From: Methanothrix sp.
GTDB lineage: Archaea > Halobacteriota > Methanosarcinia > Methanotrichales > Methanotrichaceae
Direction of reading: 5' to 3'
Assembly (NCBI GenBank): GCA_963682135.1
Contig: OY821645.1
Location: 352,001-416,000 of the forward strand
DNA length: 64,000 nucleotides
Positions within the stretch are counted from its first letter, which is position 1, and every line of letters starts with the position of its first letter. The translations under genes were made by a program, and so were the position numbers. The notes beneath the pieces were generated by a model. It was given only the letters and a program-made list of their open reading frames with translations, searched no databases and had not been told where the DNA came from. Positions 1 through 64,000 of this stretch are shown one piece after another.

Positions 1-566
1 ATTATAAAATTGGGCCCCAGGATCATGCTCACTTGATCCATATCTAAGTTGGTATCTCCCAGATCATCTTCATCGTCTTCATCCTCTGTTTTCTTATCAC
101 CCTCTTCATCGTAGTAGAGCATCTTCAGCACGATGAATATGTAATCATCATAATCCTCAATCTTAGGGCGCTGATCGGTGAGGATATCTTCCAGAACCAG
201 AGGATGAATTCCATAGCATGAACCGAGTTTCTCTAAGACTTCCATCTGATGGAGGCCGTCAATGTTTATCCAGGTCACTGTGGGCATATTTTTAAACCTG
301 AAACACTCCTCCACCTCTTTGGCCTCTGCTTCATGATAATGCTTCTCATCATAATCGATTATGGTGATCTTGGGCCTTTCCAGGGGCTTTTCGCTTGCCA
401 TCGGCAGAGGGTGGGCGGCGAGTTCCAAGATATCTGAGTTGGACCCTTTTTCTTTCGAGGGAAGGTCCTGCTTCTTTTGTCCTCTTTTTGCAATTTGGCC
501 CAAATCGTTTATCCTCAATGGGCCCAAACCTTTTGCCTTCTCCGTAATGCTTCTGAATGTAGCCAT
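1..566 (-). CDS. corA: CorA-family magnesium/cobalt transporter, N-terminal part (runs off the left edge)
   Basis: Not in the ORF track. Manual translation from ATG at 566 (GAGGT upstream) gives ...ITIIDYDEKHYHE...TVTWINIDGLHQMEVLEKLGSCYGIHPLVLEDILTDQRPKIEDYDDYIFIVLKML..., typical CorA N-terminal motifs. Confidence 0.9.
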   Translation of the reverse strand, partial: MATFRSITEKAKGLGPLRINDLGQIAKRGQKKQDLPSKEKGSNSDILELAAHPLPMASEKPLERPKITIIDYDEKHYHEAEAKEVEECFRFKNMPTVTWINIDGLHQMEVLEKLGSCYGIHPLVLEDILTDQRPKIEDYDDYIFIVLKMLYYDEEGDKKTEDEDDEDDLGDTNLDMDQVSMILGPNFI

Positions 567-574
567 TTCAACCT

Positions 575-1033
575 CTAGACCGGAGATGTCTCATCTTTTG
601 CCCGCTCTACTACCACAATCTCATGCAAGTCTTCAATGCCTTCAATTGACCGTATGCGATCGTTTATGAGGGTATTCAGCTCCTCGAGGCTCTTGGACCA
701 GACCTTAAGGAAGAGGTCATGCTCTCCCAGTATCCCATAGACCTCAGTTATCTCTGGAACCTTCGCTAAAGCCTTGACGACCTGATCATGTTTTTCATTA
801 TCCGTTTGCACAAGCATAATCGCAGTTATCTGATAGCTCGTAGCTGCCGGATTGGCCATAATGGTGAACCGCTCTATGACCTTATTGGCTTTCATGCGTT
901 TGAGCCGAAACTGTATGGTAGCATCAGAGATGCCGGATCTTCTTGACATCTCTTGCAGGCTCATACGCGCATTCTCCCGAAGACTGCGAAGAATGACCCG
1001 ATCCACTTCGTCAAGATCTATGCTATTGCCCAT
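575..1033 (-). CDS. Lrp/AsnC-family transcriptional regulator
   Basis: N-terminal HTH (LDEVDRVILRSLRENARMSLQEMSRRSGIS..TIQFRLKRM) plus a C-terminal RAM domain (VYGILGEHDL). Confidence 0.93.
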   Translation of the reverse strand: MGNSIDLDEVDRVILRSLRENARMSLQEMSRRSGISDATIQFRLKRMKANKVIERFTIMANPAATSYQITAIMLVQTDNEKHDQVVKALAKVPEITEVYGILGEHDLFLKVWSKSLEELNTLINDRIRSIEGIEDLHEIVVVERAKDETSPV

Positions 1034-1225
1034 ATTACTCTGGTATTCTCCTTAGCAATACTTTATTTCATTGGTATATTACCAATAGTACCATTTAAAG
1101 GTTACTCTTTCCCCAATATTAATTATTAATATATATCATTAAGAGATTCGTCCAAAAAAAAAAAATAAGATGGTGTAGGGATAGCTTACTTGTCAGCTTC
1201 CCACTAATTGGTTCTGGGCAGTCTT

Positions 1226-4200
1226 TCAAGGCAGACTGTCGTCACCAGTGTCCATGCACGAGGCACAGGACGGCAAGACCACTGTGTTCCCTGGTTCACC
1301 AGTTCCACAGGTGTAGCAGGGTACCCAGTCATCATCATAGATCAGACCGCTGCAATTAAGCCCGAAGCACGTGGGCGGCTGCCAGTCTGAGGATGTGGAC
1401 GAAGGCAGTGCCCCTCCGACGCCTATATCGACGCGAGACTCAACATCTGCCGCAGCCCCCTCCGGCCCGTCCACTGAGAAGGCTTCGATATGAGCCACAT
1501 TAACATAGACGCCATCCGACTGTGCCTCAGTCCTGTATACGATGGTCCTATTCTCTCCTGGTGCCAGGTCGAGGATGGTCCAGGTTATCAGGTTAGACCT
1601 GTTCTCAGAAGGCTCCTGAGATGAGTTGAGCAGCTTCATGGATGCAGGTAGCTGGTCCATCAAGAAAGCCACCATGGTGTATTTCTCACGGTTTTTGAGA
1701 TTCAGGCTGTACCAGACCACCTTCGCGTCCAGAGCATCGACCCTGGCGGTCTTGCTAGCGGAGATCTGGGGTGGGCAGCAGGTCAGCCAGTTCATGCGGA
1801 CCACGGAGAAGTTCCTGGCCAGCGTCCATCCGTTACCGTAATTGCCTGCCGCCTCCACCCGGTTCACCAGATTGGATGGCTCCTCTGTGATGTTTAGTCG
1901 CAAATCGATGATTGTCTTGCTGCCGATACCCATAACAGGCAGCGACCAGTTGGCATAACTTGTCGTCAGCTCTGCCGGCCGCAGAGATGAGGTGATGTAC
2001 TCGGTTCCCGTCGGGAAGACGTCCTTGACATAGACCGGCCCTAAAGCCCGGTTGCCGTTGTTCTCGATGGTGATCCGATAGTCCGCATAGGAAGTGTTAA
2101 GCTGGTCCACTTTAGCCATCTTGCTCAAAGAAATATGCGGTCGATCGTACTTGGCCACGCCTCCAAGGGAGGTCTTTCTCCGCATATCAAATTCTCCGAC
2201 ATATGTCTCCTCTTGATCTACTTCATCGGTGCTATTCGGAGAATTGTCCCTATAGACTGTGCGGAAATCAGCCTGACCGGTCACCTTAGCCTCTGTTACC
2301 ATCTCGTTTAGGCCTCGGGCGGTTGACTGGAGATCCAGGTTCTCTACTGAGGAAAAGATCTCACTAATCAGGCTGGTGGGGGTCTTGGACCACATGCCTT
2401 CCTTCCACTTTATGTCGCTGGACGTGGAGAAGGTGGGCGTGTAAATGTAGCCGGTCGGCAAGTGAGTGAGGTTGATATCCTTGGCGATATAGTTTACCAC
2501 CGAACTGATCTTCTCCTCACTCTGGTAATTGCCCGTGCCGGACTCGTAAGACGACTGGGCTTTGCCAAGATCTCTGCTTGCAGAAACATAACCCGTGCCG
2601 TTCACGGATTTCTCGTATTCCACATTCTTGCCGTATTCATCAAATTTCTGATTGATTTTAAAGCTGCCCACATAGTCTTCTTGGGACTCGAAGACTTGGC
2701 TCGCGTTCCAGGTTCTATTCTCATCGGCATCTTTTTTGACGAGACCGATATGACCAACGCCTTCGAAGTCGGCTTCGGTCTTCATAGTGCTGCCGTTCTC
2801 GTCCAGCTTCAGTGAGCTGTTCCGGCTGATGCGATTCGCGTGGGTATACTCCTCGTTTGTGGAGCCACCTGTGGCGTAGTTCTTGGATTCGGCTTTCTCC
2901 GACCACTTGCTCTGGAAATCGACATCACGATTATTGGGCAGTGAGAAGGTGGTTGGCTTGTGAGTTACAGTCAGGCCCTTGGTCCACTGAATAGAGCGGT
3001 TGGAGTTCTGGTACTTAATCACATCCTCGCTGGCATATTCGCCGCTGCCGTGCTCCTTGAGGGCGACATATGTCTGAGGCGGGCCGACGTTGACTTCGGT
3101 GGAGGCAGTCATGGGTATATTTCCATTTGAATCCACCATTTTTGCTCGATTTGTAAGGATTAGGGGCTCTGTACGGATATCATTGTGAACATTAACGAAT
3201 CCCTTTCCGATCACGCCTTGATCCATGTCAAAGGAGGTGTTGCCGAGGTCTTGCGCCACCAGAACTAAGATAATGATGGTCCCGGATTCTTGCCCATCTA
3301 TTATCCATTTGTTGTTATTGCCATCATCAACGGGTGTTGGGGACGCGGATACGAAGGAGACTCCTTTCGGGTAGTCATCCACAATCATATGTCCAGAAAT
3401 ACCACACCAGGTAATGTTCCATGTAATGTTATATGTCACATAGTCTCCTGGCTTCACAACCTTAGGTGAGGCTGTCTTCGTAAGGCTGCAACCTATGAGA
3501 ATCTTTACGTTTTCTGTTGCTTTCCCAGTAACCACGTTTCCATCTGGATCCAATGCAGTGGCGATGACTATATTTACCAACTGCGGAGCGTCTCCCGCTT
3601 TCGCGATGTAGTTCATGTAATAGCTGCGTGACTCGCCCGGTTCCAGGGGATCTGGATCGTTGAGCACAATAATGCCCAGCTTGTCATCGTTGAGGGTTAA
3701 GGAGGTGAGAGCTATGGTGCCATTGTTCACCACTGTGTACTTGTATCTTATATTATCGCCAGGTTTAGCTACCTCCCGGTCCGCCTCCTTGAAGACGAGC
3801 AAACGCAGCAATGGTTGAGGGGTCTGGCAGCTCCATCCCAAATCAACACAGGCCCGCTTGCTCACCACCTGTTCATCTATTTCTCCCATTTTCCCATATG
3901 CTGTTGCACAATTCGTGAGGTATTCCGCTACTGCAAATCCTGGAGTTCTTCTATATTCAATGCTGATCATGTTGCCATAGGGGTCAACTATCATGATCAG
4001 GGTGTCTCCTGTGGCATAGTAGCGCACCGTGTAGGTTCTGTAGCCCTTTTCCGGTTTATTGTACTCTATCTTTAGAGTCTCCTTGGTTGGCGAGAATCTA
4101 TAGAACTCCAAGATAACCTCGCCTTTCAAGCCGTAGGTTGTGACAAGGATGTCGTACTTATCCGGCCTGTTGTACTCTGACGATACCAGGAATCCTGTAG

Positions 4201-7200
4201 CATTTAGCTGCTCGTTTAGAGTCTCTCCAGTCGATATATTCGTGTAGTTGTTAAATGTGTAGTTGGCTCCAGCAATGCTCTTTATGCACGATTCTCGAGT
4301 CACGTTGGCCTTATCGAATGCATCTCGATGTTTCTTAATGCTTTTCAGTTTGGCTTCCAGTTTGGTCTTATTTCTGGATAGAGCATCAATTATCTGCACA
4401 ATATTGACAGGGTCGTTTCCTGCCGCCATGACTTTCAGCTTCGTCTCATCAGCAGCTACGATGGGAGGGATGGTAGTTGAGGTCGAAGATGCGCTGCAGG
4501 CATCCGGACTCAATTTAACGCTGTAAGCAATGGTCCAGGAATTTCCTGGTTGCAGAGAGCCGAGAGGGCCCAGATCAAAGATCAGATTGCCGCCGTCAAA
4601 GGTGTGCTGGATTAATGTACTTCCTGAATATGCATAAGGAATAAATTCCAGCATCGGGCTTAGCTCGTCAACGATTTTAATATCATGAATCTCTATTTTT
4701 CCGGTATTCTTCACAGTGATAGTAAAAGTGGTTTGCGTATTTGGATTTAAGATTTCATCTGTAGTAGTCTTCGTGATCTCCAGAGGTGACTTCTGTCCGC
4801 CCGAACCTGTATATTTGTTTCCGAAATCTGCATTGTTCGATGCAACTTCAGTCTGGTCAGACCTGGTTACTGTGATCTGACCGGTTTCTGAAACCACAAT
4901 GCTGTAAATATTGTCCGCCGGGTAGGTCTGGGTCCAGTCTGACGAAAAAGAAGGCACCTCTTCCAGCGTGTAGGTACCTGGCAAGATGCCTGTAAATCTA
5001 TATGATCCAAGAGTTGCGGTTTCAGTAGACGTAGTAGCACTCTTGACTACAGTATCACCTTGCATCAGATTTATCGTCCAACCGCCCAGCAACTCGTTTC
5101 CCTGTTTGGAGCCGTCACCTTCGCTATCGTTAAACTTTACGCCAGATAACGAGACATCTGCCCCTATTACCTGGTTGCCAAAGTTCACCTCTGTCGATGA
5201 GACCACTGTCTGCCCGGTGTCTGACATTCTTACTACTATCTGGCCAGTATTCGATATTTCTACCGTGTAAACCTTGCCTGACGGGGCTGTTTGAATCCAT
5301 CCGAGCCTCTGTTCTTCTTCAACCGTGTAGCTGCCGGGAATGATTCCGGCAAACGCATAGCCTCCGTCTGAACCGGTTGTGGTCGTAGCAATTATTGTAT
5401 CAGCATTTTTCAGATTGATGGTCCAGCCTTCCAATCCCGGTTCATCCGCATCCCTGGCGCCATTGCCATTAAGGTCCTCGAACTTTATGCCGCTAAAACC
5501 AGCAGTACGCACATTGCCAAAATCCAGGTCATTGGGTCCGGCTGCATTTGAGACCAGGGTTACGGTGTGGCTACCAGGTGAAGAAGGATAAGTCTGAGAC
5601 CAGCCTGATTGGGCAACCTCCTCCACAGTGTAAGTGCCGGGAGCGATTCCGGTGAACACATAGACTCCGTCTGGACCGGTTGTTGTCGTGGCGAAAATTA
5701 TACCGCCATTTTTCAGATTGATGGTCCAGCCTTCCAGTCCAGGTTCACCAGCATCCTTGACGCCATTGCCATTGAGGTCCTCGAACTTTATGCCGCCAAA
5801 GCCGGTGGCACGCATATTGCCAAAATCAATGTTCGTAGGTCCGGCGACTCCCGAAACCATGGTTACCGTATGGATGCCAGGCGATGCAGGATAAGTCTGA
5901 GACCAGTCGCTCTGCATTACTTCTTCAACTGTGTAGCTTCCGGGAGCAATTCCTGTAAACTCGTAATTCCCGTCTTGGCCGGTTGTGGCGGTGGCGACTA
6001 CTGTATCGCCACTCTTCAGGTTAACCGTCCAGCCTTCCAGTCCAGGTTCACCAGCATCCTTGACGCCATTGCCGTTGAGGTCCTCGAACTTTATGCCGCC
6101 AAAGCCGGTGGCACGCATATTGCCAAAATCAATGTTCGTAGGTCCGGCGACGCCCGATACCAGGGTTACCGTATGGATGCCAGGCGATGCAGGATAAGTC
6201 TGAGTCCAGCCGCTCTGCACTTCTTCTTCAACGGTGTAGCTTCCTGGAGCAATTCCTGTAAACTCATAAGTCCCGTCTTGGTCGGTTGTAGCGGTGGCGA
6301 CTACTGTATCGCCGCTTTTCAGGTTAACCGTCCAGCCTTCCAGTCCAGGTTCACCAGCATCTTTGACGCCATTGCCGTCCAGATCTTCAAATTTCATCCC
6401 AGATAGACCCGTCTGTCTCCAGTTACCGAAATCAATGTCAGTCGGTCCGGCTACACCCGATACCAGGGTTAGGGTTTGCGCGCCCGGTGAAGCAGGATAG
6501 GACTGAGTCCAGCCGCTCTGTACAGCTTCTTCAACTGTGTAGCTTCCTGGAGCAATTCCTGTAAACTCGTAAGTCCCGTCTTGGCCGGTTGTGGCGGTGG
6601 CGACTACTGTATCTCCACTCTTCAGGTTGACCGTCCAACCTTCTAAGCCCGGCTCGCCCGCATCCCTGGCACCATTGCCGTTGAGGTCCTCGAACTTTAT
6701 GCCGCCAAAGCCGGTGGCACGCATATTGCCAAAATCGATGTTCGTAGGTCCGGCTACACCCGAAACCAGGGTTACCGTATGTATGCCAGGCGATGCAGGA
6801 TAAGTCTGAGTCCAGCCGCTCTGCACTTCTTCTTCAACGGTGTAGCTTCCTGGAGCAATTCCTGTAAACTCATAAGTCCCGTCTTGGTCGGTTGTAGCGG
6901 TGGCGACTACTGTATCGCCGCTTTTCAGGTTGACCGTCCAGCCTTCCAGTCCAGGTTCACCAGCATCTTTGACGCCATTGCCGTCCAGATCTTCAAATTT
7001 CATCCCAGATAGACCAGTCTGTCTCCAGTTACCAAAATCAATGTCAGTCGGTCCGGCTACACCCGATACCAGGGTTAGGGTTTGCGCGCCCGGTGAAGCA
7101 GGATAGGACTGAGTCCAGCCGCTCTGTACAGCTTCTTCAACGGTGTAGCTTCCGGGTGCAATTCCAGTAAACTCATAAGTTCCGTCAGGACCGGTTGTGG

Positions 7201-8080
7201 TGGTGGCGACTACTGTATCGCCGCTCTTCAGGTTGACCGTCCAGCCTTCCAGTCCAGGTTCACCAGCATCCTTGACGCCATTGCCGTTGAGGTCCTCGAA
7301 CTTTATGCCGCCAAAGCCGGTGGCACGCATATTGCCAAAATCAATGTTCGTAGGTCCGGTGACGCCCGAAACCAGGGTTACGGTTTGCGTGCCCGGTGAA
7401 GCAGGATGAGTCTGAGTCCAGCCGCTCTGCACTTCTTCTTCAACGGTGTAGCTTCCTGGAGCAATTCCTGTAAACTCGTAAGTCCCGTCTTGGCCGGTTG
7501 TGGCGGTGGCGAAAATTATGCCGCTATTTTTCAGGTTGATAGTCCAGCCTTCTAAGCCCGGCTCGCCCGCATCCCTGGCACCATTGCCATTAAGGTCCTC
7601 GAACTTTATGCCGCTAAAGCCCAAAAGTGGAAGTACTGTGATCGTAACAAGGCACGTATCTTTGCATCCATCTGGTGCCCCTGTTGGGCCCAGAACAAGA
7701 GTAATATGATAATCAGTGGAAGCTGTAACCTCGGGCGCAACAAAGGTGAATGACCAGGCATCGGTTCCCGAATCTCGCACTATTTCAGGATCGCAGGCCC
7801 AGTCATAGCTGTATCCAGTTCCAGATGGTTCTGCTATTAATGAAACATGCTGTCCACTGTAAGCGGTAAGAGATACGGGACAGGATTGGGGTGCGCTACT
7901 ACCCGTCGGGCACATGAACGATAAGCATAGCAGCACCAGTATCCAGGCTAAGGAGGCTTTGAAGCGAAAAGGATCGTATGAAGTAGCTTTTTGCATCTGT
8001 TGTTGACGTAAATGATCAACCTGCACAAATTTGTCACTCATTTTAACTTCCTTTGGCTTATCCGATAAGTGCCTCGACAT
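1226..8080 (-). CDS. Giant secreted/cell-surface protein: signal peptide, N-terminal Cys-containing Ig-like domain, 9 SdrD-B/CnaB-like repeats, several DUF11-like domains, Cys-rich C-terminus
   Basis: Hydrophobic segment LAWILVLLCLSFMC. Repeats GxKFEDL[ND]GNG..DAGEPGLEGWT.NL. DUF11-like segments (LEITKT..., VFKEADREVAKPGDNIRYKYTVVNNG, LTKTASPKVVKPGDYVTY). True start may be ATG at 8041. Confidence 0.88.
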   Translation of the reverse strand: MSRHLSDKPKEVKMSDKFVQVDHLRQQQMQKATSYDPFRFKASLAWILVLLCLSFMCPTGSSAPQSCPVSLTAYSGQHVSLIAEPSGTGYSYDWACDPEIVRDSGTDAWSFTFVAPEVTASTDYHITLVLGPTGAPDGCKDTCLVTITVLPLLGFSGIKFEDLNGNGARDAGEPGLEGWTINLKNSGIIFATATTGQDGTYEFTGIAPGSYTVEEEVQSGWTQTHPASPGTQTVTLVSGVTGPTNIDFGNMRATGFGGIKFEDLNGNGVKDAGEPGLEGWTVNLKSGDTVVATTTTGPDGTYEFTGIAPGSYTVEEAVQSGWTQSYPASPGAQTLTLVSGVAGPTDIDFGNWRQTGLSGMKFEDLDGNGVKDAGEPGLEGWTVNLKSGDTVVATATTDQDGTYEFTGIAPGSYTVEEEVQSGWTQTYPASPGIHTVTLVSGVAGPTNIDFGNMRATGFGGIKFEDLNGNGARDAGEPGLEGWTVNLKSGDTVVATATTGQDGTYEFTGIAPGSYTVEEAVQSGWTQSYPASPGAQTLTLVSGVAGPTDIDFGNWRQTGLSGMKFEDLDGNGVKDAGEPGLEGWTVNLKSGDTVVATATTDQDGTYEFTGIAPGSYTVEEEVQSGWTQTYPASPGIHTVTLVSGVAGPTNIDFGNMRATGFGGIKFEDLNGNGVKDAGEPGLEGWTVNLKSGDTVVATATTGQDGNYEFTGIAPGSYTVEEVMQSDWSQTYPASPGIHTVTMVSGVAGPTNIDFGNMRATGFGGIKFEDLNGNGVKDAGEPGLEGWTINLKNGGIIFATTTTGPDGVYVFTGIAPGTYTVEEVAQSGWSQTYPSSPGSHTVTLVSNAAGPNDLDFGNVRTAGFSGIKFEDLNGNGARDADEPGLEGWTINLKNADTIIATTTTGSDGGYAFAGIIPGSYTVEEEQRLGWIQTAPSGKVYTVEISNTGQIVVRMSDTGQTVVSSTEVNFGNQVIGADVSLSGVKFNDSEGDGSKQGNELLGGWTINLMQGDTVVKSATTSTETATLGSYRFTGILPGTYTLEEVPSFSSDWTQTYPADNIYSIVVSETGQITVTRSDQTEVASNNADFGNKYTGSGGQKSPLEITKTTTDEILNPNTQTTFTITVKNTGKIEIHDIKIVDELSPMLEFIPYAYSGSTLIQHTFDGGNLIFDLGPLGSLQPGNSWTIAYSVKLSPDACSASSTSTTIPPIVAADETKLKVMAAGNDPVNIVQIIDALSRNKTKLEAKLKSIKKHRDAFDKANVTRESCIKSIAGANYTFNNYTNISTGETLNEQLNATGFLVSSEYNRPDKYDILVTTYGLKGEVILEFYRFSPTKETLKIEYNKPEKGYRTYTVRYYATGDTLIMIVDPYGNMISIEYRRTPGFAVAEYLTNCATAYGKMGEIDEQVVSKRACVDLGWSCQTPQPLLRLLVFKEADREVAKPGDNIRYKYTVVNNGTIALTSLTLNDDKLGIIVLNDPDPLEPGESRSYYMNYIAKAGDAPQLVNIVIATALDPDGNVVTGKATENVKILIGCSLTKTASPKVVKPGDYVTYNITWNITWCGISGHMIVDDYPKGVSFVSASPTPVDDGNNNKWIIDGQESGTIIILVLVAQDLGNTSFDMDQGVIGKGFVNVHNDIRTEPLILTNRAKMVDSNGNIPMTASTEVNVGPPQTYVALKEHGSGEYASEDVIKYQNSNRSIQWTKGLTVTHKPTTFSLPNNRDVDFQSKWSEKAESKNYATGGSTNEEYTHANRISRNSSLKLDENGSTMKTEADFEGVGHIGLVKKDADENRTWNASQVFESQEDYVGSFKINQKFDEYGKNVEYEKSVNGTGYVSASRDLGKAQSSYESGTGNYQSEEKISSVVNYIAKDINLTHLPTGYIYTPTFSTSSDIKWKEGMWSKTPTSLISEIFSSVENLDLQSTARGLNEMVTEAKVTGQADFRTVYRDNSPNSTDEVDQEETYVGEFDMRRKTSLGGVAKYDRPHISLSKMAKVDQLNTSYADYRITIENNGNRALGPVYVKDVFPTGTEYITSSLRPAELTTSYANWSLPVMGIGSKTIIDLRLNITEEPSNLVNRVEAAGNYGNGWTLARNFSVVRMNWLTCCPPQISASKTARVDALDAKVVWYSLNLKNREKYTMVAFLMDQLPASMKLLNSSQEPSENRSNLITWTILDLAPGENRTIVYRTEAQSDGVYVNVAHIEAFSVDGPEGAAADVESRVDIGVGGALPSSTSSDWQPPTCFGLNCSGLIYDDDWVPCYTCGTGEPGNTVVLPSCASCMDTGDDSLP
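5170..7625 (-). repeat. Intragenic tandem array of 303-bp (101-aa) SdrD-B-like repeats: 8 close copies, with one diverged copy just downstream
   Basis: Near-identical DNA blocks recur every 303 bp (e.g. 5985, 6288, 6591, 6894, 7197, 7500). Each carries a D-x-[ND]-G-N-G-x-x-D Ca-binding-like loop. Boundaries approximate. Confidence 0.92.
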
Positions 8081-10928
8081 TTATGGGGGGAATTTCCCAT
8101 ATTACTATCTGCATTTGATCCACGGATTGGTCAGAGCATCCGGTTGCTGTCAATGTGATTGTGACTGAACCTGCAACTTTATCTGCTGCGCTCGGTATGT
8201 AGTAAGCTGTTGTGAGAGATGTGGGGTTTGAAATGGTACCTTCTGTCCCTGATGATGTCCAAAGATAAGTGGCAGCCCCACCAGAATTGGTGCCAATTAG
8301 AGGCACCTTTTCTACATTATCGCAGACGTCCTGATCGGACCCGGCTGATACTATCGGGCTGCCCAGGATCGATACTTGTTTGCTGCATAGAGGAGTGGTG
8401 CATCCTGCTGGCGTGGTTAACGTCACTTTGATGAAAGCTGTGCCTGCTGTGCCTGCCGTCCAGGTGATGCTGTTCGTGTAAGGCGGTGAAGATGTTATCG
8501 TTCCTCCTGTGATCGTCCAGGCATAGGTCGCCCCGGCCCCGGCGTTGGCAACTGAAGCCGTGTTGCTTGTCGATCCCGCGCAGATCGAAGAATCTGCATT
8601 TATGGTGCAGTCCGGTAGAGGATTGATCGTAACCTCCTTGCTGCATTGAGGAACGGTGCATCCAGCCGTCGTGGTCACTGTAACTTTGATGGAAGCTGTG
8701 CCTGCTGAGCCTGCCGTCCAGGTGATGCTGTTCGTGTAAGGCGGTGAAGATGTTATCGTTCCTCCAGTGATCGTCCAGGCATAGGTCGCCCCGGCCCCGG
8801 CGTTGGCAACTGAAGCCGTGTTGCTCGTCGATCCCGCGCAGACCGAAGAATCTGCATTTATGGTGCAGTCCGGCAGAGGATCGATCGTAACCTCCTTGCT
8901 GCATTGAGGAACAGTGCATCCTGCTGGCGTGGTTACCGTCACTTTGATGGAAGCTGTGCCAGCTGTGCCTGCCGTCCAGGTGATGCTGTTCGTGTAAGGC
9001 GGCGAAGATGTTATCGCTCCTCCTATGATCGTCCAGACATAGGTCGCCCCGGCACCGGCGTTCGTGACAGACGCTGTATTTCCAGTTGATCCAGCGCAGA
9101 CGAAACTAGGTGAAGTTATGGTACAGTCCGGCAGAGGATTGATCCTAATCTCATTGCTACAGGCTTTTGAACAATGAGCATCATTTACCGTCACTCTAAT
9201 GAAAGCTGTACCAGTCGAGCCTGCCGTCCAGGTAATGCTGTTCGTATAAGGTGGCGAAGAGGTTATTGTTCCTCCTGTGATCGTCCAGGCATAGGTCGCC
9301 CCGGTTCCTGCGTTCGTGACAGACGCTGTATTTCCCATCGATCCAGCGCAGACGAAACTTGGAGATGTTATGGTGCAGTCCGGCAGAGGATTGATCGTAA
9401 CCTCCTTGCTGCATTGAGGAACAGTGCATCCTGCTGGCGTGGTTACCGCCACTTTGATGGAAGCCGTGCCTGCTGAGCCTGCTGTCCAGGTGATGCTGTT
9501 CGTATAGGGTGACTGAGAGGTTATCGTTCCCCCAGTGATCGTCCAAGCATAGGTCGCCCCGGCCCCGGCGTTGGCAACTGAAGCCGTGTTGCTCGTCGAT
9601 CCCGCGCAGACCGAAGAATCTGCATTTATGGTGCAGTCCGGCAGAGGATCGATCGTAACCTCCTTGCTGCATTGAGGAACAGTGCATCCTGCTGGCGTGG
9701 TTACCGTCACTTTGATGGAAGCTGTGCCAGCTGTGCCTGCCGTCCAGGTGATGCTGTTCGTGTAAGGCGGCGAAGATGTTATCGCTCCTCCTGTGATCGT
9801 CCAGACATAGGTCGCCCCGGCCCCGGCGTTGGCAACTGAAGCCGTGTTGCTCGTCGATCCCGCGCAGACCGAAGAAGCTGCATTTACAGTGCAGTCTGGC
9901 AGAGGATTGATCGTAATCTCCTTGCTGCAGGCTTTTGAACAATGAGCATCATTTACCGTCACTATGATGGAAGCTGTGCCTGCCGAGCCTGCCGTCCAGG
10001 TGATGCTATTCGTATAGGGCGACTGAGAGGTTATCGTTCCTCCCGTGATCGTCCAAGCATAGGTCGCTCCGGTCCCTGCGTTAGGAACTGAAGCCGTATT
10101 GCCCGTTGATCCTGCGCAGACGGAACTGGTTGACGTGATGGTGCAATCCGGCAATGGGTAGACGATTACATCATAAATCCTCTGGGATGAATGGAGCAGA
10201 CTATCTGTAACGATTAGTTTAACTGAATATGTCCCTGCAGATGCATATGTGTGAGTTGGATCTTTTGCAGTGCTTGAGCTGCCGTCTCCAAAAGTCCAGG
10301 CATAGCCATAAGGTGCAACTCCGCCGGTAGTTTTGTCTGTGAAGGAAGTCGAAGTGCCAAGGCAGGCCTTCGTAAAGATAAAATCTGCTATTAGCGGGGG
10401 TGGGACATTGATCGTAGATCCTGAATAATAGCACTTGGCAGGGATATAGTCGGCACATCTGTCATATGCGCATGCTCCTGAATCGGTATTCCAGGCTGCA
10501 TAAATATCCTTTACCTCCAGCGATTGCCCACAGATGTAACTAACTTGAGATATTTGCAGCTCGAAATCGCTGGTGGGCAACTCTCCAATATGATTTTCGA
10601 TCAGTCTCCAGCTTCCATCTAGGTTTTTAACTTGTATTGCGGTATGTGCGCAATGTCTGGCACTGCTCGATGATACGTGGAATTTTGCCCAGAGGGTCGC
10701 AGTTGCTGCAGTTCCTGGTGTACACGTACTGTCTGATGTCAGCCATACATTTGTAATAGCGACATCATTCGCGGTACAACCACTGCAACAATAGGGCCAG
10801 GTTCCGCTGCAAGCCCCGTGAACAAGAGGTATTTGCACGATAGATATTATAAATATAGTAATTATAAAATTCAATTTCATAATAAATCCCTCGTCATACC
10901 AAATTGCCAGGCCTTTGTAAGGTAACAA
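8058..10928 (-). CDS. Secreted protein: Cys-rich N-terminal domain, PKD domain, 7 Cys-containing Ig-like repeats, terminal PKD-like domain
   Basis: Signal peptide MKLNFIITIFIISIVQIPLVHG (likely start 10880). PKD motif FTDKTTGG..YAWTFGDGSSST.KDPTHTY. Seven PLPDCT...VCAGS...TYAWTITGG repeats. Confidence 0.88.
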   Translation of the reverse strand: MLPYKGLAIWYDEGFIMKLNFIITIFIISIVQIPLVHGACSGTWPYCCSGCTANDVAITNVWLTSDSTCTPGTAATATLWAKFHVSSSSARHCAHTAIQVKNLDGSWRLIENHIGELPTSDFELQISQVSYICGQSLEVKDIYAAWNTDSGACAYDRCADYIPAKCYYSGSTINVPPPLIADFIFTKACLGTSTSFTDKTTGGVAPYGYAWTFGDGSSSTAKDPTHTYASAGTYSVKLIVTDSLLHSSQRIYDVIVYPLPDCTITSTSSVCAGSTGNTASVPNAGTGATYAWTITGGTITSQSPYTNSITWTAGSAGTASIIVTVNDAHCSKACSKEITINPLPDCTVNAASSVCAGSTSNTASVANAGAGATYVWTITGGAITSSPPYTNSITWTAGTAGTASIKVTVTTPAGCTVPQCSKEVTIDPLPDCTINADSSVCAGSTSNTASVANAGAGATYAWTITGGTITSQSPYTNSITWTAGSAGTASIKVAVTTPAGCTVPQCSKEVTINPLPDCTITSPSFVCAGSMGNTASVTNAGTGATYAWTITGGTITSSPPYTNSITWTAGSTGTAFIRVTVNDAHCSKACSNEIRINPLPDCTITSPSFVCAGSTGNTASVTNAGAGATYVWTIIGGAITSSPPYTNSITWTAGTAGTASIKVTVTTPAGCTVPQCSKEVTIDPLPDCTINADSSVCAGSTSNTASVANAGAGATYAWTITGGTITSSPPYTNSITWTAGSAGTASIKVTVTTTAGCTVPQCSKEVTINPLPDCTINADSSICAGSTSNTASVANAGAGATYAWTITGGTITSSPPYTNSITWTAGTAGTAFIKVTLTTPAGCTTPLCSKQVSILGSPIVSAGSDQDVCDNVEKVPLIGTNSGGAATYLWTSSGTEGTISNPTSLTTAYYIPSAADKVAGSVTITLTATGCSDQSVDQMQIVIWEIPPINVEALIG
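8370..10160 (-). repeat. Seven tandem ~252-258-bp repeats encoding 4-Cys Ig-like domains
   Basis: Repeated near-identical DNA (gccgtccaggtgatgctgttcgt..., gatcgtccaggcataggtcgccccgg...). Two end variants, DAHCSKAC and PAGCTVPQC. Confidence 0.9.
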
Positions 10929-11081
10929 GGTTTTTGAGCGGTAAAAAGACTAATGCTAGGAACATATTCTTCGGGCATGGTTCTATTTCCCTCTTTCTGA
11001 TCTCATAGATGTGCGAAACATTATATTTTGAATTAAATAATTATTATATATTCTATCCTATGTTCCGGTCTAAATTACCAT

Positions 11082-11124
11082 TATCGAAAAAATGTCAAGG
11101 CATTGCTTAAATGCAGTGCCTTGA
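11082..11124 (-). terminator. Hairpin followed by a T-tract downstream of the 237-aa gene
   Basis: tcaaggcattgc (11095-11106) and gcagtgccttga (11113-11124) form a 12-bp inverted repeat with one mismatch, followed on the minus strand by TTTTTT. Confidence 0.6.
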
Positions 11125-11135
11125 AGCAGTCTTTT

Positions 11136-11849
11136 CTAGGTAATAGCCGAAGCCATGGTTGCCGTCGGATTGTAATATAGTGTAACTAATTGGCTGCACC
11201 ACTTTAGTATCGTGTCCGGACCACCCTGGCCATCCGCATCCTGCCTTACTACGAATGTCACATAAGTTGTCTTAGATGGGGTACCAGCATCAGGCACATT
11301 GAATCCCGTCCAGAGAGGCGATGGGGTATAGGTCTTTGAGTCAGCTACTATGACGCTGCCCCAGGTGCTCATATCCGTTTTGATTGGTATGGTGGCCACA
11401 TTGGTCTGGAGATACCACTCATAGAACAATGAATCTGGTGCGCTTTCGCAGACGTATGCCCATGTTGTTGCGTCAGCTATACAGGTTTCAGGAATCGATG
11501 GACAGGCAGTGCATAAGCCGCTGCACGTCAATACTATGTCGCAGATGGATTTACATGTGATTGGCGAACCTGTGGGGTTCATCATCAGAGTTACCGTCCA
11601 AGGACCGCCGCAAGCAGGGACATTGAACTCCATTATATTAGCTCCATCTGCGCTTTGCCCAGTAAGAGCCGAAGGTACAGTCCAGTCGTAGGTATATCCC
11701 GCACCTGATGGAGACGCCGTTAATTTGACATGCGATCCTTCTGTGACTGTTAAAGATAGACATGGTGCAGGCAGAGTAGCTGATACAGGAAATACAATTG
11801 CTGCTAGCAGGACTGCAAACGCAATCGTGATATAATTACTAGATTTCAT
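11136..11849 (-). CDS. Secreted Cys-rich two-domain Ig-like protein (candidate major filament subunit)
   Basis: Signal peptide ending VSA, GGAGG RBS. First domain aligns by eye with the N-terminal domain of the 2284-aa protein. The function is inferred. Confidence 0.8.
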   Translation of the reverse strand: MKSSNYITIAFAVLLAAIVFPVSATLPAPCLSLTVTEGSHVKLTASPSGAGYTYDWTVPSALTGQSADGANIMEFNVPACGGPWTVTLMMNPTGSPITCKSICDIVLTCSGLCTACPSIPETCIADATTWAYVCESAPDSLFYEWYLQTNVATIPIKTDMSTWGSVIVADSKTYTPSPLWTGFNVPDAGTPSKTTYVTFVVRQDADGQGGPDTILKWCSQLVTLYYNPTATMASAIT

Positions 11850-12408
11850 CGTTGTTTTCCCTCCATTTATCTTACAGGTCGCAGGCTACTGGAAACGATC
11901 CGCAAATCAACCCATGATATCACATCGAAGAATGAATACTTGAGTCAATTGATCGCATCTCTTTTTTCTCAGATAACCGCCATTTTTTTAGCTTCACATC
12001 TAACTTAGTACAATCTCATAATAACTACTTAAGTCTTTCTTTGGATCGTATTAGATCTGGATCGTAGAAAAAATTTGTATATTCCAAAAACCATAATCTG
12101 TAGTTCGGTTAAAATATCGAAAAGACTAAAATAAATTTATTACTTACAAAAAATTAATGATAACATCTAGAAATAAACTAAAATTGTTAAAGCAAGATAA
12201 GCAAGTACAATAGATCAGCGATATGTTTGCTGGTTAATTGTCTGGCTTTGAGGAATACGAATTAGATCATATTGGCATTCAGGGAACCTTCAGCACTAAA
12301 CAAGTTAATTGACTGATAGAAATTTTTATTAACTAGTAAGTAGGCCTATATTCTAGTTTGGATTTAAGAGTGCTCTCTTGCATATCTAATTGAGCAGGGT
12401 GACAAGTT

Positions 12409-13443
12409 ATGAGATATTTGATCCTATGGAGTTTATTGGCATTATTATTAGTAACGATAATGCCAGGGGCATCTCAACTTTCAGATAAGCCAACAATAAT
12501 AAATTTGATGATTGATGCTCAAATGCCATCATCGCCGACAGAGGAGCAGGCATCAATAGCTGAAAAAGACCTCGAGAATATATATAACCAAATTAATGAT
12601 AGAGGTCTGATCGCAACCATCTTCTCAACACAAGATATCCTTAGGACTGATCTCAACCTGGACCTCACACGCATAGGTTATCTATCCAAATTTGAGCTGG
12701 GTATGTCGGGAAATAATTCTAATGAAAAGATAAGCATTATGTCTTATGCCGATCAGATTGCTTCATTGAAGATATCAAAACGCTGGGTAGAAAGCTGCAT
12801 GATTTGCGGCAAAAATAATGTAACTGTGTATGGTTTTATGCCCCAATCCTTCGATCAGAACCAGGATACATACAGGGTTCTCGACGAATTGGGCATCCTG
12901 TATGATGTCGGTTTCCAGGCCGGGCTTTTATACACACCAGGACATGAGAACGACGTCTGGCCATATCTGGTAGCTGGCCACAAATTCTATGCTGTGCCGG
13001 TAAGCACTTACACTCTCTCAGACAAAAAGATGGTCCTGCAGGACAGCTACTTTGTGGTTAACGACATGGACGCCACTCAATGGTACGACGCGCTGGTTGG
13101 AAAGTTGGACGAAATTCAGGGTAAGGATGAGCCTATGGTGGTCAGCCTGTCGACGTCCGTTTCCGGCTCGGGAGACTATCTGAATTCGTTGGAACGTTTC
13201 ATGGATTACTCTATCTCTAAGAAGGCAAGTTTTGTAACCACTGCGGATCTTGTGTCTTTGGCTAAAACCAGCTCGCATGATGCATCATCGTTACCATCTA
13301 ACGTAACTAGCGAGTGTCCGACCTGCGACCAGAATAACAACCTCATCAACATAACGGCATTTGTGTCCATCAACGAATCCATTCAAGTAGCCAACAATAC
13401 AACAACCGTTATAACTCCAGAGAGTGTAGTGACCGCTAAATGA
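12409..13443 (+). CDS. Secreted polysaccharide-deacetylase-like (NodB/CE4-fold) protein, probably divergent
   Basis: Signal peptide. INLMIDAQ, ATIF, ELGMSG, YGFMPQSF..N...YRVLDELGILYD and YAVPVS segments follow the CE4 barrel order, but the canonical His motif is absent. Confidence 0.65.
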   Translation: MRYLILWSLLALLLVTIMPGASQLSDKPTIINLMIDAQMPSSPTEEQASIAEKDLENIYNQINDRGLIATIFSTQDILRTDLNLDLTRIGYLSKFELGMSGNNSNEKISIMSYADQIASLKISKRWVESCMICGKNNVTVYGFMPQSFDQNQDTYRVLDELGILYDVGFQAGLLYTPGHENDVWPYLVAGHKFYAVPVSTYTLSDKKMVLQDSYFVVNDMDATQWYDALVGKLDEIQGKDEPMVVSLSTSVSGSGDYLNSLERFMDYSISKKASFVTTADLVSLAKTSSHDASSLPSNVTSECPTCDQNNNLINITAFVSINESIQVANNTTTVITPESVVTAK

Positions 13444-13671
13444 GGACAAAGGATCAATATTCACTGCATTTCCTGCGGTGTTGCTTTTTTTAAATTTTTT
13501 TTTCTCACTGATTTCATGAATGCACGGAAATGGCAATCCACATGCTGACTCATATATCCATCTATCTTTCAGCGAAGTTATAAATAACTCCCATGTAGTT
13601 TAACTTATAAATGGACCGCCAGGGATTTTATGAAGGAAATGCAGGTAAATGGATAGCGAGGGCACACACAT

Positions 13672-14954
13672 ATGCTCACTGAAATCCTGATCATTTTTCT
13701 TCTGTTCCTGGCCACGGGTGCGTTTTCCATGGCCGAGATGGCTGTGGTCTCCTCCAGCAAGGCCCGGCTCAAGGCCAGGGCGGAAGAGGGTCATGCAGGT
13801 GCAAAGGCGGCCCTGCAGCTGGCTGAAAATCCCAATCGTCTCTTCTCAGCCGTGCAGACCGGCATTACTCTCATCACTACCTTGACAGGAGCCTATGGAG
13901 GCGCAACAATCGCTGATGAGCTGGCGTCTTACATCAGCACTATTCCCGCACTCTCTCCTTACAGCAGCGGCCTGGCCCTGGTTGCCGTCGTCCTGATGAT
14001 CACATTTTTCAGTCTGGTCATTGGTGAGCTGGTTCCTAAGAGAATCGCGCTCAGCAATTCGGAGCGCTTCGCCTCTCTTGCAGCCGCTCCATTGGCAGCA
14101 TTCTCCCGTCTTGTCTCTCCTGCGGTTATCTTGCTAAGCTTTTGCACCGATCTGGTGCTGAGGGTTCTGGGTGTGAAGGCCTATACCGAGCCTGCCGTAA
14201 CTGAGGAGGAGATTCGTATCCTCATCGACCAGGGAACGACGGCAGGTGTGATCGAGGAGGAGGAGCAGGATATTATGGAGAGGGTCTTCTCCCTGGGAGA
14301 TCGGAGAGTAAACTCTATCATGACTCCCAGAGGCGATATTGTGTGGCTGGACATCAACGATCCCGGAGCAGAGATTTGTAGAAAGATTGCAGGTGGAGCA
14401 TACTCCATGTATCCGGTCTGCAACAGGAAGCTTGACAATGTTCAGGGAGTAGTTCAATCCAAGGACCTGCTAAGCTGCAACCTGTCCAACGAAAAGGTTG
14501 ACCTCAAGGCATCCCTCCTGCCGCCGCTCTTTGTACCGGAGAGCATGAGAGCTCTGAAGGTGCTGGAGAAGTTCAAGCAGACAGGAATTCATCTGGCCAT
14601 TGTCCTGGATGAATACGGGTCGGTGCAGGGAATAGTGGCCCTGGTAGATCTCCTGGAAGGACTGGTAGGAGACATACCGCACATTGATGAGCTGGCGGAA
14701 CCGCAAGTAGTGAAGAGGCAGGACGGCTCCTGGCTGGTGGACGGGTCTCTGCCGGTGGATGACTTCAAAGAGTTGGTCGATCCGGAAGGGCTGCCTGAGG
14801 AGGAAGAAAGTCAATACATAACTTTGGGCGGATTTGTGATGACGCATTTGGAGAAGATACCTGCGACAGGAGATCACTTCGAGTGGGGAGGCTACCGTTT
14901 TGAGGTTGTGGACATGGATGAGAGGAAAGTGGACAAGATTCTGGTAACATCCAT

Positions 14955-14958
<4 letters not shown>
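13672..14958 (+). CDS. Hemolysin-family CNNM(DUF21)-CBS-CBS-CorC/HlyC membrane protein
   Basis: FSMAEMAVVS, VQTGIT, GELVPKRIA, MTPR, HLAIVLDEYGSVQGIV, and C-terminal TLGGFVM...GDHFEWGGYRFEV. Confidence 0.93.
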
Positions 14959-16940
<1,982 letters not shown>

Positions 16941-16950
16941 GGAGGAATAA

Positions 16951-17610
16951 ATGAGAGGCGTTTTAATTCTTTCCGGTGGGGTGGATTCTACCACATTGCT
17001 CTACAAGATGTTATCAGACGGCTACGAGGTGACGGCTCTCACCTTCAACTACGCCCAGAGGCATAAGAAGGAGATAGACTGTGCCAAAGCGATTGCAGAA
17101 AGGCTGGGTGTCGTTCACCGCATTGTTGATCTCAGAACGCTTGCCTCTCTCTTAGGCGACAGTGCTCTGCTGGGGGGAAAAGAGGTGCCCAGCTGCCACT
17201 ATACCGAGGAGGCTGCCAAGAAGACGGTGGTGCCCAATCGCAATATGATCATGCTCTCTGTGGCGGCAGGCTACGCCGAGGCTCATGAGATTCCTGAGGT
17301 CTTTTATGCGGCTCACAAAAATGACAGCACTATTTATCCCGACTGCCGGCCGGAATTTGTCCAGGCGCTGCGTCCTGCCATCCGCCTGGCTACCGCCTGG
17401 CATCCCGTAGAGCTGCAGGCTCCGCTTGTGGATATGAGCAAGGCGGAGATCGTGAGGATGGGCCTTGCCTTAGGGGTGCCCTACGAGCTAACCTGGTCCT
17501 GCTACCGTGGGGAGGAGCGTCCCTGCCGGACCTGTCCCACCTGCATCGAGAGGGAGGAAGCGTTTGCCTTGAACGGAAGGCGGGATCCGCTGGTGGAAGG
17601 AGAGGATTAA
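16951..17610 (+). CDS. queC: 7-cyano-7-deazaguanine synthase
   Basis: SGGVDST, VPNRN, YPDCR and the C-terminal Zn motif SCY...CRTCPTC. Confidence 0.95.
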   Translation: MRGVLILSGGVDSTTLLYKMLSDGYEVTALTFNYAQRHKKEIDCAKAIAERLGVVHRIVDLRTLASLLGDSALLGGKEVPSCHYTEEAAKKTVVPNRNMIMLSVAAGYAEAHEIPEVFYAAHKNDSTIYPDCRPEFVQALRPAIRLATAWHPVELQAPLVDMSKAEIVRMGLALGVPYELTWSCYRGEERPCRTCPTCIEREEAFALNGRRDPLVEGED

Positions 17611-17708
17611 TGGGCTGTTTATTGTCTATCGATTGCTGAACAATCGGTAGACTTTAATCCAATAACCGCCAAAAGCTCTATTTCTCATCCTCGCAATCTC
17701 TCTCCCAA

Positions 17709-20378
17709 ATGCCTGCTTCCCCTCTAGCCACCCCGCCCGTCTCCTCCGAAGACGCCGCCATCCTATCTCTATTTCATCCCATCGTGCAGGACTGGTGGCT
17801 CTCTTCTTTCCCATCAGCCGATAGCCTCTTCACCCCGCCCCAGCGCCAGGGCGTGCCCCTCATCGCTCAGGGCAGGAATGTGCTCATAAGCTCGCCCACC
17901 GGCTCGGGAAAGACCCTCTCCGCCTTTATCTCCATCATCAACCAGCTCTTCGTAATGGCAACCAAGGGAGAGCTGGAAGACATGGTCTACTGCCTCTACA
18001 TCTCTCCCCTCAAGTCTCTGGCCAATGATATTCACAGGAACCTGGAGCAGCCTCTCCGGCAGATTCAGAACCTGGCAGAGGAGCGAGGGTTGAAAGTGCA
18101 GGAGATCAGACACGCCATCCGGCATGGAGATGTTTCTGCTCAGGAGAAGGCCCGCATGCTGAAAAGGACGCCGCATATCCTCAACACCACTCCTGAGTCT
18201 CTGGCTATCCTCCTCAGCTCTCCTCGCTTTCGGGAGAAGCTAAGGAGCGTGCGCTGGGTTATCGTGGATGAGATTCACTCCCTGGCCGCCTCCAAGCGCG
18301 GCGTTCATCTCTCCCTCAGCCTGGAACGGCTGGAGGAGCTGAAAAAGGAGCGGCAAGAAAGTTTCGTTCGTATCGGCTGCTCGGCCACCGTTGAACCGCT
18401 GCAAGAGGTGGCAGACTTTCTGGCGGGATACTTGCGGCCTGTGCAGGTAGTGGACTGCCGCTTCTCCCGCTGCTATGATCTGCGCCTGCTCTGTCCTGTG
18501 CCCGATCTCATCCTTGCCGATCAAAAAGATCTGTCCGACCGGCTTTACGATCTGCTGCACCGCCATATTCAGGAGCAGAGGAGCACCCTCATCTTCACCA
18601 ACAGCCGCAATGGCGCAGAACGGGTGCTTCAGAACCTTCGGCTGCGTTTCCCCCCATTTTATAGCAGCGAGAACTCCGCCTGCCACCACGGCTCCATGGG
18701 CCGGGAAGGAAGGCAGGAAACTGAGAGCCGTCTTAAGCAAGGAATGCTGAAGGTTGTCTGCTCCTCTACTTCCCTGGAGATGGGAATCGACATGCCTTAT
18801 ATCGATCTGGTCTTGCAGATCGGCTCGCCCAAATCCGTAGCAGCTCTCTTGCAGCGCTTCGGCAGAGGGGGGCACAGCCTGGACAGGGTCGTAAAAGGCC
18901 GGATAATCGTCCTGGACAGAGAGGAGCTGATGGAGTGCGCTGTGATGCTGGAGAGAGCCAAAGCCGGTGATGTAGACAGAATTCATATTCCCCAAAATGC
19001 CCTGGACGCTCTCTGCCAGCACCTGGTGGGAATGACTCTGGAGAGAGATTGGACTGTTGACGAAGTCCTGCAAGTGGTGAGGAGATCCTACTGCTATCGT
19101 AACCTCCGTGAAGAGGAACTGATGAGCGCTGTGCTCTACCTCTGTGCAGCCCACGAGGGGCAGCAGGAAAGGCAGATCTACCCCAAGATTCGCTACGATG
19201 CCAAAAAGAGGACGATAGGAACGAGAGGCGGCAGCTCTCGCATGATCTACTATACCAACTCTGGCATGATACCCGACCAGTTCACCTGCGATGTGCTCAC
19301 CCGGGAAGGCCGCTTCCTGGGAAGGCTGGATGAGAAATACATGGAGAAGCTGGACAGGGGTGATGTCTTTTCCATGGGAGGAGGAGCCTATTCCTTCTGC
19401 TACCGTCGGGGTGGCAAGATCTATGTGGATGCGGCAGCAGGCCAGCCCAATATCCCCACCTGGTCCTCGGAGAGGCTGCCCTTATCCTTTGACCTGGCAA
19501 GGAGCATTCTATCCTTCAAAAGCGATATGCTCTGGATGATGAAAAATCATAGGCAGGAGGATAAGTATGATGATAATAATAGTAGCGCCATTATCCACTG
19601 GTTGCAGAGCCAGTACCCCATCGACGGGAACAGCGCCCGCTCCATCTGCGAGATCTTTCGCCGGCAGATCGACTTCCTGGGAGAAGATGCCGTTCCCACC
19701 AACTGCAGAATAGTGGTGCAGGAGTGCCTCGACCAGCGGGCGGAGCGCCGGATCTTCTATTTCCTCTCCGGCTACGGCCTGCGCTTCAATGATGGGCTCT
19801 CTCGCATGGTTGCCTACCTGCTGGCCAGGCAGCGGCTGAAGGATATCATCGTCACCGCCGACGACTCGGGCTTTGTGCTCTCCCTTCCCATCTCTTGCAA
19901 GGTTAACATTCCAGGCGTCATCAGCTCCATCCGGGCGGAGAATTGCGAGCAGCTCCTCTACCGGGCGGTGCAGAACACAGGCCTCCTAAAGAGCGTCTTT
20001 CGAATCAATGCCACCCGCTCCTTCATGATCCTGAAGAGCTACAAAGGAAGGCAGAAGAGCGCCCGGCGTCAGCAGCTGGATGCCGACATGCTCATCGGCT
20101 TTGCCGGGAAGCTGGATGATTTTGCAGTGCTGCGGGAGAGCTTCCGGGAGATCATCGAGGACCGGTTTGAGATAGAGAACATCAGAGAGGTGCTGCGCGG
20201 ACTGGCCAGCAGGCAGATCGAGGTAGTGGTGAAGAGAGGAAAACCGCCCGGCCCGATGGCGTTTGGCCTGGCGGCGGCGACGGGCGCAGGTGAGGAGAGG
20301 CGGGAGCGGATGAGGGAGATGCAGAGGACGGTTATGATAGCGAAAGGGAAGAAAGAGGATTCGGCCAAACCTATTTAA
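17709..20378 (+). CDS. lhr: Lhr-family ATP-dependent DEAD/H helicase
   Basis: SPTGSGKT, YISPLKSLANDI, DEIH, SAT, HHGS, SLEMGID, QRFGRGGH. Length typical of archaeal Lhr-core. Confidence 0.92.
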   Translation: MPASPLATPPVSSEDAAILSLFHPIVQDWWLSSFPSADSLFTPPQRQGVPLIAQGRNVLISSPTGSGKTLSAFISIINQLFVMATKGELEDMVYCLYISPLKSLANDIHRNLEQPLRQIQNLAEERGLKVQEIRHAIRHGDVSAQEKARMLKRTPHILNTTPESLAILLSSPRFREKLRSVRWVIVDEIHSLAASKRGVHLSLSLERLEELKKERQESFVRIGCSATVEPLQEVADFLAGYLRPVQVVDCRFSRCYDLRLLCPVPDLILADQKDLSDRLYDLLHRHIQEQRSTLIFTNSRNGAERVLQNLRLRFPPFYSSENSACHHGSMGREGRQETESRLKQGMLKVVCSSTSLEMGIDMPYIDLVLQIGSPKSVAALLQRFGRGGHSLDRVVKGRIIVLDREELMECAVMLERAKAGDVDRIHIPQNALDALCQHLVGMTLERDWTVDEVLQVVRRSYCYRNLREEELMSAVLYLCAAHEGQQERQIYPKIRYDAKKRTIGTRGGSSRMIYYTNSGMIPDQFTCDVLTREGRFLGRLDEKYMEKLDRGDVFSMGGGAYSFCYRRGGKIYVDAAAGQPNIPTWSSERLPLSFDLARSILSFKSDMLWMMKNHRQEDKYDDNNSSAIIHWLQSQYPIDGNSARSICEIFRRQIDFLGEDAVPTNCRIVVQECLDQRAERRIFYFLSGYGLRFNDGLSRMVAYLLARQRLKDIIVTADDSGFVLSLPISCKVNIPGVISSIRAENCEQLLYRAVQNTGLLKSVFRINATRSFMILKSYKGRQKSARRQQLDADMLIGFAGKLDDFAVLRESFREIIEDRFEIENIREVLRGLASRQIEVVVKRGKPPGPMAFGLAAATGAGEERRERMREMQRTVMIAKGKKEDSAKPI

Positions 20379-20411
20379 ATGCGGAAGTAATCATGGTCTA
20401 AAGAGAATACT

Positions 20412-20648
20412 ATGAGTGAAGTTGCGGCAAAATCAAGTTTTCAGGAACTTCTTGAATCTGTAGAATCTCTGCCCCTTGATGACCAGCAGATGCTCCTCGA
20501 TATCATTAACATGCGCATAATCGAGAAAAGACGCGACGAGCTGATGGCGGATATGGAGGAATCTCTTGAGGCTTACAAGAAAGGCGAGGTCCGAATAGGG
20601 ACAGTCGATGATATCTTGAGAGATCTCGATAAGGATCTGATGGATTGA
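20412..20648 (+). CDS. Putative antitoxin of a type II toxin-antitoxin pair
   Basis: Small acidic protein overlapping the downstream RelE-like gene by 4 bp. Confidence 0.75.
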   Translation: MSEVAAKSSFQELLESVESLPLDDQQMLLDIINMRIIEKRRDELMADMEESLEAYKKGEVRIGTVDDILRDLDKDLMD

Positions 20649-20929
20649 AGAAACTCATTTATGGAAAGACATTTCGTCGAGCCATCAAGAGACATATTCA
20701 ACAGAAACCTGACCTTCGGCATAAGGTTGAGAATGTCCTGAGACTTCTTTCAGATAATCCATTCGATCAATCTCTCCATTCTCACAAATTGAAAGGAAAA
20801 TTGGCACCATTATGGGCCTGTACCGTGGATTTTGATTGCAGAATCCTCTTCATGTTCTTGCCTAATCCAGAGACAGGAGAGGAAGCAATTTTGCTTGTTT
20901 CCGTGGGAACTCACAAAGAGGTTTATTAA
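20645..20929 (+). CDS. RelE/YafQ-family mRNA interferase toxin
   Basis: FRRAIKR...PFDQSLHSHKLKGKL...WAC.VDFDCRILF...LLVSVGTHKEVY. Confidence 0.88.
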   Translation: MKKLIYGKTFRRAIKRHIQQKPDLRHKVENVLRLLSDNPFDQSLHSHKLKGKLAPLWACTVDFDCRILFMFLPNPETGEEAILLVSVGTHKEVY

Positions 20930-20937
20930 AGCGAATA

Positions 20938-23900
20938 TCACAGCTTGCCAATGCATGGCTGACATTCCCTTCGCTCCCAGGGCAAGATGCTGCTCCGGTT
21001 AAAGCTTCCTTCCTGCGGACAGGTAAGGCAATTCGCATCAGGGTTATCCATGAATCGTCCCCATTCCTCTCTGGTCATATTCCGAGTTACGCGGCTGCAA
21101 GCCTCGTCCATGACTTTGCCGTTATTCAATGTCCATATTTGTGCGGCTTTATCGTCGCAGCCAGTTGCAAGTTTGCTGCCATCTGGGCTGAAGGCCACCG
21201 CATTCACTGAGTCATCATGCTCAAGCCTTTGAAACTCTCTTCCTGTTTGTATATCCCACAATCGAGCCGTTTTATCAGAGCTCCCGGTTGCTAGCCAGCG
21301 TCCGTCTGGGCTAAAGGCTACTGCGTTCACTGAGCCATCATGCTTAAAAATCCTCAGCTCTTTGCCCGTCTCTATATCCAACAATCGAGCTGCTTTATCA
21401 AAGCTCCCGGTTGCCAACCAGCGCCCATCAGGACTGAAGGCAAGTGCTGACATCACATAATCGAATGCCAGACGCTTCATCTTTTTTCCGGTTTGAACGT
21501 CGAAGATTTGAATCACCATGGCAAAGGCCGAGACAATTGTGGCCAGCAGTCTCCCATCAGGGCTGAATGCCATCGCCCACACCGATTCATGATTCTCCAA
21601 TCTCTGCAACTCTTTTCTGGTTTGAACATCCCACAATAGAGTTGTATTGTCAGAGCTGACTGTAGCCAAAATTATTGCATCCAAGCTGAATGCCATCTGC
21701 TCCATCGAGCCATCATACTCTGGACTCCTCAGTTCTGTTCCGTTTTCGATATCCCACAGATGGGCTGCATAATAATGATCGATTTTGGCATCATCAACAC
21801 TGATAGTAGCCAATGTTTTTCCGTTAGGGCTGAAGATTACCGAATGCACTCCATCATTATGCACGAGTCTCAATAAACCTCTATTTTTCGGTACATCCCA
21901 CAATCGAACCATCCTGTCAGTGCTACTAGTTGCAATCCAGCTTCCGTCCGGGCTGAATGTCATTGCTTTTACTTCGCCATGATGCTCAAGACTCTGTAGC
22001 TCTTTGCCTGTCTCGACATCCCACAATCGAGCAGCAATGTTTCCGAAGAGAGAGTGGGACTCTTTGTTGCGGGTGACTAATTTTCTTCCGTCCGGGCTAA
22101 ATTTCACCATATCTACTACACCATGATGCTCAAGACTCTGTAGCTCTTTACCTGTCTCGACATCCCACAATCGAGCCATAGTATCATCGCAGCCAGTAGC
22201 CAGCATTCTTCCGTCCGGGCTAAATTCCACCGCATGCACTGATACATGAAGCTCAAGCCTTTGAAGATTTTTTCCTTTTTGAGCATCCCACAAATAAGCA
22301 CGATCTTTGCAGATAGTTGCCAGTTTGCTTCCATCTGGACTGAATGCTACCATTCTCACCCAAGAATCGTGTTTCAGCCTCTGTATCTCTTTTCCGGTTT
22401 GAACATCCCACAGTAGGGTTGTATTATCATTACTAGCCGTAGCCAGCCTGTTCTTATCCCGGTCAAATGCCATCGCTCTGCCCGAGCCATCATTTTCCAG
22501 CCTTAGCAACTCTTTTCCAGTTTGAACATCCCACAAATGAGCCGTATAATCATTGCTGATCGTGGCTAGTCTGTCACCATCTGGGCTGAATGCCATATAA
22601 TTTAAGCTGCTATCATTACCCAGCCTCTTCAGCTCTTTACCGGTTTGGACGTCGTAAATTCGAACCGCATTATAAAAGCTGCTGCTCGTGGCCAGCGATC
22701 TTCCGTCCGGGCTAAAGGCTATCTTTGAAGCTGACTGAAATCCCTTCTGATTGTCATTACGCTCTATCCTCAGCAGCTCTTTGCCAGTTTGAATGCTCCA
22801 AATTCGAACCGTTCCATTATAATCTACTGTTGACGTGGCCAACAATCTTCCGTCTGGGCTAAATGCTACATTATTAACCCAATCGCTATGCTCCAGTTGA
22901 GCAATGCAAAGAGGAAATAGAGCCAGGCTACGTCTGAGTGCTGTGTTTCCTTCAAGCGTCTCTTTATGCCTCATAGATTCAACTGCCAGAAGAACGCTCT
23001 CTGTCAATGATCCGGCAACGCCTCTCATCTGCTCTGATTGCGCGGCTAGGCTTCTAGCCAGGGCTTCCGCCGTTTTTTCATTTGCCTGCTCTTTCTGATA
23101 TTGAGCAACTACTGCAGCGCACAGGGCAATGGTAGCAATGATAGCCAATACTTTTATGTACCGCCATCTAGTTCTCTCTTTCTCCGCCTTTGCTCTCTCT
23201 TCCTTCTCTCGCTCCCTTTCCCTCAAGCCCAGGCTGGCATTGATGAACTCCTGGTCAGCCTCGCCTAGGTCCTTCTCCCGCTCCTTTTGCCACCGCTCCG
23301 CCTCATCGAGCCGACTGCCCCGCAGCAGCCGGCCTTCGTCTCGACCGGACAGATCGGATGGTGAAGTCTGCTGCCATTCCCGTGCGTCCTTCTCCAGCTC
23401 CCTCTCCCAGGCCAGAAAGCTTCGATCTTTCTTCAGCCAGCGCTGGAGAAGCGCCCACTCCCGGATTAGAGAGTCGTGGATGATCTGTACGGTCTCTTCT
23501 CCATTGTCTAAATAGGTGGTCACGAGCCTGGCATCTGCCAGCCGCTGCACAACCTTTTGCACAGTCTCCCGCTCATTTTCGTCGTTTTCGTCATGCAAAA
23601 AGTCCGCCAGCCTTCTCTGCCTGCGGCTGTCCGGCAGCCTTTGCTTCTCGTCTCCCAGGTTGACCAGATCGGTGAGGATTCGCCTGGCAACTGCTCCGCG
23701 CCCCTCCTTCTCCAGGCTCCGGCAGACCTGATCCGCCCACGATGTTAAGCTGCCCGTCACCTTGCCTATGGTCTGGTAAGCATGGTGAGTGAGCAGGCCC
23801 TGCTCCCGCCTCTCCCAGAGCTGGGTGAGGGCAAACTCCAACAGCGGCAAGACTGTGCTCCTGCCCGCACGCGCGTTGCCCTCGCGGCTGCTCTCCAGGA

Positions 23901-25185
23901 CATCGTTGATGATCACCTCGGTTAGGCCTTCCTCCAGATGCAGGCCAACGCGGCGGGCAGGCTGCTGGATTATCTCACGCAGCTCCTCATACTCCAGGTT
24001 GGAGCCCACCTGGAAGAAGCCGCGCTGGGTCCATGCCAGAACCGCAGGGGGCGCATCATCGGCAAAGCGGCTGAAGAAATCATCCCGCATTACGGCAAGA
24101 ACATAGATCTCAATATCCGAATCAAGTAGATCCTCGAGCTCGGACCAGAAATTGCGGCGAATATCTGATGGACAGGTGACCAGAAACTCCTCAAACTGAT
24201 CCAGTATGACAAGCAGCTTCTCCTGGCCGGGGTTCCTTGATATCCAGCCCCTTGCGGCCTCTGCGAGGCCAGCGAAAGCTCCCCTCAGCCCTGCTCTCTC
24301 CAAGTTATCGAAGGGCCGGTCAGCAGGCTGGGCCAAAATTATTCCCCAGCGATCGCTCCCCGGAACAGAGCCACGTCGAAGCTGCGGGATGAGGCCCGCC
24401 TGCACCACAGAGGATTTGCCGCTTCCTGAAGGGCCCATGACCAGAAGGAAGCGCGGCCTGGCACGCAAGGCCTCCTCCAGCCCCTCCACCAGATGCCTTC
24501 GCCCGAAGAAGAACTCCGCCTCTTTTTCCGTAAAAGGGGAAAGGCCCATGTAAGGCCGCACATTGGAAGGCACAAGCTGCGGATAGATGGATATGAGCGT
24601 CTCGGCGGGTGTGATGAAAGCCGTATCTGCCAGTCTTCCGAATCTGTCGGGCGCAGCGATGGATGTGACCATGCCCACCACCCGGCGTGCCTGCATATCG
24701 AAGATGGGCGCCCCGGAAAAGCCGGGCGTGATCTCGGAGCTCTTCACCTGCAGAACCCTGATTCCAAGAATTGTCGTCTTATCCATCAGCCGGCCTTCTC
24801 CGCAGATGCCCTCTTCCTGACTCTGATCAGGAAAGCCGAATGTCTGAAGATCATGGCCTGCAGCTCCATCGGAGCAGCCGATAGAAAGAGGTACGACCTC
24901 CGGTGGCAGCGGCCCTTCCAGTTGCAGCAGAGTCACATCCTCAGTCTCTGCCGCCCGCCAGGCCTGCGGCAGCAGCCGTGCTGTTCCTCTCTGGCCATTG
25001 ACGCGAAAGATTACCTCTATTTTCTCCGGCTTGGAATAGACTCGCGCCTGCAATTTCTCAGCTTGAATGACATGCGAGCAGGTGGCAATGATCCCCTTTT
25101 CCGACAGGACAAAACCGGTTCCTGTGGTAGTCGTGCCATCTGCGGCCAGTATTCTGACTATCCCTGCCTTGAGGTCAAAGGGCAT
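20938..25185 (-). CDS. Trypsin-like serine protease + nSTAND1-type NTPase + TM helix + 14 WD40 repeats
   Basis: Triad motifs TCSHV, EDVTLL and PGFSGAP. PYMGL..F...EAEFFFGR, Walker A GPSGSGKSS, Walker B LLVILDQFEE, LPLLEFALTQLW, IHDSLIREW. Hydrophobic VLAIIATIALCAAVVA. Fourteen AFSPDG-type repeats. Confidence 0.93.
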   Translation of the reverse strand: MPFDLKAGIVRILAADGTTTTGTGFVLSEKGIIATCSHVIQAEKLQARVYSKPEKIEVIFRVNGQRGTARLLPQAWRAAETEDVTLLQLEGPLPPEVVPLSIGCSDGAAGHDLQTFGFPDQSQEEGICGEGRLMDKTTILGIRVLQVKSSEITPGFSGAPIFDMQARRVVGMVTSIAAPDRFGRLADTAFITPAETLISIYPQLVPSNVRPYMGLSPFTEKEAEFFFGRRHLVEGLEEALRARPRFLLVMGPSGSGKSSVVQAGLIPQLRRGSVPGSDRWGIILAQPADRPFDNLERAGLRGAFAGLAEAARGWISRNPGQEKLLVILDQFEEFLVTCPSDIRRNFWSELEDLLDSDIEIYVLAVMRDDFFSRFADDAPPAVLAWTQRGFFQVGSNLEYEELREIIQQPARRVGLHLEEGLTEVIINDVLESSREGNARAGRSTVLPLLEFALTQLWERREQGLLTHHAYQTIGKVTGSLTSWADQVCRSLEKEGRGAVARRILTDLVNLGDEKQRLPDSRRQRRLADFLHDENDENERETVQKVVQRLADARLVTTYLDNGEETVQIIHDSLIREWALLQRWLKKDRSFLAWERELEKDAREWQQTSPSDLSGRDEGRLLRGSRLDEAERWQKEREKDLGEADQEFINASLGLREREREKEERAKAEKERTRWRYIKVLAIIATIALCAAVVAQYQKEQANEKTAEALARSLAAQSEQMRGVAGSLTESVLLAVESMRHKETLEGNTALRRSLALFPLCIAQLEHSDWVNNVAFSPDGRLLATSTVDYNGTVRIWSIQTGKELLRIERNDNQKGFQSASKIAFSPDGRSLATSSSFYNAVRIYDVQTGKELKRLGNDSSLNYMAFSPDGDRLATISNDYTAHLWDVQTGKELLRLENDGSGRAMAFDRDKNRLATASNDNTTLLWDVQTGKEIQRLKHDSWVRMVAFSPDGSKLATICKDRAYLWDAQKGKNLQRLELHVSVHAVEFSPDGRMLATGCDDTMARLWDVETGKELQSLEHHGVVDMVKFSPDGRKLVTRNKESHSLFGNIAARLWDVETGKELQSLEHHGEVKAMTFSPDGSWIATSSTDRMVRLWDVPKNRGLLRLVHNDGVHSVIFSPNGKTLATISVDDAKIDHYYAAHLWDIENGTELRSPEYDGSMEQMAFSLDAIILATVSSDNTTLLWDVQTRKELQRLENHESVWAMAFSPDGRLLATIVSAFAMVIQIFDVQTGKKMKRLAFDYVMSALAFSPDGRWLATGSFDKAARLLDIETGKELRIFKHDGSVNAVAFSPDGRWLATGSSDKTARLWDIQTGREFQRLEHDDSVNAVAFSPDGSKLATGCDDKAAQIWTLNNGKVMDEACSRVTRNMTREEWGRFMDNPDANCLTCPQEGSFNRSSILPWERRECQPCIGKL

Positions 25186-25192
25186 TTTTCTG

Positions 25193-25522
25193 CTATCCCT
25201 TCTTCTCTCGCACCCATTTCAGATTGATCTTGAAGTTGGCCTCAGCCCCTACTTTGGTAATGATAACCCCAGTATCAGCCTTCAGGGTCAGACCGAACTC
25301 CACCGTCGCCTCCTGCGGAGGATTGCTGATGTTTATGAGCTTGGAGACAATGCTGCTCGCTATGGGGCTGAGGCTGTTTATGGTCGCCTCAAAGGACTGA
25401 GCCGCTTCATCGGGAAGGCTACGTCCGGCTTTGACCAGCCCACCTCTCTCGACATCCGAAACCTCCGTCTCAATAAATACAAAACCGCCAGATTCCAGAG
25501 GATATTTGACAAGATCTCTCAT
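25193..25522 (-). CDS. Trypsin-co-occurring domain protein (Trypco1 / CU044_2847-like)
   Basis: 109 aa with the pattern GGFVFIE...SFEATI...PQEATVEFGLTLKADTGVIITKVGAEANFKINLKW, located 7 bp upstream of the trypsin-STAND gene. Confidence 0.82.
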   Translation of the reverse strand: MRDLVKYPLESGGFVFIETEVSDVERGGLVKAGRSLPDEAAQSFEATINSLSPIASSIVSKLINISNPPQEATVEFGLTLKADTGVIITKVGAEANFKINLKWVREKKG

Positions 25523-25565
25523 GGTTTTAATCTGTGTTTTTATTACAATTAATAATCTTTCTCAA

Positions 25566-28073
25566 TCATCTCATCCACAAAATATGCGCTTCTTCCAGGG
25601 GAATGAAAGCATGCTCATGATATGGTACAATTCGTGGGGTGTAGTCCTCCACCGCCCTTTTTGCCGGCACTCTTGCACGGTAAATAAATCCGTTAATTGC
25701 GCCCGCCAGCGGTCTTTGCTGCGTCATAATATTCTTCTCAGGACCGCTCTGCATGGGCAAAGGATCGGCATAAAGCTCCACCTTAACATCTTCCGAACGT
25801 AGCTCCCCAAAATATACTTCCACAGAAAAACTCCAGGAATCGCCCTCCTGGCTTGTAGTAAGCCTGCCGAATCGCAGCCCCTTCCAGTCCTCATTAAGCC
25901 GCTTCTGCCACTGGGCCAGCTCCTCTGCCAGCCTGGCCCCGTCTGCCGTTCTATTCCGATAGGCAATCGTTGCCGGACGGTAGATATTTTCTACATACTC
26001 CTGCATCATCCTGGCGCTGTTAAACCTGGGTGTAAGTCGAGCCATGCTGGCCTTCACCATAGCCACCCAGCCTTTCGGTATGCCTTCAACATCTCGCTCA
26101 TAAAAGAGAGGAACAACATTCTCCTCCAGCAAACCGTAGAGCTGCTTCGCATCAGCAACATCGCAGCCCGGCTCGCTGTGCTCCTGGTCATCTCCCAGGC
26201 ACCAGCCCACCTGCGGGTTGTAAGCCTCATCCCACCAGCCGTCTAGATTGGAGAGATTGAGTCCGCCGTTGGCCAGCACCTTCATGCCGCTCGTGCCGCA
26301 GGCTTCGTTGGGCCGGCGTGGCGTGTTGATCCAGACATCCACTCCCGGCTCCAGGTGCTGGGCCAGGTCGATGTCGTAATCCTCCAGAAATACCACCTGA
26401 TTGGAGATCTCCGGCCGGGCAGCAAAATTGACCATCTGCTTTACCATTCTCCTTCCCTGCTCGTCAGAGGGATGAGCCTTGGCTGCCATGACCAGTTGAA
26501 CGGGATGCTGGCTGTTTGTGAGAATGGCAATCAACCGTTCCGGATTTCTAAGGAGCAGGTCGGTTCGCTTGTAAGCGGTAGCCCTTCTGGCAAAGCCCAG
26601 GGTGAGGACATTGTAATTCAAGACATGTCGGGCAGTCTTCAGTTCCTCCTGGCCGGCTCCCCTTTCCTCAAGCTGCCGAGCATGACGGCGTCGAACATAA
26701 TCCACCAAATCTCTTCTGGCCTCAGCCCTGAAGCTCCAAATTTTTGCATCGCTCAACTGAATGATGCCATCTTTCAGATAGTCAATTCCTTCCGGCCAGC
26801 AGTCGCCCGGACAGGCCTCAGCCCAGAGCTTCTGGGCAGCCGGTGAATCCCAGGTGGGAATGTGAACTCCGTTGGTAACATACCCCACAGGCACCTCAAT
26901 CTCCGGCCAGCGGGCAAAGTGAGGCTGAAAGATCTTGCGGCTTACCCTACCATGCAGACGGGATACGCCATTGACGTGACTGCATCCGTTCAAGGCCAAA
27001 TGGGCCATGGTGAAAGGAATATTCTCATCTTCCGGTCGGATGGCGCCCAGAGCCATCAGATCAAGACGGGAGAGCCCCAAAAGATCCGCATAAAATTTGG
27101 CATATTTATCGACCAGTATTCGGTCGAAACGATCAAAGCCCGCTTCAACCGGGGTGTGGGCAGTAAAGACATTTCCCGCTCTGGTGGCCCAGAGGGCCGC
27201 TGCCAGAGAGCAGCCTGTCTTCTTCATGAAGCTGTGGGCCCTGGCCAGAACCACAAAGGCAGCATGCCCTTCATTCAAATGGCAGACCTCCGGCTGCACA
27301 CCCAGCTTCTCCAAAACCTGCCAACCGCCGATGCCAAGCACAATCTCCTGGATCAGCCGCCGTTCCTGGCCGGGAGCATAAAGGTTGGCAGTAATTGCCC
27401 TATCCCAGGGACTGTTCATGGGATCATTTGAATCGAGCAGATAGAGATTCACCCGGCAGACATTGGCCTGCCAGACGCGCAGGATAAGAGACCTTCCTGG
27501 AAGGCTGATCTTGACTCGCAGCCTTGATCCGTCTTTATCCCGAGCAGGAACCAGCGGCATGGTATCAGGATCGTTATAAGGAAATGCTTCCACCTGAGAG
27601 CCATCCGGCGCTAAGAGCTGGCGGAAGTATCCCTGCTGGTAGAGCAGTCCAATTCCTGTGATGGGAACCGCCAGATCGCTGGCCGTCTTGAGATGATCTC
27701 CCGCCAGCATGCCCAAGCCTCCCGAGTATATGGGCAGCGCCTCGGAAAGGCCGAACTCCATGCTGAAGTAAGCAATACAAGCAGGATCATTCTGCCCGGC
27801 TGGGAACGGCCTCTCCAGAAAGCTGGATCTTTTCTCCTGCCAGGATGAGATTTCTTTAACCAGCTCCTCATCTTTGGCCGCCTCTCGCAATCGTGCCGAA
27901 GAGACATTCTGCAAAATCAAGTAGGGATTTTTGGTCTTCTCCCAGGCCTCGGCATCGAGCAGCTCCCAGATCTTATCTGTGGTCTGACGAACCGTCCAGC
28001 GCAGATCCAGAGCCAGTTCAGCCAGACCTTCCAGGCCGGCGGGCAGGTCAAGGTCAGAATGGAGTAACATCAC
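25566..28073 (-). CDS. glgP: Alpha-glucan (glycogen/maltodextrin) phosphorylase
   Basis: AYFSMEFGL, YSGGLG.LAGDHLK, HLNEGHAAF, TNGVH, and PLP-site EACGTSGMK. Confidence 0.96.
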   Translation of the reverse strand: MMLLHSDLDLPAGLEGLAELALDLRWTVRQTTDKIWELLDAEAWEKTKNPYLILQNVSSARLREAAKDEELVKEISSWQEKRSSFLERPFPAGQNDPACIAYFSMEFGLSEALPIYSGGLGMLAGDHLKTASDLAVPITGIGLLYQQGYFRQLLAPDGSQVEAFPYNDPDTMPLVPARDKDGSRLRVKISLPGRSLILRVWQANVCRVNLYLLDSNDPMNSPWDRAITANLYAPGQERRLIQEIVLGIGGWQVLEKLGVQPEVCHLNEGHAAFVVLARAHSFMKKTGCSLAAALWATRAGNVFTAHTPVEAGFDRFDRILVDKYAKFYADLLGLSRLDLMALGAIRPEDENIPFTMAHLALNGCSHVNGVSRLHGRVSRKIFQPHFARWPEIEVPVGYVTNGVHIPTWDSPAAQKLWAEACPGDCWPEGIDYLKDGIIQLSDAKIWSFRAEARRDLVDYVRRRHARQLEERGAGQEELKTARHVLNYNVLTLGFARRATAYKRTDLLLRNPERLIAILTNSQHPVQLVMAAKAHPSDEQGRRMVKQMVNFAARPEISNQVVFLEDYDIDLAQHLEPGVDVWINTPRRPNEACGTSGMKVLANGGLNLSNLDGWWDEAYNPQVGWCLGDDQEHSEPGCDVADAKQLYGLLEENVVPLFYERDVEGIPKGWVAMVKASMARLTPRFNSARMMQEYVENIYRPATIAYRNRTADGARLAEELAQWQKRLNEDWKGLRFGRLTTSQEGDSWSFSVEVYFGELRSEDVKVELYADPLPMQSGPEKNIMTQQRPLAGAINGFIYRARVPAKRAVEDYTPRIVPYHEHAFIPLEEAHILWMR

Positions 28074-28159
28074 CTACCAATTATCAAGCTCATGTGAAAT
28101 CAAACTTTCGTGCAAAGATAGGGACTATTGAAGGTGATCTTAAATAGAAAAAATGCGTA

Positions 28160-30346
28160 TTGATCATCATTAGATTGTTCTGGATGGAGTGGGTTATGAG
28201 AATCAATCGGACTATATTGCAATTGGCAGTAATTGCTATCATCTGCCTGTATCCCGTTGCAGCTTCGGATCCGTCATCTTCTGCATCTGATCAGGAATCC
28301 GGCTGGTATGTTTATGAGACCCCCGAAGACTCTTCCCGGCTTGTGGAGAGTGCATCGATAGGCGCTCTACCGGATAAGAGCAGCCTTTTGATAATCGATT
28401 CCCAGGGCCGGCAGTCGCGCACTGCACTGGAGATCCCCTCCGGAACTTGGGCGCAACTTCGGCTGATGCCTCCGGCAAGCGGAGAGATGCAGCTCTTTTG
28501 CCTCTATCCCACCGGTTCAGTTGCCCAAATGCTCAGTGCCACCGTAGAGAAGGGCAAGAGCTACACTGCATGGTATCAGGCCGGCCTGGAAGGCGATTAT
28601 GAGCTGTGGTTTACAGTAGGCGAAGCTACGAGCAATTCCGTAAAATTCCAGGTCATCGAAGCGGAAGTTGCAGATGAAAGCGCTCCCATGGCAGGCGCAA
28701 ATATGGGTGGCGCAGGCATACTCTCAAGAGCCATCGTCAGCGTGCCGGGGATGTCCTACAGCGCGGCCCCTGCGGCTGCCCCTGCGATGGCTGCTGCCCC
28801 CAGTCCCAGTATCGGATTTTCTGCGGGCGGAGCCAAGGACATCAGCAACTTCCGGGAGAATATCTTGCAGGACTATTTACCGCTGCCCAGCGACGTAACA
28901 TACGAGGGCCTGTTTTATGATTATTACTTTGATACGGGAGCGGCAAAGGAATGCAAGAAGCTCTTCTGCCCGTCCTACAGCTATGCCGTCTCTAAAGATC
29001 CATTCTCACTACAATCGCAATACTATCTCTCAGTGGGCCTGAACTCCGGAATGACGGATTTTCAGAGAAAGAAGCTGAACCTGGTAGTGGTGCTGGACTT
29101 CTCCGGCTCCATGGGCAGCCCCTTCGATGAATACTACTACGACAGATTTGGCAACAAGGTAGAGCAGAAAGGCGACGATTCGAGCAAAAGCAAGACCAAG
29201 ATGCAGATTGCCGATGAGTCGGTGGTGGCCCTCCTGGATCATCTTAAGCCGGAAGACCGCTTCGGGATGGTATTATTCAGCGATGATGCCTTCCTGGTCG
29301 ATCCGCTCACCAGTGTTGCCGATAAAAATCCGGATCGCCTGAAGAGCCGCATCCTCAATATCAAGGAGACATACGGGACCAACATGGAGGCGGGAATGAA
29401 AGAGGGAACTGCTCTCTTCGATCGGTTCTTGCAGGCCGACAAATCGGAGTATGAGAACCGTATCATCTTCTTGACCGATGCCATGCCCAATATCGGCGAT
29501 AGCAGCGACCTGGGGCTCTATCGCATGCTGGAGGATAATGCCGATCAGGGAATTTACACCACATTTATCGGCATCGGAGTAGACTTCAACACGGAATTGA
29601 TAGAGAGCATCTCCAAGATCAAGGGGTCCAACTACTACTCTGTACACTCGGCAAGCGAATTTGGGGAGCGCATGAACGATGAGTTCGATTTCATGGTCAC
29701 ACCGCTGGTCTTCGATCTGCGCCTCAAGCTGGATGCGCCGGGCTATGAGATTGAAAAGGTCTACGGCTCTCCTGAAGCGGACCAGGCCACGGGCGAGCTG
29801 ATGAAGGTCAATACCCTCTTCCCCTCCAAGGCCGAGGAAGGCCAGGTTAAAGGCGGAGTGATCCTGGTGAAGCTGAAGAAGCTTTCCAATCAGGGGAACA
29901 TGCGGCTTAGCGTGAGCTATGAGGATCGAAATGGGGTGAAAGATAGCGATGAAGCCGAAGTGAATATGGCAGAGGAAAATGCGGATTTCTACCAGAACAG
30001 CGGTATCCGAAAAGCTGTGCTTCTCTCTCGCTACGCTGATCTGCTCAAGAACTGGCTAATAGATGAGAGAACGGCAGCAGATAATGGCTGGAAGATTGTG
30101 CCGTCTGTGACATTGGCCAATGGAATTGTCATCCCCATTGAGCTAGGAGAGTGGGAACGCCAGTCATTACCTCTTACTGTCTCAGAGCCCTATCCAGATC
30201 TGTTTGGCCGGTTCTCTGATTACTTCCAGAGTGAGTCTCAGATATTGGGCGACAGCACTCTGGAGCAGGAAGAGGCGATACAAAAGAAGCTGGCGGGTTT
30301 TGCCGGACCCACGATGAACGGAAACACAACGCCGAAAGGGGTATAA
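28160..30346 (+). CDS. Secreted von Willebrand factor A (VWA) domain protein
   Basis: Signal peptide (likely start 28196), Ala/Pro-rich linker, MIDAS motif VVLDFSGSM...TNMEAG...FLTDAMPN. Confidence 0.88.
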   Translation: MIIIRLFWMEWVMRINRTILQLAVIAIICLYPVAASDPSSSASDQESGWYVYETPEDSSRLVESASIGALPDKSSLLIIDSQGRQSRTALEIPSGTWAQLRLMPPASGEMQLFCLYPTGSVAQMLSATVEKGKSYTAWYQAGLEGDYELWFTVGEATSNSVKFQVIEAEVADESAPMAGANMGGAGILSRAIVSVPGMSYSAAPAAAPAMAAAPSPSIGFSAGGAKDISNFRENILQDYLPLPSDVTYEGLFYDYYFDTGAAKECKKLFCPSYSYAVSKDPFSLQSQYYLSVGLNSGMTDFQRKKLNLVVVLDFSGSMGSPFDEYYYDRFGNKVEQKGDDSSKSKTKMQIADESVVALLDHLKPEDRFGMVLFSDDAFLVDPLTSVADKNPDRLKSRILNIKETYGTNMEAGMKEGTALFDRFLQADKSEYENRIIFLTDAMPNIGDSSDLGLYRMLEDNADQGIYTTFIGIGVDFNTELIESISKIKGSNYYSVHSASEFGERMNDEFDFMVTPLVFDLRLKLDAPGYEIEKVYGSPEADQATGELMKVNTLFPSKAEEGQVKGGVILVKLKKLSNQGNMRLSVSYEDRNGVKDSDEAEVNMAEENADFYQNSGIRKAVLLSRYADLLKNWLIDERTAADNGWKIVPSVTLANGIVIPIELGEWERQSLPLTVSEPYPDLFGRFSDYFQSESQILGDSTLEQEEAIQKKLAGFAGPTMNGNTTPKGV

Positions 30347-30432
30347 AAGAGAATAAGATCAAAAGAGTTAGAAAAGCGGCTTTGAGATGACCCAAAAGCC
30401 GCTATCTTTTTTTCCAGTATTTTCCGTCTGCA

Positions 30433-31587
30433 TTACTTGGTTATCAGCACATCTTTTAGCGGCCTTCTTGTCGAATGCTCTTCGGCTGATCCGGCATATC
30501 CCAGCCGGAAGGCCTGCTGTACCTGCCTCATCTCTGATGGGCCAGGCAGAAGACCGGTCAGATTTTCCTTTGTCTGCTCCGTCTCCAGTGCCTGGCTCAT
30601 GGGATGCAAGCTTATTCCCAGAGCCGTTGCACAAAGCCAGAATCGCTCCAGTGCCCTTCCCGCTTTGATGGATGATATGCTATCATTATTTGCGGTTCTG
30701 ATGAAACCGAGGTATGGAGTGCTGTTGATCAGCAGAGCATCCTTTTCTGTCTGCTCCGGCCCCACATCTAAGAATACGACCGCAAGCTGTGCCATTTTAG
30801 CCTGCACGCCCGTGGGCCCCATAACGCCCTGGCTCAGCCAGTGGCCAAGCTCGCTCTTAAAGTCGGCATCGGAATACTGAATGCCGTTTGCCTGCACAAC
30901 AAGATCTTGGAAGCTTTTCTTTATGGCGAGGTCGCGGGTTATGAAAATACTTGCATCCGCATCGGAGCTTAGGCTCTTCATGCTCTCCAGATCAGACTCA
31001 GAGATTGCCCGCGTCTCGTAAGGATTGCGGTTTGTCTGGCGGGAAAGGATGGCTGAGAAGAGCCGGGGATCTCCTGATGAGTTGGTCGAGGGCTGCAATA
31101 TCACTTTAGCGGCGAGATCTTTTTCACCTGGAAGGTAAACGACACTGGAGTTGTAGCCGAAATGATCAGCGGCAACGATCAGATTTTCCAGGGCACAGCC
31201 CAAACTTATATACAGCTCTCTTTGATCTTCATCCGCAACCTGCAGCCATCTTGACTTATCGGCAAAGATCAGGATACTGTTATTGGTGACGTTAAACTTC
31301 CAGGGCTGGCTGTTATGGCTGGAGGGCGCGAGGATGGCATAATTGAGCAAGAAGGTAAGCATCTCCTCTCTGCTATCGTTTGCAGGAAAGTCGCTCTCTT
31401 TCACATTCCAGGCTTGCAGCGAAGCTTCAGGCTGCATCAAAACGCCTGCCAGCACCATCCCCAAGATCAAGAATATGCTAATCACTACAACTTTAGTCGT
31501 CGAAACTGCCATGATCGGTTGCCTCTTGTCTGCCATCGAGACTGATGAAGTCCTATTTATAATCAAGCAAAATTTGTTTTTTGGCAA
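30433..31587 (-). CDS. Acg-family FMN-binding nitroreductase with an N-terminal hydrophobic segment
   Basis: AILAPSSHNSQPWKF, SLGCALENL, RQTNR, GRALERFWL.AT..G, FRLGY...RRP. True start probably 31536 or 31512. Confidence 0.87.
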   Translation of the reverse strand: MPKNKFCLIINRTSSVSMADKRQPIMAVSTTKVVVISIFLILGMVLAGVLMQPEASLQAWNVKESDFPANDSREEMLTFLLNYAILAPSSHNSQPWKFNVTNNSILIFADKSRWLQVADEDQRELYISLGCALENLIVAADHFGYNSSVVYLPGEKDLAAKVILQPSTNSSGDPRLFSAILSRQTNRNPYETRAISESDLESMKSLSSDADASIFITRDLAIKKSFQDLVVQANGIQYSDADFKSELGHWLSQGVMGPTGVQAKMAQLAVVFLDVGPEQTEKDALLINSTPYLGFIRTANNDSISSIKAGRALERFWLCATALGISLHPMSQALETEQTKENLTGLLPGPSEMRQVQQAFRLGYAGSAEEHSTRRPLKDVLITK

Positions 31588-31636
31588 GGTTTATTTGTGA
31601 GTAATTACAGAAATCCACTGATCTGGAGGAATTGGA

Positions 31637-33379
31637 TTGTTAAATCTATTAATTTTTAAATTTATGTATGATCGTCCTGGAAAATCTCTTGTTAGATGGG
31701 GCCTACTTACCATCGCTCTAATGTTGCTTGGCACTTCATTAGCAGCCTGTGACCCCGTCAATTCCACGCAAGAAACAGTTGAGCTTCAGATATTGGCCTT
31801 TAACGATTTTCACGGCCAGATTGAGCCGCCCTCCGGCAGCGAGATTCTATACTACAACGCCAGCAATTATCCTTTTCAGGCTGAGCTTGGGGGTGCGTCA
31901 TATTTGGCAACTCAGATCAAGGCGCTTAGAGCCACCAATCCCAATACAGTAATTGTATCGGCTGGGGACTGCATTGGCGCCAGCCCGCCGGTTTCGGCGC
32001 TTTTTCACGATGAGCCCACCATCGAGGCATTAAGCAAGATGGGTCTTGACTATTCTGCCGCAGGCAACCATGAATTCGATGAAGGCGTATCTGAGCTGCA
32101 GCGCATGCAGCATGGCTGTTGCCACCAGGTCGACGGCTGCCAGGATAAGGATCGATTTGTGGGGGCGGGCTACTATTACCTCACGGCAAATGTGGTCAAT
32201 AACAGTACTAACAACACGCTTTTTCCGCCCTACGAGGTCCGGGAGATAGAGGGAATCCCGGTGGCTTTTATTGGCGTATCCCTGAAAAATACTCCCACCG
32301 TTGTTACGCCATCAGGTGTCAGGGGCTTCTCTTTCCTGGATGAGGCTGATTCGATCAATGCCGTTGTTCGGGAGCTTAAGGAAAAGGGCATTAAGACAAT
32401 TATTGTCCTGATTCATAATGGCGGCCAACAGGATGGACTGCCCAGCGAGAGCCGAAATTTCTCCGGGTCCATCATTGACATTGTCAAACGCAGCGATAAA
32501 GAGGTAGATGTATTTGTCACCGGGCATACTCATGAGTATTATGTCTCCAACATTGATGGGCGCATTGTGACCCAGGCAGGCTGGCAAGGCAAGTTCATTA
32601 CCGATATCGATCTGGTCATAAGCAAAGAAACGGGGGACGTTCTCCTGGCCAGAGCCAAGAACGTGGCCGTCACCCGTGACGTACCCAAAGATGCAGATGT
32701 ATTTGAAATTGTAGAAAAGTACTCGGCATTGGAAGAACCATTGACTCAAAAAGTAATCGGATCGATAACTGGGGATATTCTCAAGAAGCCGAGCAATTCA
32801 GGCGAATTGGCTACAGGCGAATCGGCTTTGGGAGACGTCGTCGCCGACTCACAGCTCTACTCTGCAAGAGAAGCTGGCGCAGTAGTCGCTTTCATGAATA
32901 TTGGTGGTATTCGCACCGATCTATTTTACAGAGCGAGCGATAACGAGGGTGCAGGCAATGTGACCTATGGCGAGGCTTTCAGTGTGCAGCCCTTTGGCAA
33001 TAGCATATATACTGTGAATCTGACGGGAAGCCAGATCGATGAGCTGCTGGAGGAGCAATTCGACAATCCAGAAGTCGAGAGAAATAGCATTCTTCAGGTC
33101 TCTCGCGGCTTTTTCTACACCTGGAACAAGAGTGCTCCCACCGGTCAGAAGGTCGATATCAGCTCCATCAAGATCAATGGAACGGCCATAGATCCAGAGG
33201 GAAGCTATCGCATCGCTGCCAATCTATTCCTGGCGGACGGGGGAGATAACTTCAGCGTCTTCAAATCAGGTGTGGATCGGGTCTGCGGAGTTAGCGATCT
33301 TGATGCCTTTGTGGAATACTTCCAGGCGTTCTCGCCTGTATCGCCCGGAAAGATGGATCGGATTGCAGTTATAGGTTAG
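31637..33379 (+). CDS. Secreted bifunctional metallophosphatase / 5'-nucleotidase
   Basis: FNDFHGQ, SAGD, GNHEFD, GHTH, and C-terminal NIGGIR...PFGN...FLADGGD. Likely start 31664. Confidence 0.93.
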   Translation: MLNLLIFKFMYDRPGKSLVRWGLLTIALMLLGTSLAACDPVNSTQETVELQILAFNDFHGQIEPPSGSEILYYNASNYPFQAELGGASYLATQIKALRATNPNTVIVSAGDCIGASPPVSALFHDEPTIEALSKMGLDYSAAGNHEFDEGVSELQRMQHGCCHQVDGCQDKDRFVGAGYYYLTANVVNNSTNNTLFPPYEVREIEGIPVAFIGVSLKNTPTVVTPSGVRGFSFLDEADSINAVVRELKEKGIKTIIVLIHNGGQQDGLPSESRNFSGSIIDIVKRSDKEVDVFVTGHTHEYYVSNIDGRIVTQAGWQGKFITDIDLVISKETGDVLLARAKNVAVTRDVPKDADVFEIVEKYSALEEPLTQKVIGSITGDILKKPSNSGELATGESALGDVVADSQLYSAREAGAVVAFMNIGGIRTDLFYRASDNEGAGNVTYGEAFSVQPFGNSIYTVNLTGSQIDELLEEQFDNPEVERNSILQVSRGFFYTWNKSAPTGQKVDISSIKINGTAIDPEGSYRIAANLFLADGGDNFSVFKSGVDRVCGVSDLDAFVEYFQAFSPVSPGKMDRIAVIG

Positions 33380-33506
33380 CCGATTAGGTAGAAAGAGTAG
33401 GCTTAAGATCCCAGGCGGAGCAGTACCGGCGTCTTGGTGCCAGCTTCCTGGTCTGGGATCTCTTAAAATCAAGGGTATTAGAGCTTGAAGCACTAAGATT
33501 GAGATT

Positions 33507-33968
33507 TCAAACCCCACTCACCCCTATATCACAGGCCTTGCTGCCGATCTCGCAGATCCGACAGACCTCGTGCTCTTCATCTAGCTGGCGGGATGCCGTG
33601 GCCAACACGCTGGCGCTTAAAATGTTTCCCGCAAGAAATACAGCAGCTGCAATCTGATCATCCGGAACGCCTAAATTTGAAGCTAACCGGATATGCAATT
33701 TTAAGCAGTGACTGCATCTCATGGCAGCCGAGACTGAAATGGATATAAGCTCTATGGTTTTGGCATCTAATGCAGAGCTCCTCAGAATGGAATTGTTGTA
33801 GAGCACTTTCGTTATCAGAATATCTGGATTATCCTTCATGAATGAAAATACATAAGGAACTTCACCATAGGTCTCCTCTACAGCTTGCATGATGTCTTCT
33901 GCAGCCTTCTCCTTGCCTTTGGCCAAAATGGCATCCAGCTCATCATCTAAACTTATGATCATATCCAT
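33507..33968 (-). CDS. Carboxymuconolactone decarboxylase / AhpD-like protein
   Basis: LDAKTIELISISVSAAMRCSHCLKLH, the AhpD-type E-x-CxxC-xx-H core. Confidence 0.88.
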   Translation of the reverse strand: MDMIISLDDELDAILAKGKEKAAEDIMQAVEETYGEVPYVFSFMKDNPDILITKVLYNNSILRSSALDAKTIELISISVSAAMRCSHCLKLHIRLASNLGVPDDQIAAAVFLAGNILSASVLATASRQLDEEHEVCRICEIGSKACDIGVSGV

Positions 33969-34012
33969 CTCCTAAAGGATTACATAAATTCAAAAAAGTG
34001 TTCTTTACCAAA

Positions 34013-34159
34013 TTATCCTGATAATTTTACAAATGATAATCCGGCTAGAGCTACCAATGCATCACCTACCAACATATACATTGTTGCTCCTCCTGAGACA
34101 AGTATTGCTCCAATTCCTACTATAAATAAAACAGCCGGTATGATTGCCCCTATTCCCAT
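34013..34159 (-). CDS. Small hydrophobic membrane protein (48 aa), below the ORF-track cutoff
   Basis: MGIGAIIPAVLFIVGIGAILVSGGATMYMLVGDALVALAGLSFVKLSG with a strong GGAGGAGGT RBS upstream. Two predicted TM segments. Confidence 0.7.
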   Translation of the reverse strand: MGIGAIIPAVLFIVGIGAILVSGGATMYMLVGDALVALAGLSFVKLSG

Positions 34160-34201
34160 ATCATTACCTCCTCCACGCCATCAGATTTGCCCTTGCATCC
34201 T

Positions 34202-34390
34202 TTACGGATACATGCTAATTACAGCGGCTACGATCACAAATATCGCTGCAAAACCCATTACCAGTTTATGTGTCTCAGGCATAAGATGCACCTGTTTATC
34301 CATGCCTGGAAACCATTTAGGATTATGCTCAACAACCCATGCGATCCATTTCTCATGTTGAAGCATGGCATCAGATTTCTGTACGGCCAT
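34202..34390 (-). CDS. Small membrane protein (62 aa) with a C-terminal TM helix
   Basis: AGGTGG upstream of ATG, hydrophobic LVMGFAAIFVIVAAVISMY, co-oriented with its neighbours. Confidence 0.7.
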   Translation of the reverse strand: MAVQKSDAMLQHEKWIAWVVEHNPKWFPGMDKQVHLMPETHKLVMGFAAIFVIVAAVISMYP

Positions 34391-34903
34391 AGTCCACCTT
34401 CATCTCCTCTCTTCTTCGTCCTTGCACAGATGGGGAAACAGGCCAGAAGATCCTTCAGCTCCTTCAGCTTCTGGCCTGCATCGATTGCTGGCTAGGACAT
34501 TGAGCTACATTATCTACTAGCTTATCAATATTGTGGTAAAAAGACATAAATATTACCCTTTTACGCTAAAATTTACTAATTAATTTTTCAATAAATAGTA
34601 GAAATACATAAATATGAAAAACGGAAATCCCCTCGAAAGGTATTTTACCCTAAAAAACAGTAGCCTGGGAATGTGGGACAAAGTGATGGTCTAATTTCTG
34701 TTAATATATTAGAAGCCAGGCTTTGGGGCATATGCGACAGGAGATGAGGCCGGCCTTGCTGGATCAGCCAGAAAACCAGCACGAAAATCAATATTCAGTT
34801 TTGCCTGCTCGGAGAAGATTTATAAAGCATCAGAAGGATAAATTCAAAAATTAACTCAGGTAGATGGAGAACATCAAATAAAAATGAAGAGGCGCATTAC
34901 TAA

Positions 34904-35365
34904 ATGCCCAGCATCAAATATACCAGAATAGAGATAACTTCCAATGCCTACAGGTCTTTAGAAGCAGAAGCCATATTACAGGGTAAGACTCTAAAGAAAT
35001 TGGCTTCGGAATTGATACTAAAAGGTGTCTCCAAGAAAGCTATAGATTTTGTCAAGGAATCTCCTGAGCCGTCTATTTTTAGCGAGCCTGATATGAAACT
35101 TGACGAAAAAACCGCAGAAATTATCGAACGGATAGGCGCTGTGGGAATTCATATTAGCGACGCGACACTAAAGTCGGTTAAAGAAGCTATTTTACATGAT
35201 GGCTTTCAAGGAGCAATGCTGCATGTTGCCCAGAATACTGCCTCTTTGGAAAGAGATGAGCTTCACCGGGTGCTAGCCATCTGCAGGAGCAATAAGCTTT
35301 CGATAAAGATAGCTGCCTACCTCATCGAAAATTTAAATGAAATAGAATCAGGCAAATGGAAGTAA
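34904..35365 (+). CDS. Hypothetical protein with a ribbon-helix-helix-like N-terminus
   Basis: YTRIEITSNAYRSLEAEAILQGKTLKKLASELIL resembles an RHH strand-helix-helix. Confidence 0.6.
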   Translation: MPSIKYTRIEITSNAYRSLEAEAILQGKTLKKLASELILKGVSKKAIDFVKESPEPSIFSEPDMKLDEKTAEIIERIGAVGIHISDATLKSVKEAILHDGFQGAMLHVAQNTASLERDELHRVLAICRSNKLSIKIAAYLIENLNEIESGKWK

Positions 35366-35369
35366 TACA

Positions 35370-35914
35370 TATAAGTGACGGGCATACAGGACTTCTCGCA
35401 GTTTATTGAGGCAAAAGTCGAGGTTGATACCGATTCTATTTTAAGAAAACGGCAGAAGTTTGGCCGTTTTGTCCTTGCCACTAATAAAATGGATCTGGAA
35501 GGGGAGACCACTCTTGCCAATTAAAAAGGGCAACAGAAGGTTGAGCATGGATTTCGCTTCTTTAAGGATAAATGCTTTCATGCTGCAAAGATCTATCTCA
35601 AGAAAGAGGAGCTAACAGAATCGCTAGCCATGATCATGGTTCTCGCTCTTCTCGTCTATGCTTTCGCGAATGGATCTTAAGGAAAAAACTAAGTTAAACC
35701 GGACTGTACCCAATCAGCTCAAAAAACCGACCCAAAAACCAACTATGAGATGAGTGTTCCCGATTTTTATGGGGGTCACACACACGGTATTGATTGAAGA
35801 CGGTCATGTGGTCAAAACAATAGTTCACCTAACCCAAGAACAGGTAACGATACTCAAGCTACTTGGACCGGAATGCAAAATACTATGGGTTGTAGGGTTA
35901 ATGCGGAATGTGGG
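35370..35914 (+). pseudogene. IS1634-family transposase remnant (3' part with right end)
   Basis: Manual translation GRFVLATNKMDLEGETTLAN*KGQQKVEHGFRFFKDK...IYLKKEE...LAMIMVLALLVY, then PNQLKKPTQKPTMR, with stops and frameshifts. Ends in tgcggaatgtggg (35902-35914), resembling IS1634 termini. Confidence 0.85.
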
Positions 35915-36041
35915 ATAATTGTCCTTATTGTGGATTATCGATAGATCGAGATCTCAATGCTGCTCTTAACATCGCAAGACTGGGGCTAAAGTCTTTGGCA
36001 TCAGCCTAGATGCCCGCCAATTCATTGGCGGGAGTCGTCAC
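35915..36041 (+). pseudogene. tnpB: C-terminal fragment of IS200/IS605 tnpB plus element right end
   Basis: Translates NCPYCGLSIDRDLNAALNIARLGLKSLASA* (Zn finger half plus RuvC-III DRDxNAAxNI). Followed by hairpin cccgccaa-ttca-ttggcggg (36013-36032) and a TCAC end at 36038-36041. Confidence 0.88.
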
Positions 36042-36140
36042 AGATTCTTCTAGCGTACCACAGTTTTCTAAAAGTAATATATATATAGTACGTTTCTCTT
36101 TTACGTTTACAACTAAATCAGCCTGGGGTAAGGATTTCCT

Positions 36141-36773
36141 GTGTACCTAACTAAAATTTATAAAAATAGCAGCTGCATAGATGGGGAGGGCATATTTGCA
36201 GGAGAACCAATACCAAAAGGAACCATAGTATTTTATTATAGCAGCAATGATATTTATGTATCCAGAAAAAAATTTCAGTCATTATCTAATTTCGAAAAAC
36301 AACAAATATATAAACTTGGCGTAGAGGATGAAAACGGAAATTGGATTGTTACAGATGGTGATGCTAACCATAGTTGTGATGCCAATATTCTTTCAATATT
36401 CGTTGATGGTCTCTACTGCGACATCGCAGTCAAAGACATCCGGATCGGAGAAGAGATCACCATTGATTACGGCCTCTTCTACAGTTCATTTCCATGGGAG
36501 ATGACATGCAGATGCCATTCATGCAACTGCCGCGGAATTTTCGGATCGGCCATTGCAATCGATTCCCAAACACAGGAACTATGGCATTCAAGAATCTCCG
36601 AGGCCGCAGGTCGAATCCTCCATGTAAGGCAGGCCTTATTCTCCCGAGAAGATGAGTCTGCGAGAGCACTGACCTTTGCGTTAAGATCAAGACATAGTCC
36701 TAAGATATTTCCTTATATCAAGTTCTCCTTGATTAGCACCTATCCTGAAAATGAGGATGCAGTCATGAGATGA
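36141..36773 (+). CDS. SET-domain protein-lysine methyltransferase
   Basis: GEGIFAGEPIPKGT, ANHSCDAN, DIRIGEEITIDYG, and post-SET CRCHSCNCRG. Confidence 0.9.
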   Translation: MYLTKIYKNSSCIDGEGIFAGEPIPKGTIVFYYSSNDIYVSRKKFQSLSNFEKQQIYKLGVEDENGNWIVTDGDANHSCDANILSIFVDGLYCDIAVKDIRIGEEITIDYGLFYSSFPWEMTCRCHSCNCRGIFGSAIAIDSQTQELWHSRISEAAGRILHVRQALFSREDESARALTFALRSRHSPKIFPYIKFSLISTYPENEDAVMR

Positions 36774-36874
36774 ATGGTTTGCTTTCAAATCCATATAAAA
36801 TAAAAATCGCCAAATGCTTGGCGAAAGTAATCATCCAAAAATGAGAAGAGCCGCCCAAATAACCTCTCTCGCTT

Positions 36875-37012
36875 CTATTTTTGCTTTTTCTTCTCTGGCT
36901 CTGCAAAGAGCTCATAGCCTCTCCTGCTCCTGCATGCTCGCAGTACCTTTTCAGCCTTCTGCATTTCGAATTTGCGCTCACGTTTCAACTTTCTATCTCT
37001 GGCTTCACTCAT
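36875..37012 (-). CDS. Small basic protein (45 aa), below the ORF-track cutoff
   Basis: MSEARDRKLKRERKFEMQKAEKVLRACRSRRGYELFAEPEKKKQK, purine-rich coding-like composition. Confidence 0.5.
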   Translation of the reverse strand: MSEARDRKLKRERKFEMQKAEKVLRACRSRRGYELFAEPEKKKQK

Positions 37013-37394
37013 GATTTCACACTCTTCCTTTTTGGTATTGATTTTCGCTTTTGCCTTTGGCTTTCGGCTTTTTTAGCTTTGTCCTCATCTGCCGCCGGTC
37101 CCAAGATTTCGATATCTCAGACTATCTAAAGCCACTGGTATATGCACGTAACGCCTTCATTGCCAATCTCCTCCTAGTATATCTATTTTCTTGCAGGCAG
37201 TTCTACTTAAAAGCCATTTGGCTTTGCGGGCCGCGAAGCTATCGAGCCTGGGCTAATGAGGTCAGTATTAATCGTGGCAATCGTGGTTGAAGCATCGCGA
37301 CAATGATATATAGAGTATTCTCGCCAAAGCTCGCTTGCGCGCCGAGCAACACAAGTTTATTTAAATTAAGTCTACTGCCGTTGGTTTCATATAG

Positions 37395-38459
37395 GTGCAG
37401 ACTGAGCCTATATTCATGCCAAACTGGATCTATCCCGATTTCGAGCCACTTCCCCAGCGGCCATTATTTCTTTGCATCATCTCCAATACCGACACCGGTA
37501 AGATTCCCGGCTTATCTGCCGCCGGAACCACGCCGGAACTGACCGACTACACCCCGGGCGCCGATGCCGAGCTGGTGGAGACCAACCGCATCATCACCAT
37601 GCCCGAGCTGCCGGAAGCACCCGGCGGCTCACCTACTCCTGCTATCGTCACCAAGGCAGCTTTGAACCTGACCGGCATACCTTCCTTATTCGTGGCCTCA
37701 GGCCTTCGTAAGAAGCCGGCCGTTCCCTATGCAGAGCTGGGCGGATCTGCAGGCAGCGACATTCGCAATGATCCCGCGGTTGCGAAAGCCTGCGAGCTCT
37801 ATGAAAATGCCGTAATGCTTGGAAAGAAGCTCGCCAGACTCTCTGACTGCATCTTTATCGGTGAGTCCATCGCCGGAGGCACGACCACAGCTATGGCCGT
37901 TCTCTGGGCTCTGGGCTATGATGTCAATGTGAGCAGCAGTTTCCAGTCCAATCCCACTGCACTCAAGCAGAGCGTGGTTGCTAAAGCATTTCAGCGGGCC
38001 GGCATCAATGTCGGCAGCCTGAAGAATGATCCTTTTAGAGCAATCGAGCAGGTGGGCGATCCCATGATGGCCGCGGCTCTGGGACTCATGCAAGGCCTGA
38101 GGGGCTGCCGGGTGGTCTTGGCCGGCGGCACTCAGATGGCCGCGGTGCTGGCTCTGGGAAAAGCCCTGAAGGTCGAGGGAGACATTAGCATCGCTACAAC
38201 CAAGTATATTGTGGAGGACAAGACGGCCAACTTCAGGGAGATCGTAGAAGCTACCGGTCGGCCTTACTATTACTCAGATCCGGGATTGGAGAACTCCAAA
38301 ATCCCTCCTGTGCAAATCTATGCCAAGGGCTACGTCAAAGAGGGGGTGGGCATGGGTGGAGCGGCCCTTCTGGCCGGGATTTATGGATTCAGTCAGATGC
38401 AGCTCGTCGAAGAGACGGACCGGGTGCTCATGACGGTGGAGCTTCCCAAGAAATGTTAG
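37395..38459 (+). CDS. cobT: Nicotinate-mononucleotide:benzimidazole phosphoribosyltransferase, archaeal type
   Basis: IPGLSAAG...YTP..DAE, GESIAGGTTTAMAVL, VGDPM, LAGGTQM, VKEGVGMGG. Confidence 0.9.
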   Translation: MQTEPIFMPNWIYPDFEPLPQRPLFLCIISNTDTGKIPGLSAAGTTPELTDYTPGADAELVETNRIITMPELPEAPGGSPTPAIVTKAALNLTGIPSLFVASGLRKKPAVPYAELGGSAGSDIRNDPAVAKACELYENAVMLGKKLARLSDCIFIGESIAGGTTTAMAVLWALGYDVNVSSSFQSNPTALKQSVVAKAFQRAGINVGSLKNDPFRAIEQVGDPMMAAALGLMQGLRGCRVVLAGGTQMAAVLALGKALKVEGDISIATTKYIVEDKTANFREIVEATGRPYYYSDPGLENSKIPPVQIYAKGYVKEGVGMGGAALLAGIYGFSQMQLVEETDRVLMTVELPKKC

Positions 38460-39487
38460 CTGCTGTTCTAAAAGCTCCGGGTGTTATGGAGCTGGACGAT
38501 ATTCCTGATCCGTTGACCCCCAAGGGGGGAGCCCTGCTGGAGATATTGGCCTGCGCCGTGTGCGGCACAGATCTCAAGATGCGAGAGCATGGCCACCGTG
38601 ACCTGGATCTTCCCCGCGTGCTGGGGCATGAGATGGTAGGCAGGATCGTCGAAATTGATAGAGACTCATCTCTGGCCGAAGGAGACGAAGTACAGCTGTG
38701 GCCGGGCGTCGCCTGCGGAAAATGCAGGCCCTGCCAGCAGGGTGCCGATAACCTTTGCCCAGAGATCGGGATCATGGGCTTCAACTGCGACGGAGGTTTT
38801 GCCCAGCTTCTGGCCCTGCCGGGAGAGAGCTTACCAGGGGGCGTGAATCTGCTGCCGGGAAATTTCGATCCGGCTATTGCCGCTCTGGCTGAGCCTTTAG
38901 CGTGTTGCATCAACGGCCAGGAGCAGGCCTGCGTCGGTCGGGATGATCGGATTCTCATCTACGGCGGAGGGCCCATCGGTGCTCTGCACGTCCTTTTAGC
39001 CGAGCTTCACGAGGCTAGGAAGATAATAGTAACAGAGAGAATTCCCGGCCGCATCCGAGAGCTTAGAAGGCACACAAGCGCAGTGGTTGTCAATCCTGCG
39101 GAAGAGTCCGGGAAGGCCCTCCTGGCCGCAGAGATCGGCAGAGAAGGCGTGGACGTCATACTCACCGCTACACCGGAGGTGCGGGTGGAGGGGGGTCTTC
39201 AGAAGCTGCTCTCTCCAGGCGGAAGGATCTGCATCTTCTCCGGACCGTCTCCGGGAAACAATCAGGAGATTATCGACCTAAGCTCTATTCACTATCATGA
39301 GCTTACCCTCTGCGGGGCCTACGGCTGTAGCAGTCGGCAAAACCGGCAAGCCGTTGAGCTTTTAACGTCCGGCATGATCAAGGCCGGCTGGCTTATTACC
39401 AAGAGGACGAGTCTTGCCGGAATTGATGATGCATTTTTACATTCGTCTCAAAGAAGAGGGATGAAATCAGTTGTTTGCATGAGTTAA
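38453..39487 (+). CDS. Zinc-dependent alcohol/polyol dehydrogenase (MDR family)
   Basis: CGTD, GHE, CGKCRPC...NLC, EPLAC, GGGPIG. Confidence 0.92.
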   Translation: MLAAVLKAPGVMELDDIPDPLTPKGGALLEILACAVCGTDLKMREHGHRDLDLPRVLGHEMVGRIVEIDRDSSLAEGDEVQLWPGVACGKCRPCQQGADNLCPEIGIMGFNCDGGFAQLLALPGESLPGGVNLLPGNFDPAIAALAEPLACCINGQEQACVGRDDRILIYGGGPIGALHVLLAELHEARKIIVTERIPGRIRELRRHTSAVVVNPAEESGKALLAAEIGREGVDVILTATPEVRVEGGLQKLLSPGGRICIFSGPSPGNNQEIIDLSSIHYHELTLCGAYGCSSRQNRQAVELLTSGMIKAGWLITKRTSLAGIDDAFLHSSQRRGMKSVVCMS

Positions 39488-39545
39488 TGGACAGATTAAG
39501 TCGTCTAAGCGATTAGCTGAAAGCCATTTTAATAATGCGAAGGAC

Positions 39546-40664
39546 ATGATAATGAAAGACAGTCTGGGATATTTTGGCAGCCGGGTGGACGGGCTGATTA
39601 GGGGCAGCAACCTGACGAGAGTTGAGGCGTCCTTTCTTTTCAAGCAGATTTTGAATAACCAGCAGCCCGATTTGCAGCAGGGCGCTTTCCTGGCCGCCAT
39701 AACCGCCAAAGGTGCTACGCCCGCGGAGATCGCAGGCATCTGGGAAGCCATTTACGAAATAGACACCGTGCAGGTCCATCCTGATGTAAACGGCCCTCTG
39801 GTGGATAATTGCGGCACCGGCATGGACGGCATCAAGACCTTCAACATCAGTACCGCTGCATCGCTGGTGGCAGCCGGCGACGGCATAACAATGGCCAAAC
39901 ATGGAGCGCGGGCCATAACCTCAAAATGCGGCGCCATCGATATCCTGGAGACTCTTGGGGTCGATGTGGAATGCGACGCGGATTTGGTGAAAAGAAGCAT
40001 TGAGTGCGCCGGCATCGGCATCTTCAACGGCATGAGTGCCAAGGTGCACCCCTCTGCCCTCTACAGAATCTTATCTCAGATCAGATTCGGCACAATCCTC
40101 AATGTGGCCGGGTCTCTGGCCAACCCGGCCAGGCCTGCCTATGCCGTGCGGGGTGTCTACTCCGAGAAAATGGTGCAGCCCATCGCCGAGTCCATGAGAG
40201 AGATCGGCTACAAAAGAGCCTTTGTCGTACATGGCAGGAGCCGGGATGATATGCGCGGCATGGATGAGCTCTCCACCTTAGGCAGATCCTTTGTAGCAGA
40301 ACTAACTGAAGATGGAATGATTCGAACCTATGCCATAAAAGCGGAGGACCTGGGAGCAGGAGAAGCTGATGAATCATCTATCCTTTACAGCAGCGACAAA
40401 GAGGCAGAAGCCATTAACCTGCTGCGGGTTTTGGCAGGGGAGGATCATAGCTGCAGGAGAGATATCGTATGCTTGAATGCGGCACCTATACTCTGCATTA
40501 CCGATCATGCCCGCGACCTGCGTGATGGCATGCAAAAGGCCGCAGATATCATAGATTGCGGCAAGCCCATAAAAAAGCTAAAAGCCTGGGTGGCGGAGCA
40601 AAACCAGAATGCTGGCCGGCCACTGGAAAAATTAGAGGAGATGCTGGCCCTGGCATGCGCCTGA
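39546..40664 (+). CDS. trpD: Anthranilate phosphoribosyltransferase (or a paralogue)
   Basis: DNCGTGMDG..TFNIST, KHGARAITSKCG..D.LE.LG, GMDELST, NAA. Confidence 0.85.
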   Translation: MIMKDSLGYFGSRVDGLIRGSNLTRVEASFLFKQILNNQQPDLQQGAFLAAITAKGATPAEIAGIWEAIYEIDTVQVHPDVNGPLVDNCGTGMDGIKTFNISTAASLVAAGDGITMAKHGARAITSKCGAIDILETLGVDVECDADLVKRSIECAGIGIFNGMSAKVHPSALYRILSQIRFGTILNVAGSLANPARPAYAVRGVYSEKMVQPIAESMREIGYKRAFVVHGRSRDDMRGMDELSTLGRSFVAELTEDGMIRTYAIKAEDLGAGEADESSILYSSDKEAEAINLLRVLAGEDHSCRRDIVCLNAAPILCITDHARDLRDGMQKAADIIDCGKPIKKLKAWVAEQNQNAGRPLEKLEEMLALACA

Positions 40665-40722
40665 TATTATAGGCATAACAAATATCTATCAGAGAAACAA
40701 GATGTCCTTTCAGTTGTAATGC

Positions 40723-41760
40723 ATGGACTTTGATCCCGGTAAATGGTGCTCTGAACATAGAGGAATGCTGATCATAGCTCTGGCCTCTGTGCTCATGATA
40801 TTCTATTTCTTCTTCCCTTTTCTGGACGGCATAATCCTGGGTACCGTCTTCGCCTACGTGGGCAAGCCCATCCGGGATAAATTCGGCAAGAGAAAGCGGC
40901 TGGGGTCATTGGCTGCCGCCGTTTGCATAGTATTGCCTATCTTTCTGATCCTGGGGATGGGAATGATAGAAATTGCCAACCAGATCTTGATCCTGGCTAA
41001 AAACCAAGAGGCGATCAGAACTGCTCTTGGCATTCTGACGGAGCAGACCTCTCAGAATCTGACACCATGGATGAAGGATCTATTGACCAGCAGCCTGGAG
41101 AATGCCGCAAGCACCATTGCCCCCATCGCCTCCTCCGTCCCCGTCTTTCATATTGGAAGAGTTGCCTCTTTGGGAATCATCAACTTCATAGTCTCCATCC
41201 CGGTCTGTTACTTCGTGCTGGTGGATGGAGAGAGCTTTGTGGAATCGATAATATCTTTGCTGCCGCAAAGAGAGAAAGAAGCGTATAGAAAATACATGAG
41301 CCGCATCGATTATATCTTGAGCGGCATCTATATCGGCACGATTTATACCTCCATTTTGGGAAGCATCATAGCCGCTTTCATCTTCTATGCCTTCAGTCTG
41401 CCCAGACCTTTTGCCCTGGCCAGCATCGTCTTTGTGGCCGGAATGGTTCCCTTCCTCACCTCCTGGGTGGTCATCATTCCTGTGACAATTTACCGATATT
41501 TCGCGGAAGGAATGCAAGGCGCGGCCGTTTTCTTCCTTCTATCTTCCATGCTCATCTACCTGCCTTCGGAGCTCCTAATCCGGCCATACCTGGTGGCGGC
41601 CAAATCCTCCTTGCATCCTTTGCTGGTAATGCTTTCCTTTATAGGAGGAGCTCTGGTGGCGGGCATAGGAGGTTTCTTCCTGGCCCCTGCCATAATGGGC
41701 ATAATAGTAGGAATATATCAGGTACGTAGAGAAGAGATGAAGAGCCCGGAAGAAGCATGA
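40723..41760 (+). CDS. AI-2E family transporter
   Basis: Multiple TM helices, YFVLVDGE, LIRPYLV...LHPLLVMLSFIGG...GFFLAP. Confidence 0.9.
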   Translation: MDFDPGKWCSEHRGMLIIALASVLMIFYFFFPFLDGIILGTVFAYVGKPIRDKFGKRKRLGSLAAAVCIVLPIFLILGMGMIEIANQILILAKNQEAIRTALGILTEQTSQNLTPWMKDLLTSSLENAASTIAPIASSVPVFHIGRVASLGIINFIVSIPVCYFVLVDGESFVESIISLLPQREKEAYRKYMSRIDYILSGIYIGTIYTSILGSIIAAFIFYAFSLPRPFALASIVFVAGMVPFLTSWVVIIPVTIYRYFAEGMQGAAVFFLLSSMLIYLPSELLIRPYLVAAKSSLHPLLVMLSFIGGALVAGIGGFFLAPAIMGIIVGIYQVRREEMKSPEEA

Positions 41761-43031
41761 AATTTTATATCGAGACTTTCGGCTGCACCTCCAACCAGGG
41801 AAACTCGCAGGATCTGGCAAGGGCCTTGCAGGAGACGGGTCATATTCCATCAACTCTAGAGGAGGCGGATGCAGTAATTGTGAATACCTGCGCCGTCACG
41901 GAAAAGACGGAGAGAAAGGTCCTGCGAAGGCTTGGCCAGCTGCAAGGCGAAAGGCTGATTGTGGCAGGATGCCTGAGCGTCGCCATGCCGGAGTCGATTC
42001 GCGGCATACGCTGCCGGAAGCGGCAAGGACTGTTGAATCGATCCTCCGCCGCCTGTATCTCGGCTCTCTTTAGCGAATCTCTTAGGCCACCTCTGGGCGA
42101 GTTGCCGTATAGCCCTTACCGTGAGGCATTGCCCTACGGCCCATCTCCTTTGGACGATCTGTGCGCAATCGTCAATGTGGCAGAAGGATGCAACGGTTCT
42201 TGCAGCTATTGCATAGTTGCCAAGGCCAGGGGCAGGCTGAAGAGCCGCAGAGAGGAAGATGTGGTAGCTGAGGCAGAAAAGCTGGCCGCATTGGGAATGG
42301 CAGAGGTGCAGGTCACTGCTCAGGATACAGCTGCCTATGGAGAGGATATCGGAACAGATCTGGGCCAATTGCTCAAAAGACTGGCAAATATCCCAGGCGA
42401 TTTTATGCTGCGCGCAGGCATGATGAATCCCAATAGTGCTCTTTTAATCAAAGATCAGCTGCTATCGGCATATCAAAGCCCTAAAATATACCGGTTCCTG
42501 CATATTCCTGTACAATCCGGTTCAGATGAGATTCTTCGCAGCATGGGCCGTAGATACTCAGTGGCGGACTTCCTGAAGCTTGTGAGTGCTTTTCGATCAT
42601 CTCACCCCAGAATCACCATAATCACGGATGTCATCGTGGGTTTTCCCGGTGAGACTGATGAGAACTTCTTCGAGACCATGAATCTTATAGAGCGCCTGCA
42701 ACCGGATAAGGTTAATATTACCAGATTCTCGGCGCGACCGGGTACGTCTGCCGCCCAAAAGTATGACATGCCGGACCGAATCAAGAAGGATCGATCGAGA
42801 GAATTGACCCGGATGTGGCTGAAGATCGCGGCTTCAAGAAATGAGGGGTACAGGGGCGAGGTCCTGGAAGCCAGGATCACAGAGCGCGGGCGGGACGGCA
42901 CCATGAAGGCCCGGGCCGAGAACTATCTGGGCATAGTTGTCAAAGGCGGACCAAAACTGGGCTCCCTCATCCGGGTTGCAGTAACGGACAGCAATCCCTT
43001 CTATGTATCCGGTCATTTAGCTGACAGGTGA
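41757..43031 (+). CDS. Radical-SAM tRNA methylthiotransferase (MiaB-like, archaeal e-MtaB type)
   Basis: ETFGCTSN, NTCAV, GC, CNGSCSYC, HIPVQSGS, DVIVGFPGET, and a C-terminal TRAM domain. Confidence 0.92.
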   Translation: MKFYIETFGCTSNQGNSQDLARALQETGHIPSTLEEADAVIVNTCAVTEKTERKVLRRLGQLQGERLIVAGCLSVAMPESIRGIRCRKRQGLLNRSSAACISALFSESLRPPLGELPYSPYREALPYGPSPLDDLCAIVNVAEGCNGSCSYCIVAKARGRLKSRREEDVVAEAEKLAALGMAEVQVTAQDTAAYGEDIGTDLGQLLKRLANIPGDFMLRAGMMNPNSALLIKDQLLSAYQSPKIYRFLHIPVQSGSDEILRSMGRRYSVADFLKLVSAFRSSHPRITIITDVIVGFPGETDENFFETMNLIERLQPDKVNITRFSARPGTSAAQKYDMPDRIKKDRSRELTRMWLKIAASRNEGYRGEVLEARITERGRDGTMKARAENYLGIVVKGGPKLGSLIRVAVTDSNPFYVSGHLADR

Positions 43032-43358
43032 AATCGCGAAGAGTCTCTCATGAATTAAACATACATATTAAATTTTAAAAATATAAAACAATAATTCATA
43101 AAAGGCTATTCGATGACAGTAAATGGCCTACCAGAACCAACAGGCTACTGTTGTAGAGCAACCCTTTTGGCTTTTTAAGATGATTGTTTCAGAGCACCAT
43201 TAGGTTTATTAATAATGAAAATTATCATTCATGATAATGCATCTAAGACCCTCTCCTAGTACGGGAGGAGCCCTATATTTGATAGTTTATTACAAACTTG
43301 ATTACAAAAAACATAGTGAGTGGGTTTTAGAGTCATAAATTTATGAAGGAGGTTAAAA

Positions 43359-45350
43359 ATGGCTGAGCAAAAGGCAACCGCAAAAACATCAGTGCTATAT
43401 GAAGAGACCAGGGTATTCGAGCCGAGCAAGGAACTCGTCGAGAACTCTAACGTCATGAAGTGGATGAAGGAGAAAGGTTTCAAGACAGAGAGGGAGCTGC
43501 GCCTCTGGTGTTCTGCCAACTACATCCAGTTCTGGGGTGAGATGGCCAAGACCTATGCAGATTGGTTTGAGCCCTGGTCCTCGACACTGGAATGGATACC
43601 GCCTTATGCAAAGTGGTTCGTGGGCGGCAAGTGCAATGTGGCCTACAATTCTGTGGATAGGCATGCTATGGGCGCGAAGAAGGATAAGGTAGCATACATT
43701 TTCGTCCCTGAGCCCACCGATCAGCCTACTCAAAAGATCACTTATCTGCAGCTCTACAAGGAGGTCAACAAGTTCGCCAACGGTCTGAAGAGCCTGGGCG
43801 TGCAGAAGGGAGACAGAGTTATGTTGTACATGCCCATGATCCCTCAACTCCCCATTGCCATGCTCGCCATCGCCAAGATAGGAGCCATTCACTGCATTGT
43901 TTTCTCCGGGTTTTCTTCGGGAGGCCTTAACAGCAGAATCATGGATGCCGAGGCCAAAGCTGTGATAACCACCGATGGCTTGTATCGGCGCGGCAAGCCC
44001 ATTCCTCTCAAGCCAAACGTGGATGAGGCGACAGCCAATACCCCAACGGTGAAAAATGTAATCGTTGTCAAGAGGACCGGGCTTGAAGTGCCCATGAAGC
44101 AGGGAAGAGACATCTACTGGCACGATCTGGTGGCAGGAAAGTCAGAAGAATGCGAGTGCGAGAAGATGGACTCAGAGGATAGGCTGTTCATCCTTTACAC
44201 CTCCGGAACTACCGGTAAACCCAAGGGTATCGAGCACGTACATGGCGGATATCAGGTTGGACCGGCTCAGACTCTGCACTGGGTCTTCGATATAAAAGAC
44301 AGTGATGTCTGGTGGTGCACAGCCGATATCGGATGGATCACGGGCCACTCCTACATAGTATATGGGCCTCTCTGCCTCGGTGCAACAAGCATGATGTACG
44401 AGGGTGCTCCTGACTTCCCGGATTTTGGTAGGTTTTTCAAGATCATCCAGGATAACAAGGTGTCTGTCTTCTACACTGCACCAACCGCTATCAGGATGTT
44501 CATGAAGGCTGGCGAGAAATGGGCCAAGGATTATGATATATCCAGCATAAGGCTGCTTGGATCGGTGGGCGAGCCCATTAATCCTGAGGCCTGGATGTGG
44601 TATAGAGAGCACTTCGGTGCCGGCAAATGCCAGATCATGGATACCTGGTGGCAGACAGAGACGGGAACTTTCCTGGTGTCTCCTCTGCCCATCACCCCGC
44701 TCAAGCCCGGATCTGCGACCTTCCCGCTGCCTGGATTCAACATCGATATCCTTGACGAGGATGCCAACCCCGTTCCAGCCGGCTCCGGCGGCAATATAGT
44801 GAGCAATACACCCTGGCCATCCATGCTCAGGGCGTTTTACAGAGACACGGTCAGGTACCAGAAGGAGTATTGGTCCACCTACTGGGAGATCAGACCCGGC
44901 ACATATCTGGCTGGCGATAAGGCCACCAAGGATAAGGATGGATACTTCACTATCCAGGGCAGAATCGACGATGTGCTGAAGGTAGCCGGCCATAGAATCT
45001 CCAATGCTGAGGTCGAGTCCGCTTTCGTCTCTCATCCCAAGGTTGGCGAGGCTGCCGTCATCGGCAAGCCCGACCAGGTCAAGGGCGAGGTCATCGTGGC
45101 CTTCGTTTCTCTCAGAGGAGGAATCGATGGGACCGATGAGCTGAAGAAAGAACTGGTCAAGCATGTGAGATCCGCCCTGGGACCATTAGCCAGTCCAGAG
45201 GCGATTTACTTCGTCAAGGACGTGCCCAAGACGAGGAGCGGCAAGATCATGCGCCGCGTCATCAAGGCAAAAGCAATGGGCCAACCCACGGGTGACGTCT
45301 CCGCTCTGGCTAATCCAGATGCAGTCGATGCTATTCCGCTCATCACCTGA
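43359..45350 (+). CDS. acs: AMP-forming acetyl-CoA synthetase, copy 1
   Basis: [55 protein letters not shown]. Confidence 0.97.
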
Positions 45351-45377
45351 GCGGACCCATTCGTTTTTCTTTTTTCT
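45335..45377 (+). terminator. Stop-codon-spanning hairpin plus T-tract after acs copy 1
   Basis: tccgctca-tcacc-tgagcgga followed by tttttctttttt. Confidence 0.65.
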
Positions 45378-45460
45378 ATTAAAGTTGCCGAAATGAATGC
45401 AGAATTCAGTTATTTTGCTTATTAATAATGATAATAATTGAACATTAATTAAAGTTACCT

Positions 45461-45478
45461 CGACAACTTTATAAATGA
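45461..45478 (+). promoter_or_regulatory. Putative BRE/TATA promoter of acs copy 2
   Basis: cgacaactttataaatga, nearly identical to cgataactttataaatga upstream of copy 3. Confidence 0.65.
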
Positions 45479-45661
45479 AAAACCAGGATAATTATCGATC
45501 GCTACAGTATTCCCGATGACTCCCGTAGGCAAGGCATTTCGGTCATGGAATATAAGGGAAAGATCGTGCTGGATGTTTGTCCTCAGGTGATTGGACGGGC
45601 ATTCAGGTGATTTGTGGGGAGTTTGGGGGAAGACGTGGGGATTCAAACGGAGGTTACAAAA

Positions 45662-47647
45662 TTGGCTGAGCAAAAAGCAACAACGTCTGTTCTTTATGAG
45701 GAGACGAGAGTATTCGAGCCATCCAAGGAGCTCGTTGAGAATTCTAATGTCATGCAGTGGATGAAGAAGAAGGGATTCAAGAGCGAGCGGGAGATGCGCG
45801 CCTGGACCGGCCAGAACTTCATCACCTTCTGGGATGAGATGGCCAAGACCTATGCCGATTGGCAAGAGCCCTATGCTCAGGTTCTCAACTGGGTACCGCC
45901 TTACGCTAAATGGTTCGTAGGCGGAAAGATCAATGTGGCCTACAATGCAGTGGATCGGCACGCTGCGGGCGCCAAAAAGGATAAGGTAGCCTACATATTT
46001 GTCCCTGAACCCGTCGATCAGCCTACCCAGAAGATTACCTATGCAGATCTGGCCAAGAGGGTCAACAAATTTGCAAACGGCCTAAAGAGTCTGGGAGTTG
46101 GCAAGGGAGATAGGGTCAGCATCTACATGCCCATGATCCCCGAGACCCCTATTGCCATGCTCGCTTGCGCCAAGATCGGTGCCATACACAGCGTGGTCTT
46201 CTCCGGATTCTCCTCCGGCGGCCTTAACAGCAGAGTCCTCGATGCGGAATCCAAAGTAGTAGTTACTACTGATGGTTTCTTCAGGCGCGGAAAGCCCCTG
46301 CCCCTTAAGCCGAATGTGGATGAAGCCACCGCCAATACCCCAAGCGTAACCAATATCGTTGTGGTAAAGAGGGCAGGTATCGATGTTCCCATGAAGGCAG
46401 GAAGGGATGTCTGGTACCATGAGCTGGTGGCCAAGCAGTCGGATGTTTGCGAGAGCGAAAAGATGGATGCTGAGGATCGGCTGTTTATCCTCTACACCTC
46501 CGGAACCACAGGCAAGCCCAAGGGTATCGAGCATGTTCACGGCGGCTACTGCGTGACTCCAGCCCAGACGCTTTCCTGGGTATTCGATATCAAAGACACC
46601 GATGTCTGGTGGTGCACAGCTGACGTCGGATGGATCACCGGCCACAGCTACGTGGTCTACGGGCCTCTCTGCCTGGGTGCAACCAGCATGATCTATGAGG
46701 GATCCCCTGACTATCCCGACTTCAGCAGGTGGTTCAAGATCATCAGTGAGAACAAGGTGTCAGTACTCTACACGGCACCTACAGCCGTGAGGATGTTCAT
46801 GAAGGCCGGAGATCAGTGGCCCAAGACGCACGACATTTCCTGCCTGCGGCTGCTGGGATCTGTGGGCGAGCCCATAAATCCAGAGGCCTGGATATGGTAC
46901 AGAAACAACTTCGGCGGCGGAAAGCTGCAGATCATGGATACCTGGTGGCAGACTGAAACCGGATGCTTCCTGGTGTCGCCCTTGCCCATCACTCCCTTGA
47001 AGCCCGGATCCCCAACATTCCCGTTGCCCGGCTTTAACGTGGATATTGTGGATGAGGATGCCAATCCCGTGCCGCCAGGCTCCGGAGGCAACATCGTCAG
47101 CAATACACCCTGGCCGTCCATGCTCAGGGCCTTCTACAAAGACACGGTTAGGTACCAGAAGGAGTACTGGTCCACCTACTGGGAGATCAGACCCGGCACA
47201 TACCTGGCTGGCGACAAGGCCACCAAGGATAAGGATGGATACTTCACCATCCAGGGCAGAATAGATGATGTGCTGAAGGTAGCCGGACACAGAATCTCCA
47301 ATGCTGAGGTCGAGAGCGCCCTGGTATCTCATCCCAAGGTCGCCGAGGCTGCTGTCATCGGCAAGCCCGACGAGGTCAAGGGTGAGGTAATCGTGGCCTT
47401 CGTTATCCTCAAGACCGGCATTGAAGCCACTGCGGGTCTCGACAAGGATCTATCCAAGCACGTGCGCTCTGTACTGGGCCCCGTGGCCTATCCTGAGTCC
47501 GTCTACTTCGTGAACGATGTACCCAAGACCCGGTCAGGCAAGATCATGCGCCGCGTCATCAAGGCCAAGGCTCTGGGTAATCCCACGGGTGACATCTCCG
47601 CTCTGGCCAACCCAGAATCTGTCGACGCAATTCCGCTCATCAAGTGA
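45662..47647 (+). CDS. acs: AMP-forming acetyl-CoA synthetase, copy 2
   Basis: Same motifs as copy 1. Start moved to TTG at 45662 because of the GGAGGT RBS and the N-terminus MAEQKAT matching copy 1. Confidence 0.97.
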
Positions 47648-47670
47648 GCGGAAAATTCTTTTTTATTTTT
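47631..47670 (+). terminator. Stop-codon-spanning hairpin plus T-tract after acs copy 2
   Basis: ttccgctca-tcaag-tgagcggaa followed by ttttttattttt. Confidence 0.65.
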
Positions 47671-47831
47671 AATTCTATTATCTGGGAGATGGGCGTTCTA
47701 TATCAAAATCGATTTTCCGCCGGCTTTCATGATCAATGTTAATTATTATCTATATTGTAATTAATTACCTTCTAAATGCATTATCTTTAGCTAAAAATCA
47801 TTATGATTATAGATCATTATGATTTATATCG

Positions 47832-47849
47832 CGATAACTTTATAAATGA
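47832..47849 (+). promoter_or_regulatory. Putative BRE/TATA promoter of acs copy 3
   Basis: cgataactttataaatga, matching the copy 2 element. Confidence 0.65.
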
Positions 47850-47999
47850 TCAGGTAGGTTTTGAGCCGATGTTTCCCAAAATCATTCCGCGTTTGGTCGG
47901 ATGGTGGTCTGGGCAGGAGCAAAAGAGAGGCATAAGCAATGATTCTTCACATATAGGCCCGGACAATTTAGAATGGGGAACACTTGATCACAAGGAGGT

Positions 48000-49991
48000 A
48001 TGAAATTGGCTGATACAGCAAAAACGGCATCTTTGGCCGAAGAGACCAGGATTTTCAACACCCCGCAGTGGATAGTTGAGCACTCCAACGCATTTCAGTG
48101 GATGAAGAAGAAGGGATTCAAGACTGAGATGGAGATGCGCAAATGGTGCTCCGATAATTACATTGATTTCTGGGATGAGATGGCTCAGACCTATGCAGAT
48201 TGGTTCCAGCCCTATACCCAGGTTCTTGACGATTCCGCCAAGCCCTACTTCAAGTGGTTCACCGGCGGCAAGATCAACGTAGTCTACAATGCCGTAGACA
48301 GGCATGCCAAGTCCGCAAACCGGAACAAGGTAGCCTACTACTTCATAGGCGAGCCAGTGGGCGACAACAGGACCATCACCTACTACGAGCTGTACAGAGA
48401 GGTCAACAAGATGGCCAATGCCCTGAAGAGTGTTGGCGTCGAGAAGGGAGACAGAGTCGTTGCCTACCTGCCCATGATCCCTGAGCTGCCCATCACCATG
48501 CTCGCTTGCGCCAAGATCGGTGCCATTCACACCATCGTGTTCTCCGGATTTTCCTCCGGTGGCCTGGCCAGCAGGGTCAACGATGCCGAGGCCAAGGTTG
48601 TCGTCACTGCTGACGGCTTCTACAGGCGCGGAAAGCCCCTGCCCCTCAAGCCCAATGTAGATGAGGCCATGAAGAACGCCCCCTCCGTCAAGAAGGTAGT
48701 AGTCGTCAAGAGAACCGGCGTCTCCGTGCCCATGACCGAGGGACGTGATGTCTTCTACAACGATTTCGTAGGCAGCCAGTCTGCTCAGTGCGAGACCGTC
48801 CCGCTTGATCCAGAGGACAGGCTATTCATTCTCTACACCTCCGGAACCACCGGCAAGCCCAAGGGTATTGAGCATGCTCATGGCGGATATGCCGTCTGTC
48901 CCGCTCAGACAACCTCCTGGGTACTGGATGTTCACAACGATGATGTCTTCTGGTGCACCGCAGACTGCGGATGGATCACAGGCCACAGCTACGTAGTATA
49001 CGGCCCGCTCTGCCTGGGTGCCTCCAGCATCCTCTACGAGGGGTCTCCCGACTTCCCCGATCTGGGCCGCTGGTGGTCCATCATTGAGCAGTACGGCGTA
49101 TCTGTATTCTACACCGCACCAACCGCCATCAGAATGTTCATGAAGACCGGCGAAGCCTTTGTGAAGAAGTACGATCTGTCCACCATCAGAATCCTTGCCT
49201 CCGTGGGCGAGCCCCTGAACCCCGAAGCCTACATGTGGTTCAGAAAGAACATCGGCGCCGATCAGGCACCAATCATTGATACCTGGTGGCAGACTGAGAC
49301 CGGATGCCACGTCATCGCCCCTCTGGCCATGACACCCGAGAAGCCCGGATCAGTTACCTTCCCGTTGCCCGGCATGAACACCGATATCTACGATGAAGAT
49401 GCCAACTCCGTCCCATTGGGATACGGCGGCAACATCGTTCAGAAGGCCCCCTGGCCATCCATGCTCCGTGCCTTCTTCAGAGATGAAGTCAGGTACAAGA
49501 AAGAGTACTGGGACATGTACTGGCAGGTTAAGCCCGGCACATATCTGGCAGGAGACAAGGCCACCCGAGACAAGGATGGCTACTGGTGGATCCAGGGCAG
49601 AATCGATGATGTGCTGAAGGTAGCAGGACACAGAATCTCCAACGCAGAGGTCGAGTCCGCCGCCGTTTCTCACCCCAAGGTCGCCGAGGCAGCCGTTGTC
49701 GGCCAGCCCGATGAAGTCAAGGGCGAGAAGATTGTGGCCTTCGTCATTCTCAGGGATGGCGTTGCCGAGTCTCCAGAGCTCGCTAAGGAGATATCAACCC
49801 ACGTTAGGAAGGTACTGGGCCCAGTCGCTTACCCCGACAAGGTCTACTTCGTCAAGGATGTCCCCAAGACCCGGTCCGGCAAGATCATGCGCCGCGTCAT
49901 CAAGGCCAAGGCCCTTGGAAAGGAGACCGGAGACCTGTCCGCTCTCGCCAACCCAGAATCCGTAGAGAATATCCCACGCATTGATCTGTAA
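48000..49991 (+). CDS. acs: AMP-forming acetyl-CoA synthetase, copy 3
   Basis: Same motifs. True start may be TTG at 48006, judged by RBS spacing. Confidence 0.97.
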
Positions 49992-50015
49992 GTGGGATAT
50001 CACTCTCTCTTTTTT
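49969..50015 (+). terminator. Stop-codon-spanning hairpin plus T-tract after acs copy 3
   Basis: atatcccac (49969-49977) and gtgggatat (49992-50000), followed by ctctctctttttt. Confidence 0.6.
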
Positions 50016-50303
50016 AGGTACTATTATTATTCTCATTCGCGCAGGAATAACTTGCACATTATCTTTTATCTCATTTCTGTTTAATATATAATAATAATTT
50101 ATTAATTTGACTCTCTTTTTTTGCTAGGGTCAATATGGCGCAATTTAGAAGAACAGTAAAAAGATTTAGAATATATTTTCCGAAAAAGGATTATTGGCAA
50201 GAGACTATATCTGCCAGGGGCGTATGCCGTGTTTGCATCCATGCTGCAAAAAGTTTTAATGCTTCGAATTTATAGTCCTAATTAGAGACGAGGGAATGAT
50301 TAG

Positions 50304-50663
50304 ATGTCTGGTTGCGAGCACAAGATCTCCGGCAGCAGAGAGAAGATCTGGCTGCCCTACTACTTTGAAGGCAGAGAAAGGGGACTAAAGCCTCATCCCT
50401 ACTGTATCGAGTGCGGCTTGATTAAGAATCTGTCATCAGAGAAGCCACGCAGTATCGGCTATTTCATGAATATAATTGCGGAGCTGGGAATTCGCCACAA
50501 GATTGCCCAGATTCAGACAAGGCTTATTGCTCTCGAAATGGAAAGACTGACCCTGGATGATAAATTCGGAATGGATAGAATGCAGCAGGAAGATCTATTC
50601 GTAGAAATAACCACACGAATCCTGAATATTCCGGCAAGAGCAGTCTACGAGCTTCTAGATTAA
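50304..50663 (+). CDS. Conserved hypothetical protein with possible Zn ligands
   Basis: Clean 119-aa ORF with CEH and HPYCIECG motifs, GAGGGA upstream. Confidence 0.7.
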   Translation: MSGCEHKISGSREKIWLPYYFEGRERGLKPHPYCIECGLIKNLSSEKPRSIGYFMNIIAELGIRHKIAQIQTRLIALEMERLTLDDKFGMDRMQQEDLFVEITTRILNIPARAVYELLD

Positions 50664-50698
50664 CGAACCGCATATCTTTTTGCCAGGGGTAGCACTCA

Positions 50699-51607
50699 TC
50701 ACAATAACTGCACCAGCTCATCCCTCCTGAGCATATGCACCATAGTCATGTGATGGGGATGATATCGTGTCTTTGCCTCTCGGATGCCTTCTACGCCCAT
50801 GTCGCTCTCCCGGTTGATGTAAATATAATCTTTGGCCAGGATCCTGGCCGTCTCAGCATTGACCGCCCTATAAATTCCCTTGCAATCCGGCAGGCCCTTC
50901 TCGAAATGCACCAATGCTGTATCTTTGTTTAAACCTTCAAAGAGGGACATGGCACCGATCTTGCCGTTAGCGCGGATGGCCAGGCCAGAGATCTGCAGCT
51001 CTTTATAATGGGATAAGGCAAAGGACACTGCATTTTTTTCGCTGGCGAGCACCGGATCGGAGTCGCAGTCCTTCCAATCGCACCACAGGTTCAGGAAATC
51101 CTCGATCTCGCCGAGATTCTCTTCGCAAATCATCTCTACTAGGGGCATGCAGGTCTTCTGAAATTTGTTAAGCTGGTGGCGGATGGTTAGATATTTCTTG
51201 CCAGGCAATTCCGCCAGATCAGAGGCCAGATAGACATATTCAAAATACTTTCTCTGTGCATGGAATAAAAGATCCGGATACAGTCCGGCCATCCAGTCTT
51301 TTGTATCCGAGTCCAGGATTACAAACGGATGCTCTTCATCGCTCTTGGCGGCAAGCCTCAGGACGTCAGCAAGAAGCTCTGGATTTCTCGGGCCGATGGG
51401 AGGACGGTAGCGTGTCATTCCTGCGATGGTGCTGCAAAGGACTATGCAGCCATCCAGGTAAGCGTACCTGTAATGGGCATAGTCATTCCAGCAGACCATG
51501 TTGGTGAAGGTATTATCGCTGTGTTCCTGAGGATAGCTCAGGTAATGCCGGAGAAAGAAATCCCGGTCCGAGAGTGTGACCGGCCTGAAGTCCGCAGCGC
51601 TCAGCAT
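50699..51607 (-). CDS. DUF2156 / aminoacyl-phosphatidylglycerol-synthase C-terminal-like protein
   Basis: FTNMVCW, EYVY...DLAELPGKKY...R..LNKF, VHFEKG, YINRESDMG.EG.R.AK.RYHP. Confidence 0.85.
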   Translation of the reverse strand: MLSAADFRPVTLSDRDFFLRHYLSYPQEHSDNTFTNMVCWNDYAHYRYAYLDGCIVLCSTIAGMTRYRPPIGPRNPELLADVLRLAAKSDEEHPFVILDSDTKDWMAGLYPDLLFHAQRKYFEYVYLASDLAELPGKKYLTIRHQLNKFQKTCMPLVEMICEENLGEIEDFLNLWCDWKDCDSDPVLASEKNAVSFALSHYKELQISGLAIRANGKIGAMSLFEGLNKDTALVHFEKGLPDCKGIYRAVNAETARILAKDYIYINRESDMGVEGIREAKTRYHPHHMTMVHMLRRDELVQLL

Positions 51608-52065
51608 ACTCTTGCCCCCTCATCAAAGAGCATGGGCACGTGTCCGGGCATAGGCGCAAATCCCAGTGACCTGTAAAAATCTTCTTTGCCTGGTTTTGCA
51701 ATCAGGCCGATCCAGGTGATCTTACGAATCCTGCACTCCTCCAGAAGCCTGCCGAGAATCATCTTTCCCACCCCCCAGCTCCTCTTGTCGCCCTGCACCA
51801 CCAAGTCCTGAATATACCCATCTGCAATACCATCGGAAATCACACGGCCCATACCCACGGCCCTGCCGGTAGAAATATCAATCGCCACGGCGAATAGGAA
51901 GCTTCCCCGGATCAAGTCGTTGATCCGGCTGGCGTCCATCTCTTCCTTCCACCAGCCAGCTGCTCGATAGAGATCCACAATCTCTTCCTCATGCCAGGAT
52001 TGCACAAGATCAACCCTGACTGAATTATCCTTCCCTTCACTGCTATGCAACTCATTTTCCGTCAA
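51601..52065 (-). CDS. GNAT-family N-acetyltransferase
   Basis: VGMGRVISDG...YIQDLVV....RSWGVG...FYRSLGF. Confidence 0.92.
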   Translation of the reverse strand: MTENELHSSEGKDNSVRVDLVQSWHEEEIVDLYRAAGWWKEEMDASRINDLIRGSFLFAVAIDISTGRAVGMGRVISDGIADGYIQDLVVQGDKRSWGVGKMILGRLLEECRIRKITWIGLIAKPGKEDFYRSLGFAPMPGHVPMLFDEGARVC

Positions 52066-52135
52066 TTCAGGCTTCTCCTGTGCAGTCTTTGTCCGTTCTT
52101 CATTCTATCCACTTCAAGATTTTGGATGTTTAGAT

Positions 52136-52762
52136 CTATCTTTCGGAAACGGAAAATCCCATCTTCTCCAGGAGCCCCCTCGCCTCCCTCTCCCGCCCGT
52201 GCAAAAGCACCTCGGCCAGATCTTCCGGGCAATCGATGTCGCATCCTGCCCTGAATGACTCGAAGACGGAGACCTCAAGGCCTGCCTGCCGGGCGTAGTC
52301 CTGATGTTTGGGAAAGCTCAACCCCCGGTAGCAGGTGCGAAACTCGGGGGCCCTGATGAGAATCATGTTTGTACCGCCCCCCCGTCCAGGACAGAGCACC
52401 ACATCGCCCCGGCAGCTCAAAATGCCGGCTACATCGTTTTGAGTCAATAGTGCCAGATCGGCCATGACTATCAAAATATCCGCGCGCCATCCTCGCGATG
52501 CCTCGTCGGCGATTAATGCGTTCAGAGCATCGTTCAGGTCCAGCTCCGACTCACGGATCTCGACATCATAGCCGACCTGCGCGGAGTGAAGACCTGGCCG
52601 GGAGAGGATCGTCGCCCCGCCGAAGCCTAAAACGACATCCAATACATCCCTGAGCATGGCAAAAGCCAGGAGCCGCCGATCCTCCGGCGCAAGGGCCGGG
52701 GCCAGCCTGCTCTTGGCATTGTCGAGCTTGAAAGGCACCACGATTCGAATAGGTCTATGCAC
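52136..52762 (-). CDS. cofC: 2-phospho-L-lactate guanylyltransferase (F420 biosynthesis)
   Basis: IVVPFK...AKSRL, AML.DV, MADL, GGGTN, SF..H, DID.PEDL. Start trimmed to GTG at 52762 because the longer ORF overlaps cofE. Confidence 0.92.
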   Translation of the reverse strand: MHRPIRIVVPFKLDNAKSRLAPALAPEDRRLLAFAMLRDVLDVVLGFGGATILSRPGLHSAQVGYDVEIRESELDLNDALNALIADEASRGWRADILIVMADLALLTQNDVAGILSCRGDVVLCPGRGGGTNMILIRAPEFRTCYRGLSFPKHQDYARQAGLEVSVFESFRAGCDIDCPEDLAEVLLHGREREARGLLEKMGFSVSER

Positions 52763-52794
52763 GAACGTGGCTATCCGCGGCAGGCGATAAAATC

Positions 52795-53550
52795 CTATCT
52801 CTTGAGGCGAGGCCTGATCACATCTCTCTCCTCTGCCATGAATACCGAATCGCCGCCGCTGCGAGGATACTTCAATCCGCGAAAGACAACCGCCGGAGTC
52901 CCGTCTCCGGCTTCGCCCATGAGCAGATTGGCCATTGCTGCGATCTCGTCCACAATGGCCTCTACTGTGATCTCCAGGGCCTTGCCGTGCAGGTCGCAGA
53001 TCCCCCGCCAGTCCCGCAGAGCGGCAATACCCGCCCAACCTATGGCCACACCCGCTACGCCGGTGCGAAAAGGCCTGCCGCAGGTGTCGGTGATGATTAT
53101 CGCGCAGTCCTTGCCCAGGCCGGCGCATAGTCGCTTCGCGCTCCTGCTCGGATCTTCGGGCAGAAGCAGTATGCGCGCGTCTCCCACATTGGACTGATCG
53201 ATGCCGGCGTTAACGCCCACATGCCCAAAGCGAGTCTGTACCAGCAGAAAGGGCTGCTCCAGCATGACCTCCACCGATTCATCCAGGACCGCCTGCACAA
53301 ATCTGGGATCTTTGCCGATATTTCGAGCTATGGCTGTAGCCCTGTCGGTGGGATGATAGCTTTCCAGTTCCCGGAAACGTCCCTCCGATTTGGCCACAAT
53401 GGTGCTGGCCAGACAGAGCACATCGCCATCTTGAAAATCAAAAAGAGATTGCACCAGTAAAGCGATATTATCGCCTTGCTTGATGATAGGCAGGCCGCGA
53501 ATGACATAGCCTTGCAATGATGGCACAGATGGAGCCACGTTTGTTGACAT
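52795..53550 (-). CDS. cofE: Coenzyme F420-0:L-glutamate ligase
   Basis: STIVAKSEGR, NAGIDQSN, LLPEDP, ITDTCGRPFR.G, DEIAAMANL.MGE. Confidence 0.95.
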   Translation of the reverse strand: MSTNVAPSVPSLQGYVIRGLPIIKQGDNIALLVQSLFDFQDGDVLCLASTIVAKSEGRFRELESYHPTDRATAIARNIGKDPRFVQAVLDESVEVMLEQPFLLVQTRFGHVGVNAGIDQSNVGDARILLLPEDPSRSAKRLCAGLGKDCAIIITDTCGRPFRTGVAGVAIGWAGIAALRDWRGICDLHGKALEITVEAIVDEIAAMANLLMGEAGDGTPAVVFRGLKYPRSGGDSVFMAEERDVIRPRLKR

Positions 53551-53565
53551 CTATCTGTATCTATT

Positions 53566-53799
53566 CTACTTTAACCGTGCCTCAAAAGGCATCTTTCCGA
53601 GGCGATAGAGCCTGGCCTGAACCAGTAGATCGAGAAGATAGGAGTAATTCTCGGCGACGATTGCCGCCCTATCCTCGTTGATCTCTATCCAGGGAAGACC
53701 ACCATATCCTAAGGCATATTCCATCCAGAAGGCCGGCGGAGAGAACTCAAGCAGATACTTGTTCTCCTCATTAAATGTAAGGGTGATCTTCTCTTCCAT
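53566..53799 (-). CDS. Small conserved hypothetical protein
   Basis: 77-aa ORF directly abutting the upstream gene in the same operon. Confidence 0.7.
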   Translation of the reverse strand: MEEKITLTFNEENKYLLEFSPPAFWMEYALGYGGLPWIEINEDRAAIVAENYSYLLDLLVQARLYRLGKMPFEARLK

Positions 53800-54429
53800 C
53801 TAAGGCACCTTGCCTGTTCGCTCCACAACCTCGGCGAAGGCCAAAGTGCCGCTGATCTTCTTAATCTTGGCCTTAACGATCTCGCCCTTGACGGCGCTGG
53901 GCACGAAGATGAGGTACTTATCCACCTTGGCTATGCCATCGCCCTTATTGCCCACGGACTCGATGCGTAGCTCATAGGTCTCCCCCTCTTCGATGAGATC
54001 CTTTTGTACGATTGTGGTGGCCTTTCTCTTTCTAACCGGCCGATGAGCGCCACAGGCATCACACTTGAGTGTAAGAACACGATCGCTCTTGAGGAGGTGG
54101 GTATCGGGCAGCCTGCACTCTGTGCAGACTACATATTCCTCGAAATAGGACTCTATCTGGCGGGCGATGGCAGTCTCGCCGAACTTTCCCTGAAAGACGC
54201 CGCGCTGCCCTTCGATCTTGCCAGCTGTGCCCATCTCCTGGAGCAGATACTTCATGAGGTGCTCCGGTTCGCGATTTAGAGTGTCCGCGATGCTCCCGAA
54301 GTTCTCGAGGACGGTGGTCTTGCCTTCGTAAAAGACCTTGACGGAAGGTATGACGAACCGCTCCTTGGACTCCCGAGTGGCCGGCATCTTCTTTATGGCC
54401 CGATCCAGGCCCGCTAAATAATCATCCAT
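53800..54429 (-). CDS. eif2b: Translation initiation factor 2 subunit beta with C-terminal TRAM domain
   Basis: [24 protein letters not shown]...CDACGA, and TRAM GDGIAKV. Confidence 0.95.
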
Positions 54430-54442
54430 CCAGATACCTTAA

Positions 54443-54958
54443 TTATTTTATCAGTTCTTGACCCGAATCTACTATGATCTGAATCGGCGTTGGCAATTTA
54501 TGCCCTGCTCTCGTCAATGCTACCTTAGCATCGTTAAGGTATGCAGGAGGTATTCCCACTGTAAAGAGCTTCTGGCCTGCTTCGACCCTGGCCGCAGTTC
54601 CTACAGCCTTGCCAAAAGCCATCCTCATGCCGCTGGAGACACGGTCGGCGCCTGCGCCCGTTGCCTGCTTATTCTCTCGGATGACATGGTGAGGATAAGT
54701 CCTCAGCTTGAGGTGGAAATTGGTTCTGCCTACTACTTTCATGAGGTAACGGTTAGCCGAGACTCTGGCTGCTTCAAGAGCGGTATGCCTGATTTGACAA
54801 GGCTCCTTGACTACCAGAGTTAGCTGGATGGGAAAATCTTCAGTCAAATTTCCCATATCATAGTGTACTACTTTACTTCCAGGAACGCCGCCCATGTATC
54901 TTCTGCGCGTGTAGGGCCGTTCTCTCCTTCTATACATGCTTGCTGGCTTGCGTGTCAA
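54443..54958 (-). CDS. rpl10e: 50S ribosomal protein L10e (uL16)
   Basis: [22 protein letters not shown]...GMR.AFGK. Confidence 0.97.
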
Positions 54959-55034
54959 AACGAAATTCCTCCAATAATCCTGAGATTGGTGCTACTATGC
55001 ACCTTGCTTATAAGGTTTGGCCTAATTTCCCGCC

Positions 55035-56318
55035 TTACACCGTGATAGGGGTGGAGTGAGATATCTCCCCGGCAAGAGGCTTCTTCATGAGGATTCGGAT
55101 ATCTTCCGGACTCTTTGCATTTGCGACTGTCCACATGAGCTTGACCAGGGCCATCTCGGGCAGCATATCCTCGCCCTCAATCGCTCCTGCATCCAGCATG
55201 TAGCGCCCCGTATCGTATACCCGATCGCATATTCTGCCTCGCAGGCATTGCGAGGTAATCACCACGGGAATATCCTCCTCTGTGGCCCTCTTAATGCTGT
55301 CTATCCAGTCGGATGCCACATGACCAAGGCCTGTACCCTCCAGTACTATGCCGCGATAGCCTTTATCAATATAATAGTTCAAGATCTCCGGCGAAGATCC
55401 GGGTGTGTATTTGACCAGAGCGCAGTGGGACTCAAGCTTGTCCATAACCTCCAACTCCACCTCGCCGCGTCGCCGGTAAGGCTGGAAGGTCTGAATCTTT
55501 CTGGTGAGGTAGTCCACCTTTCCAATCGGCACCTGATTTATGCTCTGGAAGGCGTCCCGACGGGAGGTATGCATCTTTCGCACCCTTGTCCCTCGGTGAA
55601 TTGCGCAGTAGTCGTCGCTGGTTGTGCCGTGCATCACCACACAGACCTCAGCAATGTCGCTGATGGCGACAGTTGCCGCACAGACGGCATTCATGGAGGC
55701 ATCGCTGCTGGGCCGGTCGGAGCTCCTCTGCGAGCCGACTATAACTACGGGCACCGGTGTCTTCAGCATGAAGGAGAGCGCCGCCGCGGTATACATCATG
55801 GTATCCGTGCCGTGGGTTATGATCACGCCCTCTGCGCCGGAACGAATCTCCTCGGCAACAGATTGCGCGAGCTTCATCCAGTATTCGGCGCGCATGTTCT
55901 CGCTCAAGATCTGATAGATGACACGTGCACGGTAGTTCGCGATCTCTTCCAGCTCCGGGATGGCGGATATGATCTCGCCTGCGGAGAACTGGCTGGTGAC
56001 GGCTCCCGTGCGATAATCGACCTTGCTGGCAATTGTCCCTCCGGTGGATAGAATAGAAACCTCGGGGAGGCCCTCTCTAGACTGCAAAGGCCTGATGCTG
56101 CCTTTTGGCTTGCTTTCCTGGCTCTTTTGCAGGAGCTGTATCTCGCACTCAGCGGCACATAAACCTATATTATAGCCGTTGTCCAGCTTCATGACCAGGT
56201 ATCCTTCGCGCCGACAAGGCATGAGCACACCCTCATAGCGTGTATCTTTCCTCTTTACGGAGATTCTGTCTCCAAGTTCCATTTTTAACTCACCAGGGTC
56301 CGCATTAACCCTTCTCAT
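55035..56318 (-). CDS. gatD: Glu-tRNA(Gln) amidotransferase subunit D
   Basis: [51 protein letters not shown]. Confidence 0.97.
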
Positions 56319-56444
56319 TCTATGCTAGGCATCTAAAAACGTTGCCCTTGAATTGAATAGATCGCGTTAGAGAAGCGGCTCGGCCAAATCTTCATCGGTT
56401 AAGCCTTTATCACAATAAGAAGTAAACTGCAGAGGCGATTAGTA

Positions 56445-57281
56445 ATGCACAGATGGGACCCGAGAGTATATGAGAAGAGTTCGTCCGCCCAGCAGAAATG
56501 GGCACAGGAACTTCTATCCAGGATCTCTGTCCGAGGAGATGAACAGATTCTCGATATCGGATGTGGAGATGGCAAAATCACAGCAGAAATTGCACTCCTT
56601 GTCCCCAAGGGATCTGTCATGGGCCTCGACAATTCCGTGGAGATGCTCGGCTTTGCTAGGCTACGGTTTCCGCCTTCGAGCCAGCCTAACCTATCTTTCC
56701 AATATGGAGACGCTTCGCAATTGAAGTATGAAAATGAGTTCGATCTCGTTCTCTCTTTTGCATGCCTCCATTGGGTGCAGGATCATGGACCGGTTCTGGA
56801 GGGGATCAAACGCAGCCTCAAGAATGATGGTAAGGTCTTAATGCAGTTCGGAGGCAGGGGCAATGCTGCCGCGATCCTGGAGGTTGTAAATGGGCTTATT
56901 TCTGAGGAGAAATGGTCCGGGTACTTCGAAGGTTTCTGGTTTCCTTATGGCTTATTCGGCCCTGACGAGTATCGGATCTGGGTTGAACGTGCGGGCCTGA
57001 GCGTCTTGAGGGTGGAGCTGGTAGCAAAGGATATGGTCCAGAGGGGACGAGAGGGTTTGATCTCTTGGTTCAAGACTACATGGCTGCCATATATCGAAAA
57101 AATACCAGAGGATTTACGAATGGATTTTATCAGCGAAGTGGTTGATCGGTATATCCGGGTACATCCTCTCGATGACGAGGGAAATGTTCATGTCGGGATG
57201 GTAAGGCTGGAAGTGGAAGCCGAAAAGAATCTGAGGAAAATTGGCGGGATTAGAAATGATCAATTTTGTTACCAGCAATAA
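56445..57281 (+). CDS. Class I SAM-dependent methyltransferase (trans-aconitate-MT-like)
   Basis: WDP..Y, ILDIGCGDGKIT, FDLVLSFACLHWV. Confidence 0.9.
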   Translation: MHRWDPRVYEKSSSAQQKWAQELLSRISVRGDEQILDIGCGDGKITAEIALLVPKGSVMGLDNSVEMLGFARLRFPPSSQPNLSFQYGDASQLKYENEFDLVLSFACLHWVQDHGPVLEGIKRSLKNDGKVLMQFGGRGNAAAILEVVNGLISEEKWSGYFEGFWFPYGLFGPDEYRIWVERAGLSVLRVELVAKDMVQRGREGLISWFKTTWLPYIEKIPEDLRMDFISEVVDRYIRVHPLDDEGNVHVGMVRLEVEAEKNLRKIGGIRNDQFCYQQ

Positions 57282-57789
57282 GGGAAAGTTTGCGGAAGCT
57301 CGGGCCATCCTAGAGGATCTCGTGCAAAGGGACATCGGCTATGCTGAGATTCAGGCGGACACTTTGGAAGAGGTGGCTCTTTATGGCATGAAAGAGGTCA
57401 GAGGCCGCTTGGAGGGGCCGGTAATGCTCGAAGACGCCGGCCTTTTCGTGCAGGCTCTACAGGGATTTCCGGGCGTTTATTCAGCATATGTGCAAAAGAC
57501 GATAGGCAACGCCGGGATACTGCGGCTCATGGAGGGCCAGGAGAATCGATCGGCGTACTTCAAATCGGTGGTTGCCTACGCAGAGCCGGGCATGGAAACC
57601 GTAATGTTCTCAGGAGAGGTGCACGGGCAGATCGGTTTTGAGGCGCGAGGCAATAAGGGATTTGGCTATGACCCTATCTTTTATGTAGAAGATGTGAGTT
57701 TGGCAGAGATGGAGCTGGAGAAGAAGAATCAAATATCTCATCGCGCCAAATCCATGCGCGCTCTTAAAGAGTGGCGGCGTAGCCGGTAA
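57256..57789 (+). CDS. rdgB: XTP/dITP diphosphatase (RdgB/HAM1)
   Basis: TSNKGK, EDAGL, PGVYS, FGYDPIF, KNQISHR. Start set at ATG 57256. Confidence 0.95.
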   Translation: MINFVTSNKGKFAEARAILEDLVQRDIGYAEIQADTLEEVALYGMKEVRGRLEGPVMLEDAGLFVQALQGFPGVYSAYVQKTIGNAGILRLMEGQENRSAYFKSVVAYAEPGMETVMFSGEVHGQIGFEARGNKGFGYDPIFYVEDVSLAEMELEKKNQISHRAKSMRALKEWRRSR

Positions 57790-58083
57790 ATTTTTTTAAT
57801 CGATTCCGGATCTGCCACATAATCTGCGTGTGGCATAAATTTATATAGTAATAATATACAGTTACTGTAATGGGCAACTTTGATATTGTGAATAGGCCGG
57901 AATGTTATACAATACTCATCTAAGTAGATGATGCGAATTCAATAGTAACTAATAATATAATATTTATGTTATATTAAGTAACGAAGTGAAAAATAATAGT
58001 CCGACCACTGCGGCAAAATTATGGACGGATTAGCTGGTCGCAATCGTCTATATGGAGGCAGGGTTATCTGTAGTAATTAGGAG

Positions 58084-58320
58084 ATGTTGGTGATGGATTA
58101 TATCTCGATTTCCTTGGCGCTCGTTGGATGTCTGCTCCTTTGGTGGTCGTTTCTGGCAGTCTCCGGATTGAAGAGATCCAAGTTATGCGAGGAAAGCCAT
58201 TTTCAGATCTATCAAAAATCAAACTGCACGCGGCCACCCCACCCTAAAGGGATGGGGTATGCTTCGGGCCGCGCGCACGCCCGGTTAGCTGGAGATCAGA
58301 AATCATCGAGTCTTCTTTGA
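58084..58320 (+). CDS. Small membrane protein whose 3' end is supplied by the adjacent IS
   Basis: AGGAG RBS and TM segment ISISLALVGCLLLWWSFLAV. The frame enters the IS end near 58222. Confidence 0.5.
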   Translation: MLVMDYISISLALVGCLLLWWSFLAVSGLKRSKLCEESHFQIYQKSNCTRPPHPKGMGYASGRAHARLAGDQKSSSLL

Positions 58321-58943
58321 CCAAATTCCTTTGACCTGCAAAATCCCGGCTCTGCTTTTGTTTTCCCTTGTGATTCCTTAATGTAGTGCTGTATTGTATC
58401 AGCGGTCACATTTCCGACGGATCGAAAGAATTTACCACTTGACCACAAGCTTCCGCCCCAAAATCTTTTTTTCAATTCGGGATGAAGCTTGAACATTCTA
58501 TATGAACTGCCTCCTTTCAAAAATTGAACTACTCTTGATAGAGAAGAATTCGGATGGAATTCCAGGAACAAGTGAACATGATCGTCTACAATTTCCATTG
58601 CATGAATTTTATAGCCTTGCTCCATGCAAATTTTGTTGAGAATTAGCTCGCAATCCTTTTTAACTCGCTTGTCATAGAATATCTTGTATCGATACTTTGG
58701 CACTAATACGATGTGGTAGGTAATTTGACCATAGCCATGGCTAAAACTGCGCAATTCCAACGCGTATCACATCCTAGCCATAGGTGGGTGGCACCACCTG
58801 TGGCTAAAGTGCCAAATACGATTTCATTTTTAAAGAAGCAACGGTTGATCGATATAAGTTAACGCAAAAAACGGCGAGGGTTCACTTCATCCCCAACCTG
58901 AAGGTTGGGGTATTCGTGACCCTCTGCACTCCCGATGTAATAA
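58222..58943. mobile_element. IS200/IS605-family element carrying tnpA only (ends approximate)
   Basis: Related subterminal hairpins ccccaccctaaagggatgggg (~58237-58257) and ccccaacctgaaggttgggg (~58891-58910) flank tnpA. Confidence 0.8.
58296..58760 (-). CDS. tnpA: IS200/IS605 HUH transposase (Y1)
   Basis: YHIVLVPKYR, DHVHLF, LKGGSS, LWS..F..SVG, IQHYI. Confidence 0.96.
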   Translation of the reverse strand: MELRSFSHGYGQITYHIVLVPKYRYKIFYDKRVKKDCELILNKICMEQGYKIHAMEIVDDHVHLFLEFHPNSSLSRVVQFLKGGSSYRMFKLHPELKKRFWGGSLWSSGKFFRSVGNVTADTIQHYIKESQGKTKAEPGFCRSKEFGQRRLDDF

Positions 58944-58964
58944 AAATAATTAATTTAGCAGATT

Positions 58965-59225
58965 TTACGGTCGTTTCTTCTCCAGGGCGCAGCGCGGCAG
59001 CATTTTGTCATCAATTGCTTTGATGTAGGGCGCCTGGACAGCCGAAATATAGACTTTACGCTCTCCTATTAATATTACCTGATCTGTTGGCTTAGGCGGG
59101 CTGATTCTGATAGAGAACATCAGGGGCCCTTCACAAGTAGTGGCGACGCGAAGGTCGGTAGAGCGGGCACGGATATACTCTTCCATCTCCGGAGTGATCT
59201 TGAGGGAAAGGGGTTTCGCGGTCAT
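58965..59225 (-). CDS. Small hypothetical protein (possibly HesB-like fold)
   Basis: LKITPEMEEYI...TTCEGP...RKVYIS, only weak resemblance. Confidence 0.55.
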   Translation of the reverse strand: MTAKPLSLKITPEMEEYIRARSTDLRVATTCEGPLMFSIRISPPKPTDQVILIGERKVYISAVQAPYIKAIDDKMLPRCALEKKRP

Positions 59226-59309
59226 TGCAGGTTAGATTTCTCAAGCATATATTTAGGGTTTTGTTCCGGCCCAAAATGGTTATATCTATATTTTCCGTTC
59301 TTAATAGTC

Positions 59310-59861
59310 ATGAAAGTACGGAATAATGGATTTAAAATGGCAATGCTTCTTGGCATCTTCCTATTGCTGGCCTCGGTTGCAGACTCTCAGATGAACCGGG
59401 ACAGCCCCTTTTTGGGAAGCAAGCTTCCTCGGACGGATGATCAGAACATAGTTGGTCAGGGTCGGCTGTCAGGTTCTCCAATCGAGATCTCTGCCCCCTT
59501 CAATAATCAACCCGTCTCTGACTTGTCGATATCTGCAGATCCGAACAATACCACCTGCAATCTGGTCTCATTCCTGCTGACGATAACTCCGTCTCCCAGC
59601 GGCTCTACCGGATATCAGCCGGTAAAGGTAAGAGTGCTGGAAAACCGTCAGGGAACGCCCACCGCGGTTGCTGAACTCACTCTTCTCATGCCGGTCACGG
59701 GCGGCTTTCTGCATGAGACAATCGGCTTTTCCAGCGCAGCTTCGCCGGCTGGAGGCAGCCGTACAAACGAGATCACAGTGACGGCAGATCCGGACAATCA
59801 AATCCCGGAGACAAATGAGGGAAACAATGGCTTCACCATCAGCGGAACTTGTTTGAATTAG
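59310..59861 (+). CDS. Secreted CARDB-like domain protein
   Basis: Signal peptide and C-terminal ITVTADPDNQIPETNEGNN. Confidence 0.8.
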   Translation: MKVRNNGFKMAMLLGIFLLLASVADSQMNRDSPFLGSKLPRTDDQNIVGQGRLSGSPIEISAPFNNQPVSDLSISADPNNTTCNLVSFLLTITPSPSGSTGYQPVKVRVLENRQGTPTAVAELTLLMPVTGGFLHETIGFSSAASPAGGSRTNEITVTADPDNQIPETNEGNNGFTISGTCLN

Positions 59862-59970
59862 TGCATAGGCTAGGATAGTAAGAGCCATCCAGTCCTTTCT
59901 TCTTCCTAAAAACAACAATAATTTTTTAAATTAGAACGTCTAGTAAGGATGTTATATCGGGGAATGAAGC

Positions 59971-60234
59971 ATGAAACTAATAATAGATGACTCAAATGCA
60001 GATTTGGCTGCTCTCTTAGGCTCTATTAGAATCTTGGCACCGGAACTGTGGGGATCAGGTCGGCGCAGTCTTATTCTTCCCAAAGAATTAGGTGATTTGG
60101 AGAAACCGGAGTATCTGGAGCAAGTAAAGGGAAAAATCGAGAAAATAAAGCAGCTGCATGATATGCTTGAAGCCGGTTTAATAACTCAAGCCCAGTATCT
60201 ATCCAGAAAAGCTAAGATCCTTTCAGGGATGTGA
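59971..60234 (+). CDS. SHOCT-domain protein
   Basis: C-terminal IEKIKQLHDMLEAGLITQAQY..RKAKIL. Confidence 0.75.
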   Translation: MKLIIDDSNADLAALLGSIRILAPELWGSGRRSLILPKELGDLEKPEYLEQVKGKIEKIKQLHDMLEAGLITQAQYLSRKAKILSGM

Positions 60235-60431
60235 TCATGTCCAGCTGCGTTTCGTCATCCGCCGCGATTGATGAAAATGCAGCAATGATATGTTGGGCCT
60301 GAAGCTGAACCGTTTCGCTTTCCAGCTCCGGTTACCTGGGCTCTCTGCAGAAGATATCTCTTTAGGAACAAATGATCAATCTTCAAAGAGAAGGGGCAGG
60401 TTAATAAATAGTGGCTGCATAAGGTTAATAG

Positions 60432-60680
60432 ATGGAAATGTCTGAAGATGAAAAGCCCACTACAAGACAATCATTGCCACAATTTATTCCCAAATTCAAA
60501 GGCAAGAAAGTCATAATTCGTCTGATCTCAGGGGGCCAGCCGGTCACTGGAACTATTGACTCGTTTAACTCTTATGAGATCCTTCTCTTGACTGCGAAGG
60601 GTGAGATATTGGTCTTCAAGCACGCCATTGCCACCATTGAGATCGTGGATGAGCCGCGAGGTTATAAGCCAAATCTCTAA
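60432..60680 (+). CDS. hfq: Hfq-like Sm-fold RNA chaperone
   Basis: Sm1 KVIIRLISG..VTGTIDSFNSYEILL, short loop, and Hfq-type Sm2 LVFKHAIATI. Confidence 0.82.
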   Translation: MEMSEDEKPTTRQSLPQFIPKFKGKKVIIRLISGGQPVTGTIDSFNSYEILLLTAKGEILVFKHAIATIEIVDEPRGYKPNL

Positions 60681-60748
60681 TTTTTTTTAAAATTATTCCT
60701 GGCTGTAACGAATATCATTATTTACTATTGGGTGCATGTAAGAATTAC

Positions 60749-61492
60749 ATGAGCCTGAAGGTTACAATGCTGGGAACGGGCGTGGGCATCCCCCAGCCCG
60801 GACGCTCCCAGGCGGCGGTATTAGTGGAGAACGATAGGGCTCTGCTCCTGGATTGCGGAGCGGGCACTCTCCTGCGCCTGGACGAGGTGGGGGTCGACCT
60901 GGAAGTGCTGGACAGCGTGTTGCTCACGCACCTTCATTTGGACCACGTCTCCGATCTGTTGGCTCTGGCCAATGCCCGTTTTCTGGCAGATATGCCCGGC
61001 CTGCAAATCTTCGGGCCGCAGGGTACTGAGGTCTATTTTAAGAGCGCTCGGAGCCTCTACCCGAACCTCGGGAAGATGAGTGCAGCAGTGCAGGAGCTCA
61101 AACCCATGGATTCTTTCACCCTGAAGGGTTTTGACATTTTTGCCGAGGAGGCGCGCCACAGTGTGACGGCTCTCGCCTACCGATTGGAGTCAGAGGAAAA
61201 GGTAATAGTCTACTCCGGAGACACACAGCCCTGCCCGCGCGTGGCAGCTCTTGCTAAGGAAGCCGACCTGCTCATTCATGAGTGCTCCTTTCCTGAGCCC
61301 TTTGATGTCACCAACCACACCACACCCAAGAAGCTGGGCAGCATGATCAAGAACCAGGGGATCAAGCGCGTGGTACTCACCCACCTCTATCCGCAGGCAC
61401 AGGGATGCGAGGACGAGATGGCCGAACAGGTGATTGAGCTGTCCGGAGCGCCGACCATAGTTGGCTGGGATATGATGAGCGTGGTAATTTGA
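60749..61492 (+). CDS. MBL-fold metallo-hydrolase (RNase Z/AtsA-like)
   Basis: LGTG, LLDCGAG, THLHLDH, YSGDT, IHEC, HTT, LTHLY. Start set at ATG 60749. Confidence 0.9.
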   Translation: MSLKVTMLGTGVGIPQPGRSQAAVLVENDRALLLDCGAGTLLRLDEVGVDLEVLDSVLLTHLHLDHVSDLLALANARFLADMPGLQIFGPQGTEVYFKSARSLYPNLGKMSAAVQELKPMDSFTLKGFDIFAEEARHSVTALAYRLESEEKVIVYSGDTQPCPRVAALAKEADLLIHECSFPEPFDVTNHTTPKKLGSMIKNQGIKRVVLTHLYPQAQGCEDEMAEQVIELSGAPTIVGWDMMSVVI

Positions 61493-61514
61493 TCTCTATT
61501 CGAGTATTTTGTTT

Positions 61515-62339
61515 TCAGGATTTTAGTTCCCGCGCCTTCTCATAGCTCTCGTTGGCTTCCTTGTATCTGCCCATTTTCTCCAGGGCATAAGCTCTCTCCT
61601 TCCAGGCCAGGACATTGGACTGATTGCGCGAGAGAATGTCGTCGTATGACTCGACGGCTTTGTCCCATCTTCCCATGCTGGCAGCGATATCAGCGTTGTT
61701 AAAACCATCCCGGTCCCGGCCTGCGTCCCCCTTGAGGTAATCCTCCGCCCCGAAGAACAGAAGGCCGGCGAACATGAGGATGATGGTCATCAGAGCTATT
61801 CCCACAAGTATTACGCTCACAAATAGTGCCTGATCGATGGGTTTCCTATCCGCACGATCTTCCTTCATGTTGCTCTGACCAAGAATGGACCTCAGCTGCT
61901 CTGGAGTGATCACGGCCAGGAGACCGGCGACTGTGAGCAGCACCCCCGGAGGAATCCACATGACCCATCCCAGAAAGCCCAGGAAAGGAATCCAGGCGAT
62001 GTATCCTACTGGAAAGCCAAAAAGCCCGCAGCCGAGGAGAAGCCATGCTACTCTCTTCCTGTCTTTGGTGTAGAGAAATGCGCCCGCAATTCCCAGCGAG
62101 CCCAGCAGCAGGAACACGATGCCTCCAATCTGGCTCAAATCGCTCCAGCCAGAGGGGATGTGGGATGACGAGCCGCCTATCATCGAGGCCAGGAGATCAA
62201 AAGCTGCTATGAGCAAAGCAGCCAGACCCCCCAGGAAGGCCAGGATTTGGATGGTAAGTCGGCCCAGTCGGTCGTCGTCTGGCTGCGATGCCTGTTTTTC
62301 CGTGGATTTCAAATTCAACTCGTCATATTGCAGGTCCAT
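61515..62339 (-). CDS. Membrane protein with C-terminal TPR repeats
   Basis: About five TM helices, then GRWDKAVESYD and AWKERAYALEKMGRYKEANESYEKA. Confidence 0.85.
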   Translation of the reverse strand: MDLQYDELNLKSTEKQASQPDDDRLGRLTIQILAFLGGLAALLIAAFDLLASMIGGSSSHIPSGWSDLSQIGGIVFLLLGSLGIAGAFLYTKDRKRVAWLLLGCGLFGFPVGYIAWIPFLGFLGWVMWIPPGVLLTVAGLLAVITPEQLRSILGQSNMKEDRADRKPIDQALFVSVILVGIALMTIILMFAGLLFFGAEDYLKGDAGRDRDGFNNADIAASMGRWDKAVESYDDILSRNQSNVLAWKERAYALEKMGRYKEANESYEKARELKS

Positions 62340-62709
62340 TTTATTACCACCGAGAGCCAGGAATCTGGGGGCTTGTCCTTCTCATTACCAAACGATACAA
62401 GATATTTCTATCCACTTAATGTTATCGTTAGCTGCTATTTTGGCGGGATTGAACGCGGATTTGGTTTGTAATCTGCGGATTGCTGATATGGTCCAGTGAA
62501 AGCGCGCGTTATCAGTTATCCCACGCATCAATCATATAACTGCTATCAGGCATAAACTCTTGCTGGACGAGTGCATTCTGTGCCCAGTGAATGAAGTCGA
62601 CGAAATCGGAAAAATTATGGGGCGATACTATTGTTTTGGTCTTAACTCTTAACGTCAACTTGATATATAATAGCAAGTTAAGCATTGACCGTTTAAGTGA
62701 GGGACAAGA

Positions 62710-64000
62710 GTGAATGATGTTACTTGGCTACATTTATCTGATTTTCATTTTAATATTCGTGCCAAAAATGATTCTGAAATAGTTCTCGAAAGATTATTAG
62801 ATGATATTCGAGATTGCATATCATGCTACTCTCTTAATTTAAATTTTATAATTATATCAGGTGATATTGCTTTTAGTGGTAAAACGGAAGAGTATGATTT
62901 GGCAGCAAAATTCTTTGACAAGCTTCTGACTATAACTGGTTTAACACCAGATTATCTCTTTATGGTCCCAGGCAATCATGATGTTGATAGAAACGAAATA
63001 ACTGAACTTTCGTCAAAAATTACAAATTTTGAAAGCCGAAAAGAAGTAAATAGATTTTTAGATTGTGAAAAGGATCTACGAAATGTTCTTTCTAAGTTAA
63101 AGAATTACCAAAATTTTCTCGGCAAATATCAAGCCGAGACTCAAGAAATCATCGATAATGGTCAATATTTTTATGTTAAGCATATTAATATTAATGAAAA
63201 CGACGTCGCTATATTATGTCTCAATTCATCGTGGGCTTCAGGTCCTGATGATAAAAAAGGAAAGCTCATCGTAGGTGATAGGCAAATCATTGATTCAATC
63301 AAACAATCAGATGAAGCAGATTTGCGGCTAGCTGTATTGCATCATCCGCTCGATTGGCTAAAGGAGTTTGACCTAAAGTCCACAAGAAATAATTTATTAA
63401 AAAAATGTATGTTTGTCTTGCATGGGCATAATCATAATTCTGATTTCATTAAAGAGCTTGGTCCAAGTGCTGGAGTGATAAAAATAGCTGCAGGAGCTGC
63501 ATATGAATCAAGGGACTATCCCAATTCATACAATTTTGTAACCGTAAACCTCCAAGACCGAAATGGGAAAATATATTTTAGAACATATGCAGAAGATGGT
63601 GAATATTGGACAAAAAATGTCATGATATCCAAGGAAATGGACAACGGAATATACGAATTTGAATTACCTGCTGATATAAAGAACTTTTCCATACGTAGAC
63701 AAAAAATAAAAATCATAAGCGATACAAATCGCGAAAAGATGAATAGAAAAGCGGATATTCTGCAAAAAAACCCACAGTTTGGGCTTTTTGAGGGTATAAT
63801 TGATGACACAATAAAATTGAATAGTGCAAAAAATATATCTGATGCTGAAAGAGATTATACTGTTGAAATTATAAAACGCTTGGTTTCTGCAATAGAAAAC
63901 GGAGAAGAATGTTTTATTGAACTTTACGGCAAAATTGCCTTGGGATTTATGCCTGATGACTTAGAAATCATACTAGGTCATGATAAAGTCAAAAAATGCC
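62710..64000 (+). CDS. Calcineurin-like metallophosphoesterase domain protein, N-terminal part (runs off the right edge)
   Basis: Not in the ORF track. Manual translation from GTG 62710: WLHLSDFH...SGDIAFSG...VPGNHDVDR...LNSSW...LHHP...LHGHNH. Strongly AT-rich. Confidence 0.88.
   Translation, partial: MNDVTWLHLSDFHFNIRAKNDSEIVLERLLDDIRDCISCYSLNLNFIIISGDIAFSGKTEEYDLAAKFFDKLLTITGLTPDYLFMVPGNHDVDRNEITELSSKITNFESRKEVNRFLDCEKDLRNVLSKLKNYQNFLGKYQAETQEIIDNGQYFYVKHININENDVAILCLNSSWASGPDDKKGKLIVGDRQIIDSIKQSDEADLRLAVLHHPLDWLKEFDLKSTRNNLLKKCMFVLHGHNHNSDFIKELGPSAGVIKIAAGAAYESRDYPNSYNFVTVNLQDRNGKIYFRTYAEDGEYWTKNVMISKEMDNGIYEFELPADIKNFSIRRQKIKIISDTNREKMNRKADILQKNPQFGLFEGIIDDTIKLNSAKNISDAERDYTVEIIKRLVSAIENGEECFIELYGKIALGFMPDDLEIILGHDKVKKC

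Follow-up and report, generated by a model that had tools for sequence, protein, structure and literature searches.

Anaerobic digesters, granular sludge and many wetlands are dominated by acetoclastic methanogens of the Methanothrix type, whose filaments provide the scaffold of granules. The adhesins of sheathed methanogens are hardly known, and studies of archaeal adhesins are called scarce in a review (PMC11224092). A locus within the 64,000-nucleotide stretch of Methanothrix DNA analysed here (the window) raises the question whether three secreted proteins, A, B and C, encoded side by side, are linked outside the cell into a common fibre by exchange of beta strands, or whether they act as separate surface proteins. 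The combined evidence makes a strand-linked modular fibre or split adhesin a plausible reading of the A-B-C locus, and one that is slightly favoured overall.

Gene A (P0001; 11136..11849, minus strand) codes for 237 amino acids and is the proposed repeat unit of the chain, with a socket as well as a plug. Gene B (8058..10928, minus strand; 956 amino acids when read from a TTG) is the proposed plug-only subunit with a variable head, and gene C (P0003; 1226..8080, minus strand; 2,284 amino acids), which shares 23 nt with the end of B, the proposed socket-only subunit. The claim of three co-oriented genes made in a sequence-only reading of the locus was borne out by the ORF list, which places A, B and C on the minus strand with translations matching those quoted. 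For B, a start at the ATG at 10880 (MKLNFII...) is more likely than the TTG at 10928. The N-termini of all three proteins read as Sec-type signal peptides. Divergently from A lies gene D (12409..13443, plus strand), which codes for a secreted protein of 344 amino acids and is a conserved companion of the cassette; the AT-rich region between D and A (11850..12408) is presumed from its sequence to hold the promoters, and the interval 12001-13000, which covers part of it, has a GC content of 0.37. A short hairpin followed by a T6 run (11087..11122, minus strand), read 14-50 nt past the stop codon of A, may act as a terminator or attenuator that separates A from B. Across 17 cassettes the median intergenic gap was 8 nt between B and C, indicating coupling, and 143 nt between A and B, which fits a B:C ratio of 1:1 with A being separately regulated. 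The locus neighbours comprise an AsnC regulator, CorA, CNNM/CorC, a histidine kinase and QueC, and no assembly machinery was found among the genes near A-B-C. A check for listed RNA runs covering the stretch found none.

Protein A had no match in Pfam or NCBIfam. Its monomer model (pLDDT 87.1) consists of two beta domains and a free tail. Residues 25-110 (11520..11777, minus strand) form an N-terminal PKD/Ig-like "socket" domain, delimited by the monomer model, the docking interface described below and homology to C; residues 111-225 (11175..11519, minus strand) form a Cys-rich linker and a second beta domain, with pLDDT >90 in most ten-residue blocks; and residues 226-237 (YNPTATMASAIT; 11139..11174, minus strand), singled out by the monomer and three-copy models and by conservation, form the C-terminal "plug" tail, which is an unpacked coil in the monomer. 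Both A-family alignments (A1 and A2) show conserved Cys residues. The family is small, with 10 relatives of near-equal length and 25 representative clusters at E<=0.001, and close relatives of A carry the name Methanothrix in their source records. Profile comparison of the socket gave weak matches to KIAA0319L PKD domains, and its hhalign match to PKD_6 repeats was also weak (probability 10%, E=0.003). Seven strands were modelled in the socket (31-36, 40-44, 52-57, 63-67, 72-76, 83-92 and 101-110). It had been claimed that the N-terminal domains of A and C lack the Pro-led first strand of a complete domain. Taken literally this did not stand, as mature A begins with TLPAPC-LSLTVT and mature C with PQSCPVSLTA and the model of A has a first strand at 31-36 among its seven; its support is indirect at best, and the models point instead to an empty slot beside strand 40-45 that would be taken by the tail of a neighbour. 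The confident folding of the seven-stranded socket without the tail means that the domain is not plainly an incomplete fold, and on motif grounds its first strand could equally be strand A rather than A'.

Protein B begins with a Cys-rich beta-sandwich head of the WPxCxxxCxAxDV type (residues 38-185; 10374..10817, minus strand), which is conserved in 12 aligned B proteins; its AF2 model (pLDDT 84.2) retrieved only generic beta-sandwich and PKD matches with Foldseek. The following residues 188-943 (8100..10367, minus strand) contain, according to Pfam, one PKD domain, seven PKD_6 stretches and a K319L-like PKD domain, and seven repeats led by PLPDC were recognised. Since the K319L-like match ends at residue 942, a 12-residue tail (residues 945-956, EIPPINVEALIG; 8061..8096, minus strand) lies past the last domain and is the predicted plug of B. 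In C, residues 64-150 (7631..7891, minus strand) constitute a socket domain homologous to that of A. The alignment of the two N-terminal domains held as claimed, with 33% identity over 120 residues (BLASTP E=3e-13); the C socket matched the A2 profile at E=6.6e-24, and the C N-terminus was the only further match to A in the 3.04-Mb genome. It is followed by nine SdrD_B (CnaB-like) repeats that would form a stalk (residues about 151-1080, boundaries approximate; 4841..7630, minus strand; Pfam PF17210, E=9e-132) and, by domain search and inspection, by DUF11/DUF7507 repeats with unassigned beta-rich regions (residues about 1100-2200; 1481..4783, minus strand) and a Cys-rich C-terminus in which no transmembrane segment was seen on inspection. 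No sequence relative of C residues 1195-2284 was found in the PDB. An identification of C as MSCRAMM SdrD was rejected, because it scored 300.8 bits against an NCBIfam cut-off of 2500 and only the B-repeat domain is shared. Protein D belongs to no Pfam or NCBIfam family; in the ESM Atlas it reached a feature score of 0.96 to a cluster automatically named "NodB homology domain-containing protein", which is no more than a lead towards a NodB (polysaccharide deacetylase)-like identity.

The Pro-led C-terminal ends previously described for A and B were found in both proteins, and C has no such end. In the proposed mechanism, A, B and C would be secreted separately through Sec and joined non-covalently outside the cell by beta-strand donation. 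The Pro-led tail of one subunit would pair in antiparallel orientation with an edge strand left exposed in the N-terminal PKD/Ig-like domain of the next (residues 40-45 in A), where it would occupy the place of strand A in a complete Ig/PKD domain. Consisting of a variable head, PKD domains and a tail, B would thus be a donor only; A, having a socket and a tail, may insert once or many times; and C, with a socket and a long SdrD_B/DUF11 body but no tail, would be an acceptor only and end the chain. The assembly B -> A(n) -> C would amount to a very long tandem-Ig adhesin cut into pieces. Docking of B to A and of A to C, the number of A units, the orientation of the chain relative to the cell and an adhesive or aggregating function are what we infer beyond the predicted docking of A to A. 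The earlier naming of B as "tip" and C as "base/stalk" is unsupported guesswork. No anchor (transmembrane segment or PGF-CTERM) was seen in A, B or C on inspection.

Docking of A to itself was predicted by the homo-oligomer check that had been suggested with the original proposal. Three copies of mature A docked head to tail, C-terminal tail to N-terminal domain, with scores of 0.52/0.51/0.51 as compared to 0.00 for the best of 3 controls. In calibration, the docking mark was reached by 20/30 solved one-chain pairs and 1/23 solved single chains, although the A model differed from this calibration by a custom 20-row alignment and the use of three copies, and up to 19/100 single chains may reach the mark. 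In the model, residues 225-237 of the tail lie antiparallel to strand 40-45 of the next copy in a constant register (pairs 235:42, 234:43, 233:44 and 232:45) and face residues 30-35, 39-47, 51-52, 88-96 and 98-105; runs share >=85% of contacts, and partner pLDDT is >=82. Contacts are consecutive along strand 40-47 and alternate on residues 31/33/35 and 101/103/105, a pattern that is read as edge pairing with strand B plus packing on the opposite sheet. A C-terminal strand entering the groove of an N-terminal domain in head-to-tail pairing was thus found for A-A, in the model. The same data bear on the idea that the tail serves in sorting, in processing or in packing in cis at the C-terminus, being recognised and cleaved or folded back instead of acting as an inter-subunit strand. 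Such a role would suit a short, conserved, Pro-led segment at the extreme C-terminus of secreted proteins, some of which end in an aromatic residue (..VAF, ..VIF, ..IAY). It is very unlikely, however, since the tails have neither a hydrophobic helix nor a known archaeal sorting motif, the tail is unpacked in the monomer model and packed in trans in the three-copy model, and its sequence diverges widely between clades and yet keeps its beta-strand pattern.

The three genes recur together, as the check for co-occurrence revealed. The order A-B-C on one strand was observed in 17/21 loci first examined and 3/6 further loci (20/27 in all), and the matches span 7/16 genera searched. Their range is a single family, in which 19/99 genomes carry them, as compared to 0/101 genomes in five sister families. 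A homologue of D (blastp) adjoins A in 19/20 loci (L022-L041) and in 6/6 loci (L050-L055). Exceptions to the full cassette are L033 and L034, which have D and A only, L055, which has A and C without B, and L038, where the protein is atypical, has 552 aa and seems to open with a complete domain. The genome of the window also contains a B'-C' pair with tail and socket, lacking A and D, and, at L049, a 2230-aa single-chain B~C protein, whose head resembles that of B (blastp 2e-30 to B') and whose body resembles that of C (3e-49 to C).

The distribution of tails and sockets among the relatives follows the roles proposed for the window. A Pro-led tail extending 7-15 residues past the Pro was read in 17/17 A and 17/17 B proteins, C always opens with an A-like domain, and in all 17 cassettes read the roles divide as first suggested for the window, with A as combined donor and acceptor, B as donor alone and C as acceptor alone. 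A loose tail pattern, written after the tails had been seen, matched 17/21 A, 16/17 B, 2/15 C and 9/129 other ORFs. According to a different explanation, A, B and C are independent secreted surface proteins or adhesins that are not joined, and their tails are remnants of linker plus first strand, left behind when giant tandem-Ig proteins were split or shuffled, with no role in assembly. The tail indeed resembles the linker and first strand between tandem PKD_6 repeats (...TINPLPDCTITS), and domain shuffling is rife, as seen from the at least two kinds of B head, the range of B lengths from 276 to 956 aa and the single-chain B~C protein; the confident folding of the A socket on its own and the failure to find an anchor or assembly machinery would also agree with unlinked proteins. 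Against this stand the retention of the tail in every A and B protein read, despite whole A proteins being only about 20-30% identical between clades, the 95% conservation of P228 in the A tail, along which more and less conserved positions alternate, the co-variation of tails within genomes, the A-A docking model that passes as compared to its controls, and the strict separation of donor-only and acceptor-only proteins, which would be hard to obtain by drift. Independent proteins are considered unlikely.

Co-variation was apparent from the similarity of A and B tails: pairs from one genome had a mean score of 25.8, as compared to 17.0 for pairs from different clades, and the permutation p was <=0.002 in 200 selections of 10 clade representatives. 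In the window itself, the A and B tails do not exceed background (score 11 against a mean of 12.8, with 11/15 tails of other clades scoring >=11), and the likeness of A and C sockets within genomes is driven by a few clades. Co-variation of tails and sockets could stem from gene conversion instead of a shared partner. Between the A and C sockets, 16/29 positions are identical at the modelled interface and 15/50 elsewhere (Fisher p=0.034), and in many C homologues the mature N-terminus lies only about 4-12 residues ahead of the edge strand. These comparisons, together with synteny, bear on a narrower explanation, in which only A polymerises into a homopolymeric fibre with D, and B and C either form a two-part adhesin of their own or are unrelated genes that lie beside A and have no part in its fibre. 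It would account for the loci with D and A alone, for the tracking of A by D, for the B'-C' pair that occurs without A or D, and for the setting off of A from B by the hairpin, T-run and larger gaps, and the docking model covers A-A alone. The homology of the C socket to the A socket, which is strongest at the modelled interface, the co-variation of A and B tails and the conserved A-B-C order argue against it, and this explanation appears rather improbable.

A strand-linked A-B-C assembly, if true, would be a new mode of surface-fibre or adhesin construction in Methanothrix-like methanogens. The family-restricted cassette would offer concrete candidate genes for studies of aggregation, of granule formation and of contacts with syntrophic partners, and it would show how one giant tandem-Ig adhesin may be divided among several genes and yet stay continuous. 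The tail/socket pair might also serve as a small protein connector. A more far-reaching scenario, which is tentative and somewhat doubtful, is a chaperone-free "split adhesin" system in Methanotrichaceae-like archaea, in which interchangeable B heads (at least two types), an optional repeating extender A and long C bases would be secreted separately and snap together outside the cell once the strand-A position in a PKD-like domain with a shortened N-terminus is filled by a C-terminal strand. Fibres of adjustable length with combinatorial tips would result, with D as a dedicated helper outside the cell or a partner that modifies glycans. Such a system would be the first among strand-complemented fibres to be known from the family, and the first in archaea to use a C-terminal donor strand.

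Among known systems, the type V pili of Bacteroidota (FimA/Mfa1) use a C-terminal donor strand that fills a groove in the N-terminal beta-sandwich of the neighbour. They are polar and capped, one minor subunit being donor-only and another acceptor-only, and need no ATP-driven machine; their pilins are lipoproteins from which a protease cuts off the subunit's own first strand, thereby opening the groove. The A-B-C proteins share with them the C-terminal donor strand entering an N-terminal groove, here in a model only, and, as proposed, the donor-only and acceptor-only ends and an assembly that requires no ATP-driven machine. They differ by the lack of a canonical lipobox on inspection and of any sign of a removable pro-strand, by their PKD/Ig-like fold and archaeal host, and by far larger end subunits. 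A, B and C were rejected as type V pilins based on the absence of FimA/Mfa matches in Pfam and NCBIfam and on signal peptides that read as Sec/SPase I.

Donor-strand filaments are already established in archaea with threads, bundling pili, cannulae and tafi, and according to one study the methanogen fimbrin Mth60 has been modelled as such a filament (PMC11821415); the kind is therefore not new. The earlier statement that no description of this gene set in methanogens was known agrees with the literature searches, in which the A-B-C set was not found in print. No paper was found that mentions a donor strand along with Methanothrix, and none that mentions strand complementation along with Methanosaeta. 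As the archaeal filaments compared here use N-terminal strands, the locus would, if the reading is true, add a C-terminal-donor, PKD-based variant to them. The threads of Sulfolobus (Saci_0406) are Sec-secreted head-to-tail filaments of Ig-like subunits held by donor-strand complementation, with an N-terminal donated strand and isopeptide bonds; their polarity and assembly factor are given as unknown, and the neighbouring Saci_0405 is donor-only and a proposed cap (PMC9715654). A-B-C resembles the threads in being archaeal, Sec-secreted, Ig-like and (here by prediction) strand-complemented with a donor-only neighbour, and differs by its C-terminal strand and giant acceptor-only subunit. A was rejected as a thread pilin, given its C-terminal tail and a lack of sequence or fold likeness; about 40 Foldseek matches listed among ranks 1-50 were generic tandem-Ig chains (TM about 0.3) with no thread entry.

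Haloarchaeal tafi comprise a TafC tip, TafE adapter, TafA shaft and TafF anchor; they are exported by Tat, donate N-terminal strands, consist of small FimA-like subunits and have an anchor that spans the membrane, in a model that is largely AlphaFold-based (PMC11821415). Their donor-only tip with a binding domain, repeating subunit and acceptor-only terminator parallel the roles proposed for B, A and C, and both proposals are model-based. A-B-C was not classified as tafi, as there is no twin-arginine motif in the n-regions on inspection, no match to DUF1102 or related families and no transmembrane anchor. In chaperone-usher pili (type 1, P), Ig-like subunits are completed by the strand of a neighbour and tip and terminator subunits exist, and an N-terminal extension, a periplasmic chaperone and an outer-membrane usher are required (PMC9715654). 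Strand-completed Ig-like subunits (here predicted) and end subunits are shared with A-B-C, but membership was rejected because no chaperone or usher gene lies nearby, the tail is C-terminal and the organism has no outer membrane. Affiliation with TasA/archaeal bundling pili was likewise dismissed, with no TasA/camelysin-type Pfam match at E<=0.1, and so was affiliation with sortase pili of the SpaA type, as C has neither LPXTG nor a hydrophobic C-terminus and the SpaA "prealbumin-like fold" matches overlie the SdrD_B repeats.

A further comparison is with single-chain tandem PKD/SdrD_B/DUF11 surface proteins of methanogens such as the 2230-aa L049 protein. The review on archaeal adhesins mentions DUF11 proteins as proposed aggregation factors in Methanothermobacter and Methanobacterium (PMC11224092). 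A, B and C share the domain families of these single-chain proteins and probably also their adhesive or structural role, but are split into separate genes with tail and socket at the junctions, and A could repeat. By analogy, an assembled B-A-C chain would mimic a single-chain tandem-Ig surface protein.

As the sequence-only reading had stated, the window contains three consecutive co-oriented genes; they occupy the minus strand and encode the secreted proteins A (237 aa, P0001; 11136–11849), B (956 aa counted from a TTG start; 8058–10928), and C (2284 aa, P0003; 1226–8080), the start of C overlapping the end of B by 23 nt (8058–8080). By reading, each protein has a Sec-type signal peptide at its N-terminus; for B, an alternative start (ATG at 10880) would yield a normal signal peptide (MKLNFII...). 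B is composed of a Cys-rich head without assigned family, one PKD domain, seven PKD_6 stretches, and a last K319L-like PKD domain that ends at residue 942. C consists of a first domain without family, nine SdrD_B stretches, DUF11 and DUF7507 repeats, and a Cys-rich end, in which no hydrophobic anchor was found. No PDB sequence relative was obtained for the C-terminal half of C. For the head of B, Atlas features scored at most 0.77 and allowed no function to be named, and the Foldseek comparison of its AF2 model returned generic beta-sandwich, PKD, transglutaminase-domain, and GhpA-fragment matches only. A had no family match at all in Pfam or NCBIfam. The claimed similarity of the N-terminal domains of A and C was recovered (120 aligned residues, 33% identical; E = 3e-13). 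Apart from itself, A matched only this domain of C in the 3.04-Mb genome, which is a single contig. The Pro-led tails described at the C-terminal ends of A (YNPTATMASAIT) and B (EIPPINVEALIG) were also seen, and the observation on which a donor-strand filament operon had been proposed was thus right in large part. Elsewhere on the minus strand (20938–25185), the window encodes a 1415-aa protein in which an nSTAND1 NTPase domain is combined with many WD40 repeats.

A monomer model of A, built with a 20-sequence alignment of its family, comprises two beta domains (pLDDT 87.1). The N-terminal domain, which is shared with C and is referred to here as the socket, contains strands at residues 31–36, 40–44, 52–57, 63–67, 72–76, 83–92, and 101–110; it is followed by a Cys-rich linker and a second domain up to residue 225, and residues 226–237 form a coil tail. 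Foldseek searches of the PDB with this model returned generic tandem-Ig chains only (TM about 0.3), and therefore no pilin relative of A was identified. The family profile of A weakly touches KIAA0319L PKD domains. The socket of A has further matches to Ig/PKD repeats inside long bacterial proteins and is thus an ordinary Ig/PKD-like domain. The proposal that the N-terminal domains lack a Pro-led first strand does not hold in the literal sense, as mature A begins with TLPAPC-LSLTVT and a strand is modeled at residues 31–36. We read this strand in the model as A′, in which case the slot of strand A would be the place that the tail fills. Profile alignment (hhalign) of the socket with the PKD_6 repeats of B gave a probability of 10% (E = 0.003), too weak for assigning a strand register.

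Docking of A on A was modeled with three copies of the mature protein and the same alignment. The three runs scored 0.52, 0.51, and 0.51, whereas the best of three controls scored 0.00. Among proteins of known structure, 20 of 30 pairs of one chain and 1 of 23 single chains attain the mark used for such complex scores. The own alignment and the three copies used here differ from the calibration of this mark, and as many as 19 in 100 single chains may attain it. Contacts agreed to at least 85% among the runs, with a partner pLDDT of at least 82. As the homo-oligomer proposal for the 237-aa protein had predicted, the tail docks head to tail on the N-terminal domain in these models: residues 225–237 (together with 121–126 and 186–192) face residues 30–35, 39–47, 51–52, 88–96, 98–105, and 138–140 of the neighboring copy. 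The closest residue pairs are 235:42, 234:43, 233:44, and 232:45, and the constant sum of these numbers indicates that the modeled tail runs antiparallel to strand 40–45. Contacts are unbroken on residues 39–47 and alternate on 31/33/35 and 101/103/105. From this contact list we infer that the tail would pair with edge strand B and pack against the inner side of the opposite sheet, where strand A sits in Ig/PKD folds.

Within the same family, 21 of 61 genomes, belonging to 7 of 16 genera, gave a match to the profile of A; a class-wide sample yielded matches in 19 of 99 genomes from this family and in none of the 101 from five others. Together with the window, the neighborhoods of all 20 matches outside the own genome make up a set of 21 loci. 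In line with the expectation that the three genes co-occur, A, B, and C follow each other on one strand in 17 of these loci, and three of six further loci, taken from four genomes of the class-wide sample, contain the same cassette (L052–L054). Among the 17, the contig end truncates C in L023 and L025, C is split over two ORFs in L030, and in L029 (2695–3831, plus strand) a masked run, read as X in translation, interrupts the C-like gene, which resumes in separate ORFs. Locus L026 ends inside B, and L033 and L034 contain A together with D, a secreted protein encoded next to A, without B or C. An atypical A-like protein of 552 aa with two socket-like repeats and a tail is encoded in L038, also without B or C, and its first domain looks complete. 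Among the further loci, L055 carries D, A, and C without B and a second A-like ORF upstream of D, and L050 and L051 encode a long A-like protein. Protein lengths range from 216 to 267 aa for A (937–939 aa in L040 and L041), from 276 to 956 aa for B, and from 1236 to 2284 aa for C. Across the 17 cassettes, the median gap is 8 nt between B and C (range −64 to 39) and 143 nt between A and B (range −58 to 304). Just 3′ of A, the window contains a short hairpin with a T6 run (11087–11122, minus strand). The gap sizes, the hairpin with its T6 run, and the B–C overlap suggest that A may be expressed separately from a coupled B–C pair. The public sequencing runs carrying the stretch are six DNA or unknown-kind runs from two studies, with no RNA run among them.

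The modules are distributed unevenly over the three proteins. By reading, a tail consisting of a hydrophobic strand, a Pro, and 7–15 more residues in an alternating pattern terminates 17 of 17 A and 17 of 17 B and no C. A loose pattern for such tails matched 17 of 21 A-like proteins, 16 of 17 B, 2 of 15 complete C, and, among the remaining ORFs with 200 aa or more in these loci, 9 of 129; this pattern was written after the tails had been seen, and it misses four A and one B that carry a tail by eye. Every C starts with the A-like domain, which B never carries. In many C the mature N-terminus lies few residues ahead of the edge strand (e.g., ...CSA/DDGRSITLTGPEGDYIYHW in L040), which leaves no room for a strand A. 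The heads of B are of at least two unrelated kinds and precede a similar last domain and tail; in L053, whose A is 90% identical to that of the window, the other head type is combined with nearly the same last domain and tail. This distribution looks like head swapping. The heads differ in this way between L023, L024, L026, and L052–L054 on one side and the window, L022, L027–L029, L031, L032, L035, L037, and L039–L041 on the other.

A search of the own genome with the B profile revealed two more relatives, both outside the window. At the first locus (L048, 8078–13441, plus strand), a gap of 6 nt separates B′ (370 aa, tail ...ITVTPEPIAVIGWVV) from the downstream C′ (1414 aa), which has a short socket-like N-terminal domain and six DUF11 repeat stretches; neither A nor D was found there, and the upstream gene is unrelated. 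The second locus (L049, 6290–12982, minus strand) encodes one 2230-aa protein with a B-like head, many Ig-like repeats, a C-like body, and a W-PP-W/Cys-rich C-terminus. In blastp its head matched B′ (2e-30) and B (2e-24) and its body C (3e-49), and by its sequence this protein represents a one-chain version of B plus C. The occurrence of the same parts as three genes, two genes, and one chain is as expected if the tail–socket pair stands in for a covalent link between domains.

Another line of evidence comes from co-variation. The last 18 residues of A and B had a mean score of 25.8 within genomes and 17.0 across clades, and permutation tests with one representative from each of 10 clades gave p ≤ 0.002 for all 200 choices of representatives. 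The A/B tail pair of the window itself showed no co-variation (11 vs. a mean of 12.8), 11 of 15 tails from other clades scoring as high or higher. The sockets of A and C, too, resembled each other more closely within genomes (83.6 vs. 56.3; p 0.002–0.01), a signal driven by four clades including that of the window, and in the window 16 of 29 modeled interface positions are identical between the two sockets, compared to 15 of 50 others (Fisher p = 0.034). The co-variation signals are equally compatible with gene conversion and with a shared partner. In the A family, 95% of the sequences retain P228, and conservation along the tail is higher at positions 232, 234, and 236 than at 233 and 235.

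Gene D (12409–13443, plus strand) encodes a secreted protein of 344 aa without family. A homolog adjoins A in 19 of 20 fetched loci, the remaining locus starting at the A gene, and in all six further loci, mostly in divergent orientation. No meaningful Pfam family was found for D at E ≤ 5 and none in NCBIfam, and its profile gave spurious PPR matches only among PDB sequences. The one pointer to a NodB (deacetylase)-like fold, which may serve as a lead, is an Atlas feature match (0.96) with a cluster that carries the automatic name ‘NodB homology domain-containing protein’. D was also considered as carrier of a Pro-led donor tail, since the protein of the window ends in ...VITPESVVTAK; this ending is not conserved in 15 homologs, and the idea was rejected. 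A D-like domain is fused inside the C-like ORF of L030 (residues 1016–1290).

On balance, we consider it somewhat probable that A, B, and C assemble into a strand-linked chain. This reading agrees with both the homo-oligomer model and the synteny comparison, and it gains further support from the module distribution in the 17 cassettes, the tail co-variation, the B′–C′ pair, the single-chain form, and gene D.

Strand complementation in archaea is already known, and the A-B-C cassette itself was not found described. No paper turned up on Methanothrix and donor strands or on Methanosaeta and strand complementation, and the cassette was absent from the matches listed for Methanothrix or Methanosaeta with PKD domain, DUF11, and sheath; for methanogens with donor strand no such filament appeared, as judged by titles. 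A C-terminal donor strand is the hallmark of bacterial type V pili, which are lipoproteins opened by proteolysis and differ from A, B, and C in their Pfam families. None of the defining features tested for type V, chaperone-usher, thread, TasA, tafi, and sortase pili was found, apart from the general mechanism. Bundling pili, cannulae, the haloarchaeal Tat pilus, and AbpX are reportedly strand-complemented filaments of archaea. The same applies to the Sulfolobus threads (PMC9715654) and to tafi (PMC11821415), and the Mth60 fimbrin of Methanothermobacter shows strand exchange in AlphaFold models (PMC11821415), the donor strand being N-terminal in all three (PMC9715654, PMC11821415). The threads have a putative cap that is donor-only, and tafi follow the logic predicted for the A-B-C chain, with a tip that only donates, a shaft that repeats, and a terminator that only accepts.

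Follow-up and report, generated by a model that had tools for sequence, protein, structure and literature searches.

Two genes on the minus strand of the window, by which we mean the whole 64,000-nt stretch of the Methanothrix chromosome that was analysed, form a pair: a small gene coding for 109 amino acids is followed, after only 7 nt (25186-25192), by a gene coding for 1415 amino acids on the same strand (Table 1). The original prediction had described both open reading frames with these positions, sizes and spacing, and had read a protease triad, Walker motifs, a single TM helix and 14 WD40 repeats from the large protein; all of this was borne out by Pfam matches, motifs, hydropathy and the repeat table.

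Table 1. Features of the gene pair, in the direction of transcription (positions in the window).
Feature	Position	Strand	Basis
AT-rich spacer, 43 nt, phosphorylase stop to Trypco1 start	25523..25565	minus	sequence
Trypco1 gene, 109 aa; predicted protease substrate and effector	25193..25522	minus	PF19493 and NF041216 matches, AF2 model
Trypsin-nSTAND1-TM-WD40 gene, 1415 aa	20938..25185	minus	ORF, translation, Pfam
Trypsin_2 serine protease domain, residues 1-210, triad His38/Asp83/Ser157	24556..25185	minus	PF13365, alignment
nSTAND1 NTPase, residues 211-608, Walker A 251-258, Walker B 325-332	23362..24555	minus	PF20703, motifs
Charged linker, Glu/Lys/Arg-rich, residues 609-675	23161..23361	minus	sequence
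Single TM helix, residues 676-696, predicted N-in/C-out	23098..23160	minus	Kyte-Doolittle
Juxtamembrane linker, residues 697-760	22906..23097	minus	sequence
14 WD40 repeats, residues 761-1353, predicted sensor	21127..22905	minus	repeat table, WD40 and propeller Pfam models
Cys-rich C-terminal tail (6 Cys), residues 1354-1415	20941..21126	minus	sequence

The small protein belongs to the Trypco1 family. It scores 77.6 bits against the Pfam profile PF19493 (cut-off 24.6), with residues 8-104 on model positions 2-97, so that 96 of the 98 model positions are covered, and 66 bits against 23 for the NCBIfam CU044_2847 family (NF041216). Kaur et al. 2020 (PMC7159879) defined Trypco1 and Trypco2 as two families that exclude each other and lie next to trypsin-like peptidases in conflict systems, and the present protein is indeed a small stand-alone protein beside a Trypsin_2-bearing gene. 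A genome-wide scan finds a single Trypco1 copy (76.9 bits) and no match to Trypco2. The AF2 model (pLDDT 79.3) consists of strands at 2-8 and 14-20, helices at 44-63 and strands at 71-81, 85-89 and 97-104; in the strands 71-81 and 97-104 hydrophobic and polar residues alternate, as judged from the sequence and the model. Six residues follow the near-invariant Trp103 (family median 7, range 0-22), and the 109-residue sequence contains no Pro-rich tail. Foldseek comparison of the model with the PDB gave no match at E<=0.001, and the best Z in a wide VIA alignment was 3.6, to pseudopilins, which reflects a common helix-plus-sheet arrangement. Neither a hydrophobic helix nor a known toxic fold was seen by AF2 modelling, Foldseek and VIA. 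The prediction of a four-copy Trypco1 complex reached a median of 0.35 against a mark of 0.42, which speaks neither for nor against self-association.

The large protein begins with a Trypsin_2 serine protease domain (PF13365, 61.2 bits against 27.6, residues 22-172) whose triad is intact. His38, Asp83 and Ser157 are invariant in an alignment of 14 sequences and, when aligned to the chloroplast Deg8/Deg1 proteases, coincide with their triad motifs, which we take to be the catalytic ones. The following NTPase matches nSTAND1 (PF20703) with 331.9 bits against 27.1 over residues 211-608 and contains both Walker A (GPSGSGKS, 251-258) and Walker B (LVILDQ, 325-330); the columns G251-S259 and D329-E332 are invariant in the 14-sequence alignment. 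Profile searches therefore uphold the names Trypco1 and nSTAND1 which the original prediction had given. The protein is not an NLR of the NACHT or NB-ARC type: the NACHT profile stays at 11.5 bits (cut-off 26.7), and NB-ARC gives no match. Nor does it belong to Avs1-4, since a PADLOC scan matched seven families by the protease domain and the repeats only, none of them an Avs model; PADLOC (2023) contains no model matching Trypco1. Including the WD40 repeats (PF00400, 300 bits), the four assignments are strong matches to curated models, beyond chance. The first reading of the protein as NLR-like and of the host as archaeal was right; the closest named homologues come from Methanotrichaceae and Methanothrix.

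Residues 676-696 are the sole strongly hydrophobic segment of the large protein (Kyte-Doolittle 19-mer mean 2.4), and 7 Lys/Arg are found within the 15 residues preceding it. Of 120 homologues with 800 amino acids or more, 83 have a comparable segment, and all 83 show an excess of Lys/Arg on the N side. With the positive-inside rule as the sole guide to topology, the WD40 repeats most likely lie outside the cell, the protease and the NTPase in the cytoplasm. The repeats comprise fourteen WD40-like units of 38-48 amino acids each, which probably form two seven-bladed propellers. This half of the protein evolves much faster than the protease-NTPase half, in a sensor-like manner: in the five closest full-length homologues the identity is 38-58% for the WD40 region, against 80-87% for protease and NTPase. 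The juxtamembrane linker is 59-86% identical in the same five, and the Cys-rich tail 56-79% in four of them and 22% in the fifth.

The repeats could also be cytoplasmic, with the hydrophobic segment serving as a tether or re-entrant element and with intracellular sensing as in Apaf-1 or Avs. Such an arrangement would suit the 37 of the 120 homologues which have no segment above threshold; these include the WD40-bearing P0065, P0068 and P0076, so that WD40 sensing works there without a membrane span. It may also suit a Trypsin-NB-ARC-APAF1_C-WD40 protein which is found with Trypco1 in the same genus (L121). For the present protein, however, we consider it very improbable, because a lone segment of 21 residues with a hydrophobicity of 2.4 cannot bring the chain back to the same side, because the Lys/Arg excess is on the N side in 83 out of 83 cases, and because the protease and the ATP-dependent parts should be inside, where ATP and Trypco1, a protein without a signal peptide, are accessible to them. 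STAND variants that span the membrane imply that a signal crosses it; in the literature we found no tested precedent for an outward-facing sensor split from the NOD by a membrane.

Within the genus the module behaves as an accessory element, with patchy occurrence, pseudogenes and deletions. A homologue occurs in 12 of 59 Methanothrix genomes, and several of these copies are broken. The pair is syntenic in four Methanothrix species with 68-81% nucleotide identity (synteny was seen in G436, G437 and G016), while in G463 it has been deleted to a remnant of 76 bp and in G448 and G450 it is missing along with neighbouring genes. Because of the synteny in four species and a GC content of 0.49-0.55, which resembles that of the window, a recent transfer into the present genome was rejected. 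Functional links to three neighbours were rejected as well. The VWA gene 2.6 kb away (28160-30346) is kept in relatives without the pair, G463 has the glucan phosphorylase without the pair, and the YafQ-type toxin-antitoxin pair has convergent orientation and likewise occurs in G463.

Of 401 genomes sampled across the host's phylum, 23 contain Trypco1. A protease gene adjoins it in 22 of 30 archaeal loci; the neighbours comprise eleven Trypsin_2 proteins, mostly fused to nSTAND1, NB-ARC or NACHT, six Lon_C-like proteins, four SIR2-CHAT proteins and one papain-like protein. Archaeal occurrences were already mentioned by Kaur et al. 2020 (PMC7159879), and Dyrka et al. 2020 describe NLR-like architectures from Methanosarcinales as well as a Bell-domain protein of M. 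soehngenii. To call an archaeal instance uncharacterised, as the original prediction did, was therefore an overstatement.

In bacteria, a scan of genome contigs revealed at least 25 loci with a match covering the trypsin domain. For 19 of them the ORF preceding the match was examined (20 ORFs in all), and it proved to be Trypco1 in 15 loci. Streptomycetaceae commonly carry such a pair with the full architecture, including the TM helix, and their partners share the nSTAND1-WD40 layout; related forms exist in Chloroflexota, and one Anaerolineales genome alone has 14 matches with up to 52% identity. The TM helix is present in 17 of 18 actinobacterial homologues. In the tree, from a quick search with midpoint root and 39 unlabelled rows, the eight rows labelled Methanothrix group into a single clade (SH-aLRT 100) that lies among rows labelled Chloroflexota and Streptomycetaceae. 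This agrees with a transfer from bacteria, for which the original prediction had suggested a test by phylogeny. Judging from these sequences, the module most likely entered Methanothrix once, from bacteria, with Chloroflexota as the nearest labelled kin. After this entry a duplication, the retention of one locus in a subclade, diversification of the sensor and repeated loss would have followed, so that the history of the module is documented from a probable single bacterial entry onwards.

Trypco1-protease-STAND modules of this kind are already catalogued in bacteria, and the methanogen copy is a new archaeal member. The pairs from Streptomycetaceae (e.g. L039 and L053, Kitasatospora/Streptomyces) have the same gene order and the same four modules in a protein of similar length (1380-1418 versus 1415 amino acids). 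Their TM helix occupies the corresponding position and has an Arg-rich flank on its N side, and the Trypco1 gene directly precedes the large gene. They differ by the bacterial host, by an identity of 34-38% over the first 700 residues and by their position in a separate, deeper clade of the tree. We found no experimental test of these Streptomycetaceae pairs in the literature.

Experiments exist for a related system. Evans et al. 2025 (bioRxiv 10.1101/2025.11.14.688446) group Trypco1 and Trypco2 as "Pepco" and report that a Pepco protein, once cut by its trypsin-like protease fused to Avs4, forms a beta-barrel pore and kills E. coli, in the context of anti-phage defence. According to the same preprint SsPepco forms a stable 9-10-mer beta-barrel and becomes toxic upon precise cleavage, by which the protease removes a charged, Pro-rich C-terminal tail of about 2 kDa that follows a conserved Ile, and the sensors associated with Pepco include "transmembrane STAND ATPases". 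In this broad sense the present pair is a Pepco-protease module, as a Trypco gene adjoins a sensor-fused protease. As in Streptomyces subrutilus, the small gene lies immediately upstream of a STAND gene with an N-terminal trypsin-like protease domain; the STAND module, however, is nSTAND1 here and Avs4 there, and an apparently external pair of WD40 propellers takes the place of a cytoplasmic portal-binding domain.

The small proteins differ even more. SsPepco shares A9, R14, L17, A20, F31 and E43 with invariant columns of the Trypco2 alignment, so that by this comparison by eye the tested protein looks like a Trypco2 rather than a Trypco1. A profile-profile comparison (hhalign) of Trypco1 (122 sequences) with Trypco2 (PF19631; 35 sequences) yielded a probability of only 0.15% and an E of 0.4, and AF2 modelling of the Trypco2 alignment (pLDDT 50.8) was too poor for a comparison of the folds. 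The present Trypco1 is therefore not of the SsPepco type: its family shows no detectable profile homology to Trypco2, its secondary structure elements follow in another order, and the removable tail of 20 residues is missing. Without a long disposable tail, the C-terminal clipping of SsPepco is not simply transferable to Trypco1. The idea that Trypco1 is cleaved and acts as a death effector agrees by analogy with the Pepco results, but since the tested Pepco looks Trypco2-like and Trypco1 has neither profile homology to Trypco2 nor a long tail, cleavage, lethality, external sensing and the sacrifice of one cell of a filament are still inferences. The mechanism, named uncharacterised in the original prediction, is thus no longer so for the class, where a protease-activated pore has been reported (Evans et al. 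2025); for Trypco1 itself the statement stands.

Two other groups of systems share part of the design. The MoxR-vWA (VMAP) ternary systems (Kaur, Burroughs, Iyer, Aravind, eLife 2020, PMC7159879) have the coupling of Trypco1 and trypsin in common with our pair. No MoxR gene was found among the neighbours scanned and there is no linked vWA-MoxR core, so that the pair does not belong to them; its switch, a STAND NTPase, is part of the protease protein itself. With the STAND proteins of the Apaf-1/NLR kind, including those from Methanosarcinales (Dyrka et al. 2020), it shares the layout effector, STAND NTPase and C-terminal WD40 repeats, but here the NTPase is nSTAND1, a membrane helix lies between NOD and sensor, and the effector is a protease predicted to act on a separately encoded partner.

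Taking these data together, we consider it rather probable that the pair is a two-gene protease-effector conflict module, for defence or programmed death, of the class combining Trypco1 ("Pepco") with a protease-STAND protein. Oligomerisation driven by a ligand is the established logic of the STAND class. In the present case the large protein would be anchored in the membrane by its one helix, with protease and nSTAND1 inside and the WD40 repeats outside. Binding of a cue by the propellers would lead to NTP-dependent oligomerisation of the STAND module, which would gather the protease domains and activate them. The active protease would then cut the co-encoded Trypco1, and the processed Trypco1 may damage the membrane, so that the cell stops or dies and the spread of a virus or another invader along the filament is limited. 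The more specific proposal, a Trypco1 death effector with a fold unrelated to the Trypco2 barrel, cut internally and controlled by an outward double WD40 propeller which detects threats at the surface before entry, is tentative, and we give it a limited chance. If true, it would represent a receptor-type NLR with the membrane between sensor and NOD, and the threat sensed could be a foreign cell or the adsorption of a virus.

The same module could also kill in response to a non-viral trigger such as neighbour cells, non-kin or envelope damage, and serve allorecognition or developmental death, e.g. breaking or pruning of the filament. Kaur et al. 2020 (PMC7159879) link such systems to a multicellular habit and flag Methanosaeta concilii GP6 as multicellular in their supplement, Dyrka et al. 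2020 draw the parallel to fungal NLR allorecognition, and a predicted extracellular sensor with diversifying WD40 repeats suits the discrimination of self and non-self as well as virus sensing. A homologue in just 12 of 59 species, together with clean deletions, nevertheless makes a core developmental function unlikely, and the one relative of the class with experimental data defends against phage (Evans et al. 2025). We therefore regard a non-viral trigger as unlikely. Clearly improbable in our view is regulated proteolysis without killing, in which the protease of a membrane receptor would turn Trypco1 into a product that signals or regulates, much as in anti-sigma-type cascades. According to Pfam accessions and source names, the homologues P0052, P0090, P0104, P0111 and P0119 carry GAF, histidine kinase, HD-GYP or SpoIIE-type phosphatase modules in place of WD40 repeats, which shows that common signalling parts can be attached to the chassis, and the lack of a hydrophobic helix or known toxic fold in Trypco1 would fit such a role. 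However, Trypco1 recurs beside proteases fused to the death or immune switches NACHT, NB-ARC and SIR2-CHAT, the occurrence of the module is patchy and marked by pseudogenes and deletions, the sensor evolves fast, and killing was seen in the class-level experiment of Evans et al. 2025.

The conflict module favoured here is complete and apparently functional, and it resides in a methanogen which drives acetate conversion in anaerobic digesters. Trypco1, with 1426 clusters at 50% identity, is the larger of the two halves of "Pepco" and the more widespread one, yet has no detectable relation to the tested Trypco2. As to its expression, the spacer in front of the Trypco1 gene contains a TATA-like ttattaat and could possibly hold a promoter of the pair's own.

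The original prediction, a small gene 7 bp upstream of a large protease gene, is borne out by the ORF list and the sequence: both ORFs lie on the minus strand where they had been placed, and 7 nt separate the end of the Trypco1 gene from the ATG of the 1415-aa gene. The 109-aa protein matches the Pfam model Trypco1 almost end to end (77.6 bits, cut-off 24.6) and also the NCBIfam model CU044_2847. In the large protein Trypsin_2 (61.2 bits, residues 22-172), nSTAND1 (331.9 bits, residues 211-608) and WD40/propeller models are found, so that the profile check proposed for both Trypco1 and nSTAND1 has a clear outcome. The claimed triad, Walker motifs, single TM helix and 14 WD40 repeats could each be located. 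The protease triad (His38, Asp83, Ser157), whose motifs can be aligned with those of Deg8/Deg1 proteases, and the Walker A (251-259) and Walker B (329-332) motifs of nSTAND1 are invariant in an alignment of 14 sequences. Residues 676-696 form the sole strongly hydrophobic segment, and the 14 WD40 units of 38-48 aa each (residues 761-1353) are followed by a C-terminal tail of 62 residues with six cysteines. Judged from these sequence data, the pair is a real and intact archaeal representative, with good support, of a class that is already catalogued and in part tested.

Features of the window discussed in the text
Feature	Position	Strand	Details
2284-aa predicted surface protein	within 1226-10928	-	eight SdrD_B-type repeats, DUF11, DUF7507
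956-aa predicted surface protein	within 1226-10928	-	PKD repeats
78-aa ORF and 94-aa YafQ-type toxin ORF	20412-20929	+	PF15738, 33.4 bits (toxin); 4-nt overlap
Trypsin-nSTAND1-TM-WD40 gene, 1415 aa	20938-25185	-	ORF list, Pfam
Trypco1 gene, 109 aa	25193-25522	-	ORF list, Pfam
Three AMP-forming acetyl-CoA synthetase genes	43359-49991	+	663, 677 and 663 aa

Trypco1 and Trypco2 were defined by Kaur et al. 2020 (PMC7159879) as families found next to the trypsin-like peptidases of conflict systems, one or the other but never both; the name nSTAND1 comes from Kaur et al. 2021. Both Trypco families are covered by the term Pepco in Evans et al. 2025 (10.1101/2025.11.14.688446), where SsPepco, the tested protein of Streptomyces subrutilus, is described as a pre-formed 9-10-mer beta-barrel which is cut after Ile97 by an Avs4-fused trypsin-like protease, loses a tail of about 2 kDa, becomes active and kills E. 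coli; transmembrane STAND ATPases are named there among the Pepco-linked sensors. By eye, the SsPepco sequence (Table S1 of Evans et al.) resembles the Trypco2 consensus: of the first seven columns that are invariant in the Trypco2 alignment it shares six, with the same numbering. In contrast, a Trypco1 profile (122 sequences) showed no similarity to a Trypco2 profile (35 sequences; hhalign probability 0.15%). For the structure model of Trypco1 (pLDDT 79.3), which consists of an N-terminal hairpin, two helices and three strands, structure searches found no match to a solved fold. The tail after the near-invariant Trp has a median of 7 residues (6 here), as opposed to the approximately 2 kDa removed from SsPepco. 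Because of the missing profile similarity, the missing fold match and the almost absent tail, we can only infer cleavage, a cleavage site and a lethal mechanism for Trypco1. A moderately conserved basic motif in a low-confidence loop (residues 28-34) is a possible candidate for the cleavage site. The remaining interest of the pair lies in a Trypco1 without detectable homology to Trypco2, the one tested experimentally, and in the membrane-spanning STAND layout, which implies trans-membrane sensing.

Of 120 homologues with a length of 800 aa or more, 83 have a TM helix, and since all 83 have a Lys/Arg excess on its N side, an N-in topology with the propellers outside is predicted. The WD40 half is 38-58% identical where protease and NTPase are 80-87% identical, a contrast which repeat misregister may inflate. 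A patchy, decaying distribution, as described below, is typical of defence genes, and together with the divergent WD40 half and the recurrent TM helix it agrees with a sensor module of immune type.

The Trypco1 family is large, with 1426 cluster representatives at E<=0.001. A pattern scan of bacterial species genomes gave at least 80 loci, with the match covering the trypsin domain in at least 25. Among 19 such trypsin-domain loci examined (20 upstream ORFs) the upstream ORF is Trypco1 in 15, and the ORF chosen in the other four gave no Trypco1 match. In Streptomycetaceae the partner proteins are nSTAND1-WD40 proteins of 1380-1418 aa. Of 18 homologues from actinobacteria, 17 carry a TM helix in the corresponding place, its N flank rich in Arg, so that among actinobacteria this exact architecture is nothing unusual.

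Within the archaeal phylum Trypco1 occurs in 23 of 401 sampled genomes (own genome counted) and 9 of 121 genera, and in a smaller draw from the genus 8 of 24 other species had it. A protease gene adjoins it at 22 of 30 archaeal loci; at the other eight none was seen under the ORF criteria used. The neighbours are Trypsin_2 proteins (11 loci; alone or fused to nSTAND1, NB-ARC(-TPR or -APAF1_C-WD40) or NACHT(-HEAT)), Lon_C-like (six), SIR2_2-CHAT (four) and papain-like proteins (one). Trypco1 with a Lon_C-like protease of about 312 aa is a conserved arrangement, seen in genomes of the same class (L137, L138, L140, L141, L142, L145). The Trypco1 of these six loci is divergent (33-46 bits with a local HMM), four of them are preceded, in the same orientation, by a cysteinyl-tRNA synthetase gene or an ORF of equal size, and an ORF scan revealed no STAND partner at any. 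The SIR2_2-CHAT (caspase-like) protein of about 510 aa is encoded downstream of Trypco1 at L126, L128, L129 and L131, also from the same class; at L129 the gene just upstream encodes an nSTAND1-WD40 protein that has no protease domain. At L121, in a genome of the same genus (G022), Trypco1 is followed by a 1205-aa Trypsin_2-NB-ARC-APAF1_C-WD40 protein, by its domains an Apaf-1-like version of the Trypco1-protease module.

Using residues 1-700 of the large protein as query, we found homologues (38-84% identity) in 12 of 59 Methanothrix species genomes, own genome counted; two genomes have two paralogues each. Several copies are broken, one by six in-frame stops, others being split or interrupted. 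The closest named homologues come from a "Methanotrichaceae archaeon" (81% identity) and a "Methanothrix sp." (cluster of P0017; 73%). The gene order, Lhr helicase, YafQ-type toxin-antitoxin, the pair, glucan phosphorylase and VWA gene, is the same in three relatives (G436, G437, G016) as far as each contig reaches, with 68-81% nucleotide identity. A fourth, G463, has the toxin-antitoxin genes and the phosphorylase gene, and all that is left between them is 76 bp from the 5' end of the large gene, at 87% identity, so this genome has lost the pair by deletion. G448 and G450 lack the entire stretch between Lhr and the VWA gene. The locus is best read as a variable spot, inherited vertically within a subclade and subject to losses, and not as a recent arrival.

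The origin was addressed with a tree built from the N-terminal halves of 72 trypsin-nSTAND1 proteins (722 columns; IQ-TREE quick search, LG+G4, midpoint root), which includes 39 unlabelled metagenome rows hand-picked from 120 listed and leaves out the partial loci L037, L056 and L074. All eight labelled Methanothrix rows, paralogues too, fall with eight unlabelled rows into one clade (SH-aLRT 100). This clade lies inside a radiation in which every row that has a label outside it is from Chloroflexota (Anaerolineae, Dictyobacter); under the midpoint root the Streptomycetaceae branch deeper. The nearest labelled kin belong to one Anaerolineales genome with 14 matches of up to 52% identity, many in one contig region, and its class has a match in 36 of 201 genomes at E<=1e-40. 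The simplest reading is one transfer from a bacterium to an archaeon with later duplication, a reading that is provisional because of the midpoint root and the unlabelled sister rows. In an Anaerolineales MAG (G464, contig 9, ~259-297 kb; L172, L180) several trypsin-nSTAND1 paralogues lie within about 40 kb, several of them with in-frame stops, suggestive of an array that both expands and decays.

The two small ORFs at the 3' side of the large gene are probably a type II toxin-antitoxin pair. They are convergent with the 1415-aa gene, 8 nt from its stop, and are retained in G463 despite the deletion of the Trypco1 pair but missing from G448 and G450. Elsewhere in the window two giant predicted surface proteins are encoded side by side. 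The source genome is a single contig of 3.04 Mb, and the three acetyl-CoA synthetase genes are paralogous and in tandem. Such tandem genes are typical of Methanothrix, which has a filamentous habit. In line with this habit, Methanothrix sheaths are the subject of an abstract, and Methanosaeta concilii GP6 is flagged as multicellular in a supplement of Kaur et al. 2020 (PMC7159879).
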